This document shows positions 1 through 64,000 of a DNA stretch of 64,000 bases, one piece after another. The DNA comes from Monocercomonoides exilis PA203 (Eukaryota > Protista > Preaxostyla), in NCBI GenBank assembly GCA_001643675.2, contig LSRY02000009.1, forward strand, positions 558,001-622,000, in the 5' to 3' direction. Each line of letters begins with the position of its first letter. The first letter of the stretch is position 1. A model generated the notes under the pieces. The model did not search any database and was not told the DNA's origin. It saw only the letters and a program-made list of their open reading frames with translations. A program made the position numbers and the translations under genes.

Positions 1-1231
1 ATAACGTTTTTGTCAAATATCTTCCAAGTCACATAGATGACGCAAAGCTTCACTTAATGTTTTCTCCATACGGATCAATTGAATCAGCAAAAGTCATGGT
101 TTTATACCTTTTTTTCTTGTTATTTTCTATTTCTTTATTAATTTAAATCAGATTGGAAGAAGTACAGGGGAAAGCTTGGGAATTGGATTTGTTCGATTCT
201 CAAAGCCAGAAGAAGCACAAGCGGCAATTAAGGCTTGGGATAGGAAGCAATTTGACGGGAAAACATTACTCGTGAGGCTTTCAAATGTGATAAAAGAACC
301 AGAACCTGATCCTCCAAACATAAATCTTTACATCAAGCCATTGAGCTTTACAACAACGGAAGGTTTTTCCTTTTATTTTTCACAAAGAATTTTATTTTTT
401 TTAATTAAATTTTGAATGAACATTTTGAAATTAATCAAAGATGATCTATACAAGCTTTTTCAGCCTTATGGAAAAGTTGCAGATGTTAAAATCATGGTAG
501 ACCCTGTGACCCAAAGGAGCAGGCAAATCGGATTCGTTCGATTTGCTCGTATTGAAGATGCGATTATTGCTCGAAAATCTGTGGACGGCTCACATCTTGG
601 GCCTCTTTCTCCTCAACTGACCGTTCGCTTTGCGGAGACAAAAGCCAAAAAATTAGAGCGAATCAAACTGAAGCCAGAAAAGACGGACGGAACAGAAGAC
701 TCCGTCCAAATGCTGCTGGCATCTGTCTCTCACCAGCGAAAGACGTCTAATTTGAAGTATTCAGACGCCCAGCCTCAAACTTCGCAACAGCAACAGCAAC
801 AGCAGCAGCATCATCAGCGCCAGTCGAGTCTCCACCCCTTCCGCCGCAATCATCACATCAGCTCGTCCATCTCCCCTTCTTCTTCTTCTTCCACCTCCTC
901 ATCCTCCTCCTCCTCCTCATCATCATCTTCTTCCTCTTCTTCTGTCTCTAAGCATCAGTTAGTTGATGACTCTGCCTCTCGAAACGGAGCTGCGTCGCAT
1001 AAAAGCCAGTCTTTTTCTCCATCTCCGGCGTTTGCGTCGGCTTCGGCGTCTGTTTCACACAGAACACATCTTCTTTCACAGGAGTGGAGAGAGAAAGGGA
1101 AGGTGGAGGCAGCTAACAGGCAGAGAGAGAAAACAATTGATTCTTCTTATTCTTCCTCTTCTTCCTCCTCTTCTTTGGGAATGCCTGCTGTGCTGAGTGG
1201 AGTTAAAGCAACAGCTTCTGCTTCAGCTTAA
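1..1231 (+). CDS. RRM-domain RNA-binding protein (ELAV/Sxl-like tandem RRMs), 5'-partial; exons <1-98, 152-362, 441-1231
   Basis: Splicing GT-AG introns 99-151 and 363-440 gives NVFVKYLP...AKVM|IGRSTGESLGIGFVRF...NLYIKPL...TTE|DDLYKLF...RQIGFVRF, i.e. the RNP2/RNP1 motifs of two RRMs. The frame ends at TAA 1229-1231. Confidence 0.9.
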
Positions 1232-4200
1232 TTGTCACCCTTGTCAACATTTTTGCCTCTTCCACCACCTCCTCCATTTACGGCTTCTTCTTCTTCTTCA
1301 CTTTCTTCAACTTGTATTTCAATGAATTCTTCCCCTCCGAATTCCATTCTGCAAACAGCAATGAACTACAATCATCAGCATAGCCATCAAAACAGCCTTT
1401 CTGAACACAAAAAGCAGAAAGAACCGAAAGAGCTGAAAGAAACATCCAGTTCAATGCCAGCTGCTTTGGCTGTTTTAGACACAACTCGGACATTTTATGA
1501 CGGTTATTCCTATGTGAATAGCAATGCTGGTCATAGTGCTGATGGTGATGCTCGTACAAATGATAAATCAAATTTCAGTGCCAACGGCACAATCAATGCT
1601 GTTTCTGGTGCTCTTCAAAGCACAAGGCGTTCACTCCCTCTTCCTCCTCCTCCACCACCACCGACTTTTCGAACATCTTCAAATGTCCCATATAAATTAA
1701 ATTCTGCTGCAAACCCATCACATTTTTATTTGCCGGCAAATTCGAAATATACATCTTTATCCCAAACTTTGCCGGCATATCCTGTAAGTGCCGGAATTAT
1801 TCCTACAAATGCTTCTTATACTTCGAATGATTCATTTTCATCATCATCATCACCTTCTTCTTCTTCTTCAACATCTTCGTCCTCTTCTTTGTCTCTTGAT
1901 CGTTTGCAGCCTTTCAGTCGCATCAATTCCGATAGCACGTATCAAATCTCTGATCCCTCAGTTTTATTCTCATCTTCCTCAAAGAACAAAGAAAGCAACT
2001 TCACAATTTCTTCCGCCCATTTCAATCAGATTTCGAATGACCAGCTGCCTTCGCCAGAAGAAATGGCAGTGAATCGATCGACTCAGAAATTGGCAGATAA
2101 TTGTCTGCTTTCTGAGACGCAGGCATTGTGGGATGCATCAGCTATGAAGAAGAATTCTTCGTATTTGGCATCAAATGAGTTGAATAATAATAATAATAAT
2201 AATATTCCATATAATAATAAAATTAATAGTAGCAATAGTAATGATAGCATCACCAATTCTATTAACATCACCAAATTATGTACTTCATCATCATCATCAT
2301 CGTCATCTTCTTCTTCTTCTTCTTCCTTATTGTCATCATCAAACACCCCATTCTCTTCCACACATCATCTTTCCTCTGAAAATTCGTCCTTTTCCTCTCT
2401 TCCTTGTTCACCACAGCAACATCTCAAGACGCCTTCTCTTTCACAAACACATTCACAGACACATACGCAATCTCATTCACATTCAGAATCTTTATCAAAA
2501 TCTCAAACAGATTCTCAAACAGATTCTCAAACAGACTCTCAAACAGATTCTCAATCACAAGATCTTTCACCAGCACAAATACAATTTTTTGTACAAGCAC
2601 AAATAAGAGCAAATATTGAAGTACAAGCAGAAGCAGAAGCAAAAGCAAAAGCAAAAGCACAAGCACAAGCACAAGCAGAAGCACAAGCAGAAGCACAAGC
2701 GCAAGCACAATCTCAATCTCATTCAGAATCTCATTCACCATCACCATCACCATCAACCTCAATATCGCAAACACAAACACAATCACAGACACAGACACAG
2801 ACACAGACACAGACACAGACACAGACACAGTTATATGCTCGTTCATGTGTTATGCCACACACTCAGACACATTCTCATATACAGCCTCAGCTTCAACTGC
2901 AAAAGAAACAGAAACTACAGCAAAAGCATCAAAAACATCAAAAGTTACAAGAAATACAAGAAATTCAAGAAATGCAAGAGAAACAAGAGAAACGTGATAA
3001 ACAAGAAGATAAAAATGATATACAGCTTCAAATACCTTCTTCTCTATCTTCACGTCTGTCTGCTCCATTCATTCTTCCTCTCCCTCCTCCGCCGCCTCCC
3101 CTTCATTGCTATACAACAAAAACATCATCATCATCTTCTTCTTCTTCTTCATTTTCTTCTTCTTTTCCTTCTTCTGCTTCTGCTTCTGCTTCTCCATTAT
3201 TCAATTCTGCCTCCATCTCCTCCTCCTCTTCTTCTACCCTTATCAACTCTTCTGATTCATACGACCACAAAAACTTCATCAAGAAAAACACTTCGTCTAC
3301 TCTAACAAACATCTCTTCAACACAAATAATACCTTCTTCTTCTTCTCTTCCTCCTCCTTCTTCTTCTGCTTCTTCATTTTCTTCTTCTTTTCCTTCCTCC
3401 TCCTCCTCTTCTTCAAACCCATCTTCTTCATCCATTTCCTTCCCTTTCTCCTCCTCTTCCTCTTCTTCCTCTTCCTCTTCCTCTTCTTCTTCCTCTTCCT
3501 CTTCTTCTCCCAACAACCTCAGCAACCCTCGGCTGAGCATCACAAACTGCAGCAACTACAACACTTGCAGCAACAGCAGCGTCGCAAACGCATCTTTTCT
3601 CAATCCAGACGGAGAAATAAAACCAAGTTTCTCCGGCGGAGAAATTACGTCGTATTACTCCGACGCCCATTTCGTGCCGATCTCCAACGAGGTATTTCTC
3701 CGAAAGACGCTTTCATTCATTCCGACTTCTTCTCGCCCTTCAATCTTCTCTCCTAAAACTGCTCATAGGCAGCATTCTACTTCGACGTTCCCTTCGATTT
3801 CAAGGAAGGATTTGATTGAAGCAGATGGTGGTTCTTCATCATCTTCGTCTTCTTCGTCTTCTTCGTCGTCGTCTTCTTCTTCAGATCCACCTGCTTCTTC
3901 TTCTTCTTCCTCTTCCTCTTCCTCTTCCTCTTCCTCTTCTTCTTCTTCCTCCTCCTCCTCATCATCATCTTCTTCTTCCTCTTCTTCTCTATTAGGTTCC
4001 TCCTCCTCCTCCTCCTTCTCCTCCTATTACTCTTCCTCTGCTCTTTCTGCTGACACTTTTCTTTCTCCTCCTTTTTCTGCTGTCTCATCTGGCAATCTCT
4101 TTGACACCAATTCTTCTCTTTCTTCTTCCACCTCTTTGTTCTCCACTCATTCATTCACTTCTCCTTTGCTCTCTTCTTATGCTGCTCCTTCTTCTTCTTC

Positions 4201-4356
4201 GCCTCAGCTGTATTCGATGACTGCTTCTTCACCTTCTCCTTCGCCTTCGCCTTCTTCTCCACCTCCTCCGTCTTTGTTTGCTTCATCGTCGTCGTCATCT
4301 TCTTCTTCCTCTTCCTCTTCCTCTTCCTCTTCTTCTTCAAATACATCTGCTGCTGC

Positions 4357-4408
<52 letters not shown>

Positions 4409-7400
4409 CCTTCTTCTTCTGTTAATGATGCAATTATCCCTTCTTCTTCAATTCCTGCTGCATCTTCTTCTTCTTTTCCTTCCTCTTCTTCTTCTTCTTC
4501 TTCCTCTTCCTCTTCTACATCTCCATATTCGCCAGACACACCTTCTTCCAGTGCGTTCTCAATGACGCCTCGTTTGCTCACTTCCTTCTCTTCTCAAGCA
4601 TCTTCTTCAACTGCTTCATCATCTTCCTCCTCCTCCTCCTCTTCTTCTTCTTCTAATAATAATAATAATAATATCAATGATATTAATAATAATAATACTG
4701 TTGTTAATATTAATGACATGACAATGAATAATAGCAGTAATAATAATACTAATTCATCATCATCATCATCATCATCTTCTTCTTCTTCTTCTTCTCTCTT
4801 TCCTTTACCATCCTCTGCCCTTCTTGAATCTCTTAGCTGCTCCAATAACACAGCAATGGATGACAAATCTATCATTGAACAATGTAAACAGCATCTCCAT
4901 CACAATCAACAAATTCATTTATCTCCTTCTCCTTCACCTTCTCCTTCTTCACCTTCTCCTGCTTCTTCTTCTTCTTCTTCTTCTTCTTCTCCTTCATTTC
5001 CTTCTTCTTCATTCCCTTCTTCCTCTTTTCCTTCTTCCTCTTCTTCTTCCTCTTCTCCTTCTCCTTCTCCTTCTTCCTCCTCTTCTCATCATCATCATCA
5101 TCGCCTTCTCCACACTCAATCTGCCCATCAAATGCTCCAAGCACACCAATTGCACAAAACACACAAAATTCATCAAGTTAATCAACAAATCAGCCAAATC
5201 AACCAAATCAGCCAAATCAACCAAATAAACCAAGTTCATCAATCATTTCCTATTCATTCTAGTCATCCTCATAATAATAGTTCTAATGCTAATATTAATT
5301 ATCATAATAATAATACTAATAATAACAATAATAATAGTCCTTATACCAATAATAATACAAATAATAATACTAATACTAATACTATTACAAATACTAGTAA
5401 TTCTCCATATTCTAACCAATCTTTCCATTCCCTTCATTCCCTTCATTCTCTTCATTCTCTTCATTCGTCACAGCCCACCCTCTTCTCTACTTCTCATTCA
5501 TTTGGCTGTCCTTCTCCTCTCTCTTCCACTCCAAAACACGCTTCTTCGCCTCATTTTGACACATTTCCCTCTGATTTCTTATGTTCTTCTTCTTCTTCTT
5601 CCTCTTCCTCTTCTTCACCTTCTTCTTCCCCTTCTTTTCCATCTTCTTCTTCTTTCTCCTCCTCCTCATCCTCCTCCTCCTCCTCCTCCTCCTCCTCCTC
5701 TTCCTCTTCCTCTTCTCCTTCCCCTTCTTCTTATCCTTCATCATCATCTTCTTCTTCTTCTTCCTCTTCCTCCTCCTCCTCTTCTTCTTCCATGTTAAAT
5801 ACAACAGTTGCTTCTCAAACTTTCTCCTCTTTCGACTCCACAACTACAATTCCTCTTTCTTTTGCCTCTTCTTCTTCAATCTCTTCTTCTCCTCTTCCTT
5901 CTTCTTCTTCTTCTTCTGCTTCTGCTTCTTCTTCTTCTTCTTCTTCTTCTTCTTCTTCTGCTTCTTCTGTTTCTTCCATTTCTTCTCCTTCTCCACCTTC
6001 TTCTTTTGTTTCTAATAATTCTGGTAATTCACATACTTCTAATTTATCTAATCTCTCTAATCTCTCTAATATATCCAATATCTCTAATTCTTCTTCTCCT
6101 TTATCTTCTTCTACATCTTCTCCCTCTTCTTCTTCTTCTTCTTCTTCTTCTGCTTCTTCTTCTTCTTCTTCTTCCTCCTCTTCTTTCTCTCCTCTCTCTC
6201 AAAACAACTCCTCCTCCTCTTCTTCTTCTTCTTCTGCTTCAGCTTTAACTTCACCTAAACCTCTTTCTTCTTCTTCCAATCTCTCCAGTCTATCTAATCT
6301 TTCTAATCTTTCTAATCTTCCTTCTCTTATTCCTTCTACTTATTCTTCTCTTCTTTCTGATATAAATGCTACTTCTTCTTCTCTTTCCTCTTCTTCTTCT
6401 TCTTCTTCCTCCTCCTCCTCATCATCATATTCATCATCATCTTCTTCTTCTCCTCTTTCTCCTCCTCTTCTTCTGATGGATTCACTTTCAACTGTTGATT
6501 CAGCTGCATTTCCTACTGTTATTATTACTCCTTCATCATCATCATCATCTTCTTCTTCTTCTCCTCCTCCTCCTCCTTCTCTTCCTCTTCCTCCTCCTCT
6601 TTCTTCTTCTTCTACTTCTTCATCATCATTGATTCATGCTCTTCATCTGAATATGTCTGAATCTATTGCAAATGAAGAAGAAGAAGAAGAAGAAAAACGA
6701 AAAGAAGAAGAAGAAAAAGAAAAAGAAAAAAGAAAAGAATATGATGATATTTCATATTCTGTTCCATTAGCTTTTCATTTGCCTTTGGATGAGGAATTGG
6801 AAGAGGAAGGAGAAGAAGATAGAGAAAGAGAAAGAGAAAGAGAAAGAGAAAGAGAAGGAGAAGGAGAAAGAGAAAGAGAAAGAGGAGAAAGAAAAGGAAG
6901 AAAAAGAAATGTTGTTGTTGTTGTTTCATCTGATAAATCAGATGAAAGCATTCACTCTTCTTTTCATACTCCTCCTCTGACAAAACTGCAAGTTAGATCT
7001 TTATCTGAATCTTGTACACCATCTTCTTCTTCTTCTTCTTCTTCTTCTTCCTCTTCCTTTTTAGCTTCCTCCTCCTCCTCCTCCTCCTCTTCTTCTTCTT
7101 CTTCTTCTTCTTCTTCTTCTTCTTCTTCCTCATCATCATCTTCTTCTCCCTTTTCCTCTTCTATGTCTTCCCCCCTCCTCACAATCATATCCTTTGACCC
7201 TTCTCAGCTGTCTTCTTCATTCAACACAGCTGCTGCTGCTTCAACAACGGCGTCTTCTCCTTCTTTGCATTCTCCTTCTTCGGCTTTTCATTCTTCTGCT
7301 TTTCACTCTTCTTCTTCTTCTTCTTTTAATTATTCTTCTTCTTATGAATCTTCTTCTTTTTCTCCTCATATTCACGACCATTTCTTCTCTCTTATCCCTC

Positions 7401-8788
7401 CTCCTGATCAACCTGAATTTATCAATAATTCAAGTTCAGCTCCATTTGAATCTTCATTTGAATCTTCTTCTTCTTCTTCATTAAATCCTTCTTCTTCATT
7501 AAATCCTTCTTCTTCTTCTTCTTCCACCTCCTCCTCTTCTTCTTTCTCTTCTCTTTCTCTTTCTCTTTCTCCATCTGATGATATTCAGACACCCATTCAT
7601 ATGCCTCTTTCAATCTCATTCAATGAACAAACAGAAATGGATGAGATATCACAAGGAATTCAAGTTGAGCAGCAAATGTTAAAACTAGAGAAAGAGAAAG
7701 AGAAAGAGAAAGAGAAAGAGAAAGAGAAAGAGAAAGAGAAAGAGAATGACAAAGACAAAGACAAAAATAAAGAAAAGGAAAAGGAAAAGGAGAAAGAGAA
7801 AGGAAAAAGGAATGAGAAAAGGAGAGAACAAAATAAAGAGATCATAAAAGATACGAATAAATCTAATGAACTTCGAATATCACAGAAAGAAGAAAAAGAA
7901 GTCATAGAAGAAATCGAGGAAGTTGATGAAGAAGGGCAAAAATTGCGTTTTTCTTCTGTTTGTTCAGCAAATGCTCATGAACATTTAGAAAGCATATTAG
8001 ATGAAGATAATGTGATGGAAGACTCATTAAATAGGAAGGAATGCTCAATTGACTTGAATTTGACTTCGAATTCTTCTTCTTCATCATCATCTGATTCATT
8101 ACCATTGTCATCATCATCATCTTCTTCTTCTCCTCCTCCTTTTTATTCTCCTTCTGATTCATGTAATTCAAATATATCTTCTTCTTCCTCTTCTTCCCCT
8201 TCCTCTTCTTCTTCTTCTTCTTTCTCTTTCTCTCCATATTCTTCATTATCAATTTCATCATTATCATTATCATCATCATCGTCTCCATTAACATCAGTTT
8301 TAATTTCAAACACTTTACCATCATCAACAGCACATTCAACGTCAACATCTTCGTCATCATCATCATCATCTTCTTCTTCTTCTTCTTCTTCCTTATCTTC
8401 TTCTGATTCATCAAATGATAATTCTTCTTCTCTTCCCTCTCCCTCTCAGCAATCGCTGGAACTTCCGTTATCAGTTGATATTTCATCATCTACACCTTCC
8501 TCTTTTTCATCATCTTCTCATTCCTCTTCTCCTTCTTCTTCCTCTTCTCCTTCTTCTTCCTCTTCTCCTTCTTCTTCCTCTTCTCCTTCTTCTTCCTCTT
8601 CTCCTTCTTCCTCTTCCCCCTCTAATCTGACTGCTGATGCTGAGTCTAATGCTGTTGATGCATCACTATCATCACTGTCATCGTTATCATTGCCCTTATC
8701 AAATTCATTGACACACCCACATTCTGGTAATGCCTTCGATATACTGCCACAATCACCCAGCCTTCATGCTTCTCCTCATCCTCCTTAG
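1232..8788 (+). CDS. Giant Ser/Asn/Gln/Glu-rich low-complexity ORF (2518 codons), in frame with the RRM gene and probably its C-terminal tail
   Basis: Starts at the codon right after the RRM TAA in the same frame. Open for 7.5 kb; (AAT)n tracts are always read as Asn rather than TAA; composition matches the end of the RRM ORF. Confidence 0.65.
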
Positions 8789-9002
8789 CAAAATTAAATA
8801 AAAATAAAAATAAAATAAAAATAAAAAGAAAGAAAGAAAGAAAGAAAAGAAAAGAAAAGAAAAGAAAAGAAAAGTTAAGTGAAGAAAAGATAACATTGAA
8901 TATGATTATGTCATTGTTATCATTATAGCTATCACTATTGTTATTTAAAACATCACATAATTTAGTATTGTCATTGTTTTCATTGCACTCATCATTACTG
9001 TA

Positions 9003-9104
9003 TTCTTCTTCTTCTTCTTCTTCTTCTTCTTCTTCTTCTTCTTCTTCTTCTTCTTCTTCTTCTTCTTCTTCTTCTTCTTCTTCTTCTTCTTCTTCTTCTT
9101 CTTC
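9003..9104. repeat. (TTC)n microsatellite outside the long ORF
   Basis: About 100 bp of uninterrupted TTC repeat. Confidence 0.9.
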
Positions 9105-9954
9105 ATTTTCTTCATCATCATCGTTATATTCTTACTCCATCTTCTTCCTCTTCCTTTTCTGAATCTTCTTCTTTATCATATTTCTTCTTCTCCTAATTTT
9201 TTCTTTTTATTTCATCTTCCTCTTCCTCTTCTTCCTTCTTCCTCATCATTAACTTTGTCTCAACCACTCCATTTTGATTCATTGCGTGTGCTTCTCATGC
9301 ATTCCATCCATCACTTCGCTTCACTTTCCTTATCTTATCTTATCTTATCTTCGGATATTCTTCTTATTCCTTCTTATTCCTTCTTCTTCTTCTTCTTCTA
9401 TGTTTTTCTTCTTCTTACTCCTCCTCTTCTCTATATATCTCTCCATATATCTATCTATCTATCTCTTATTCCTGATAATCAATCATTTTTCATCTTCTTT
9501 ATCAACTTCTATGTTATCTTCATTATCTTCATTGTCTTCATTGTCTTCATCACCAATAGCATTACCATCATCTTCAGTATCATATCCTCAACAGTTAAAT
9601 GAAATACGATGAATTCTGATTTCTAAATGTGCTTCATTCGAAATCCTATTGAAAATACACACTCAAAAACAATTCATTGAGAAACAAGAAGATGAATGTT
9701 GTGTGTTATATGTTTCAGATACAGAAATTATATCCTGATGAAATTTTATTTATTAGTTGATATTGAAAGAGAGTGAACAAGTTAATGAATCGTGAATGAA
9801 TTTTATGAAATTATAAATCAATGAATATATTTTTGAATCAGCCAACAAATGTACGAAAAAATGAATGAACGACAAAATGATTATGAATTGAAGATAATGC
9901 AATGATTGCTATTGTGATGGTGGGTTGTTGAAGAAATAGATAATGTGATAAAGA

Positions 9955-10020
9955 TGAATATGAATATGAATATGAATATAAATATGAATATGAATATAAA
10001 TATGAATATGAATATGAAAA
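9955..10020. repeat. (TATGAA)n hexanucleotide repeat
   Basis: Tandem TATGAA/TATAAA units. Confidence 0.8.
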
Positions 10021-10548
10021 TAAACAATGAACAATGAAATTCAATATGGACATGGCTATTTGGAAGAGGAAGATTGAATTGTTATTATTCCAATTTGAAA
10101 TATTAATTGATTCGTTTTATTTGATCTTTCAATTTTTTTTTTTTTTATTGTTATTTGAAATGTATTTATTTTGATTTCGTTTGATAGGAGAAGGCAAAAA
10201 AAAAGGCTAAAGAAAAAATAAAATAAATAAAAAATAATAATAAATAATAATAATAATAAAATAATAAAATAAAATAAATGAAAAGGAAAAAGGAATGAGA
10301 TTGGTGCAACGTTATTTTGCTTTTGCTTCCAATCTCATCCTTTTTCTTCCTCTCATTTTTTCTATTTCTTCCTCTCTCTTTTCTTTTGCTTTTGCTTTCA
10401 ATTTTTTTCTTTTCTTTTCTTTTTTTTTTCCCCTTTTGAAAGTGGCAATAGACAATGTCTGTATATCCGATTACTAGAATTATGTGATTATTAATTTATT
10501 CTTAATTTCGAACAGATGTGATGTTAGCTTGTTTTATTCAGTTATTTA

Positions 10549-10579
<31 letters not shown>

Positions 10580-11414
10580 TTATTTTATTTTATTTTATTT
10601 ATTTCCTTTTTATTGAAACTTCTTATTAATAGTTATTTTTCATTTTAAACTTAATGATTTAGTTATTTGTCATCAGCTTGTTTAATTTGGTTTCATTTTT
10701 TATGTATACAGAATATGTTTGTTTTCCAAAGCTTTTCTTTTCTGTTCTTCTTCTTCTATTTTTTTTTTTTTAATTGAATTTTGAAAAATTTTTTTTCATT
10801 TTCTTTTATTTAAATTTTTTTTTTATTTTTTTTTTTACTTTCACATGTGCTCTTTTTCTTCAAATTCTCACTCAATTGAGAATAATGAGGATATGTATGT
10901 TATTCTCAATGTATTAATGTCATTGTCATTGTCATTGTCATTGTCACTGTAGCTAAGTTTGCCTTCACAATTTCATAGGTGTATTTTCTTTTCTTCACAA
11001 ATGATCTTTTGCTTTTTAATTTTTTTTTTTGTTGGGTATGTCTTTTGAGGTTTTGTTTTCAAAAAAAAATGGATAGTTTTATTCGTTTTGCTCCAAAATA
11101 ATTTTTTATGCAAATATTCGAAGATTCTTTTGATAAAGATGTGTTTTTTCCTTTCATTTTTTCACATTCCTTTTTCAATGTTTTGTTTCAAAATACAACC
11201 TTTTCATTAAGAAAATATCTTTTTTTCATGCTTGACGCACATTTTTTAATCATTTAATTTATGCAAACGATAATATCATACTTTTTTCAGAATTTGAAGT
11301 TTCGGTAAAACTCAAAGAAAGCTTCATTCGAAAAGCTTAATTGAATTATGGTAATTTTAATTCATTGCGAATATATAATTTATAACATCAAAACGGAAGG
11401 CCACTATTTTTTTG

Positions 11415-14400
11415 ATGAGTAACGATTCAGAAGTTGCATCAAATAGTTCTAGATCGACGCGACAACATTCTTCCATTCGCATTCAAAGATTGGAAGGAAC
11501 TGATAAACTGTGTGAAATTTCACTATTATTTTGATTCAATTTGTTCTTTTTAATGTGGCATTCACAGAATTTTTCCTCTGTTCCAGATTTTAGCAGACGT
11601 TTGAGATTTTTTTGTATTTACACATTTTTATAAAAAAATATTTTCACTTTATTCAGAGACCGACTCAAGTTCCTCATTCAGTTGCAATTTTTTCATCTAT
11701 TTTGGTAGCAATCCAATGGATGTTTATTCCTCTCAGAAACGCTACATTGTCTAATATTTATGTTACGCAATTTTGCAAGATAGTTGGGTTTGCACCTTTT
11801 TATCTTTTTATAACTGAATAATTTGTTTTGCTCTGTATTTTGATTTTTTCCACATTAATAACAGCCTCTATGTTGACCCCTCATTCTATACACCATCTTT
11901 GGCAAATCTTTTTGTTTTTATTACACTTTCAGTTCTTTTGCCATTATCAATTATTATTACTCTTTCCGTTATAAGCATATTGCAACGAAGAGAAAAATCT
12001 ATTCCAAGGGCATGTATTAAAATCATTCAAACTGTAACCACAGTTGCAACTTCTATTGCAGTTGTACCAGCAGCTGAAATTTTATCGAAACCTTTTCGTT
12101 GTCATATGGGTTTTTCTTTGGATTTACCATTTTGTTCGTCTCCAACGTCAACAATAGTAATGATGATATTTGGAATAGTAACTTTAGTACTTATTTTTTT
12201 TGCTTACGGTATTTACGCGTATTTTTGTGTTTGACTACCAGCCCTGGAGCGGGTACCTGATCGGCTCCCGGAAAGGCACGTATCTCGCCACTCTCTTTGG
12301 TGGGGTTATTGTCGATGCCATTCTGGGCACGCTTTTGATGGACTCTGCCCCCGTGGCGGTGTCTGCCATCCACACCGTCATCTCCTTTGTGCTGATTGTG
12401 CTGCTTGTGTACATGCTGCCTTTCTACCGCCTGGACGGGAACTACCTCCTCGCCATCAGCTGCGGCTTTGCTCTGGGCGGTGGGGTTGTCTCGTTTGTGG
12501 CGCCTCTGCTGGACTCCCTCGCGAAGAGGCAGTTTGTTCTCACAGGGAGCAGAGCAGTGTGGGTGGTGCTGTATTGGGTGCTGGTGGTGGCGATGCCGGC
12601 GCTGTGTTCGGCTGTCTGCTGTGTCTGTGTGAAGAAGAGATGGAACAGGACAAGTGTGGTGAGGCCTCTTTATAAGAAGAGTGAGGAGAACGAGAAGAAC
12701 GGGAAGAATGGGAAGAAGACTGAAGTTGTAGGCTTTTTTGTGCAGAGCAAAGGGAAAGTGCTGCTTTCGTATGATGAGACGACAAACACTGTGACAAGCG
12801 ATGTGTTTTCTTGTGGCTCTCCGAACAATCCGTCGATTTCTGTGTCTCCTGCAAACTTCCCTTTCTCTTCTTCTTATTCTGCTTCTTCTTCTGCTGCTGC
12901 TTCTAATTCTTCAATGAAGCCATCTGCTAGCTCTTCCATGCTTCGCTCTGCTTCTCCATTCAACCGCACAATATTTCCTTCTCTTTCTTCATCCTCTTCT
13001 TCTTCTCACAGCCCTCGTGTCCTCTCCTCACATCTATCTACAGCCAGTCTGTTAAATCAGCCATCTCCTTCACCTTCACCTTCTCTTTCTCCTTCTGTTA
13101 ATCCTTGTCCTTTCTCCTCCTCCTCCTCTTCTTCTTCTTCTTCTTCTTCTCATTTGCCTCTTCAGCTGGCTCGCCCAGCCGAAACCTCTTCGCATTCAAC
13201 GACAACAACAACTTCTGATGGGCTAAATAACAATGCTTCTTCTTCTTCCTCTTCTTCTTCTTCTGTGATGTCTTCGCAAGAAGGAATATCTTCTTTTAAT
13301 GTTCGCTCCACTTTTCAGTTGAATTTGAAAGATAACAACACAACTTCACAATCATCATTGCCACAATTATCATCATCTTCTTCATCTTCCTCTTCCTCTT
13401 CCTCTTCCTCTTCATTATCAACAACAACAACAACAACAACAAATTCTGCTTCTTCTTCTTCTTCTTCTTCCAACTCTTCCTCTCTCTCCACACCCATCTC
13501 CACCCATCCACAGCCATCTGTAACTCCACTCCGATCCCATCTCTCCTCTCAAAACATCTTTCAGCCTATTTCTCTCTCAAAAACAGGCTCCTCTTCTGCA
13601 TTGGGCGCTGCTCCGGCGCCTTCTGCCTCTCCTTCATTCAATCAGACACACTCTCAAACACAATCACAATCACAATTGCAATCACAGTCACAATTACGTA
13701 CTTTAAATCATTCATCATCTTCTTCTTCTTCCCTTTCTTCTACAAAGCCTGCTTCCTCTTCCTCTTCCTCCTCTTCCTCTTCCTCCTCTTCCTCAAACGT
13801 CTTCCACATCGGCCCTCTCTCCCACCACATCCAAAGCCCTTACCCGCAGCGCCCTCTCAGCACCACCTCCTTCGACTCCGTGGATTCGATGTATGGCTCC
13901 CCCAAATCAACCAGCATGATGTACTCACTCACACCAAAGCAGGGAAACTGCCTCGGAAGGCAGCTTTCTGTGGACGAGGCGCTGAGAAATCCAGAGCTCC
14001 TGAAGATGGTCACACAGCCGATCAAGTCCTTCACACGCCTGGAGCTTTCGCTGCGGTTTTTGAATGAGCCCGAGCTGAAGTCGCTGGGTAGCTATCGATG
14101 TATGATGGAGTTTTCAGACCGGATCTACCAGAGGATGCTGAGGAGATCGAGATTCACTCACAACTGCAGTGTAGTTGTTTCCTATTGCATCTTTTTATTG
14201 AACCGATGCCTCGTCAAATGCAACGTGATGGGGTCATCTAATGCATTGTGCACACCTAAATGCAGAAGAGAAGACAGACAGCAACAAACAGCTGGGGCAG
14301 GAATTGGAGCTGGAATTGGAGGAGGAATAGGAGTGGGAGCAGCAGGCTCAATGGACGATGAGAAAACCAGCCTGCGCAACGAGAGCGACGAGTTCAACAA

Positions 14401-17400
14401 GCTTGCAGCGACATCTGTGGCTGAACTGTCGAAGCTGATGACGAAGATGCAGTCGTTGATAGACAAGGCGAATGCAATGTGCCCTGGGATGACGAATCGC
14501 TGGGTGCTGTCTTGTTTGGATCAGCAGCTGGGGTCAATGTCGTCGTGCTGGTTGCTCAAGTTCAGTGGCGAAGGAGGCAACGGAATGAATGGAATGAATG
14601 GGGTGAGTGGGACGAGCGGGATAGGAGGAGAAGAGTTTGGAGACGACAGCTCGTGGCTGAGGCTGAACAGCGGGATGGGGGCGAATGTGGTGCATGGCGG
14701 CTTCTCCATCCAGCTGCAGCTGGAGCAGGCGAACAAGCTGAGTGAGCTCGCACAGGCACACTTGGCAATGGCCTTTACGCTTCTGTCAAGGAAAGTGGTG
14801 AACATTCAGCGGGTGATGGAGCATATTGTGATTGGCACGAAGAACGGGGACGAGGCGAAGAAGATGTACATGTCGATGCTGGAGATCAGTCCAGACAATC
14901 CGAACATCATCAGACAGCTGGGCATCCTCCTTCGAGATGTGCATATGAACAACGACATTGCAGCCCTGTTGTTTCACGAGGCAGATGCGCTGGAGGAGAA
15001 CCAGAACGACAGCGACACACTGATTGCAGACAATGTGCAGGAGATGATGCCTCATTCGCTGCTGCAGGACGGCACATGTCTGCTTGCAGGGGAAGAAGAG
15101 GCTGAAGAAGGAATGGGGAAAGGAGATGGAGTGGTGCAAGTGATGTCACACAGCTATTACACTGATGTGCATGAGATGAATGGAATGGAGCCGAATGAAG
15201 AGTCCATGGGCGAAAGTGTGTTGAACAACGATGGCAGACACAGATATGCAGGGAGGACTCTATACGATAGCAGAGATTATGGCAACCTCCACAACGAACT
15301 GCCACCGCCACAGTACAGCCACAAGGCAGGAAACAAGTCCAGATCCAAAGCACACCAGGCATCTGCCCTTTCAGCCATCAAACTGCGCGCTCAGCAGTCA
15401 GCAGTGCAGCCTTCTCGCCACAACACGATGATTCTGTCGACTGTGCTGCTGGCGTTCACTCTGGTGGCGTCGTGTGCCATCTTCTTCATCTGCTGCTTCA
15501 CAGAGCAGAGCGAGTTCGACAAATCGTCTGTGTCGGCTGCGAACATCCGACTGGGCGGGTCTGTGTTATACAGTGTGAACAAGGCGAATGAAAGGATCCA
15601 GCACATCCTGCTCATCAGCGATCCAGAGAAGTATTTGAATCCGACGCCGGATGAGATGAGGCAGATAGAAGAAGACAGGGCGATGTTGTTGGAGGTGTTT
15701 CTGGATATTGTGTCGAATTACTCAGAATTGTACATACATTCTGCAGAGATGCCCTTCTGGAAAGGGGAAAACGAGCATTATTTGCAACTGGACTTGGTAA
15801 AAGGGGATATCAACCACCACATCCGGCATGTGGCTGAACATCCGTTGTCATTGTTGTCACTCATTGCGTGGGGAAGCGATGCAATTGCGAACTTTGCGTT
15901 TGACCAAGGGAATGTGTTTGAGAACATCAAGGACTTTAAGTCGCTTTCTGGGCAGGTGGCGATGAATGTGCCGTTTACAATGACCGAATCGTTCAAGTCT
16001 GTGCTGAGCTGGAACAACGACCAAGTTATGAAGCGGTACAAAAGCATCACGACGATGGTAGATACATCACTCGTCACTCTGTTTGTGCTGCTTATTCTGT
16101 TTGGGATCAATCCGCTGATATTCAGCTCGCTGCAGCTGATACGGCAGAGGAAGACAGCAATGAAGAAACTGTGTTTTTTGAGTCAGGAGACCGTCATGCA
16201 GACACTGGAGAAGCTGACCAATGGGAACATAAGCAGCAACAAGAACAACAATAATAATAACAGCAACAAAGACGGTAAAGATGGTACAAACACAGAGAAC
16301 AATGATAATAACAATGATTCCAACCACAACAGCAACAACTCCAGCAGCTTGAAGCACTCTGGGTCTTCTGAAAACGTGCTCAAATCAAACAAATCTGGGC
16401 CACCCAGTGAATGCGAACTGGACGAAAAAGACGTTATTGACGATGGGATCAGTGGCAGTGTGCACAGACATGGAGGAGGTAATGGAGCAACCAGCCCCAA
16501 GCGCATGAGCGGCAGAGACGGAGGTTCAGACCATACACAAGACTCTTCATTTACCTCCCCAACGTCCTCTATCACGACGCTCAGTCTGTGTCCTTCGCCT
16601 TCTCCTGAGTCGTTTATGTCTCCCTCTCCCCATTCATATGCCAACCGCACCACTCCACACAAGGCCAAATCCAATCTGACTGGTCTGGGTGATTCCAGTG
16701 CCAATCTGGTGCCTTCACTTTCATTCACTCCTGTGTCGCAGCTGTCTCCACAGGCAAACTACGCTTCTCCTCTCCAATCAGCCCAGGGCACTTCTTCTTC
16801 CTCTACTTCATCCATTGCTGCCAACCTGATCCAGTCAACTTCTCCTCCGCCACAGGGAAATCTGTCTCCAACCGCCCATCCAACATCAATCTCTCCAGCG
16901 CTCAATTCTCCTCTTTCCAACCTCACTCGCTCTTCCTCCAACCTGGCATCTGTGCATTCCAGTGCCATTCTGCCCAATCCTGTGTTCCAGACTGGGCCAT
17001 ACCCTTACACAGCTGCTGGGAAGTTGGGCGATGCTCCGCCGATGTCAACCACGCCTTCGTTCAGACAGCTGCTGACTTCGCAACAGAAAGAGTCGCAGTC
17101 ATCTTTCGCATCTCAAGAACTGTCTCCACCACCCTCACTGTCACCAGCACACTCCCCAACATCGTCAATGAGCACGCTGCAGACATACATGAACAGCCAC
17201 GGATCGAAAGCGGATCTGCGGATTGGAGTGACACTTAGCAAACTGGCACATTCAAAGGGACAGAAAGGGAAAAGGAGACATCATCATCGGAGTGGGAAAA
17301 GTGGAGAATACAGTTCTGATTCGAGTGCAACTGACTCCACACGCATTGCCCATTCATCCTCTTCTTCACAGAAAAGCCTGCTGCACACGCCGATCAGTGC

Positions 17401-19057
17401 GTTTGAGGAAGAGGAGAGTGAAAAAAGCAGCAGCTCAGAGGGCAAGCATTCGATGATGGATGGGCAAGGGAACAGCCATGAAGGACACAAAAGAAGACAC
17501 AAACATCGATCGCGGATGCAGAAGTCGCGTGAAGAAGAAGCCGCAGAGGCCGAAAAGGAGCTTGCCGAAGAAAACGCGCGGCAGCTGGCTGCGAGGAAAG
17601 CCGACCTGGAGCAAGGGATCAGGCACTTGGGAGGCATCATCTCGAAGTCTGTGTATGTGCGGATGATGTTTGGGGCGCTGCTGTTTCTGATGGTGTCGAC
17701 TGTGTTTTTCCTGTTCTGCATTCTGTTTTCAGAGAATTTGCCAGAGCTGACAGCGAAGATCTTTGTGGTTGGCTATCTACGGACGCTGTGCATTCAGACA
17801 GCTGCGCTGACGACGATGTTTGTGTCTGGGGAGTACTACCCGCCGCTGAGCGATGCACAAATATTTGACTATCAGTCGTTTTCGTCTCCGGCTATTCTGA
17901 ACTCGACTTTTATTGCATCAAAGAACAACCTGCGATCGGTGATTGTGAATCTAGTGCTGCACATGTCGAAGGTGTTTGAGCGGTTTTTGAATGGCCACGA
18001 GTCAGGCACACTGACTGGAGATAGCATATTGGACAGCATCATCATCTCGAAAAGCCAAGGAACAGAAGAGTGGCTCGACAATGTGATCACAGGCGGGTCG
18101 ACTTCGAATGCTCTGAGCAGCGCAATGGCTAACAGCGCAGACGACATGATAGAGGCCACAAGGAACATTGGCTTGGACGAGCTGATGGGGCGGTTTGTGG
18201 ACTCTGTAAATGAGCTGGCGTACACACGCGACGATGAGCTTAATGTGAACAATGCGAAGTATCGGTACGTAATCGTCACTGCCTCGGGACCTATTATGGA
18301 CAAGTGCACAACAATCATCACGCGGTTTGAGGAGCAGCTGGACACGTTCACAAGCCAGGCAGTGCTGAAGCTGTATGTCATATTCATAGCTGTGTTTGTA
18401 GTGGACATTCTGATTGTCAGTGTGTTTGTTCTTCCAGTCCCCTTCAAGTTCATCAACATCTCCAAGTCTACTACTCTTTTGTACCAGTTTGTGGAGGCGC
18501 AGACATCGAGTATCCAGTGGAAAGACGATTTCTTGACTGGCCTCCCTGTGATTGACGATATGCACAAGGAGATGCTGGAGCAGTGCAACACGCTGCAGAA
18601 GTACAGGAGAGAGGACATGTCAAACAACAAGCTGCTGTCTGCGGTTGATCAACTGTTGATCTCCTTTGCTACACATTGTGCTGTTGAGGAGAACGTGATG
18701 AGTGAATACAACATTCCAAGCAATGTGGTGAAGCAGCACAGATCTGCGCATTTTATTGTGTATCGAGGATTGTTTAAGTTGTATGAGGAAGCAGAACAAG
18801 GAAAGATGACACCGCATCAGATAGACACAGCCATCTCAAACATCATCCACGAAGACATTGGCAATGCGGATCTAACATTGGCGCCATTGCTGCAAATAAA
18901 GATGTCGAAAAGAGAAGCAGAGAAGCACGTTTCTTTGGATAGGTTGCAGATGCCTGGCTCTCTTGTTGCTTTTCTTGATGGGCCAGATGGGAGCCTTTCA
19001 AACCAAGCGAGATTTAAAAAGTTTTTGAAACGGATTAATCAGAATGTAAAGTTTTAA
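11415..19057 (+). CDS. Large multi-pass membrane protein, TmcB/TmcC-like (N-terminal TM bundle, TPR-like segment, further TM pairs) with C-terminal hemerythrin domain
   Basis: ATG 11415 followed by small exons and three short introns up to ~11864; hydrophobic helices 11650-12630; TPR-like AKKMYMSMLEISPDNPNIIRQLGILLRDV...AALLFHEADALEE; TM segments near 15430, 16070, 17660 and 18370; hemerythrin motifs at 18512-18890. A +1 frameshift in the T-run at ~12194-12201 joins ORF 11899-12234 to ORF 12200-19057. Confidence 0.8.
18512..18890 (+). other. Hemerythrin (bacteriohemerythrin-like) di-iron domain within the membrane protein
   Basis: IQWKDDFLTGLPVIDDMHKEM...THCAVEENVM...QHRSAH...IHEDIGNAD matches the W..(F/Y)..G...ID..H / HxxxEE / HxxxH / (H)xxxxD pattern. 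Confidence 0.85.
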
Positions 19058-20044
19058 GTTCAGTAGATAATTTGTTAATCCACTTTTCTTTACTTTTTAT
19101 TTTCTTTTTTTAAAGCATTATCTTGTTGTTTTGAATTAATTTTTGGTTTTATAATTTTTGGTTTTATTTGACGTTTTTATTTCACATATGTTAAAGTAAA
19201 TTATTTGTATATCACGTTTCTTTGAATTATTCACTTCATAATTATCTGATAATTCTTTTCTTCGCAATTATTTTGCTGTGCTTCACAGTTTATATTTATT
19301 GAAGTTAGCATATGTTAAAAATTTACATTGAAATTATAGATAATGTATTCCATCTTGTATGTAAGTTGAGATATTTTTATTTAATCAGCTTTGTTAATTC
19401 CTTCCTCGTGTTTTTCTATGCATATAGTATTTTTTATAGTTTTAGCAACTTAATTGACTTTTTTGATATTTTCAAGCATTCATTCAAATAGTCTTTATTT
19501 ATTTAGTTTTCTTTAATCGGAGAACGTCATACATTTAATTAGCATTTAAGTTACAATCTTCATGTTTTTGTGATATATGTATTTTCGTACCGTTTGGATA
19601 TGTTTTTAAGAATTCGAAATTTATTCCTTTCTTTCTTTCTTTTCTTTTCTTTTCTTTTTAAATTGAGCATGGATCTGTGTTTATTACATTGGATTTAAGT
19701 TTGCATTACATACAATAAATATTTGTTTTATATTTGTAATGCAAAGAAAGAAAGAAAGATATTCATTTAATTTTTTAATGTCTGGAACAGATATCTTCTT
19801 GAAAATTCAAAATATAAAGCACAAAAATTACCTTAAAGGTTTAGTAATTCTATGTTTGAAATATGGGGCAAAATTTTTGCAAATATGAAAAAAACTGAGA
19901 TTTGATCCAAACTTTTTCAACAATCTTTCCATTATAAATCAACCTAAACTATGCAAATAATTACAGAAAAATTATAAGGTTGAGAAAAATATTTATCAGA
20001 GAAGAATGGAACAAAATTCATGAAGCAAAAAATATTGCACCACT

Positions 20045-21478
20045 TGATGGTTTTTTATCAGGACATTTTTTTATCCGGACAAAAATTTAAAATTTAAATA
20101 TCTCAACAAATATTAAATATTAATTTCCAGCAATTTGCACAGTTGTATGTTAGCATATATGACATCGATTCATACACGATTTTTTAATAGCAGTGATATA
20201 TTTTTTTTGAAATAAATAATTTTTATTTTTGAAAATCCGACTTTTGAAGAATTTTTTTATTTCAATAAAATGATTCAATTTATCCTATATGTTTAAAACT
20301 TATTTTTTCCATGATATAAACATTTCTGGTTATTTTTTATTTTCGGCAATTTGCTCGTTTGGAATGAATGGAAATTTGTCATTTTTGAAAAATCATCTTC
20401 AATGGGATTACAGATATCGCATAAAATACCGGACAAGATCAATTTCATAAAAACTGCAAGAGTAATAATTCTGACAATTTTCCTCAAAATATATCTCATC
20501 AATACAAATTCTTTTGGCATATCAAACTTCCATTTTCATGAAGACTGAATATAGAAAAAATTATTATTTGAAATTTCGGAGAAATAGGATTTTGAGTTTC
20601 TCCGAGATTTCGATATTTTTTTTTCTGAGCACAAACGAGAAAGTTTTGTGAGTCTCGTTTATTAACTGAGTTTGTATTGATGAGATATATTTTGAGGAAA
20701 ATTAACAGATTTTCTCTTTGAGTGGTTATTGAGAAAACGATCTTGTCCGGTATTTTGTGCGATGTCCGGTATTTTATGCGATATCTGTACAGAAAAAAAA
20801 TTTTTTGCAAAACACAAAAACATCCAAGTGAATTTAACACATGCAATAATAAATATGATTGTTATCTAAAATTACCACAAAGTTATTATAAAATAGTTCT
20901 GTTAAGATTTTATAAATGCAATTTGTTTTTTCTATTGATGATTTTGAGTTCATTATTTTTAAAATTTGAATAATAATAATTTCATGGAATCTTCACTGAA
21001 CCATTTTTAATTATAACTTTGTGGCAATTTTAGATAACTATCATATTTATTGATGCATGTGTTAAAATCACTTGGATGTTTTTGTGTTTTGCAAAAAATA
21101 TTTTTTAAGTTATCCCATTGACCGTGATTTTTTGAAAATGACAGATTTTCATTCCGTTAGAAAAAGCAAATAGCCGAAAATGAAAAATAACCCGAGCAGT
21201 TTGCAACAAAGAAAAAATAAGTTGTGTATATAAAAGATAAATTGAATCGTGATATTAAAATAGAAAAATTCTTCAAAAGTCAGATTTTCAAAAATAAAAA
21301 TTATTTATTTCAAAAATTATACAACACTGCTATTAAAATTTTGCAAATAAATAGATCTCACGTATGTTTGTATACAGCTTTGCAAATTAATGTTAATTAA
21401 TATTGAATATTTGTTGAGATATTTTATTTTTCATATTTTGTCAGGATAAAAAACAATGTCCGGATAAAAAAACCACCC
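20045..21478. mobile_element. Non-autonomous foldback MITE of the pogo-like family at 42013-44049, containing a nested MITE
   Basis: Termini (T)GATGGTTTTTTATCAGGACATTTTTTTATCCGGACAAAAA ... TGTCCGGATAAAAAAACCACCC-TA match the transposon TIR. Left arm 20045-20410 plus 20790-~20915 is the reverse complement of ~20980-21478. Confidence 0.9.
20411..20787. mobile_element. TA-flanked MITE (family 2), nested in the foldback element
   Basis: TA|CAGATATCGCATAAAATACCGGACA ... TGTCCGGTATTTTATGCGATATCTG|TA with ~100-bp inverted arms; a second copy lies at 62799-63197. Confidence 0.9.
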
Positions 21479-21496
21479 TATGTGAATTCAATTTGA

Positions 21497-22930
21497 ATGC
21501 AAAATGCTGCACTTTCTGGTTCATTATTTTTGAAAAAATCCAGGAGAACAATAGTACAAAAAAGTTCACTGGTTTGCGGGGATTGTTATGATGAATTTTT
21601 TGATGATTGCTATTTTTCCATTTTCATTGTTTTTGAAGAATTGTTTTCTGAGCTTGGAGATTGCGACGAGGATGAGCAGAAACAGAAAATCATTGAAATG
21701 AATGAACAGGCGGAAAAAATGGATAGAAATGAATTCAATTTTTTTTTCAGAATCAAACCGTTCGACAAAATTCATAAAATGATTGATGAAAAGAAAATAA
21801 ATATTGGAAATATCATTCTGCTGCTGAAGCACATTGGATACTGTAAAACATTAAAGCGCACAAGCAACTCAAATTTTGAGCATTCTTCTTTGGGCAAAAG
21901 ATTTGAGGAGATGATTGTTGAAGAATACAAGAAAAAGGAGGAAAGGGATGAAAGACTGCTGGCTGACCTTTGCGAATGCTATCTTTTGCTTAATGGTAGG
22001 GTTTCACTCGAATTACTTTCGATCTGCGCATCATGCATTCTGAAAGTCGCTTTGAACAAAGAGGAAAACGAGAAAGTTCAAAAGGAAGTGGAAATGGCTT
22101 TGCTTGCCTCGAATTGCTTCGGATATCATGTATGAGTGTTTTCGCTTTCTTTTTGTTATTTTTTTAAATAGAAAATAGAAAAAAAACTGTATTTGAACGA
22201 AATGACAGAAATAATCCATTATCACCAGGAACATCACAATTTGACGCGACTTGCGTATCAGTCGGCTTGGAAGTTTTTAATTGACAGATTACTCAACGAC
22301 AGATACTTGGAAGAAGTTTTTGTGAATGAGCTGCATTTCGTGAGAGAGGCAAGAAGTGAATTGGATGAGCTTTCGAAATGCATTGATTGGAAGGCAAAGG
22401 AAGAAGGAGGAGGAAGAAAAGAAAAGAAAGAGATGGATATAATATTGGGTTGGCTGCAAATATTGGAATTTTTCTTCAGTTTGTGCCAGTTGTGGAATGA
22501 AGAGTTTGCCGAACTTGTCAGCAGCATTGTTCAGGTGTTTCGAGCAGCGAAAGATAATTACGGAGAAATTAACGATCAGTGCGTTCATTTATTGATACTT
22601 ACAGAGGACAAAAGGGGTGTGAAAGACTTACTGAATGGGGGAGCAGTTGATGCTTTTATGGAGGAAATTATTCAATCAACGTTGAAAGATGGAAGAGTTT
22701 GGGATTTGTTGGTATTTTTTGATTTGATTTCATGTCGATTGAAAAGGAAGAAAGGTGATGAAAAGGAAGAAGCTAAAAGAAAGTTGATGAAAATGGAGAT
22801 ATTTGGCAAGATGGAAGAAGAAGGATACGAAGACATCATCACAAGCTTCTCTGAAGTGATAGATTTTTTTTACAGAAAACATTATCATGACATATCATTG
22901 AATATTTCAGATTATTTTGTGAATATTTGA
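21497..22930 (+). CDS. Lineage-specific multicopy helical (ARM-like) protein, copy 1; start uncertain
   Basis: Introns 21572-21638 and 22130-22171 join the ORFs in frame. Motifs ELFSELGDCDEDEQKQKI, LLLKHIGYCK, DLCECYLLL, HHNLTRLAYQSAW and KMEEEGYED are shared with copies 2 and 3. The ATG of copy 3 (ATGCAGGAA) is ATCCAGGAG here. Confidence 0.75.
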
Positions 22931-23347
22931 GAAATTACATTGATTTTTGCGAATCAAAAATTCTTTCTTTATATTTTCTCATTTATTGATTTTGCAAGCA
23001 TTTGAACCCTTTTTTTTTGTCAGTTTTCAACTTGTTTCTTTGAAAAGCAACAAAGCAAATAAAGAAAGAAGGAAAGAAGGAATCACAAATGGTTGTTTTA
23101 AATATTTAGTATTCTTGAAGAAGAGGGAAAAAAGTTGAAATATGCCTGGAAGAAATCAAAAAAACTCTGCTTTATTGAATCTGAAATGTGAAAAAAAAAA
23201 AAAAATCAAATTCAGAAGTAGAATAAAGTTGCATTTTGAAAAAAAGAAAATAAACTTTTCTTGAAAACAGAAAAAAGAACAAGTATTTTGTTCAAATCAA
23301 ATGAAGTTCAAAGACAAAAACACAAGATGAATCAAAAAGCCAACGGG

Positions 23348-24781
23348 TCAGCAATAAACAAGATAATCATCAAAGTCTGGAACCAAATATAAGTCAAATA
23401 TTGGATCTTCAAACTTGCAACAGTGCAGCCCGATGATGCAATCTTCGTATCCTTCTTCCTCTAACTTATCAAGCACTTTTCTTTTCAACTCTTTTCTTTT
23501 CGCTTTATCGCTTTCTATTTCTCTTTCGCTTCTCAATCTTTCGCAAAGGATCTTGAAAAAATTCAAACAATCCGAAGTTTGTTCATCGAACACATGCGAT
23601 TGAGCAACCACCTCCAAAACAAAGTCAGCAGCCCCACTGCTCAAAAAGTCATCAACTTTCAAGGCTCTATTTCTCGCTGCTGTGCTCAATGAATCAATAC
23701 ATTTCTTGTAAATTCTTTTATAATTCTCCTTTGAAGCTCGAAGAACTCCCATAATACTGCCAATAAGTCCAAAATGCTCTTCATTTCGCAATCCGTATGA
23801 GAAAAAATATGACCCCAATATCGTCAACCATCTAATAATTATGACCATTTCTTTCCTTTCTTTTTCTCCTTCCTCCCCTCCTTTTCTCTTCCAGTCGATA
23901 CATTTCGACAGTTCTTCAAGTTCTCTTCTGGCTTCTCTCGCGAAATGCAGCTCACCCACAACTATATCTTTCAAGCTTTCGTCTCTACAAAATCTGCAAT
24001 ACAAAAAATGCCAAGCAGATTGATAGGCAAGCCGAGTCAGATTGTGGTGTTCCTGATGATACAGGATAATCTCTTGGATTTCATTCAAATACAGCTTTTT
24101 ATCCACAAACTAATAAGAAAAAAATGATTAAAAGCAAATACATAAAAAAGAAAGTGAAAATGAACATACGAAGTATCTTTCGTATATGTTGCTCAATGCC
24201 AGCAAAGCTATTTCCTTTTCCTCTTGAGTCTCTTCACTTTCCTCTTTGTTCGATGCAACTTTTAGAAGGCTGGGAATGCAAACTGAAAATAATTCCGAAT
24301 CAAACCGGTCGTTCAGCAAAAGATAGCATTCGCAAAGATTGGCAAGAAAATTTTCATTCATTCTTTCGTTTTTCTCATTTCCATCTTCAATCATCTTTAC
24401 CAATCTTTTGCTCAGCGGAGATTCTTCAAAATGAAGATACCAAACATTTTTCATCACTTTGCAATATCCAATGTGCTTTAGCAGTATGAATGCATTTTCC
24501 AAAGAAATTTTCTTTTCTTCAACCATATTGTGAATATTATCATACATCTCGATCATGAAAACAGATTTAAATTCTTCTTCGACCATTCCATCAATTATTA
24601 CATGCAGCTCTTCTATCTTTTGTTTCCGATCAATTTCGGTGCAATCTTCCAGTTCAGAAAATAATTCTTCAATAAAAAAGATAAAAATAGTAACAATCAT
24701 GAATTCAAATACAACAACAATTACAGACCTATAACTCTTTTTGATATGTGATTCAGCTGCTTTTTCAAAAATGCATTGCAA
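23348..24781 (-). CDS. Same multicopy helical family, copy 2
   Basis: ORFs 24128-24781 and 23348-24106 carry the same motifs and have introns at equivalent positions. Confidence 0.75.
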
Positions 24782-24789
24782 TCAGAAAA

Positions 24790-25990
24790 CATATTCATTT
24801 TGCCATTTACATTGAATTCGCATATGTTTGGATAAATGAAATAGATGAATTATAAAAACTCAAAAATTGCCTTTAAAATATGTGCGTTCACACCGTTTCT
24901 TCTTGTGTTTGCATCTTTGGCTATGTATAAAGAAGAGAAACAACGCTTTATTTCTTATTCGGTTTGCTATTATGGAGGTTATGATCGAATTGTTTTCTTT
25001 AAACGAGAATATTCCTTGTTAAAATGAAAGATTGAGCAAAAATTCTCTGTTTTAGACTTTATTCAATTAATTCCGGTGACTTTGCGCTTCCGTGATGATA
25101 ATACATTCGTTTTGGTTTATTGACGTGTTGTTTTTCACATTTGAGCGGTCAAGCAATCTCAACATAAAAGTTATTAAACGTTTAAAACTTATTGTTTTCA
25201 TTCTTTTATTGTCCTATTCATTTTGAAGATGTTTCCATTTGAATCCTTTTCAAAGTCCGGAAATATCACGAATTATTGAAATGGCCAATTCTTTCTTTTC
25301 GGGGCAGATAACAATGGAGAGAGCCAAATATTTCCTTACAAACATCATGCATTTGATTCTGGTTGGTTTTTTACTTACAAAAATATTCACCTATTATTGT
25401 TGACTCAAAGCGAAATATGTGGAAATACAATGAAAAACAAATGTTAATTGAGGGGAAATTTACAGGATTGAAAGATACCAAAGACAGAAAGAAAGAATGG
25501 CCAGTTTCTATGAAAAGGGAGCACCTTTTGAAGATGGAGAGGGTATTATCAAAAAAAATTTTGATTAGAGAGATTGGAACAAATGACTGAAACAGGAGAT
25601 TGGCAGAAGTTGGATCAGAACAAGGCGACTTTCTTGGGATGAGAAGGGCAAGGCGTTGATTTTATGGGCTGGGAAGAGCAATGGAACTGCTTTTCATTGC
25701 TTGGCTGAAGAGCCAAAAATTCGAGAAAATCAGGCAGTTTGGCTTCAAACAAGTGGCCGAGATAAATGACAGGCAAAATGGATAATAGTCCTTTGTCCTT
25801 TGTCTTCAGCCTTATATCATCGAAGCGTTATCCACACGAGCAGAAAATGAGGTTGCGATGTTGAGGATACATTCTGTTGGAAGACATCCAACATTTAAGA
25901 TTTCATTGGCCACTTCTTCATCACCTTTTTCAAAGCCTTCACCGTCTTCTTCATCATCATTGTTTGCATGTACACCTCCTCAACAAATAA
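24790..25990 (-). pseudogene. Degraded sequence co-duplicated with the helical-family gene (paralogous to 28120-28870)
   Basis: Shared blocks such as ACATTGAATTCGCATATG, TTGAAATGGCCAAT and GAGCAGAAAATGAGGTTG occur in both copies; the minus frame is stop-riddled (e.g. ILNIATSFSA vs VLNITTSFSA). Confidence 0.5.
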
Positions 25991-26485
25991 AATTATAAAT
26001 TTATTATATCTTGTCCATTATCTTCCTCTTCTTCTTCTTTTTCTTCTTCTTTTTCTTCTATATCACCTTCTTCTTTTTCTTTGTTTCTTTTCTTTTTCTT
26101 TTCTTTTCTTTTCTTTTTCTTTTTAATTTTTTGCTCCATTTCAAAATTTTTTAAAAAAATGGCTTTTGAAATTAGGTTCAAATGAATGTTTGTTTTTTAG
26201 ATTTTGTGAAATGATGAAAAATAAAGCTGTAAAACTCATTTTATGCTTGCCGAATCGTGATATGAAGCTGAAAGAAAAATACATAATATTTTTGATTTAC
26301 AGAATAAATAACATCTCATTTCCTCAAACATTTACAGAACAATCTGGAAAATTATTAGATAATCGATTAAAAAACTTTTTTTCAATTTAATAAAGAATAC
26401 ATATCCAAAGTTTTGAAGAATCATTAACCAATGGGAAAAAAAATATTTCATTTTTGAACTACAAAATATGAAACGCACAATTTCT

Positions 26486-28058
26486 TCAGACATTCGCAAA
26501 ATAATCAGAAACATCCAACGATAAATCTTCATAAAATTTATCGTTGAGAAAATAAAAAACTTCATGAAAGCTTGCAATGGTATCTAAGTATCCCTCTTCT
26601 TCCATCTTTTCAAAAACTTTCCTTTTGGTTGCCTTTCTTTTCTTTCTTTTCATTTCATTTTCTTCTTTTCTTTTCGTTTTTTCCATTTCATCCTCTTCTT
26701 CTTTCGTTTCATCATCTTTTTCTTCTTCTTCTTCTTCCATTTTTTCATCTTTATCCTTCTTCTTCTCCTCCTCCTCTTCTATTTCATCGTCCTCTTTTTT
26801 TTCAATTCCATTATTCTCCTCATCTTCCTTTTCATCTATCTCCTCGTCTTTTAGTCTTTCTGAAATAAAAGTGTATAAATGCAAAAAATTCCCTATAATT
26901 TCGTCATCCAGTGTTTGTTGCTGAATCTCCTCCAAAATAGCATCAATGGCTCCATCTTTCAACAAGCTATCAATTTTCACTCTTCCATTTTCTACCGCTT
27001 CTTTGAATGAATAAATGTATCCATCGTACATGTATCTGTCATTATTATTTGATAATCGATACACTCGAATCATGCTCCCTATAAGCCCAATAAGTTCTTT
27101 GTTCCACAATTTGCACGAGGAAAGGTAATAATCAATAACCCTGAACCATCTCCTGATAACAAGTGCTTCTTCCGTTTCTTTTCTTCTTTCTTCTTTTCTC
27201 TTCCAATCCACACTCTTTGACAGATCTTCAATTTCTCTTCTTGCCTCTCTTCCAAAATGCAGCTCGTTCACAATCACTTGTTCCAGGCTTTTGTTCTGGG
27301 AAAATCTAAAAATCAAAAACTGCCAAGCAGACTGATACGCAAGATGTGTGAGATTGCCACATTTCTGGTGATATTGGATTATTTCTTTGATTTTATTCAA
27401 ATACAGCTCATTTTTTACACCTTGGAAATTAGGAAAAAACCAAAAATATCAAAAAGGAAAAAGAAATATTCACACATTAAGCGACTCAATGCAACTCAAA
27501 GCCAACAAAGAAATTTCCTTTTCCTTTTGAGTTTCTTCATTTTCCTCTTTCTTCAATATTGCTTTCAGAATACAGGGAACACAAATACCAAGTAATTTCC
27601 AATAAACCCGGTAGTTAAACAAATGATAGCATTCGCAAAGATCAACAAGAAGCTTTCATTCTTTCCTTCTTTTTCTCTTCAACAATCATCTTCTCAATTC
27701 TTTCGTTCAAAGAAGATTTCCCAAAGCTTTGAATAAAAATTCTCTTCAGCCTGGTGCAATATCCAATGTGTTTCAACAACAGAATTGCATTTTCCATTGA
27801 AATTTTCTTTTCATCTATCATTTTTAGAATTTTGTCGAACAGTTCTTTTGTGAAAACGGATTTAATCTCTTCTTTATTCATTCCATCAATTATCCCCTTC
27901 ATTTCTTCAATTTTCTGTTTCTGATCTTCCTCATCGCAATCTCCAAGCTCGTCAAACAATTCTTCAATAAAAACAAAGAAAAAATGCAATAAGCAAATAT
28001 TCACTTGCAATAACAATTGCAAGCTATTGAATATTTTTGTGTTGTTTATTTCCTGCAT
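26486..28058 (-). pseudogene. Same multicopy helical family, copy 3, frameshifted, with an acidic insertion
   Basis: ATG 28058 (MQEINNTK); same motifs as copies 1 and 2; frameshift near 27660 (KKKERMKASC* vs RLLVDLCECY); Glu/Lys-rich insert near 26650-26850. Confidence 0.7.
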
Positions 28059-30953
28059 TATTTTCTTTTTTTTTAAAAAAAATTTGTTCAAGAAAGCAAT
28101 AATATTTCGGCCATTCACATTGAATTCGCATATGATCGAATAGAAGAAATAGTTTAAAAATAAAGTCTCAAATCAATCAAATAAAATATGTGTGCTCATA
28201 CTGTTTTTTCTTTTGTTGACATTCTGGCCAAGCGAATATGGAGAAAAACAACGCTTTTTCGATTTTTCTTTATTTGTTATGGATTCAATGATCAAATTGT
28301 TTTCTTTGAACGAGATTATCCTTGGAAAGATGAGAGATTGGCGAATGAATCTATCCTGCAGAATCAATTGTATTATTTCACATGCTAACATCAATCACTG
28401 GAAAAACATTGCGAGCGATGAAATTCATTCTGTTTATTTTTGGAAATCGGAAGACAAACGAAATGCAACAATTTAAATTTTTAATGAAAATATCAGCATG
28501 TGTGTATTTTGTATTTATCTATATAATGTGAAGATGTTTCTATCCGTATCCTTTCCAAACGAAAGAAATCGGGCATGCTGTTGAAATGGCCAATCTCCTC
28601 TTTGCAGAGCAAGACGATGAGAATGGGCCCGATATTTTCACTGCAATTGGAAATGAAAAGAATTTATAAAAAGACACTTTACCCTTGTCTTTGGACTATA
28701 TTGTCAAAGCATTGTCTGCTGGAGCAGAAAATGAGGTTGTAATGTTGAGAACATCTTCTGATAGAATATATCCAACATATGATATCTCGATAAGAACTTC
28801 GTCTTCTTCTTCATCGCCTTCGTCGAAGCTATCATTGTTTTCATGTGCACCTCCACAACAAATGTCATTATATATGTATTTTTTCCTTCTTGGTCATTAT
28901 TTTCTTTGTGTTCCTCTTCTTTTTATTCTTCTTCTTTTTCTTTTTCTTCTTCTTCTTCTTTGGTGATATCATCATTAGGCATTTTGTTCATTTGTGTTTT
29001 TTGAGGAATGCCACATGCATATGTCTGAACCTCTATTGGCAACGATCACCTTCTGATCAACGATTGGAAGCCAGTTGTTGTTTGTGACATTCTCTGCTGT
29101 GTGAATGTTCCACATTCTTTTTGTTGGAGTTGTCGAACCACAATTCATGAATGGAAACTTGGGGATAACATTGAAACAAATGAAGCTGGAGAAAACCAAC
29201 TTTTTTCTTTCGAAATCAAAAATTTGCCAATTAATAGTTGTAATTGTTTGTTGCCCACCTTTAATGTTTGTTTTCTGAAAAAGTTATGTTTCATAAAATA
29301 AATCGAAAAGATATAACTATTTTTTTTGTTTTTTTTTTAATGGGCAATCTGAGTTTTCTTTTGATCAGCAAAGTGAAGATCTTTTTGATGCGTTTTCCAT
29401 GTTGCTCTGAATCGAGAATCCATTGCTTTCATATTTTTTTCAAAAAAGAAAGAAAAAAGACATCATTCAATATTTGTGAATCGATTATTAGATTCACTGT
29501 TTATTGGAGAAGTTGAAAAATTATCAACTCACAGAAAAAAAACGAGTTGGATTGTGATGCAAAAAAGAATGACAAATAAGTGGAAGAGAGGCAAAGAAAT
29601 GAATCTGAAGGACAGTCACAGTTGATTGAGTCCTTCATCCGAGAAATCTTTCTCAAAGATTTTTGGAAGTTTGATTGATGTGATGAAATATATCATTTTG
29701 ATTGTTTTGTTCAAATGAAATTGTTTGTGAAGAATATCCTGAATAGCTTTTCCAGTCCAATCCAAAAGAAATCCAAACTTCTCTATGAAACCATTTTCAT
29801 TTGTTCGATGAATCTTTCCATCCTTTTTTGCAAAATCTTTCAACATAAGTCATTCAACCACAATGTGGGTGATTAGTCTTTTGAATTGCAACTTTCTTCA
29901 CTTTCATGAAACATCAAAGTTCTGCCCAGAGCAAAGGCAGGAGCAATGATGACTGAGACTTTTGCAATTAAATTGGAGAATGGAGATGATTATTATTTTT
30001 GAACCAACTTTCAAAAAGTGTATTTGAAGATTGTTGATGTTCAATGTTTTTGGTTGTGATAAAAGAAATATCAAATGCATAATGCGAGAAACATTGTTTC
30101 TTTTTGAAAACAACAGAGGAAACTGAACGAGAAAAAACAAATCTTGAGTGAGTCAAAATGTTGTTTGAGTATCCATATTAAAGAAGTGGATCTTGTTGGT
30201 AAATGAGGATTTCTGATTTTCTAATTCAATTTTAAAGTTTCAGCTTTTGAAAAAACACTCATCAATGATAAAAGAAATGCAATTCGGTGTTTTCGATTGC
30301 TTTGTTTTCGATCTTTTCAATCCAATTGGCAAGCTCAATAATACAACAGGTGATGAATATAAAATGTGAAATGAATCAATGAATGAATGAATGAAAGATA
30401 ATTAAGTCTCTGGAGAAGAGGATTGACCGACTTGTAAAAATTAATGAAGATCACTTTCTTTCAAAAGGAATCAAGATCGCTTGTCAAGAAGCATTTTCCA
30501 ATGCTCCTGGCTTGGTCTTCTCGCCTCAAAGACAGAAGATGAACGAAAAACATGTTCAACCAAAAATCAAATGGGAGTTATAAAATGGAATGAATAAGTG
30601 AATGAATGAAATTATAAAACAATTGATCAGCAGATGTGTGGAAGCAAAGCTCCACAAAATTCTGCTTTGATCCTTCTCCAGCAAAAATGGTGTTGCAAAA
30701 GAACATATAATCAAAACATTTCAAACAACGCAAATGGTACAAACAACAATAGTATAAAAGTGAAATCGAACAAAAAGTGAAGAAAACGGAAAATTCAGAG
30801 AAATTGACTATTAATTGAAAAAAATACAAATACAAATGCAAAAACAAAAAATATACAAAAATGAAGAACAACAAAAACAATAAAATCTCTTCTAAGCTTA
30901 ATTAATCGTCTTTGCCTCTGTTCTGTTGGCCCATCACTTTTTCGTTTTGTCAC

Positions 30954-33900
30954 TTATGCTCGTTGTAGAAGGGCGACTGTCCCTTGTTTGCCTGCCCTTC
31001 TCCCTGACTCTTCCAACTCTTCCGACTCCTCTGACTCCTTACAGCACATCGCATCTGTCATCGTCATTACCATCGCCTCAGCCGGAAACTTCCCAAAAAA
31101 TGTTCGTTTCAGCTCCATCAGCGTGGGTCGTCCATCAGCCTTTGCCGAAAGACAGCTCTGCATCACCCCAAACAGATCTGATTCCTCTACCAGCTCCAGC
31201 CTCGGCCTCTCCCCGTTCACAATCTTCTCCCCTGCAATCACTGCCTCATACTCTCCAAACGGAACATGAAGCGTCAAACACTCCCACAGCATTATCCCAA
31301 TCGAGAATACCACTGACTCCTTTGTCGCTCCCATCTTCTTGTTGATCAGCAGCTCTGGCGCTTTCCACCTCAGGCACTCTTTTTTGAAATCATCCTCATC
31401 CTCAAACGCTGATGAAGGCAGAGAGTCATCCTCATCATTATCATCAGTTGCAGATGTCACGACGGTTGATGATGAGATGGAGGATGAATCTGAGTCTGAA
31501 GATGAGAAGTCTGAATGCATAACAATGCAGATCACCATGTGCTCGGAAAACAGCACAATGTGTGGACTCAGGTTTTCTAAGGATGAAAGTGGATTTTCCA
31601 TTTCATCAAATAAGTGCAGTGCTCCATTCACCACCCAGAACAAGACCTGTGCAGCTGTCAGCTCTCTCTCCTGCAGAGTGCCTATCGCCATCTCCTTCTT
31701 CTCGTTCCTTCCATGAAGCAACATGAACAGCGAATCCCTCAGATCCACAATCAGCTTCTCATGAGGAGATGAACAGGCCATAGCATCCACCAGATTCGAC
31801 ATCGACGAGGTGGTGGGGCACAGTTCTTCTCCCCGAACAAATGTTGAATCTGAATCAGTTGTTGACGTGGAAGAAATTGATGGTGATGGAGTTCTCTTCC
31901 TTGTTTCCTCCTCATCATCAACCTTCTCCAGCATCCACTCTGGAATCTTGTCTGAATCTCTTCCCAATATATATTCGGTTGAGCCACTCTCAGACAGAAG
32001 ATGCTCAGATGACTCTGAGTGTCCCAAGCTTTTCTCAAACACCCTCTTCTTCATCCTCTCTTCATTCTTCTTCTCTGTCTCTCTCTCAGCTCTCCTCCAC
32101 TGCTCCACTGGTGACATTTCCATCGTCACCATCTCAAACGCCTTCGGATCTTTTCTAATATTATCATCAATAATCTCCTGTATTTTTTCGCTTCTTCTTT
32201 TGCTTCCTCCATCGAAAAATTGTGAAAATTGAAATAATTACCAACAATACAATGAAAACTGCACATACAACCACAAAAAACAACCAATTAGATTTTCCTT
32301 CTTTTCCTCCTTCAACAACTTTATCATCTCCTTTTGCCTTTGGTTCTGTTTTGTTCTTCAGAATCAGCGGAGAACTTGCGGCCAATTGCTTTCCAAACGA
32401 AATCATCACATATTCCTCTGTTTCATCTGAAGCCAATGAAATATTTTCTGATGGAATTCTTCCAATCAGCTCAGTTTCTGATATGAAACTGTCTTCCTCA
32501 AAGTGATATGTCTCAACCAACTCCACATCCCCTGTTTTATACACAAGTTTGAATGACAAATCACATGGCACAAACAGAGATCCCTTGAATTTAATTCCAA
32601 TGTTGCCTCCATTTTCATTCACAGAAACATCTTCCAGTTGGGGAATGAAGAAAGGCGATGAACTTTCTCCTGCTATCCCTCTCAAATCACATCCATCATT
32701 CAAGATTCAAAGAGAAGAATTGGGCATCAGTCCATCTCCTCCCTTCAAGCTCGAAATGGTCAGTGACGCAGAATCTGAACAAATGATGTTTCTACAAAGA
32801 GAAGTGTATTTTTCAATGAATGGCTCATTATTGATGAATTCTTTTTTCTCAATTGTCATATTACCAGAAGATATGGATAATCCGCCTAATGAAGAATTCG
32901 AAATAATCACATCCTTCATCACTAACGAAGAATTTGATGAATGAATAAGAGACCCATTCCATTGACAGATATCTGTTATTGTATTCATATCCTCAGTTTC
33001 ACTTTCTTTTGCAAGCATTCCAAAAAATCGACAAGAATCCATTGAAACATCCTTCATATCATGCACCTCAACAACACTTCCTTTGTCAGACAGAGAATTG
33101 CAATTTGTGCAAGAACAGTTTGAAAACTCGAAATGAGCAGAGGTTGATGAAGCTGAGAGAACAGAAGCGCCTTCTGAATTCCTTGAACAGTTGTTGAATG
33201 AGGAGATTCCAATTGAAACTATTCCTGAAGTGGATCCATGAATCGCAATGATGCAACCTTCAGACAGATTCACTCCATCCGCAGATACTCCATTCAATGC
33301 AATTCTTCCACAATTGCCAATCTCAAACACGTTTGTTGCCGATTCAATTTGTTTCAGTCTCACATTCATCAATGAAATCTCATCTCCACAAAACAGAAAC
33401 AATGATTTCTTGAATGAAAGCATTGATACTGAGCAGTTATCAACATGAAGAATTCCATTTTCGATGTTCAACAATGTTGAATTGAGAACAACAGCTTCAA
33501 TGTTTTCTGATTCTCCAATCGAAGAAAAACCAACAAATGAAAGAGAGAGCTGACCATTCATTCCATGAATGATAGAATTGCCTGAATACAAAAATGACTG
33601 AACAAAATTGAATTTCAATCTCTCAATCCGAACATTCTCTGAGGTTGCAATGAGATTTCCCTCGTTTGTTATTGCTGAGTTCAGATACACCAAAGCGGCT
33701 GAATGAGATTGAAGTGAGCGGATGATCACATCCTTTGCTTCACATTTCCCAACAATAATTGTTTGCCCCAAGATCAACAGCTGAGAGTACAGAGATGGAA
33801 TAATGTGCATCACTCCCTCACTCAATGAGTGACATGGAATACTTGACTCTCCACATTGCTTGCTATCTGTGTGGTTACCTGTTGCTGAAGACACAAATAT

Positions 33901-36900
33901 CGTCTCGCTCTGGTATTTCACAACCCTCAGGAGAAGATCTTCTTCCCCCACAAAAGAGTCTGTTTCACATCCCCACATCGCCAGATCCTTCACAAATGGC
34001 AATCTGAAATCCAGCAAGAATTGCCCATCAACAATCTGTGTTTCAATTGAGTGGCATCGAACATACACATCTCTCCCTCTGAACGCAGAGTAGTCCCTGA
34101 ATGTGATATTCGACAACACAAAGTTCAGAGGCTGCTCAGCTGTCGAGGTGCACTCCAGAAACAGCCACCCGCCTCTTCCTGTGCTCGAGCAGAAGCACTC
34201 AGATATCGTGCAAAATGAGCAATCAAAGTTTCCTCCCTCATTCAACAGGGCAAACATTGCCCCTCCTTTTCCACACTTCAACCCTCCACACTTCTTCATC
34301 GTTGTGTTTCTTATAACCATTTTCAAAGGATCATCATTGTTATTTCGAATGATGGGAATATCACTTGTTATGTTTTGAGTGACTTCTTCGAATGAACTCC
34401 ACTCAATAATTATATCTTGTTCAGCTTCGTTTTTCTCTCTTCTTGAACTCTTTAATATCCTCAATCCGCTTGCTCCATCCAGCTCAACATTCTTCATTGT
34501 CAAGTTCTTAATGTTCAAAATCGTTGAAGATAACACAGAAATAACATCCTGTGAAAAGCAGAGTGACTGCAATGTTACAAATCCCAATTGAACTGTCCCT
34601 TCATCTGCTTTGATCAATCCAAAATCAGTAATTTCTTCTTCTCCACTCTCTTCATTTTTTGTGAATGAACAGTCTTTCAGATTCAGCAATCCCTCGCTTG
34701 AGCCAACATGCATCAAATAATAGACTCCACTCATGAATGAAGAAGGAATCACAAAGTTAATTAATTCCAATTTTGTAATTCCAGAAATCATCATTGCTGC
34801 TTCTGCTCCTTCAAGCGAAAACTGACATTCCAAAGAGCAAGTTTCACCGTCATTCGATTTTATTGATATATCACTGAGATTTACACTTTTCTGAAGAATT
34901 CCTTTTCCAATGATGTTAATGATCCTTTCATTTCCTTCAGGCAATCGATCCAAACAATAATCAATTGAAAGACAAGGATAATCTGAGAATCCACACGCAC
35001 CCATGTCTCTTCCTGCACCCCCAATAAATATCTCTGACCCAATCGCTCGCCAGAAATTGACCAGTGGAATGGCATTCGTTGAATCATTTCCATCAAAACC
35101 TCTCATAGAATCCAAGGAAAAATTGGACAGATGCTCAGATACAAATGGAAGAGAGGCGTTTGTGATGCTCTTCGTCAAGTTCAATGCTTCCACAAAAAGA
35201 TCATTTCCATATTTTGCAACATTTGGCTTGTCTGCCTCAAAAATAGGAGATGAGATCACAAACGAAGAATCATCATCAATTAACTTCAATGCCATCCCTC
35301 CACCAAAGCCAATCTTCCTTTCTTCTGTTGGTGCTGTGCATTCTGTGAATGTGCACGAAATAATATTTATTTGAATATTCCCTTTCAACTGAGCATCGAT
35401 GGCTCCTCCTCTGCTTTCATCAGTCTGCACAGAACATCCGTCAAATAAACATTCTTCAATATTTATTTGTGTGTTTGTATTTTCGTTGTTACCATTATCG
35501 ATGCTCACACATCCTCCACTTCCAGATGTTCTTTCGATTTCTGTGAAATTGCAGTTCGTCATGTTCAACCATTTGGTGCTCATTAACTCAGCCTTAATTC
35601 CACTTCCAGACAACGAGATCAATGGATAATTGCTCAAGGTGATTGAAGAAGCCAAAAACGAATCAATAGATAATGATCCAGACTCAAAAGATAAGAATAG
35701 AAATTCCATTTCTGATGAACGCATCTGAAGAGAAAGAGAGCAATGAGACAAAGTCAGTTGTGAAGAAGAAGAAATAAAAGTGGAGTGTGATGAGAGAGAA
35801 GAAGGAAGAGAGAAGATTAGTTTTGATAATTCTGTTTCAACACTTGCTGTTATCGATGTTGAATTGGATGTTTCACTTGAATCGGAGACTGTCCAACCAC
35901 TTTGATCATCATTTCCTCTGATTTCATGCTTCTGATCAGCAAAGGCTAATTCATCACTCATCAAAATCATTCCATTCACAACAACTTTCTTTTCACCTGT
36001 AAAACGTGTGAGGGAGTGCTTCAAGGTCAAACATGGGAATTGAACAATTCTACAACGAGAATGATATGATGCCTCAGTGTTACTCACTTGTATTTCTTCT
36101 GGGGTGGGAAGAAGATAGATGCACAGAGGAATGGCTGCACTCGTATTTCCATTGTCGTATCCTCGGACTTTGTCAGCAGAATCTGATGATGTCGTAACGC
36201 ATGTGATTTTTTGTGACTTTGTTGTTTTTTCCAGATTTGGGGAAATAACAAAAATGTCTCTTCCCCACTTGGCTGTGTTTGTTCCAAAAGAAGAGGATAT
36301 AAGGAAATTGGGATTTTCATTCAATAATTGAAGAAGGATTCCTCCCCCAAGACCATCTGTTGCTGAACAATAGCATTTATCGAAAGATCCACCTTTCACT
36401 TTCACTTCATTTGCTTCTCCAACACGTAGCATCATCGATCCCCCATCAGTTGATGTTCTGCTTATACATCCTTCAAAAGTGCTCGAATTCACATCAATGT
36501 TGGCCTTGTCATTCGAAAACGACATCACTGCTGCTCCGCTCGTTGTTCTCTCAATTCCATCAAAGGCACACTCGGAAAGTGTCAATGAAATCTCATTTGT
36601 CGAAGAAAGCGAAAACAATGAATTTGTGGAAATTGTCTTTGCCCAGTTCACATGTTCCATCTGCAACATCCCATTCTGAATGTTTATCAATTCTGTCGAA
36701 AATGTTGTTTCTGTTGATTGTCCGCTCCCAACAGATATGTTCAGATAGCTCATCTTCATCTCTCCTGCTCCTGTAATCTCAAACAGCCTTGACCCACGGT
36801 TATTTGCATGTTCCGAGTTGTGCACAAGATCAAAGTCTCTGACAGACAAGATGCCTGTTGAGACTGAAAAAAGAGATAAGCCCAATGCCTCTAGTTCTGT

Positions 36901-38709
36901 TTGTATCGTTGAGCTTAAATTACTTTGGCCATAAACAGTAAAACTGTCTGTTCCACAATTAAAACTATTTGTTTCGAATATTGTTCCTGTGAGTATTTCG
37001 ATATCAGTCACATATTCAGGAATAAGTTGGGTAAAACAATGGCTGATTGTGCTTCATGGATGAGATTCGTTTAATCCGCACACACTTGTGTCTTTGGCAT
37101 TCGGCTGCGTTTGAACTGAAGAGACAAACCTAATTCTTCCAAAATCATTTCGAAGCCATTCACTTTTGTCAACAATTGAAGACGTATATACACTAACTCT
37201 CCTTGTCGTTTGCCTTGTTGAATAGCAACTTGGATCAATGTTGTTTGCTGCTGAACTTCGAAGAAAAATATCATGCCCAGCTTCTTCGCACGTGTTATTG
37301 TGAAAAAAACAGAAGAAAAGCAAAATTCCATCATTATTTGTGTTAATTAACATCCCGATAGCGCCTCCTCCACACATTGAATAACAATGACAAAAGAGAC
37401 AATTCGAAATAGCAACTTGATCAGTGCAATTCCAATGTTCAATTGCTCCTCCCCAAGAATTTGAAAAGTTAAGTGCACAACATTTCATAAAAAATGAATT
37501 AATAATGCATTTCTTCTGCCTCAGAGTTTTTGTTGGACGCAGATCAATTGCTCCTCCGTCATTTCCTGAAAAACAGTTTTGAAAAGAACAATCATTAACC
37601 ATTGATTGCACATACACAAACTCTGCCATAATTCCTCCTCCTCCAAAGTCCGAGGCGACTTGTGCTGAGCATTGAGTAAATAATGAATGAAGAACAATGC
37701 ATTCTGCGATTTTCAAAGCATATATTGCTCCACCTCTTGTCGAAGAAATGCATCTTTCGAAAGAACAATTTTCAACAGTGAGAAAAGCATTTTCATTGTC
37801 ATGAACAAAAAGGGCCCCTCCTTTTGGTGCTGTGCAATCAATCCATTCACACAACGAAAAAGACTGACAATCTGTTGTGTCCATTCATTGTTTTCTTTCA
37901 AGATCATTCATTTCTCTTTTCCCGAAGTTTATTGTTGTGTTTTTGCAGAAGAATTCATGTGAAGAATATGACCCACTTGAAATCCCTCCTTCAAAAACAT
38001 TCACACATGAACAAATGAGGCAGTTCTCCATCGAACTTCGAAAACATGAATGCTCCATGTAATAATCACTTTTCTTGGAAGATTTCACAGACATGTTCCT
38101 GAAGGAACAGTCATTGATCTGTTCGCTGTGGCTCTTTCATGAAACAAGAAAATTGTCTGATGAAGAAATATCCAGATCCGAAAGCATGGAATTTCTCAAA
38201 TCCAATGTATTCGAATCATCAGATGAAAATACGAGGCTGGAAGGGTTAATATTCTTTTGGGGGATCAAACTCATGTTTGTGAGGCATATTGACCCACTTT
38301 GCAAATAAAACGGAGATGATGATTTTTGGTGGGAAATGCAGGAATCCAGCATTACCATCGACTTTTCCGTTATTAGCAAAAATTGTGAGGAAGAACGTTC
38401 AATCGCCACATTTTTCAGTTCAGCTGAAGTGTTGAATAATCTCAAAAATGTATTAATTGCTGTTGACCCAACTTGCTGCAATCCTTTGGTTTCGCAAAAG
38501 GTGTTCCTCTTTTCTTCATTTTTTAATTCTCTGTTTGTCTGAAAATGTGCATCGTTTGAATTGTCTCCATTCGAATAAACAGGGTTATTATGCAATTGAG
38601 AAATAAAGCGAGTATGTTGGCTTTCGAAAAAATATTCTTGTGTGGCATCATGCAACATTAATTTCCCGGCAAGGAGCAAACATGCGAAAAGAAATAGATG
38701 CATACTCAT
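30954..38709 (-). pseudogene. Large type I surface protein: signal peptide, beta-helix (pectin-lyase/Pmp-like GGA[I/L] repeats), TM helix, kinase-like C-lobe (pseudokinase); interrupted
   Basis: Signal-like MSMHLFLFACLLLAG; repeated GGAI/GGG motifs and CG-x4/5-PC motifs; TM WLFFVVVCAVFIVLLVIISIFTIF; RWKAPELL...VFSIGIMLWECLTLHVPF kinase subdomains VIII-IX without HRD/DFG. Four in-frame TGA (38137, 37885, 37054, 32707) and one frameshift near 32190. Confidence 0.85.
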
Positions 38710-39598
38710 CCTGGCTAATCAACTTTTCTGTTCGATAAAATTAAATAATACTTAAGATCGATATAATTAATTTTTTTTAAATTATGTTCATTCGTGAAAT
38801 ATTTAAGGATATGTTCTGAAATATTAGAATATGAAATATTTTGTTTGTGAAGATCAATATGATTGAGCACATTGATAAAGAAAAATGGTTGATAAACATT
38901 CATCATTTTTTGAGATCACATGATGATTGTTTATTTTCAAATAAAAATTTGCATTTTTAGCAGATACATTTTGAAAGTGAAGCAAAATGTGAAAAATGTT
39001 TATAATTAATTTCGGTGTTGGAATTTTGCGAAAAACGAAAAAAAGGCATTAGCAGATAAATGATGTTGGACTTTAACGAAAGAGATAAATTATATTTTAT
39101 GAAACACGCAACATAAATATGCAATGTTTTTTTATAAATGATTCCTTTTTAAATTTTCAATTCAAAAATACTTAAAATTCTTTCAATATCTTTTCATCCA
39201 TTGATCATTTTTTTCAAATCAATCTTTGGAATACGTCATTAACAGAATGCAATTCACATTATGATAAAGCAATTAGTATTTTTTCAAAAAAAAATACTTT
39301 TTTTTTCATGAAAAGAACAAATTCTCGATATTGTTTTGTAATTTTCTTTATAAAACATCAAAAATATATTTTTGAATCAAAATCAATAATGATTCAGGTC
39401 TTCAAGATTTATCATTTGAAAGTGAATGGTTTTTTGAGATGGAAAAGTTATATAATAATTCATTGGTTAAAAATGACTCCAGAATCAGATAATAAGATAT
39501 TGTTAGTGTTAATAATGGAGTACACTTTCAATTACCCTTGACAGTTATATTTCTTCACCAAACCCAATTATTTCTTCAATTAACACAAATTTCCAAGA

Positions 39599-39853
39599 CA
39601 TATATGTCTAATTTTTTATTTGATAAGTTCCTTTCGTTCGATTTTCACATTAAACAAAAAGTTCATATTTTTATCAAATTTCTGTTCCCACTAACGAAAC
39701 TTTTCTTAAATGAGAATAATGACATTGCAATGATTTAATTTTCAAAATAGCGAAATTTGGTGAGTGGGAACAGAAATTTGATCGAAATATGAAATTTCAG
39801 CTTTATTTGATAATTAAACAAAAGGAACTTTTAAAAAAATTTAGCCATATATG
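39599..39853. repeat. Foldback/MITE-like inverted repeat A
   Basis: CATATATGTCTAATTTT...ATCAAATTTCTGTTCCCACT is inverted to AGTGGGAACAGAAATTTGAT...AAAATTTAGCCATATATG. Confidence 0.75.
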
Positions 39854-40110
39854 GGTTATTCTTGATGAAAAGATGCAAATGTTTAATATCTGGGTTTTGT
39901 AATAATCAACCTTATTTGAAAATTTTTAGTTACAATTCTATCACTCTTTATTATTTTGCAAGTCAAAATAATGAGACTCATGTGATTCGAGAATATGTTC
40001 ATTGCAAAAATATTTGATGGATTTATTTCCAAAAATTATCAAATAAGGTTGAATTTTTCAAAACCCAGATATGAAACATTTGCATCTTTTCGAAAAGAAT
40101 AACCCATATG
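39848..40110. repeat. Foldback/MITE-like inverted repeat B, abutting A
   Basis: ATGGGTTATTCTTGATGAAAAGATGCAAATGTTTAATATCTGGGTTTTG is inverted to CAAAACCCAGATATGAAACATTTGCATCTTTTCGAAAAGAATAACCCAT. Confidence 0.8.
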
Positions 40111-40989
40111 GGGGAAAATATGTAACTTCAAACTATTTCATTGAAAAACCATACACTTATTATTTGCTTTTTGTGATCAAAAAATATGAAAAAATGGTGA
40201 CATTTTTATTGTGTCTTTTGAAATTAAAAAGTCAACGAAAAGTGCATAATTTTTTAATGAATATGCCTGAAGAATAATATTTTGCACCATGAAAATGAAT
40301 TTTTTCATTGTTTGTTCACAAAAATCTATCGATTGAACTCTCCGATTTATTTCCTATATGATAAACATTTTATCGTTTGTTAGCTATTATTTTGAGTGGA
40401 GGTTCAATTATTCATCACTAAAACAAATGGGACAAAATTCAATCTTTTATGAAAAAGACAACGATCAGTTGAAAACTTTTTCCACTTTCATATCACAACA
40501 AGTCAAACATTCTTGTTTAAAAATGATTAGGAAAAAAAATGAAAAATTTATTCGGAAACTCTGAATAGAACAAAAATCATAAAGCAAAAAATATCATCCA
40601 AAATTTTGAATGAATTTTTTATTTCAATCACTTTCTTGCATTCTACATAAAACCTATTTATCACAACATATTCACTATGAGAAATTTCGAAAAATATTGG
40701 GCTATGATTTTATCTTGACCTTTTTTCTTTGTCAAGGCCCTTTTCTTTTTGCCTTGTCAGCAGCTACACACAAGCTTGTTTACAATACAAAATAACCAGA
40801 ACTGTTTGTTATATAATCATCTAATTATTCAGAAATATTTTTTGATAATTTCATGTTTCACAAAAAGATCGAGGATTATAAAGATTTTATGTTTTGATCA
40901 TTGACTTGCTGCTTTTCAAGTGAATGTTTTTTATTAGAAGTTATAAACTTTCATATCAAAATACTTCGTTTCTTTTTTATAAGTTGAAC

Positions 40990-41403
40990 TTGTTTTAAAC
41001 TTTCTCAACTTGTTTTTTTAACACTTTTTCTCATTTCATACATTTTTTCAAAAAACACGATTTTAAAGACAAATATGAATTTGTTTTGAAATTTATTGAA
41101 ATGATAAATAAACATTATTAAAATAAAACGATTCTTGTATGTTTAAATGATTATTTATCGTGATTGTTTGGTAATATGAAACACAAAAAAATGATATATA
41201 CTTGCTTTTCAGTTAAAATTCTTGAAAAGTTCCTTTTCATTTCAATGCTTAATACAAATAAACGATAAATGAGACTTAATATATTTTTTTCATTTTAATA
41301 AAATTTGACACAAACACTTGTTTATTAAAAAAATCGTGTTTTATACAAAAACAGTGAAATGAGAAAAAAAGGTCAAAAATTAAATTGAAAATGTTGAAAA
41401 CAA
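40990..41403. repeat. Degenerate foldback inverted repeat
   Basis: TTTTTCTCATTTCA / TGAAATGAGAAAAA and AAAACACGATTTT / AAAATCGTGTTTT lie at symmetric positions. Confidence 0.6.
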
Positions 41404-41714
41404 TATAAAATTAAAATATATGAATGTGGAATGCTTATGCTGTGGCTTAAAACGTTCGGTATGAAATATTCGCTTCACATACAGCAAGTCTTTGATCTGG
41501 GTCCAAAAATTATAAAAAATTTAAATAATTTTTTGAATATAAAAATTACATAATTATTTTCGAAAGAATTCTGAAAAACAAAAATATCAAGAAGTCTATT
41601 TAATTTGTTTTTGTTTTTTTCCTTTTCACAAATCAAAAACGTAAAAATAAATTTCAAAAAAAAAAGTTGAGATAAAAATTTGAGGACAAGATATAATATG
41701 CACCGTATAATTCT

Positions 41715-41965
41715 TCAGAAAAATCTTTGTCGAACAAAAGATTTGAGAAGATGATTAAAGAAGAAGAAAAGAATACATATCGTTTGATTGACATTTGCGA
41801 ATGCTAACTCTTGCCCAACAAGTAACTTATGAGGAACATCCTTTTTATTTGCATTCGTTGCCTTTTGAAAGCTATATCTATCAAGAAGAGAAAAGAGGGA
41901 ATGCATTGAGAAGTGAAAATGTTTTAGCAATCAATGAGCAATATTGGGATGATAGAGGTGTGGTT
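41715..41965 (+). pseudogene. Internal remnant of the multicopy helical family (copy 4)
   Basis: AAAAGATTTGAGAAGATGATT...GACATTTGCGAATGCTAA resembles copy 1 (AAAAGATTTGAGGAGATGATT...GACCTTTGCGAATGCTAT); contains stops. Confidence 0.65.
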
Positions 41966-42012
41966 TTTTCATTGTTAAATTTTTTTATTGTTGTTTCCAC
42001 ATTTAACTGATA

Positions 42013-44049
42013 GGGTGGTTTTTTTATCCGGACATTTTTTTTTATCCGGACAAAAATTTTAATTATGAATTATTTCTTCCCACTTTTTGGATATTTTATA
42101 ATATTTATGATATATAAGGAAAAGTCAGTAATTAGAATTTCAGATTAAATTACTATACCTAATCTCTGATGGGGGGGAGATGGGGGGGTTATCTCCTCCA
42201 TCTCTGATTGGTGCCTCCCCTGAGGAGATTAGGTAATAACAACGGGGCTGACTAAGTTAGAATTTAATCGAAAAAAATTTTTTGATTTTTTTTTCATTTC
42301 AAAAAAATTTTTTTAAAAAAATAAAAATTAGATCATTACCGTAATACTTTTGTTATGAGTGTAATCAAAAACAAAACAGAACAAGGGTTGTTAAACATTA
42401 GAAATCAAATGATGTCATTTGGTTATAGGCATATAGAAAATCGTTTGGAACGAATTGCAACAATCGTTTTAGATGGAAAGGCAAGGATAGTGGATGCAGC
42501 CAATCTACATGAATTCAGCCGTTCAGCCATTAACAGAGCAATTACAGCTTTGGAAAATAAAAGAAAAGTCGGCAAAATAGGTCACCCAGAGTTGTTAACA
42601 GACGAAGAAAAGAAAACAGTAGAGGACGTTATTCGTTGTGAAAGTTCAAGCGGAGTGAGCATTTCTGTTTCTCAAATGAAACATTTGGTTTGGTTTTTTA
42701 TTTATTAACAAATTTAATTTTATTGTTATCTTATTTTAGATGGAATCTGTCATTTCTGATAGACAAAAAAATCTATTTGAAGAAGAAAAAGAAGAAGTTG
42801 AAATTTCGAAGTCATCGCCCTACTCATTCATAAAAAGGAATCCACACCTCAAAGTATCTCTTCCAAGAAACGTTGATATTCAACGATTGGCTGTTTCAAA
42901 TAAACAAACCCTCCAGCCTTTCTACGAACTTCTTCAACATCTTCATAATACTCACAAATATTCTTCTTCTTTGATATTTAATACCGACGAATCTTCCCTT
43001 CGCCTCTCCGATTCCACCAAAAAGCTTGTTGTACATCCTTACGATTCACCAGCTGGGTTCAACAAAACACCCATGAACATGCCAAACGCCACGTTGTGCG
43101 CTGCAGCTGCTGCAGATGGTTATTCTTTGAAAAGCATCGTTTTATGGCCTTCTAAAAAGATTCCAGCCGAATTGCGTGTGATGCTCAGCTCAACAATAAA
43201 TATCTAGGAAGATAACGATGGCTGGATGACCGACTCAATATTTAGAAGATACGCAGAAGATGTTCTCCTTCCAGGAATCGTGGAAAGACGAACTCTTTTG
43301 AATAAAGATGAAGAAAGATGCCTTCTTCTATTGGACTCTCATCCATCGAGAGCTCAGCCCGACATTTGGCAAAAATTCGCTGATGCATCCATAGACGTGG
43401 TGACTTTTATCCCCCACAGCACACACCTCACTCAGCCTTTCGACCGTGGAGTATTTGCCGTCTTCAAAAAATGTTTTAACACAAAATATGTCGTTCCTTC
43501 TTCTTCATCTGTCTCTCTTCGAAGAAAAGCAATTGCAGATGCCCTTCCTCAGGCTCTGCAAACAGCATTATTGCCTGAAACAATAATTTCTTCGTTTGTT
43601 AAAAGTGGAGTGTTATCAAACCAATGGCATGCTGTTCTTTCAACGTTGCCTGATGAGCCTTCTGTCACACTGAAGAAAAAGAATCACAGATATGATTTTA
43701 ATGGGTAAATTATTACCGGCCAAGATTTTTTGGATGAATGGAGAAATCAAAAGAAAATGAAAGAAGAAAAGATAAGGGATGATGACGATGAAAAAACTAT
43801 GGAAAAAAAATTATTTGAGGATGAAAAACCAAAGAAAAGGAAAATTCAACGAAAAAAAGTTTTTTTAGATGATAATTCTGGAGATGAAAGAAAACAAGAA
43901 AATTCCAGAAAAATAGTCAAGAGAGAGTTGATTGACTATATTTATTAATAGTGTCCTTTTTTTTAAAAAACAAACATGCTTTCGTGAAATAAAAATTTTT
44001 TTATTTTTTCATTCCCATATAAAAAAATATCCGGATAAAAAAACCACCC
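42013..44049 (+). mobile_element. Pogo/Tc1-mariner superfamily DNA transposon with TIRs and TA target duplication
   Basis: TA|GGGTGGTTTTTTTATCCGGA ... TCCGGATAAAAAAACCACCC|TA enclosing a DDE transposase. Confidence 0.92.
42355..43948 (+). pseudogene. Pogo-like (DDE_1/CENP-B-type) transposase with one intron and two nonsense codons
   Basis: HTH-like N-terminus; intron 42688-42739; motifs IFNTDESS, GWMT, LLLLDSHPS and STHLTQPFDRGVF; in-frame TAG 43205-43207 and TAA 43706-43708. Confidence 0.9.
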
Positions 44050-44841
44050 TAAATAATTTTTTTTGAAAATTCATTAGACAACAATTAAAAGACATTTTTA
44101 GGTTTTTAATTTCGAATATTATTGCTATTTGCAATTGTTATGGTTAAAAATAACTCAATTTTAGTATTTTAATGAAGTTTGAAAAAAGCCTCGTAAAACT
44201 TAAGATTTGAATTAAAAACCGTTCAATACTTTTCAGTTTTGATCAATTGGTTATTATAAACCGAATACATTTATAATATCTTAACATTGCATTTTTTAGC
44301 TATTTATTCATGGATTTAACGAAAAAATCGGGTAACCTTAAAGCAGCATCTTGCCGGGAAAATGTTCAAAACAATGATTAAAAATAAATTTCATCAATTT
44401 TCAATTATCCAAATACAAGAAATTTGGACAATATCAATTAAAACTCAATAAAAGGAATTTTATTTAAATCAATTAATCCAAATGACTTGATTCAAAGATT
44501 CATTTTTTATTCCAACAAATTGAAATTCAAAATAAACAATTTTGAATTTAGACGAACATATTCCAAAAAGTTTGATTTTTAAAATTCAAGCAGAACAGTT
44601 GTTATATTATTTCAGTCATCCTCATTTCCTCGAGTTTTTTAATTCATTATTTTTTCTGTTTCAAAATTCATGAGCAAAAATGAAACTTCAAATCAAGACT
44701 AAATCGCCATATTTTGTTATTATTAAAAACATAAAACAACACAAAATGCTGCGGCGAAAGCCACAATAAATAATTTTATACGTTATTTAAAAATGATATA
44801 ATTCATGATTCAAAAATTTTTTGCTTTTTGTATTTTGCTAA

Positions 44842-45159
44842 TTATGCTCCAAATCCATAAAGCGTTCTTCCTTGGCGTTTAAGCGAGTAGACAATATCCA
44901 TGGCGGTAACTGTCTTTCTTCTGGCATGTTCGGTGTATGTCACAGCATCGCGAATGATTCCTTCAAGGAACATTTTCAAGATAATTCTTGTTTCATCATA
45001 GATAAGGTTGGAGATTCTTTTCACTCCTCCTCTGCGGGCAAGACGGCGGATGGCTGGTTTTGTAATTCCTTGGATGTTATCACGAAGCTTGCGATATCCC
45101 TTTGCTCCAGTTTTTCCAATACCTTTTCCTCCTTTTCCACCTTTTCCACGTCCAGACAT
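44842..45159 (-). CDS. H4: Histone H4
   Basis: [10 protein letters not shown]...[26 protein letters not shown]...[15 protein letters not shown]...[12 protein letters not shown]; intronless, ends TAA. Confidence 0.98.
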
Positions 45160-46022
45160 ATTTACAATATTATTAACTTTAAAGATTAAATTGAATAAAA
45201 TATTTTCGATTTGCTTTTATATCTCAATTAATGAAACCATATTTATAAAAACGGACATGAACCATAAATTATTATTTTTTTAATTATTTTTATTTTTTTC
45301 AACAATTTTTTTCACCTTTGAGTTTATTTTGATAAATTTGAATACATACCTATTTTTCATATTCGTGCAAAGATGTTTTAAAATTTAAATTTTTGCCTTC
45401 TTAAAGTTGTGAAAAATTATCAATAGACACTTATTTCAAGAACATTCGCATTTCACATAAAAATGCCATCAAATAATAATAAAGTTTGACATAGATAAAT
45501 CGTCATAAATTGTGTAGGTCAACTCAATTTTATTAAAATATAAATTCAATGCGAATCAAAATTTCGAAAAAAAAAGATGCTTCAAATCAATCGATCACAA
45601 AGTCATTAAACAAACGCATCTCAGAAAATAAAAAGAACACAAACAAATATCATCGGATGAAATAAAATAAAATTTCGAATAAACATTAAGAATAAGAAAT
45701 ACCTTCAAACAAGATCTATTTCACAAATATTGATCAAAGCAAATAATTTTAAACTTTACTTTTTCAATAAACAAAATATAGCACGAAGGAAAATGAATGA
45801 AATCAGGCAAAAATATGGAAATTACGTTAAAGTTGCATTGTTTTACATATTATTGTTATTTTTTATTTATTTATTTATTTATTTATTGAAAGCAAGCTTG
45901 AAACTTGATGCAACATTTGAAAGGCGCATAAAACTTGTCTTTGAAATTCATTTTCTTTTCTTCTTCTTCTTCTTCTTTCTCTTCCTCTTCCTCTTCTTCC
46001 TCTTCTTCTTTCTTCTTCTTCT

Positions 46023-48127
46023 TCATCCCACAATCCCCACATTCTCCAGCAGCTGATACAGAACTTTCGCTTCTTTCCTCACAAACTCATCACAATGGGA
46101 AAATAACAAGAAAATTGCCTCAATCAAACCAAAAGAACGAAATTCGCTTTGAAGAAACAGAAATATCTTGTTCTCCATTGCATCGTTCATTCGATTTTTT
46201 CGTTTGTCGCATTTTTGGATTTTGCGGGGTTTATTTTTCTCTTTTGTTTCTTTCTTTTTATTTGTTTTATTTTTTTCTTCTTCTTTGTCTTTCTCATCTT
46301 TTTCTTCCTTCTCCTCTTTTTTCTCTTCTTTTTCCCCTTTCTCTTTCTCTTCTCTTTCCTCTCTCTCTTCCTCTCTCTCTTCCTCTCTCTCTTCCTCTTC
46401 TTCTTTCTCCTCCTCTTCCCTCTCCTCTTCCCTCTCCTCTTCCTTCTCCTCTTCCTTCTCCTCCTCTCTCTCCTCTTCTTCCTTCGCAGCAGGTATTTCA
46501 ATCAGTGAAAGCTTCACAATTCTGCAAATGTCTGTCAAAATGCGCCGAATCACGTTTTTGTCACTCGAAACAGAAAGAGAATGGATGTATGTGTCAAATA
46601 CAAGAGACACGGGAGAGAAGGAGGAAGAGGAAGAAGAGGGAGGAGAAGAGGAGGAAGAAGAGGAGCAGGAGGAAGAGGAAGAAGAGGAAGAGGAGGGAGA
46701 AGAGGAGGAGGAAGAGGAAGAGAGAGAGGGAGAGGAGGAGGTAGAAGAAGATGAAGAGGATGCTGATGCAGATTCTGAGAAAGAAGAAGGAGGAGAAAGA
46801 GAAGAAGAATATGAGGAAGAATGAGTAACAACAGAGCATTGCTCATTCATTTTCTCTATCAAATGCGAATCATTCACTTTTGTTGGAGTTAATTTTGTTC
46901 TTCTCATTTTTGCATCATCTTCTTTTTCTTTTTCTCTTTTCTTCTCCATCTCCTCTTCTTTCTTCTCTTTTCCCTCTCCTTCTTCTCCTCCTTCTCCTTC
47001 TCCTCTTTCTCCCTCTCTCTCCTTCTTCCTCATCATCTCCTCCATCGTTGTTTGCCCTGCATTGTACATCAAATTCTGCAGCGCAAACAAACTTGCACTC
47101 CTCTTTTCATTCAGAAGAACCTCTATCTCTTTCCTCTTCTCTATTTTATTCTCTTTTTTATTCTCTTTCTCTTCTTTCTCTTCTTTCTCTTCTTTATTCT
47201 TCTTCCTCTCTTTCTCTTTCTCCTCTTTCTCTTTCTCTTTCTCTTTCTCTTTCTTCTTCATTTCCTTTTCTTTCTCTTTATTCTTTTCTTTTTCTTTACT
47301 TGCTTCAATTCTGATGTTATCTTCGTCTTCATACACTATTTGTGATGAGTTTGTCATCTTTTCTTCTTCTTCTTCTCTTTCTCTTTCTTCTCTTTCTCTT
47401 TCTTCTCTTTCTCTTTCTTCTCTTTCTCTTTCTTCTCTTTCTTCTTCTTCCTCTCTTTGAATTTCATTCACATCATAGCCAATAAAAGCCCACAATTCAT
47501 CAAATCTTAAGAAAAGATACAGAAATAAGAAAAACAGTTTATAAATAAATAAATAAATAAATAAAAATAAAAGAAATAAAATAAAATAAAATAAAATAAA
47601 ATTAAATAAGATTAAATTGGAATAACATCAGAATATTTCATATGAATAAAAAAATATTTCCATTATTTTTTTTTTTTTTATTTTTTATTTTTCATTTTTC
47701 ATTTTTAATTTTCTTTTCTTTTTATTTTCTTTTCTTTTATTTATTTTTATTTATTTATTCATTTCATTTTTCATTCTAAAAAACACAACATAACACAACG
47801 CAATCTAATCCAACTAAACGAAACCAAACTCAATCCCCACAGCCACACTTAGTCTCCACTGCACATTTCTTCAGTGTCTGCAAAAGCTTCTCAATTTTAA
47901 AGAGCTCCTCTGAAATTGCCATCGAATATGCCATGTTCTTAAAGAACTTCAGCAAATTGACATCTGTCTGCAGCTTTTCTATGACAATTGAAAGAGGGGT
48001 GGAAGAATGAGAGAAAAAATTGTTATTGTGATTATTATTGTTGTTGTTATTATCAGAAGAGGAGGAGGAAGAAGTAGAAGAAGATGAAGAAAATGGAGAA
48101 GAAGAAGAGGAGGAGGAGGAAGAAGAG

Positions 48128-48162
<35 letters not shown>

Positions 48163-48163
48163 G

Positions 48164-48198
<35 letters not shown>

Positions 48199-49100
48199 GG
48201 AAGAAGAGGAAGAAGAGGAAGAAGAATCATGAACACAAAATCCCGCTGTTTCTTTGCGCCATTCTTCTGATTTTCCTTCTCTTTCTTCAGATTTATCTGT
48301 TTCATCTTCTTTGTCAACTTTATCAACTTTATCATTTTTGTTGTATTCAACCCACTCAAACACATCCATGTTGATAACGTTGCATATCCTTTCCATCACT
48401 CCCTTGTCTTCAATCAGATCTCGCTTGACTTTATCGTCGTATGACAATCGCCCCAAAAGCCTCGAAAACTCTACAGGAAACAAAGAGGGTTTTTTTAATA
48501 GACACAAAAGAGCGGTTTTATGAACGTTAAGCGAGGATAAATACTCAAAAAAGCCTAAATAATTCGTGAAAATATGAAAATTCTATAAATATGTATAAAT
48601 ATCAAATTAATTTCCACACCAGATGAGTTGGGCAAACAACTAAGAGCAATTACAGCGTCACGGTCAAGATTCGCTTTTCCTGATAATTGATTTAAAATAT
48701 TAACATTCAGCATCTTTGACACTTCGAAAATGCAACTTCCTTCCATTGATTGATCGTTAGAAAGAAGCCCTATAATTTTTGAATACCAAAGTCCTTTCCA
48801 ATCTGCTTCTGGAGCATTTTTCACATATTGCTTCATTGAATCTAAAACATTCGATTTTTCAAAGAAACAATAGACCACATTGTACCAATTCTCCAGGATC
48901 CCTGCTTTTGCATAACATGTTAATATTCTAAGTACGCTTGTTTGAATTTCATGTGAGCCAGATTGGCAAAAATTAAACAATATTTTTAGTCCATCTTCGT
49001 TAATGCAGGAACGCAATTCATGTTCTGAAAGATTTTCAATGCTTTTAATAATATGTTCTTCTTTAAAATTCCAAATATGTTGTGGTTCAAATGTTATCAT
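46023..49100 (-). CDS. Uncharacterised helical-repeat-like protein with Glu/Lys and Ser low-complexity inserts; 3 exons
   Basis: GT-AG introns 48471-48619 and 47505-47848 join ORFs 48555-49100, 47830-48507 and 46023-47495 in frame (SS|EFSRLL; ETK|FDELWAF). Confidence 0.7.
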
Positions 49101-49453
49101 TTGTATGTATTCTCAAATTCATAAAAAAATTTTTTGAAGTTAAAAAGCATGAAATAAATTTCATTTATTAAAAGCAATACAAACCTGAAATTTGATAAGA
49201 TACATTTGCTTTATCATCCATTTTAGACATTTTTAAAATCAAACAATAGTTAAAATATAACCATAATAAATAATTATGGTCTTTAACCATATTTAAAAAA
49301 TAATCTATCTTTGAGTTTTGGATTATCCGTTTTCAAAATAAACATTTTTGTGTTTTAGCTTTGAAAAATTAACAAAATAGTGTTTTTATTCGGAGCTTTT
49401 TTAATGTGACAATTTATGGCTTTTGATCTTAATCAGAGATTGATAAATAGAAT

Positions 49454-49835
49454 ATGGCAGAGTGGGCTCAAGGTACATTTGGATGTTTTGGAGATATTAA
49501 AGCGTGCTGTTTAGGTTTGATAAATATTTCTTATTTGATCATGCTTATTTGTTGATATATTCATGAATTTTTTAGGATACATCACTGCTCCATGCACAAT
49601 TGGAAGCATGGTTGCTCATGTCTATGGAGAAGAATGTGGATTCAAGCATTGCTTAATTGGAATGTTTGTTCCATTTCTTGCTCTTGTGAGATACGAAATC
49701 CGCTTGAAGGAAGGAATTGCTGGTGATGCATGCAGCGATTGTATCCATGTGACTTTCCTTATGCCATGTGGATTTTGCCAAACTGTGAAGCAGTACAAGA
49801 AAGCTGGCTGCCAGTTTAAACCAATTGCTCTCTAA
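49454..49835 (+). CDS. PLAC8-family Cys-rich protein
   Basis: With intron 49515-49575 removed: MAEWAQGTFGCFGDIKACCLGYITAPC...RYEIRLKEGIAGDACSDCIHVTFLMPCGFCQ, the PLAC8 pattern (W..G.F.CF.D...CC...PC; R..IR....I.G..C.DC.....PC..CQ). Confidence 0.9.
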
Positions 49836-52800
49836 TTTTTTAAAAGAGTTAAAATAATTACTTCTGATTTGAAGTAGTTTTCATGATGAATCCATCATAA
49901 TTTTTATTTTTTGTATATTGTATATCCTTTAACAAATCAATAAATGAATACTGGTTAAAAAATTTCTATTTACAATGGGAATTTTCAATCAATCTTTCAA
50001 TTTATTGATTGTTTTAGAATTAATTTTTATTGATCTATTTTGAGCTTTATTTAAGTCCTTCCATTGTTCACCTTCTTCGTATTAATGTATGAGTTCATCA
50101 TTAAGAATCGTGAAGGATATTGAAAAGTTGAGAATATTATTATAATTTGCTTTTATTGAACACCCAAAGAATTGAATTATATCTTTGTTTCTTTGTGTAT
50201 TATTTATTTAAAGATTTAATGAGATTGGCTTGAAATTTGTGTGTTAAAAACCTGTGAATAATGAAATTAATTTTGATATTTGAAAATTTTCATTGTAAGT
50301 TAATCACTCAGAAGTTAAAATGAATGAAATGTGAATAAAAAATCTTTTTTCGAATGATCTGACTTTATTCAAATAAACCCCCTTATAATTGAATGAGAGG
50401 CAGTGAATTTAAATAAACGTCTGCTTTCTCGAATCAACCATGAAAGATTCGAATTAAAAACAAATGGATGTTATAATGGAAATATCACACATGTTTTTGA
50501 TGTTTTTCATGTGTCATTCTCAATTTATAAATTATTAGAAATATGTGATAAACACTTTTTTCATAAAAATCAAAGGAAAAATGTTTTTTGAAGATTTTCA
50601 ATGAAATTTTTCATGAATCGTTTATTTATTAGCATTATTTATCACATATTTTTGAGGTTTTTTATTGAATAATCATTTTTATCAACTTTGATCACAACAT
50701 AAGTTGGAAATTTAAATCCAAAACATTTGTTTTTCCTTTTTTTCGTGATAACAAGTGTCTATGAACAACAACGCGATATCATATGTAAAGAGGAGAGGTT
50801 TTGTTACTGCTTTATTAACGAAAATGCCATGTCTTCTTTGGGACGAACATTGAACAGTTTTGCATCGAAATCACTTTATTTCCTCATTCTGTTTGTTCCA
50901 GCAGTTGTTCCACAAAAAGACACTCGCAGTTACTGGGCATCCACCAACAGAGTCTGGCACATGAGCAGCTTCAGCGAACCTTTCCATTTTGTATTTTGGA
51001 TGAAACGAGGTGAAACAACAAGAAACGAGATGTTTTCATGAATGCTCAAGATTGTGTGCGATTGTTCGAAATACTGGTTGCATATCTCTAAATATGAATT
51101 CTGCCACATGGATTTCATGCACTTTTTTTTTGGACAACAACCGATGCTGTGTTTCATTTTATATTTTTTACAAAACAATGAAGAACAGAATCTCTCGCAA
51201 ACCACATGGAATGAAAATACTCGGAGCATTGTTACATGATCAAGCGTATATCCGATATTTTCTCTTCGATGTCTTTCCCGACTTGAGCTGATGACGATTT
51301 TTTGGTTGCTCGTCACAATTTCTCCGTTGATTTGAACAGAGCGATTTGTTTGCCCTCACATATGAGCGAAATGCTATATTTTATATCATGGATTGAATCT
51401 ATGAAGCTTTTCGCAAGAATTTTTGCAGATTGAGTCTTGATGATTTTTCACTGATCATTTTGAGTAATTCTCCGTTCCCTTCAAAGAAGCCTTGTTGGAG
51501 CCTCAGAACATGATTTTCGACTAGGCATATTATTGTCCTTCCTCAAAGAAATTCTACATATTTCTCCAATGTATTCATTGTTTTTCCACCTATTTAAGAT
51601 TCAATGGAGAAACTATTCCAGAGAAACGATTTGAAAAGACAATAAGACTGCCATTTGCCACTCAATCAATGATGTATTCTTCCCCTGCCATCATTGGTTC
51701 TATTTGATTGCAGCATTTGTTGGAATACGAAGCCATCTTCAACAACATCATCATCATTCTTCACTGATTCACACAAAAAAGTTCTTATAACGAAAATGAA
51801 ATTATTTCTTCGTTGTAGTTTCAATCACATTTCGATGACAGATCAGAAGAAGGCGATTGAGGCAGAGAGATGAATGAAGAGAGTTATTCACCAGTTGTCT
51901 TCTTTATTGAGGAGGAATCAGCAAAGCAATTTGGTTGAAGAAATGAAGATGGGATCAAATGAATATTTGATATTTGCAATGGAAAGGTGAAAATGGCCGA
52001 AGAGATATTCGAATTGATGTTGTTCAAAGGTTTGATTGATTCATTTAATAATTCAATGCTTTTATCTGTTGATTTTTCAACAGGAAAAAAAGGAAAAAAA
52101 GAAGAAAAGCGCAATTTACACGATATTTCAATTCAAAATGGCTAATCTTTTTTATCACAAAGGGAAGAAATGAATTGTTCTAAATAATAGCAGGATTTGG
52201 CGACTGAGCTGCCATGTAAAATGAACGGACTGGGAGGCATTGGAGAAAGGAAAAGGATGATTCAAAGAGCAGCAAGGGAAATGAAAGAATGAATGAAGAA
52301 CAATGAGAGAAATTCGATTGCAAAAATGAAGAAACAGAAAGGCAGATGGAAATGAGGGCTTTTATCGTTCAGTGCAATTTATTTGATGCAATTTCATCCA
52401 CACTCCCTTTCACACAGCACTGGTCGAATGTGCGCAATGGGAGAGGACTGGATGAATGGAAGAAGAGGGGAAGAGGGAAGAGGGAATGAACGAGAAACAT
52501 TTTGCTGAAGGAACAGAGGAACGACTGCTGAATGGAAAGAGGGTATTACCGATTCGATGGGAAAGGAAACCAATTTGAAGCGATTTTTGTTGCTGACACG
52601 GGATTATTGATGAAGAGCGAAACGTGTTTGATGATGCGCATCTTGGGAAATGCAGCAGTGATAATAAATCCAGCACTTCAATTATCATTGTTTCAATTTC
52701 TGTTTAACTGTTCAATTTTTGTCAAATCTATTTTTGTCCTTTATGGAAGCACATACACTTTTGAATACAAATTTAAATCAGTTGTTTGTCATATGTTTTG

Positions 52801-53069
52801 TTTTATCAATAAGAAATATTTTCTTTCATAATAACTTTGCCAATAATTTTTATATCTTTTAAACAAGCTTATAAAATTTATTTTTACGTTCAAACTCCAT
52901 TTTTCAAAGAATTTTAACAAAATATAACATGAAATGAATGCAAATTGTTATTATAAGGTTCAATCCACACTTAAAAGCATCAATGAGAATAAAGAAACTT
53001 GAAATATTTATCGCTTTTTGATCGAAAATCCCACAGCGATATATTTCTCAAATAAAGGCCTCAACAAAT

Positions 53070-53238
53070 GGTATTGGAATAGAAAAATTTTATTGAAATA
53101 AATGTTATAATTCGAATAAAAAGAGTTTATTCAAGATAACACCAGTTTATTCGAAAAAAAAAATTAGATACGATGAGAATAGAAAGGTTTTATTCGAATG
53201 AAAATAACTTATTCCAATAAACAAAGTATATTCGGAAT
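53070..53238. repeat. Degenerate ~19-bp-period array with palindromic core TATT(C/G)(C/G)AATA, left of the DIRS element
   Basis: Cores at about 53072, 53091, 53109, 53128, 53148, 53191, 53210 and 53229. Confidence 0.7.
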
Positions 53239-53397
53239 TCGCAATAAAGCGAATCTGTGAACGCAAGGAGCACGTTTGCTCCATAATAATGAGTATTGAT
53301 CTTGAATTATGGGTGGTTTAAGATCAAACTTCGCTAACGAATTGACTTCTTGTTTACACCATTGTCCGCAGTTGAAATGACGCTAAATCCTGTTAGT

Positions 53398-54570
53398 ATG
53401 GCAGACAGCGACAGCGAGGAGAAGACCTTTGATCTTGTTAAAAGGCTCAAGAGATTTGAAAACTGGATCGATGAAGTGTCGAGGAGCAGAGGATGACTAA
53501 GTCACTCCGGAGCGATAAGAATAATACCAATGAAAAAGTTCAAGAGAGGAAGGCCTAGAAGATGATCTTTATCGAGATCAAGTGAATCAGAGTCCGAAAC
53601 AAATATTGCAGAGATGATCACAAGGAAGAAACATGGATACCCGTGGAGGGTCCTTCGTTCAGTTAATCAAATGAAGAAATTGAAAGTCGAAAAGGACAGC
53701 GATGGTGATTCCGAAGGGACAGAAGAGCGGGATGACGAAGAAAGATCGGATGATTTTTTGGAAATTTTCCCAGACAAATGGCTGAAGCCCAGGAGACAGG
53801 CGGGTGAACTGAAGAGATTTATGGAGTTTTGCAAGGCCTGATCGATTTGAATAAATGATGATATCTTAAACACGTTTATTCTAGAGACGGAAAAGAATTT
53901 CTTCACCAGACACACAGATGCGAGTTGGAACGCCTTAGCGGTGACGGTGGTCACCGCTGAAGGAAGAAAGGACTCACCAGAAGCTGTCAGGGTTATGGAA
54001 CTGCTCCAACCTGCTCTCGAATCGGGGTTTGAAGCTGCCAAGGCGATTGCAGCCCTTACAACAAGAGAATTGAGGAAGACACATTTAGAGGAAGAAGAGA
54101 AAGAGCGAATGAGGGGACTCTTCTGCTCATATGCCCTGATTGCAGACTGTATCAGCCGGATTAACCTACTAAAAGTTATTCCCCAGTCAAACTGGGAGAA
54201 TGTGAAGTGTTTCCTAGAAGGAGGAACGTCCAAGGACGTACCAGAGAGCCTGAGGAGGTTGGTGGAGAGTACCAGCTTTTTTCGTCCAGTGGGGGATGGT
54301 CCTGGGTATGGAGCATCCCCCGCTTCTCCCATAGCCTTCGGCCTTGTAGCAGCCAGGAGCGGACGCTCAAGGAGGTACAGCACAGGCAGGAACGCTCAGG
54401 GCTTCGCTTACAGACAGCTCCAAAAGCATGGCTTCGATGGGAGCTTCACGAATTTCAAGGAAAGAAGGAGATCAACACAGGCCCAACCACAGCATGCCCC
54501 AGCATCACCTGGGAGACCAGTCCCTATCACAGTCCCCCTGCCCCCCAGCTCCCACAAAAACGCAAGTTAG
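53398..54570 (+). pseudogene. DIRS ORF1 (gag-like), interrupted
   Basis: Position just inside the left ITR; ORF pieces 53614-53841 and 53941-54570 are in one frame, separated by stops. Confidence 0.6.
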
Positions 54571-55056
54571 AACAGCAGTGGGAACGACTATCGGGATGAG
54601 CAAATGAACAAAGAAGTTGTGAAGGTGAAAGGAGCTGCGCAGGGTCGCGAGAAAGAGAGAGCATGGAGAGCCGCGCTTTGCCGCGAGACGAAGACAGAGA
54701 GGAGATTGGTGAGCTCCGGCAGAATAACGATACGACAAGAAGTCCCGTATCATCGCGAGATAGATATAAAGACAGAAACCGCGAAATATCGAGAGTATAT
54801 CAGAAATGCGGCGACTGCGTTCGATCACGAGATAAGAATACGGAAAGAAACCACAGAAGAAGGCTCCGTACATCTCCGCGAGACGGAACAGATGAGTGAG
54901 AGGATGTGCAAGAAGGAGAACAAGAGGGGAGTTATGAAAGCTTCTGGAACTGTTATCGAGTTCCCAATTGGAAACAGTTGAAGGGGGCCGAAAAAAATAG
55001 CGATTGCAGATGCTCACGCGATTGAAGAGGATACAGAGAGCCAGTATGGCCACAGG

Positions 55057-56781
55057 ATGTTAGATATGGAAATGAGCGTAGCGAATGGATTACAGGGGGA
55101 ACCACTGTCTGGGAGACTAGTGAACGGATTGAGCAAGTGGAAGAAGATAAAGGGAGACAAACTTGTGAGCCGTGGTATAAGAGCACGTTGGATGAGCCCC
55201 CAGTCCCCAATCTTTCTCGAGGAGAGAAAATGCAAGCAGGAGTTTCGGGGAACGACAAAAATGATGAACAATTATTTATCCCTCTTGGAGGAGGAATTGA
55301 AGGATGGAGCGGTGAATCCCGTGCAGTTGTCGGAGGTGAAGTGGTTCAACCCAACATTCATGGTTCGAAAGAAGAACGGAAAGTGGAGAAAGATCCTGGA
55401 TTGCAGAGCTCTAAACGAGGAAGAACAGGGAAAGCACTTCAAGATGGATTCCCAGGAGACAGTCGTGGAACTCCTGGAGGAGAACGATTGGATGACCACT
55501 TTGGATATATCGAGTGCATACCAGCATGTGAAAGTAGATGAATAATCCAGTCCCTATCTATGTTTCAGCTTTCAAAGTCAATGCTACGCTTACGTGGGGA
55601 TGCCATTTGGAGCGAAAGATGCACCTAGAGTATTCACGAAGATAATGAGACGGGCAGCCTCGTTCATCAGAGAACAGTGGAAGGAAAAGCTGGTAATATA
55701 TCTGGACGACATTCTCCTCATGCATCCAGACAGGGATGCATCGAGATCGATCTCACAGGAGATAGCCCAGTTCCTGAGAAATCTGGGCTGGATACTGTCG
55801 GAAGAGAAACTGAAGTCGGAACCCGCAAGGAGCGTGGAGTTTCTGGGATGGTTGTGGAACTCAGAAAAGATGGAAGTAACACTCCAAGAAGGGAAGAGAG
55901 TGCTGCTCCTGGAGGATGTGCGAACCTGGATAGCATATGCAAAGAAAAGGAGGAGACAAAGGACGAGGGATTTAGCAGCACTCCTCGGGATGTTGAATTT
56001 TGTGAGGTTACAACACCTACCAGCTAGCTTGTGGATGAAGCGAATGCAATACATACTGAGGCAGGCAATAGCCCGCGGGGGCTGGAAGAGAACGGTAATT
56101 GCTAACCCAATGATATTGGGAGAATTAGCACATTGGAGAAAGATCCTGCTAGAGAACAGGCAAAAAAGTCTGAAGAGAAGGAACAGACCAGCAGAACTAA
56201 CAACGGACACGTTAGAGCTTGGATGGGGTGCAGTGCTAACAATACCGAGAGAGAACAAAGAGGAGAAGATATATGTTCACGGAAGTTGGACACTTCAGGA
56301 GAGTGCGTTAGCGATAAACGAGAAGGAGTCCAGAGCAGTGTTGAGGACACGAGAGAGAAAGGGAGCGTGGCTGCAACAACAGAAGATATACCATATTCGT
56401 CTGAGGACATACAATATGTCCACGAGATGGACGATTCAGAAGAAAAGGGGAGCGCCATCGCTCATTCCAACACTGAGAGCATTAGAGAAAAAATTGAACA
56501 GCCTGGACATCACAATACAGACGGAATATCTCCCGGGAGAGCAGAACGCGGAAGCAGACGCACTCAGCCGGATGGCGAAAAAGCCGGACTATGCACTGAA
56601 GGGAGAGAAGGTCGCAGAGATATTACAAACAATCGCACCGAGAATACCAGATACAACTTTAGAACAGATTGCGCCGGTGCCCTGCGGAAGTACTTGGAGA
56701 CTATCCTCTCTGAGAAGGAGGAGAGAGAGCAATGCCAGAAGACGAGATAGCGCTAATCCACTCGTTCCTGAGAAACATTGA
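55057..56781 (+). pseudogene. DIRS reverse transcriptase / RNase H
   Basis: KWRKILDCRALN, WMTTLDISSAYQHV, MPFGAKDAPRVFTK, IYLDDILL, EFLGW; RNase H motifs TTDT..GWGA, INEKESRAV and NAEADALSR; TAA at 55543-55545. Confidence 0.93.
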
Positions 56782-57030
56782 ACGGGTGCTGAAGGAGAAG
56801 ATGAAAGAAGCTCAGAGTGATCTGACGATTCTGATTCTTCCAGCTTGGCGAGGGCAGACTTGGACCCCGCTACTGCAGCCTGGGCATTTGTAAAAGACCC
56901 TGGGGACCTTTCAGGAGTGCATGATACCGGGAGCGAAGATGAGAAGGGAAGGCTGGAAGTTACCCCCAGGAGAGGTCATGAGCGTTATACTGGAGAGGAG
57001 AATATCCCAGGAAGAGACCTCTTTTTAGCA
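56750..57030 (+). pseudogene. DIRS1 adenine-methyltransferase-like domain remnant (frameshifted)
   Basis: An alternative frame reads LIHSFLRNIERVLKEKM...TILILPAWRGQTWTPLL...WKLPPG, the P.W..Q.W.P.L motif of the domain that follows RNase H in DIRS1 elements. Confidence 0.6.
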
Positions 57031-58131
57031 TGGGGAGAACACGTTGGAGCGAGGGACATAGCAGCAGAAATACTGAGAAATCAGAAGAGTGAAAGAGATA
57101 CGTGGAGAGCGCTGCGAATATTTTAACAATTTTTCGATAGAGAAAGCATGAATGACACTGACCCCCTAACAACCAGAGATGCCAAATGGATTATGGCAGA
57201 GTTCACTGAAACGCTTTCAAATACTAACCTGTCTAGTGGAGTGATTTATCAGACAGTTCAGAAAGTACTGGATTCTATTGATCTATTCAGAGAGACTAAG
57301 ATTGATGTTAAAGACATAGAAATATTTCCAAAAACCTATGTTGGGGATAAGCTGAGAAAGGGCAAACGGTACAAGACGATGTGGGACTTAACAATTATCA
57401 CCAAATGGGCAATAGCCACCTACGACGCAAAGGATATACGAACACTCCAGAGGAGAGCCCTCATCCTCACTATGATTTTTGGAGCGAAAAGGCCAGCTGA
57501 GCTGGAAAGAATGAGAAGAGAGACAACGATACTTTAAGATAACTTTGTCCAGACACAAACACAAACAAAAACATCAGGGGGAGAGACGGTTAAGGTTATA
57601 ATTAACAAACATCCAAACCCACATATAGATGCTGTTGCAGCTCTCCAACGTTGGATTTATTATACAAAGACGACGTTTAAAGACGAACATGTGTGGTTCG
57701 ATATTAGTGAGAACCAACCTGCAAATTTGCAGAGGATCAAAGAAGAATCAGTGGCTGTCCTGAAAGAGAATGGAATACCCGACACATTTTCCGCGTACTC
57801 GATAAGACACGCCGTGATAACACACTCAGCTTGACAACAAGATGCAGATTGGAAAGCAATCGATGCATATGTTAGATGTGCTCCAGGTTCGAGAGAAGCC
57901 CAGGAATATTACACCGTGTTACCTACTCAGGACACGAGATGGATCAGGAAGACAATCGGCGGCTCAGTACCCCTTGCGGAAAAGGGAGACAAGTCGGAGA
58001 TGGATTGCGAAAGAAAGGATATTTTAAATGAAAATACAGAATCTGAAACAAAGGAGCATTTTGAAGAGACAACACAAGATGGTGGAGAAGTGGATACGAA
58101 CAAGAGAAAGAGATTGAAGAGACGAGTGTGA
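56980..58131 (+). pseudogene. DIRS tyrosine recombinase
   Basis: RYKTMWDL...IFGAKRPAEL (catalytic R), TKT (K), AYSIRHA (H-x-x-R box) and QEYY (catalytic Y); in-frame stops at ~57124, 57535 and 57832. Confidence 0.88.
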
Positions 58132-58485
58132 ATTCGAGAGAGGTGTTCACAGCATGAGAGCGATACAGCACAACTTCCCAAAGGGGAGGAGACACCCCCC
58201 ATAATTCTCCGCAGCATTATGGAGCTGATGGAGGGAAGACAGACTGCATCACAGAAAAAGTTTGAAGCTGATCGGAGGAAACGCGGAGTGAGAAACATAG
58301 GACAAATTGACAGGTCCGCTCAAGTGTCGAAGACCCGATCAAGAACACCCAGAGAACATTCCAAGAGAGGGAGGGAGTAGAGAAAAGGTCCGCACCTTCA
58401 TCCGCAGGCCCTCCAAACATCCGCTGCACTTTGACGTGTTAGGCAGGAGGGTTTAAGATCCTTTGAGAGAGAAAAGAGTGTTTTC

Positions 58486-58590
58486 AACACTCATTATCTC
58501 GGAGCAAACCTACTCCTTGCGTTCGTAGATTCGCTCTATTGCGAATTGATAGAACGCAGTGAGACAGGTTCGCTCCGAGATAATAGAAAT
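58486..58590. repeat. DIRS internal complementary region (ICR)
   Basis: ...CTCCTTGCGTTCGTAGATTCGCTCTATTGCGAATT|GATAGAACGCAGTGAGACAGG... is the reverse complement of the left terminus joined to the reverse complement of the right terminus. Confidence 0.92.
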
Positions 58591-59238
58591 GCGGATGGAG
58601 AGACGATAGGCAGCTTGGTGCGAAAATAAGAAACATATTAGGAGCAATATGACGAAAAAGGGCGAGATAAAGAAGGATAGAGAAATAGATCAACCACCCG
58701 AAGATATTAATGTGAACCGATAACCTGTTTTAGAGAAACATGGAATTAATAAAAAGTTTTAAGCATGATCCTCCTCCTTCACAAGATTATTATTGTTTTT
58801 ACAGAGAAGAATTAAGTACTAATTATGCAGTGTGTGATGATTGGGGTTGCTCTGCTGATGCAACAGAGAAGCTGGAGGCAGAGCATATCACATGCAATTT
58901 TCTTTTCCACGCCTCGCGGAAGCGAGAGTGGTTTTTCTTTTTGCTCCGTTTTTAGCTTTCGCCTCACCGGATCCCTGCACGGCCTGCAGGAGACAGCTCC
59001 GAGGGGCAACGTCCCCTGCCCTCTGGTCTTCGAGACCATGGCAAAAGGCGAAGTCGGAGGTGAAGAGAAGCGGACAATGCATAATACACTTTTAAATAGT
59101 TCAAATGTTTTTGTCTATATTTTCATCTCGCCCCTTTTTCCACGTCATTTGGGAGTGCGAAGTTTTTCACTCAAACCACCCATAATTTAAAATCAAACTC
59201 ATTATTTCGGAGCAAATCCTGTCTCACTGCGTTCTATC

Positions 59239-59340
59239 TATAAATAATTTTTATTGGAATATAATAAATTAATTGGTATAAACTCTGTCTTTTAGAAATA
59301 ACTTTTTTCAAAGAAAATTTATTGTGGTATTCAGAAAAAT
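59239..59340. repeat. Continuation of the ~19-bp array, right of the DIRS element
   Basis: Cores at about 59252, 59271, 59291 and 59328. Confidence 0.65.
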
Positions 59341-61069
59341 TCACTTGAATCACATTCTCAAACAGCATTTTAAATTTATGAATTATATTTGTATATTATT
59401 AAAAAACCATTTAATTGATAAGATTTGTTTGAAATGTATTGCGATCAAAAAATTCTGTATTGTTATTTTAAAATGAATGATGATATATATATTCAATAAT
59501 TTACTTATAATAAAAGTTATCAAAAAACTTGCAATTAGCTACAAATTATAATTTATCATTTCACAACGTTTGTTAATTCTTTTTTGTAATTTTTTTCAAT
59601 CCGTATTTCGCATTATTGATCAAATAGGAAAAAAATACAAAAAAAAAGTATCCAATTGCAAAAGGTTTGATATTACGATGATCTTATTCCAGATACATGA
59701 TTATGCATGCAATTCGCCCCGCCACTTTAAACTCTATCAGTTGCAGATAATAAAGTTCAAGTTGTTTTTAGGTTATTCTATTTGCATTCAGAAAATGAAT
59801 TCTCCTGACTGTCTGCTATCTGCTGTTTCCTTAACTTTTGCAAATTCCTTGCACTTTTATTGACTACACCACTTCATGAGCGATAGAACCCAATGAACGA
59901 ATTGATCGAGGAGGAAAATGAAGGCATGGACGATAAAAAAAAAGAGCTTGGGTTGAATGTGAAGAGGGACTTCTGTGTGAATGAAGATGTGTCGGTGGAG
60001 GGAGATTGCAGCATGAATGGGTTCTCTGGACTTCCAACAAGAACAGAAGTGGCAGACAATTGTGTGTGTGGCAAGGGAGAAAAAGGAGTGGTGGCAAATG
60101 TTGAGGAGGCTGTGATGTTTTGAGTGTGCAGCTAGGCAGATGAGAGTGCGCTGTCGAACAAGCAGAATGTCTGCTGCAATTCGTCTTCATCATCATCTCC
60201 TTTTTCTTTTCCTCTGTCCCTCCTCCTCCTTTCTGTTACTGCCTGTGGAAGCCTTGTGTCGAAAGCGTCAATTTGAGATGCACAAAACTCGTCTTTTTCC
60301 GTCTTCGTCTTCGCCTTTGGCTCTTCCTGCTATCTTTCTTTCCTTTTCTCTGCGCTCAATTTGCTTCTGAAATCCACTTTTTTTGCCTCTTCCATTTGAA
60401 TATGAGTACCATTCTCTTCGCTTCTTGGCGGTGTCATAAAGTGAGCGGATGAACGCAATGTGCCTTGAAGCTACTTCCTCTTCCACTTCCATTCCTCGTG
60501 TGATACCTATTCACTTCATTCCCTCCGTTCAGCAGAGTCGGAGCGCGGAAGCCGTACGAAGATCTGAAGCAGAGCGAAATGTGCCACTGCAGGAGAGGAA
60601 AGCAATTCAGAAGCGCATCCAGTTATTCCACAGAAGGATTTGACATCGATGAAAATACTGTTGAGAGTAGATAAACTGAATGAATTGATTTTTGGAGGGT
60701 ATAATCATGCTATTGAGTAAACAGCTTTTGCACATTTGAGGTTCGTTGATATGATCCAATATTATGCCAACGAAAATCACAATGAAAAAGTTGAGATGGA
60801 GTTGAAGGAGAAAATAGCCACGAAATTGAAGATGGCACAGTTGGTGGGAAATGATAAGACGAAGAAGAAATCAAAGAATTGGAAGAAGATGAAGAAGAAG
60901 GAAGAAAAAGAAAAAGAAAAAGAAAAAGAAGAAAAAGAAGAAAAAGAAGATGATGATGATGACGATGAATAAGGTGAGGAGTCAGGGGAGGAACAGTGCG
61001 ATTTCGAAGACAGCAAAGAAATCTGTGGGGACTGAGAAAAACTAGATTTTCCATCTTTGGCTGCTGAAA

Positions 61070-62230
61070 ACAGTTACTGTCTTGTCCTGTCCACGAAATC
61101 TGAGCGAGGCTGAACAGATGGCAGAGGATGAGAGAATGCTGCACAAATGAAAAAATGGAAGATTGGAGATGAATATAAAAGTTGAGCTCGATTGCTACAT
61201 GTTTCCTGCTGTTTCCAGAGTGACACCGCAAATATATTTTGCAATGGACTTCTGATTGAGTTGTGATCGATCCCCACATGTCCCACCTATAGTTGGCCAG
61301 TAGATATGCCAAACAGTGTTGTCGAAGTCTAAGAAAGAGAATTCGTCCCAATTGCACTCACTGAGTTCCCCTTCCCTAAAACAGAAATCTTCTTTTCCCC
61401 GACATTGATCGTCTTCTCTTCGCTCACACGCTTCCCACCCAGCAACGTGATTGTCGAGCTCAGCTGCGCCATACTCGACCCCACTGCATGCCCCACTGTC
61501 TTGCAAGGTGCTGCCTCACTCATTCCACACAGATTGTTCGAATCATCTCCACTCACCCCAACATATCTATCTTTCATTCCCTCCTTCAACCATCCCTTCT
61601 TTTCTGTATGCAGATATGTCCAACTGCCTGAATAATATCTATGGCGCAGACTCGTATCATTTGTATTCGTTGTGTACGATTAGTAGAACGGGTTGTATGA
61701 CGAAAAGAGATTATAATCATCTTCAAAAAACACATCGTGGCCATATGGAGTGGAAGCGGTCGCGCAACTGCAATTGTGGAAGAAGAAGAAATAGCAATAA
61801 AGTTTGTTGCTTGGAGCTGCTGATTGATGTGGATAAAAATACAATCCTCTGCCATCTGACACAGCAGAACAAGAAATAAAGTGCAAACTCCGCATTTTGA
61901 ATTGGACTGGTCCATCATATAAACTAATACCCACACCATTTGAAATTGGAACTGAGCATGAAGTGAATGAGCTCTCGAACATACAAGCACTCTTTCCTTT
62001 GCCATTTTCTGTTCCAAAAAAAATTTTCAAATCAAATAATTCCCGGGAAGAAGTCCTTTTTCGCAAACTGATTTGTATGTCGAATTGAAAACAATTCTGC
62101 GAATTAATCCTCCTTATAATTAATGGATTGTTCTTCCTTTCCTCGCTTTCTTAACGCTTCTTGTTTCATTGCTTAATATTCAGCCAATTATGCACGTCAA
62201 CGTACCACATTCAAATTTTCTAAAATATAG
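61070..62230 (-). pseudogene. Fragment of a beta-helix surface-protein gene related to 30954-38709
   Basis: RYVGVSGDDSNNLCGMSEAAPCKTVGHAV...LFGISTGQL*VGHVGIDHNS echoes RFVSS...CGLNESHP*STISHC...LFSVSTGILSVRDFDLVHNS; multiple stops and frameshifts. Confidence 0.7.
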
Positions 62231-62449
62231 CCTTTTCGATATGTAGTATTTCATGCAATTTCATTCGACCTTAAATGCTGTTATTCAGGACAACAGATAA
62301 ACATTTTTAAATTTATGACCATAATTGTTAAATAAAAATTTTCGGAATTAAACATTAATATGTTAAAAATATTTTTTTATCAATAAATGTTCTGATTTTT
62401 CAGCACATTCGAATTGACAAAAAGGATCATGAAAATTTTTGTTGAGGGA

Positions 62450-62580
62450 TTAATTGGTATAAACTTGGTCTTTTAGGAATAAATTTCTTATATTCGAATA
62501 AACAAGTGTTATCCGGAATAAACTTTGGTTATTAGAATTTGTATATTTGTTTCAATAAAATTTTCTTATTCCATTATCAT
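62450..62580. repeat. Second, uninterrupted copy of the ~19-bp palindromic-core array
   Basis: Cores at about 62452, 62472, 62491, 62510, 62530, 62548 and 62567; TAATTGGTATAAACTTGGTCTTTTAGGAATAA matches TAATTGGTATAAACTCTGTCTTTTAGAAATAA at ~59270. Confidence 0.7.
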
Positions 62581-62798
62581 CAAATTATAATAATTCGTTC
62601 CAAACTTTTTCTTCTGTCATATCGTAATCGTAATTTGAATTTAACATTCAAATGAATTTGAAAACAAAAATTTCATCGAGAAATATTATGGTTAAAAAAG
62701 TGAGGAACATAATTCATAAACTGTTTATTTCGTTTTTGTTCTTTAATCAACAGAGTTTATTCAAACAAGCTACTTGCATTTGAAGTATAAGCTAATTA

Positions 62799-63197
62799 CA
62801 GTTTGTGCAAAAAATACCGAACATCGCAAAAAATACCGGACAAGATCGATTTCTCAACAACCGCAAGAGGAATAATTCTGATAATTTTCCTCAAAATATA
62901 TCTCATTAATACAAACTCATTTGAAAAACAAGACTTTCAAAATTGCCTCATTTTTTGCTTAGAAATAATTAATTATTCAAATGTCGGAGAAACTCAAAAT
63001 CCTATTTCCCCGAAATTTCGATAATAAATTTTTTCTGAGCACAATAGAGGTTATTATGAAAGCCTCGCTTATCTAATGAGTTTGTGTTAATGAGATATAT
63101 TTTGAGGAAAATTGTCAGAATTATTCCTCTTGCAGTTAGTGAGAAAACGATCTTGTCCGGTATTTTGTGCGATGTCCGGTATTTTATGCGATATCTG
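62799..63197. mobile_element. TA-flanked MITE (family 2), second copy
   Basis: TA|CAG...AAAATACCGGACAAGATC ... GATCTTGTCCGGTATTTTGTGCGATGTCCGGTATTTTATGCGATATCTG|TA; right end identical to 20740-20787. Confidence 0.9.
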
Positions 63198-63330
63198 TAA
63201 TTGATTCAATTTCATCGGTTGAAATATGGAAAAATCTATAAAAAAAAATAGAAGAATTGAGTGATAAAATTTTAGATCATAACTTTTTTATCGAATGAAA
63301 TAATCGGTTTTCTAATTTTGTTTTGAATAT

Positions 63331-63540
63331 TTGGCTGATCCTTTTTGAAATCACACTTTCGTTTGAGTTTTGATCAAAATTTGAATTTCGATGGCACTAT
63401 GAAAAACCGAACCAAACTGATAATACACGATGTTAATGATGTTGTTTTTGCAAAAACATATTTTTGAAAAAAAATCCCATTGAGATTAAAATTTTGATCA
63501 AAACTCGAACGAAAGTGTGATTTCAAAAAGGATCAGCTAA
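63331..63540. repeat. Foldback/MITE-like inverted repeat
   Basis: GCTGATCCTTTTTGAAATCACACTTTCGTTTGAGTTTTGATCAAAATTT is inverted to AAATTTTGATCAAAACTCGAACGAAAGTGTGATTTCAAAAAGGATCAGC. Confidence 0.85.
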
Positions 63541-63559
63541 TTATTATTAATCATGTGAC

Positions 63560-64000
63560 AAGGAAATTGAACGAAAATGAAAACAATGAAATGGAGGAAG
63601 AGAACAGAAAGGAAATATTTTATGAATTATTTGAAATGATGGAAGAAGATAAATAAGAGGATATCATTGCAAGCTTTCAAGAAATTATAGTTTTCCTTAA
63701 CTTAGGGTTTCATAATTTATCGTTAGAGATTTCTGATCGTTTGGTTTATTCCGAGAAAATGGGTTGTTTTCTTCGTTTTGCTGCTCAAAAAATATCCTTT
63801 TTTGTTAATATTTTTCATTTCACAATTTTGCAAGCCATTGAGCCTTTTTTGTCTTTTTTTCACTAACTTCTTTGGAAAGCAACAAAGAAAAGAAAGAAAG
63901 AAGGAAGGAATCACAAATGGTTGTTTTAAATATTTAGTATTCTTGAAGAAGATGAAAAAGAAGATGAAATATGCCTTGAAGAAATCAAAAAAACTCTGCT
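63560..64000 (+). pseudogene. 3' remnant and downstream flank of the multicopy helical family (copy 5)
   Basis: Degenerate MEEE..EDIIASF tail; GAATCACAAATGGTTGTTTTAAATATTTAGTATTCTTGAAGAAGA...GAAGAAATCAAAAAAACTCTGCT is nearly identical to ~23080-23171. Confidence 0.75.

Follow-up and report, generated by a model that had tools for sequence, protein, structure and literature searches.

A gene for a TmcB/TmcC-like putative membrane receptor with a hemerythrin tail, and its frame break, in Monocercomonoides exilis PA203

Organization of the locus

The window analyzed here, a stretch of 64,000 nucleotides from the genome of Monocercomonoides exilis PA203, an anaerobic, mitochondrion-less protist of the gut, carries on its + strand a gene that starts at an ATG at 11415, contains three RNA-backed introns and ends at a stop at 19057. 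Its long open frame spans 2,289 codons (12188-19057, +), and the ATG at 11415 falls in frame with 11865-12234 once the three introns are removed, so that reading through a frame break, marked by an X, yields a product of 2,482 amino acids. No alternative genetic code is needed to read the gene, which comprises the following features.

11394..11414, +, 5′ leader, placed by the start of the spliced RNA contig (~11394) rather than by a mapped TSS
11415..11509, +, exon 1, with the ATG at 11415 (RNA contigs)
11510..11567, +, intron 1, 58 nt, GT..AG (joint seen in RNA runs X5 and X8)
11568..11598, +, exon 2, 31 nt (RNA contigs)
11599..11656, +, intron 2, 58 nt, GT..AG (RNA contigs)
11657..11787, +, exon 3, with the first TM segment at ~11678 (RNA contigs; hydropathy)
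11788..11864, +, intron 3, 77 nt, GT..AG (RNA contigs)
11865..12632, +, remainder of the N-terminal 8-TM bundle (paralogue homology on both sides of the break; hydropathy)
12194..12201, +, T8 run, the real frame break (DNA and RNA contigs; paralogue alignment)
12232..12234, +, premature TGA ending the 5′ frame, with a 208-aa product (sequence)
12660..13900, +, Ser-rich low-complexity linker, 37% Ser (sequence composition)
14714..15010, +, TPR_TmcB, PF25474 (profile search)
15443..16123, +, module 1: outer domain, a four-helix bundle carrying a beta-hairpin, between two TM segments (model pLDDT 90.9)
16250..17600, +, second low-complexity linker (sequence composition)
17669..18433, +, module 2: outer domain, a four-helix bundle, between two TM segments (model, structure matches, hydropathy)
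18503..18919, +, hemerythrin domain with 6/7 canonical ligands (sequence and structure matches, predicted model)
18920..19057, +, two-helix, family-specific C-terminal extension with an invariant Pro and a TAA stop (family alignment, model)

Protein architecture and the hemerythrin site

Hydropathy yields eight N-terminal and four later TM segments in the read-through protein, and relatives show the same layout of an N-terminal TM bundle and two later TM pairs; this topology draws on hydropathy, fold and a Cys pair that relatives conserve rather than on a topology predictor. The TPR_TmcB profile matches with 34.3 bits against a cut-off of 27. Each outer domain is predicted to form a four-helix bundle that runs on into the flanking TM helices. 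The top structure matches of module 1 are the Tsr/Tar ligand-binding domains (Z 11.5-12.3), possibly through a common helical arrangement, and module 2 matches PilJ (Z 13.1), PcaY (12.4) and NarQ (10.5). The outer domains are thus alike to those of known four-helix-bundle sensors, but the values involved (5-16% identity, Z 10-13) lie in the range where a shared arrangement suffices for helical bundles to match. The family-conserved Cys pair of module 2 is absent from this copy, which has Ser at 18104 and Ala at 18128. Profile searches of the gene product identified no PAS or class III cyclase domain and no HAMP or MCP signalling domain, and no degron or transporter family was matched. The original prediction, which had described a TM bundle, a TPR-like segment and TM pairs with outer domains, and the absence of the usual PAS and cyclase domains from this protein, is borne out on these points.

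An AlphaFold model of the tail shows a true hemerythrin fold (pLDDT 90), matching DcrH-Hr (2avk) with Z 16.3 and an rmsd of 1.8 Å over 131 residues at 20% identity; TM-scores by target are 0.79-0.85. The sequence match to DcrH-Hr has an E of 1e-4, and PF01814 scores 23.9-24.3 bits, just below its gathering cut-off of 25.3, a score that 13 other M. exilis loci exceed directly. The O2-binding hemerythrin motif H-HxxxE-HxxxH-HxxxxD holds five His, one Glu and one Asp (PMC9388753). Six of these seven ligands are present here, namely H25 (18563), H54 (18674), E58 (18686), H73 (18737), H77 (18749) and D106 (18869), the position of H101 (18854) reads Asp (GAC) and that of W97 reads Ile; at least seven paralogues carry the full motif, canonical members lying on C11, C25, C35 and C50 among others. 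Both the fold and this ligand assignment had been anticipated. The model gives no geometry for the metals. Seven independent Logan contigs encode an identical protein (the three compared show 100% DNA identity over 13765-19267/19597), and the Asp at H101 is therefore no sequencing error.

The original prediction also pointed to a His two residues upstream of H101. This residue is present (18848), but it is not conserved among the four proteins with an acid at H101, which have His, Lys, Lys and Asn at this place. As judged from their alignment, His99 probably does not stand in as a ligand; what the clade conserves is the acid at H101 and not the nearby His.

An oxymonad family of putative receptors

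The comparison of paralogues at H101, proposed along with the original prediction, recovered a clade of four proteins: this copy, two M. exilis paralogues with Glu (C2, C25) and a metagenome protein with Asp from JGI sample 3300042596, which we take to belong to a termite-gut series. All four also have a residue other than Trp at W97, their mutual identity is 22-27% and they are monophyletic (SH-aLRT 98) in a quick tree containing four rows of the clade. The wider family is extensive. M. exilis harbors 69 TPR_TmcB loci, about 56-58 of which reach a hemerythrin-like tail (the tails of the other loci being judged from coordinates alone), and the family extends to Blattamonas and Streblomastix, as seen from the best 150 of 28,726 matches. 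The Blattamonas entry KAK2957477 (“putative hemerythrin”) and the Streblomastix entry KAA6387000 (“Hemerythrin-like domain-containing protein”) have the same layout, and other oxymonad entries named “TmcB/TmcC TPR repeats domain-containing protein” belong to the same family, these automatic names each reflecting one domain only.

TmcB/TmcC-like proteins of other eukaryotes typically carry PAS and/or class III cyclase domains. The gene product resembles TmcB/TmcC-like proteins (PF25474) in its multipass layout and in a TPR_TmcB match above cut-off, but it differs in its hemerythrin tail and in the lack of a detected PAS or class III cyclase domain. Neither domain was found in the family members checked, a PAS_9 search returned nothing, and none of the 4 cyclase loci lies within 15 kb of any TPR_TmcB locus. 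The proposal that hemerythrin with an altered ligand replaces the usual module thus stands as regards the missing PAS and cyclase domains and the ligand itself, but the replacement is no one-off, hemerythrin being the usual tail in oxymonads (56/69 TPR_TmcB loci). A word search for TmcB/TmcC-like members reached oxymonads alone, returning no Dictyostelium TmcB/TmcC, and word searches with the window protein and P0016 found no relatives, which reflects the sensitivity limit of the method and not absence. Atlas searches by features gave only 0.88 leads, to ciliate and chlorophyte clusters; by shape, they gave bacterial hemerythrins and PilJ/HAMP receptors. Literature searches retrieved no paper on TmcB with hemerythrin, and only PMC6759080 for hemerythrin with Blattamonas. 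With no paper found on it, the family appears to be a large and so far undescribed one, in line with the original view of the architecture as possibly undescribed.

The nearest non-oxymonad matches are bacterial MCP-Hr and SpoIIE-Hr fusions. DcrH, the MCP-hemerythrin of Desulfovibrio vulgaris, is likewise a membrane protein of an anaerobe; its TM pairs enclose an outer domain, and its C terminus is a cytosolic hemerythrin that shares the fold seen here. The assignment of ligands to Fe1 and Fe2 and the action of DcrH, Bhr-DGC, as well as Bhr-HD-GYP as redox sensors via fast autoxidation have been described (PMC9388753). In contrast to these proteins, the gene product lacks a HAMP, MCP, GGDEF, HD-GYP or SpoIIE domain; it further differs from bacterial hemerythrin sensors in its eukaryotic TmcB scaffold, in having the TPR and both receptor modules on a single chain, in the change of H101 to Asp and in its extra C-terminal helices.

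Sites across the family are intact, H54-less or H101-acid, and some members lack both O2-side His (L040, L041). Because most members lack one or both of these His, what the family conserves may be a structural or single-metal role of the domain rather than gas sensing. The hemerythrin could then be a degenerate, metal-free or single-metal interaction or output bundle that relays signals from outer bundles sensing gut ligands, a reading that we regard as unlikely yet deserving of weight. It is favored by the loss of H54 in one clade of 24/43 sampled proteins from three genera, by the position of the domain, which is that of a receptor output domain, and by the resemblance of the outer domains to chemoreceptor ligand-binding domains. 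However, the H101-acid clade keeps six ligands and swaps the seventh for another metal-binding residue, fully canonical members occur in all three genera, and E58, H77 and D106, including the bridging E58 and D106, are invariant across the 43 rows of the family alignment.

FBXL5, a soluble F-box protein, is a eukaryotic case in which a carboxylate-richer di-iron bundle serves regulation, sensing iron through a 4-His/3-Glu hemerythrin-like site with ligand spacing unlike that seen here. An analogous iron-status sensor, with a tail that folds only with iron and controls the stability or activity of a membrane protein, possibly a transporter, would suit the predicted carboxylate-richer site and the 8-TM bundle without assigned function. 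We consider this improbable, since the domain follows the bacterial DcrH type in both fold and sequence, FBXL5 is neither a sequence match nor a top structural match, and the searches for a degron or transporter family came up empty.

The frame break

The T8 run at 12194-12201 is one base longer than the ungapped paralogue alignment implies, and the spliced mRNA holds no continuous frame. The run is recovered without gaps in DNA run X1 (depth 81) and in spliced RNA contigs from runs X5 and X8, the RNA runs coming from another study, while 12 paralogues continue through the homologous place with no shift. It is the only lesion in 2,480 codons, and the family includes other broken copies (the C47 copies of L031, and copies with stops at C60, C61, C76 and C1). 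The original prediction had counted an untranscribed gene with a real frameshift at ~12200 against itself: the frameshift is real in DNA and spliced RNA, but the gene is nonetheless transcribed and spliced, as documented for its 5′ part, with no contig here bridging 13137-13765. Given this single lesion, inactivation would be recent, and with the 5′ frame ending after 208 aa PA203 probably produces little full-length protein, if any, from this copy. The broken mRNA is well represented (RNA contig depth 29-35), whereas a nonsense message subject to strong degradation would not have to be. Introns that would restore the frame (12157-12187 or 12157-12241; 3n+1, GT..AG) are unseen in RNA contigs and would cut a conserved TM helix. 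Scanning metagenomes for orthologues of the region around the junction yielded none, and no true orthologue was found.

Slippage on U8, be it ribosomal (+1 or tandem -2) or transcriptional, could still let a functional gene produce full-length receptor at a low, regulated level. U8 reads as two Phe codons that could pair again after the shift, the run is the sole T run of ≥7 in the coding part, the lesion stands alone and the mRNA is present and spliced. Against this, several paralogues contain harmless, in-frame T7-T9 runs and none of the 12 aligned is shifted, and among spontaneous indels the gain of a homopolymer base is the most frequent. The break showed no recoding signal, and no paper on recoding in oxymonads came up. 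RNA structure 3′ of the run is not significant (z -0.7, -0.8 and -1.75; full range -0.69 to -1.75), although +1 sites need none. On balance slippage seems a minor prospect. Contigs drop rare variants, and low-level slippage is compatible with the contig data.

Very improbable is a split gene, in which a 208-aa 4-TM piece would be followed by a downstream protein from an internal ATG (12338 or later). In-frame ATGs exist at 12338, 12413 and 12593 and GC3 rises sharply near 12235, but the RNA contig is unbroken across the junction, unbroken paralogues show the same 5′ rise from low to high GC3, and in the eukaryotes studied ribosomes reinitiate poorly after an ORF of 208 codons. The GC3 step at 12235 is no chimeric join either, as paralogues have similar rises and contigs span it. 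An assembly error hiding an intact gene is the least credible proposal, for although Nanopore/454 assemblies of the M. exilis genome contain homopolymer frameshifts (PMC8767320) and one minor X2 contig is short of one base (depth 14 of 111), X2 also drops single bases at many further positions, and the X1 contig and the spliced RNA contigs of two runs match with zero gaps.

A proposed redox switch and its significance

We favor, at about an even chance, the reading of the locus as a transcribed, recently inactivated allele of a putative redox-, O2- or iron-responsive receptor. Its family comprises oxymonad-wide, ~12-pass membrane receptors with a TM bundle, a TPR, two receptor-like four-helix-bundle modules and a cytosolic hemerythrin. 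In an intact protein of the H101-acid clade, the O2-facing iron (H25, H54) of the di-iron site would be unchanged and the other iron would bear a carboxylate in place of H101. Since this extra negative charge should favor Fe(III), O2 or ROS would oxidize the site instead of binding reversibly; alternatively, iron loss would unfold the domain. The helix of ~20 residues after the last TM segment could couple the state of the iron site to the four-helix-bundle modules and, given the lack of an enzyme domain, the output would most likely consist in protein binding, through the TPR or the C-terminal helices, or in an activity of the 8-TM bundle. In the PA203 copy, a recent one-base slippage insertion in the T run would have led to truncation at 208 aa. 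The hemerythrin tail may sense O2, NO or iron. More tentatively, and at somewhat under even chances, the graded sites (intact, H54-less, half-site, H101-acid) of ~60 oxymonad receptors might constitute an O2, redox or iron sensing array without enzymatic output; that this array exists and that slippage on U8 also produces this copy, as the first case of oxymonad recoding, is highly improbable.

First-shell tuning of di-iron chemistry has been named as an open question (PMC4919030). The natural ligand variants of this family, with His changed to Asp or Glu on one iron and His lost on the other, offer ready-made tests of it. Intact paralogues, such as those with Glu on C2 and C25 or the canonical ones, are better objects for cell work, as this locus carries a real frameshift, but its hemerythrin domain, taken alone, can still validly serve as an Asp variant for expression. 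The family bears on how amitochondriate gut anaerobes perceive O2. In the M. exilis genome paper, hemerythrin figures just as an oxygen-stress protein, the main text being silent on membrane fusion, TmcB or cyclase (PMC6759080); because every hemerythrin match found in the genome belongs to this receptor family, that oxygen-stress protein may correspond to the receptor tails.

Architecture of the putative receptor gene

Monocercomonoides exilis is an amitochondriate oxymonad and an anaerobic gut protist, in agreement with the host supposed in the original prediction, and paralogues of the gene from this genome are identical to NCBI MONOS proteins. The genome searched was the PA203 assembly (82.3 Mb, 101 contigs; PMC8767320). 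Public contigs were aligned to window positions 11250-12800, and a spliced contig from 11394, which two RNA runs from a different study both contain, delimits three introns whose removal leaves a 208-codon frame running from the ATG at 11415 to the TGA at 12232-12234. One continuous open frame occupies 12188-19057 (+). The region 13765-19597 matches Logan contigs of other runs at 100%, and the unequal 3' ends of these contigs suggest an RNA origin; contig support lies on either side of the Ser repeats at 13137-13765, with no contig bridging them. Read through, with an X at the break, the product has 2,482 aa; eight hydrophobic segments lie in its N-terminal part and four further along the chain.

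Features located in the gene
11510-11567, +, intron 1 (spliced RNA contigs, two runs)
11599-11656, +, intron 2 (spliced RNA contigs, two runs)
11788-11864, +, intron 3 (spliced RNA contigs, two runs)
14714-15010, +, TPR_TmcB (domain search)

AlphaFold models the two TM-loop-TM modules (module 1, 15443-16123; module 2, 17669-18433) with pLDDT of 90.9 and 90.5, respectively, as four-helix bundles predicted to be continuous with the TM helices. Their closest solved structures are the chemoreceptor and kinase sensor domains of Tsr, Tar, PcaY, PilJ and NarQ, a fold match at Z 10-13, which a common helical arrangement can give. Weak homology also links module 1 to module 2 (hhalign E 9e-6, probability 83). 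The Cys pair of module 2 is kept in 95% of relatives, fitting an outer location; both Cys are absent from the gene under study, which deviates from the conserved residue in 12 of 37 such columns (more than any other of the 43 rows) and forms the longest end branch in the tree.

The hemerythrin starts about 20 residues past the last TM. Its predicted fold matches DcrH-Hr (Z 16.3, rmsd 1.8 A, 131 residues), bearing out the domain proposed for this position, just as TPR_TmcB and the TM layout bear out the TmcB/TmcC-like scaffold. Among the best 150 matches, the two-helix extension C-terminal to the hemerythrin is found only in those from oxymonads.

A frame break in the N-terminal bundle

Twelve paralogues align gap-free across the junction once one base is dropped at the T8 run (12194-12201); read from this alignment, an ancestral N-terminal membrane bundle has been cut in two, its halves now lying in the 208-codon frame and in the long frame that follows. 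The frameshift near 12200, which the original prediction had named as counting against it, is real, the X1 DNA contig (depth 81) and the contigs of both RNA runs having zero gaps against the window. No other lesion interrupts the 2,480 codons, which marks the break as recent. We consider recent inactivation of this gene copy quite likely; it is probably an allele that broke not long ago.

A minor slipped fraction may exist, since contigs drop rare variants and all runs probably represent one strain. Functional slippage or programmed recoding at the T8 run is improbable: the paralogues have no frame shift, T7-T9 runs stand in frame in them, and downstream RNA structure is not significant. Split translation of the locus is very unlikely. 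An assembly error hiding an intact gene, our initial expectation, is the least credible reading, as the zero-gap DNA and RNA contigs contradict it and one T fewer occurs only in a minor X2 contig, in which single-base losses recur at many further positions.

Of the words sampled from 11400-12700, 9% are present in run X9 (a gut metagenome of 2025), which may contain another Monocercomonoides strain. In many paralogues the 5' part that bears the introns (first 150-250 codons) has a low GC3, which climbs to 0.6-0.9 further on; the step in the gene under study is unusually sharp, at ~12235.

Elsewhere in the window, the TAA at 1229-1231 divides an RRM frame (416-1231, +; PF00076, E 7e-12) from an in-frame, Ser-rich, low-complexity ORF of 2,518 codons directly 3' of this single stop (1232-8788, +), which may be a long 3' UTR whose repeats keep the frame open, or may be translated by read-through. 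Two in-frame pieces divided by TGA stops (21497-22930, +), for which no Pfam family was found, presumably resemble a large M. exilis-specific helical-repeat family and are likely a decayed copy. On the minus strand, 32161-38751 reads as a single frame of ~2,200 codons in which TGA stops are the only breaks, its 1,448- and 276-aa pieces giving no Pfam match, and a kinase fragment lies at 30957-32237. The GC-rich block at 53300-59400, with frames interrupted by stops and a reverse transcriptase and RNase H frame at 55546-56781 (+), is probably a retrotransposon.

The family and its ligand classes

The M. exilis genome contains at least 69 TPR_TmcB loci, 66 with a module-2 match downstream; 56 of these 66 continue into the hemerythrin region, reached by 58 loci in total. 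About 33 loci have an independent hemerythrin match, the remainder being inferred by extension of a longer profile, and all 18 PF01814 matches in the genome fall within the family. The suggestion that hemerythrin replaces PAS or cyclase domains stands in part: neither was found at the gene or near family loci (0 of the 4 cyclase loci in the genome lie near TPR_TmcB loci), and the genome search that found no PAS_9 was exon-wise and could miss exon-split domains. Among the best 150 matches of a profile search of 1.84 billion proteins, the same layout occurs in Blattamonas nauphoetae, Streblomastix strix and gut metagenomes, and the other long matches examined are bacterial MCP or SpoIIE fusions; the family is likely confined to oxymonads.

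Canonical ligand sets occur in all three genera, as does an H54-less clade (24 rows, support 100); double losses are scattered, and H101-acid proteins form one clade. The gene under study retains H25, H54, E58, H73, H77 and D106, with Asp at H101 and Ile at W97; it is one short of the seven canonical ligands, and the predicted change of a first-shell ligand is confirmed. The H101 position is Glu in two M. exilis paralogues and Asp in a metagenome protein (P0100, JGI 3300042596), these three and the gene under study making up the clade. The proposal that the His two residues upstream (His99) substitutes for H101 is rejected: the residue varies across the clade (His, Lys, Lys, Asn), and on a continuous modelled helix it would point away.

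Broken copies are present in the family, as expected under birth-and-death. Two (C47:470890-473500 and C47:218864-219500) are 95-97% identical to the intact canonical paralogue C47:111706-119655, one having a large internal deletion and the other stops and indels. A further paralogue (C80, ~953100-953400) is split by a frame change within a long GAG/GGA microsatellite, and the split may be an assembly artefact. In the Blattamonas protein KAK2960695 (3,353 aa) the receptor-plus-hemerythrin unit occurs twice in a row, the two differing in their ligands; this is either a real fusion or a merged gene model.

A putative redox receptor

H101 is an Fe1 ligand, so an acid in its place should leave the O2 side intact and add a carboxylate to the other iron. 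In hemerythrin, Fe1 is held by three His and the O2-binding Fe2 by two, with Glu and Asp bridging (PMC9388753). We infer that an intact H101-acid member would act as a receptor in the membrane, with a cytosolic tail holding a di-iron site that switches oxidation state on exposure to O2 or ROS, a switch modelled on bacterial hemerythrin sensors, which act by fast autoxidation (PMC9388753). The extra carboxylate would bias the site to Fe(III), the short post-TM helix would couple tail state to the rest of the receptor and, there being no enzyme domain, output would pass via TPR or tail partners. Taken jointly, inactivation of this copy and the redox-sensor reading of its clade have about an even chance of being correct.

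The gene shares its layout with DcrH-type sensors but lacks their HAMP/MCP, and shares the TPR and TM layout of TmcB/C without PAS/cyclase. Databases give family members automatic names, each for a single domain; the M. exilis genome paper names hemerythrin only as an oxygen-stress protein (PMC6759080), and our search of largely open-access literature found no paper joining TmcB and hemerythrin. A 2016 survey of 135 eukaryote genomes reported O2-binding hemerythrin in 4 and termed ligand variants uncharacterised (PMC4919030). The feature is real. What is new from the locus is an Asp variant with a cross-organism relative, the dismissal of His99 as a ligand, the disappearance of both Cys from the outer domain and a frameshift backed by reads; the studied copy is probably recently broken, and it is the family that constitutes the interesting part of the finding.
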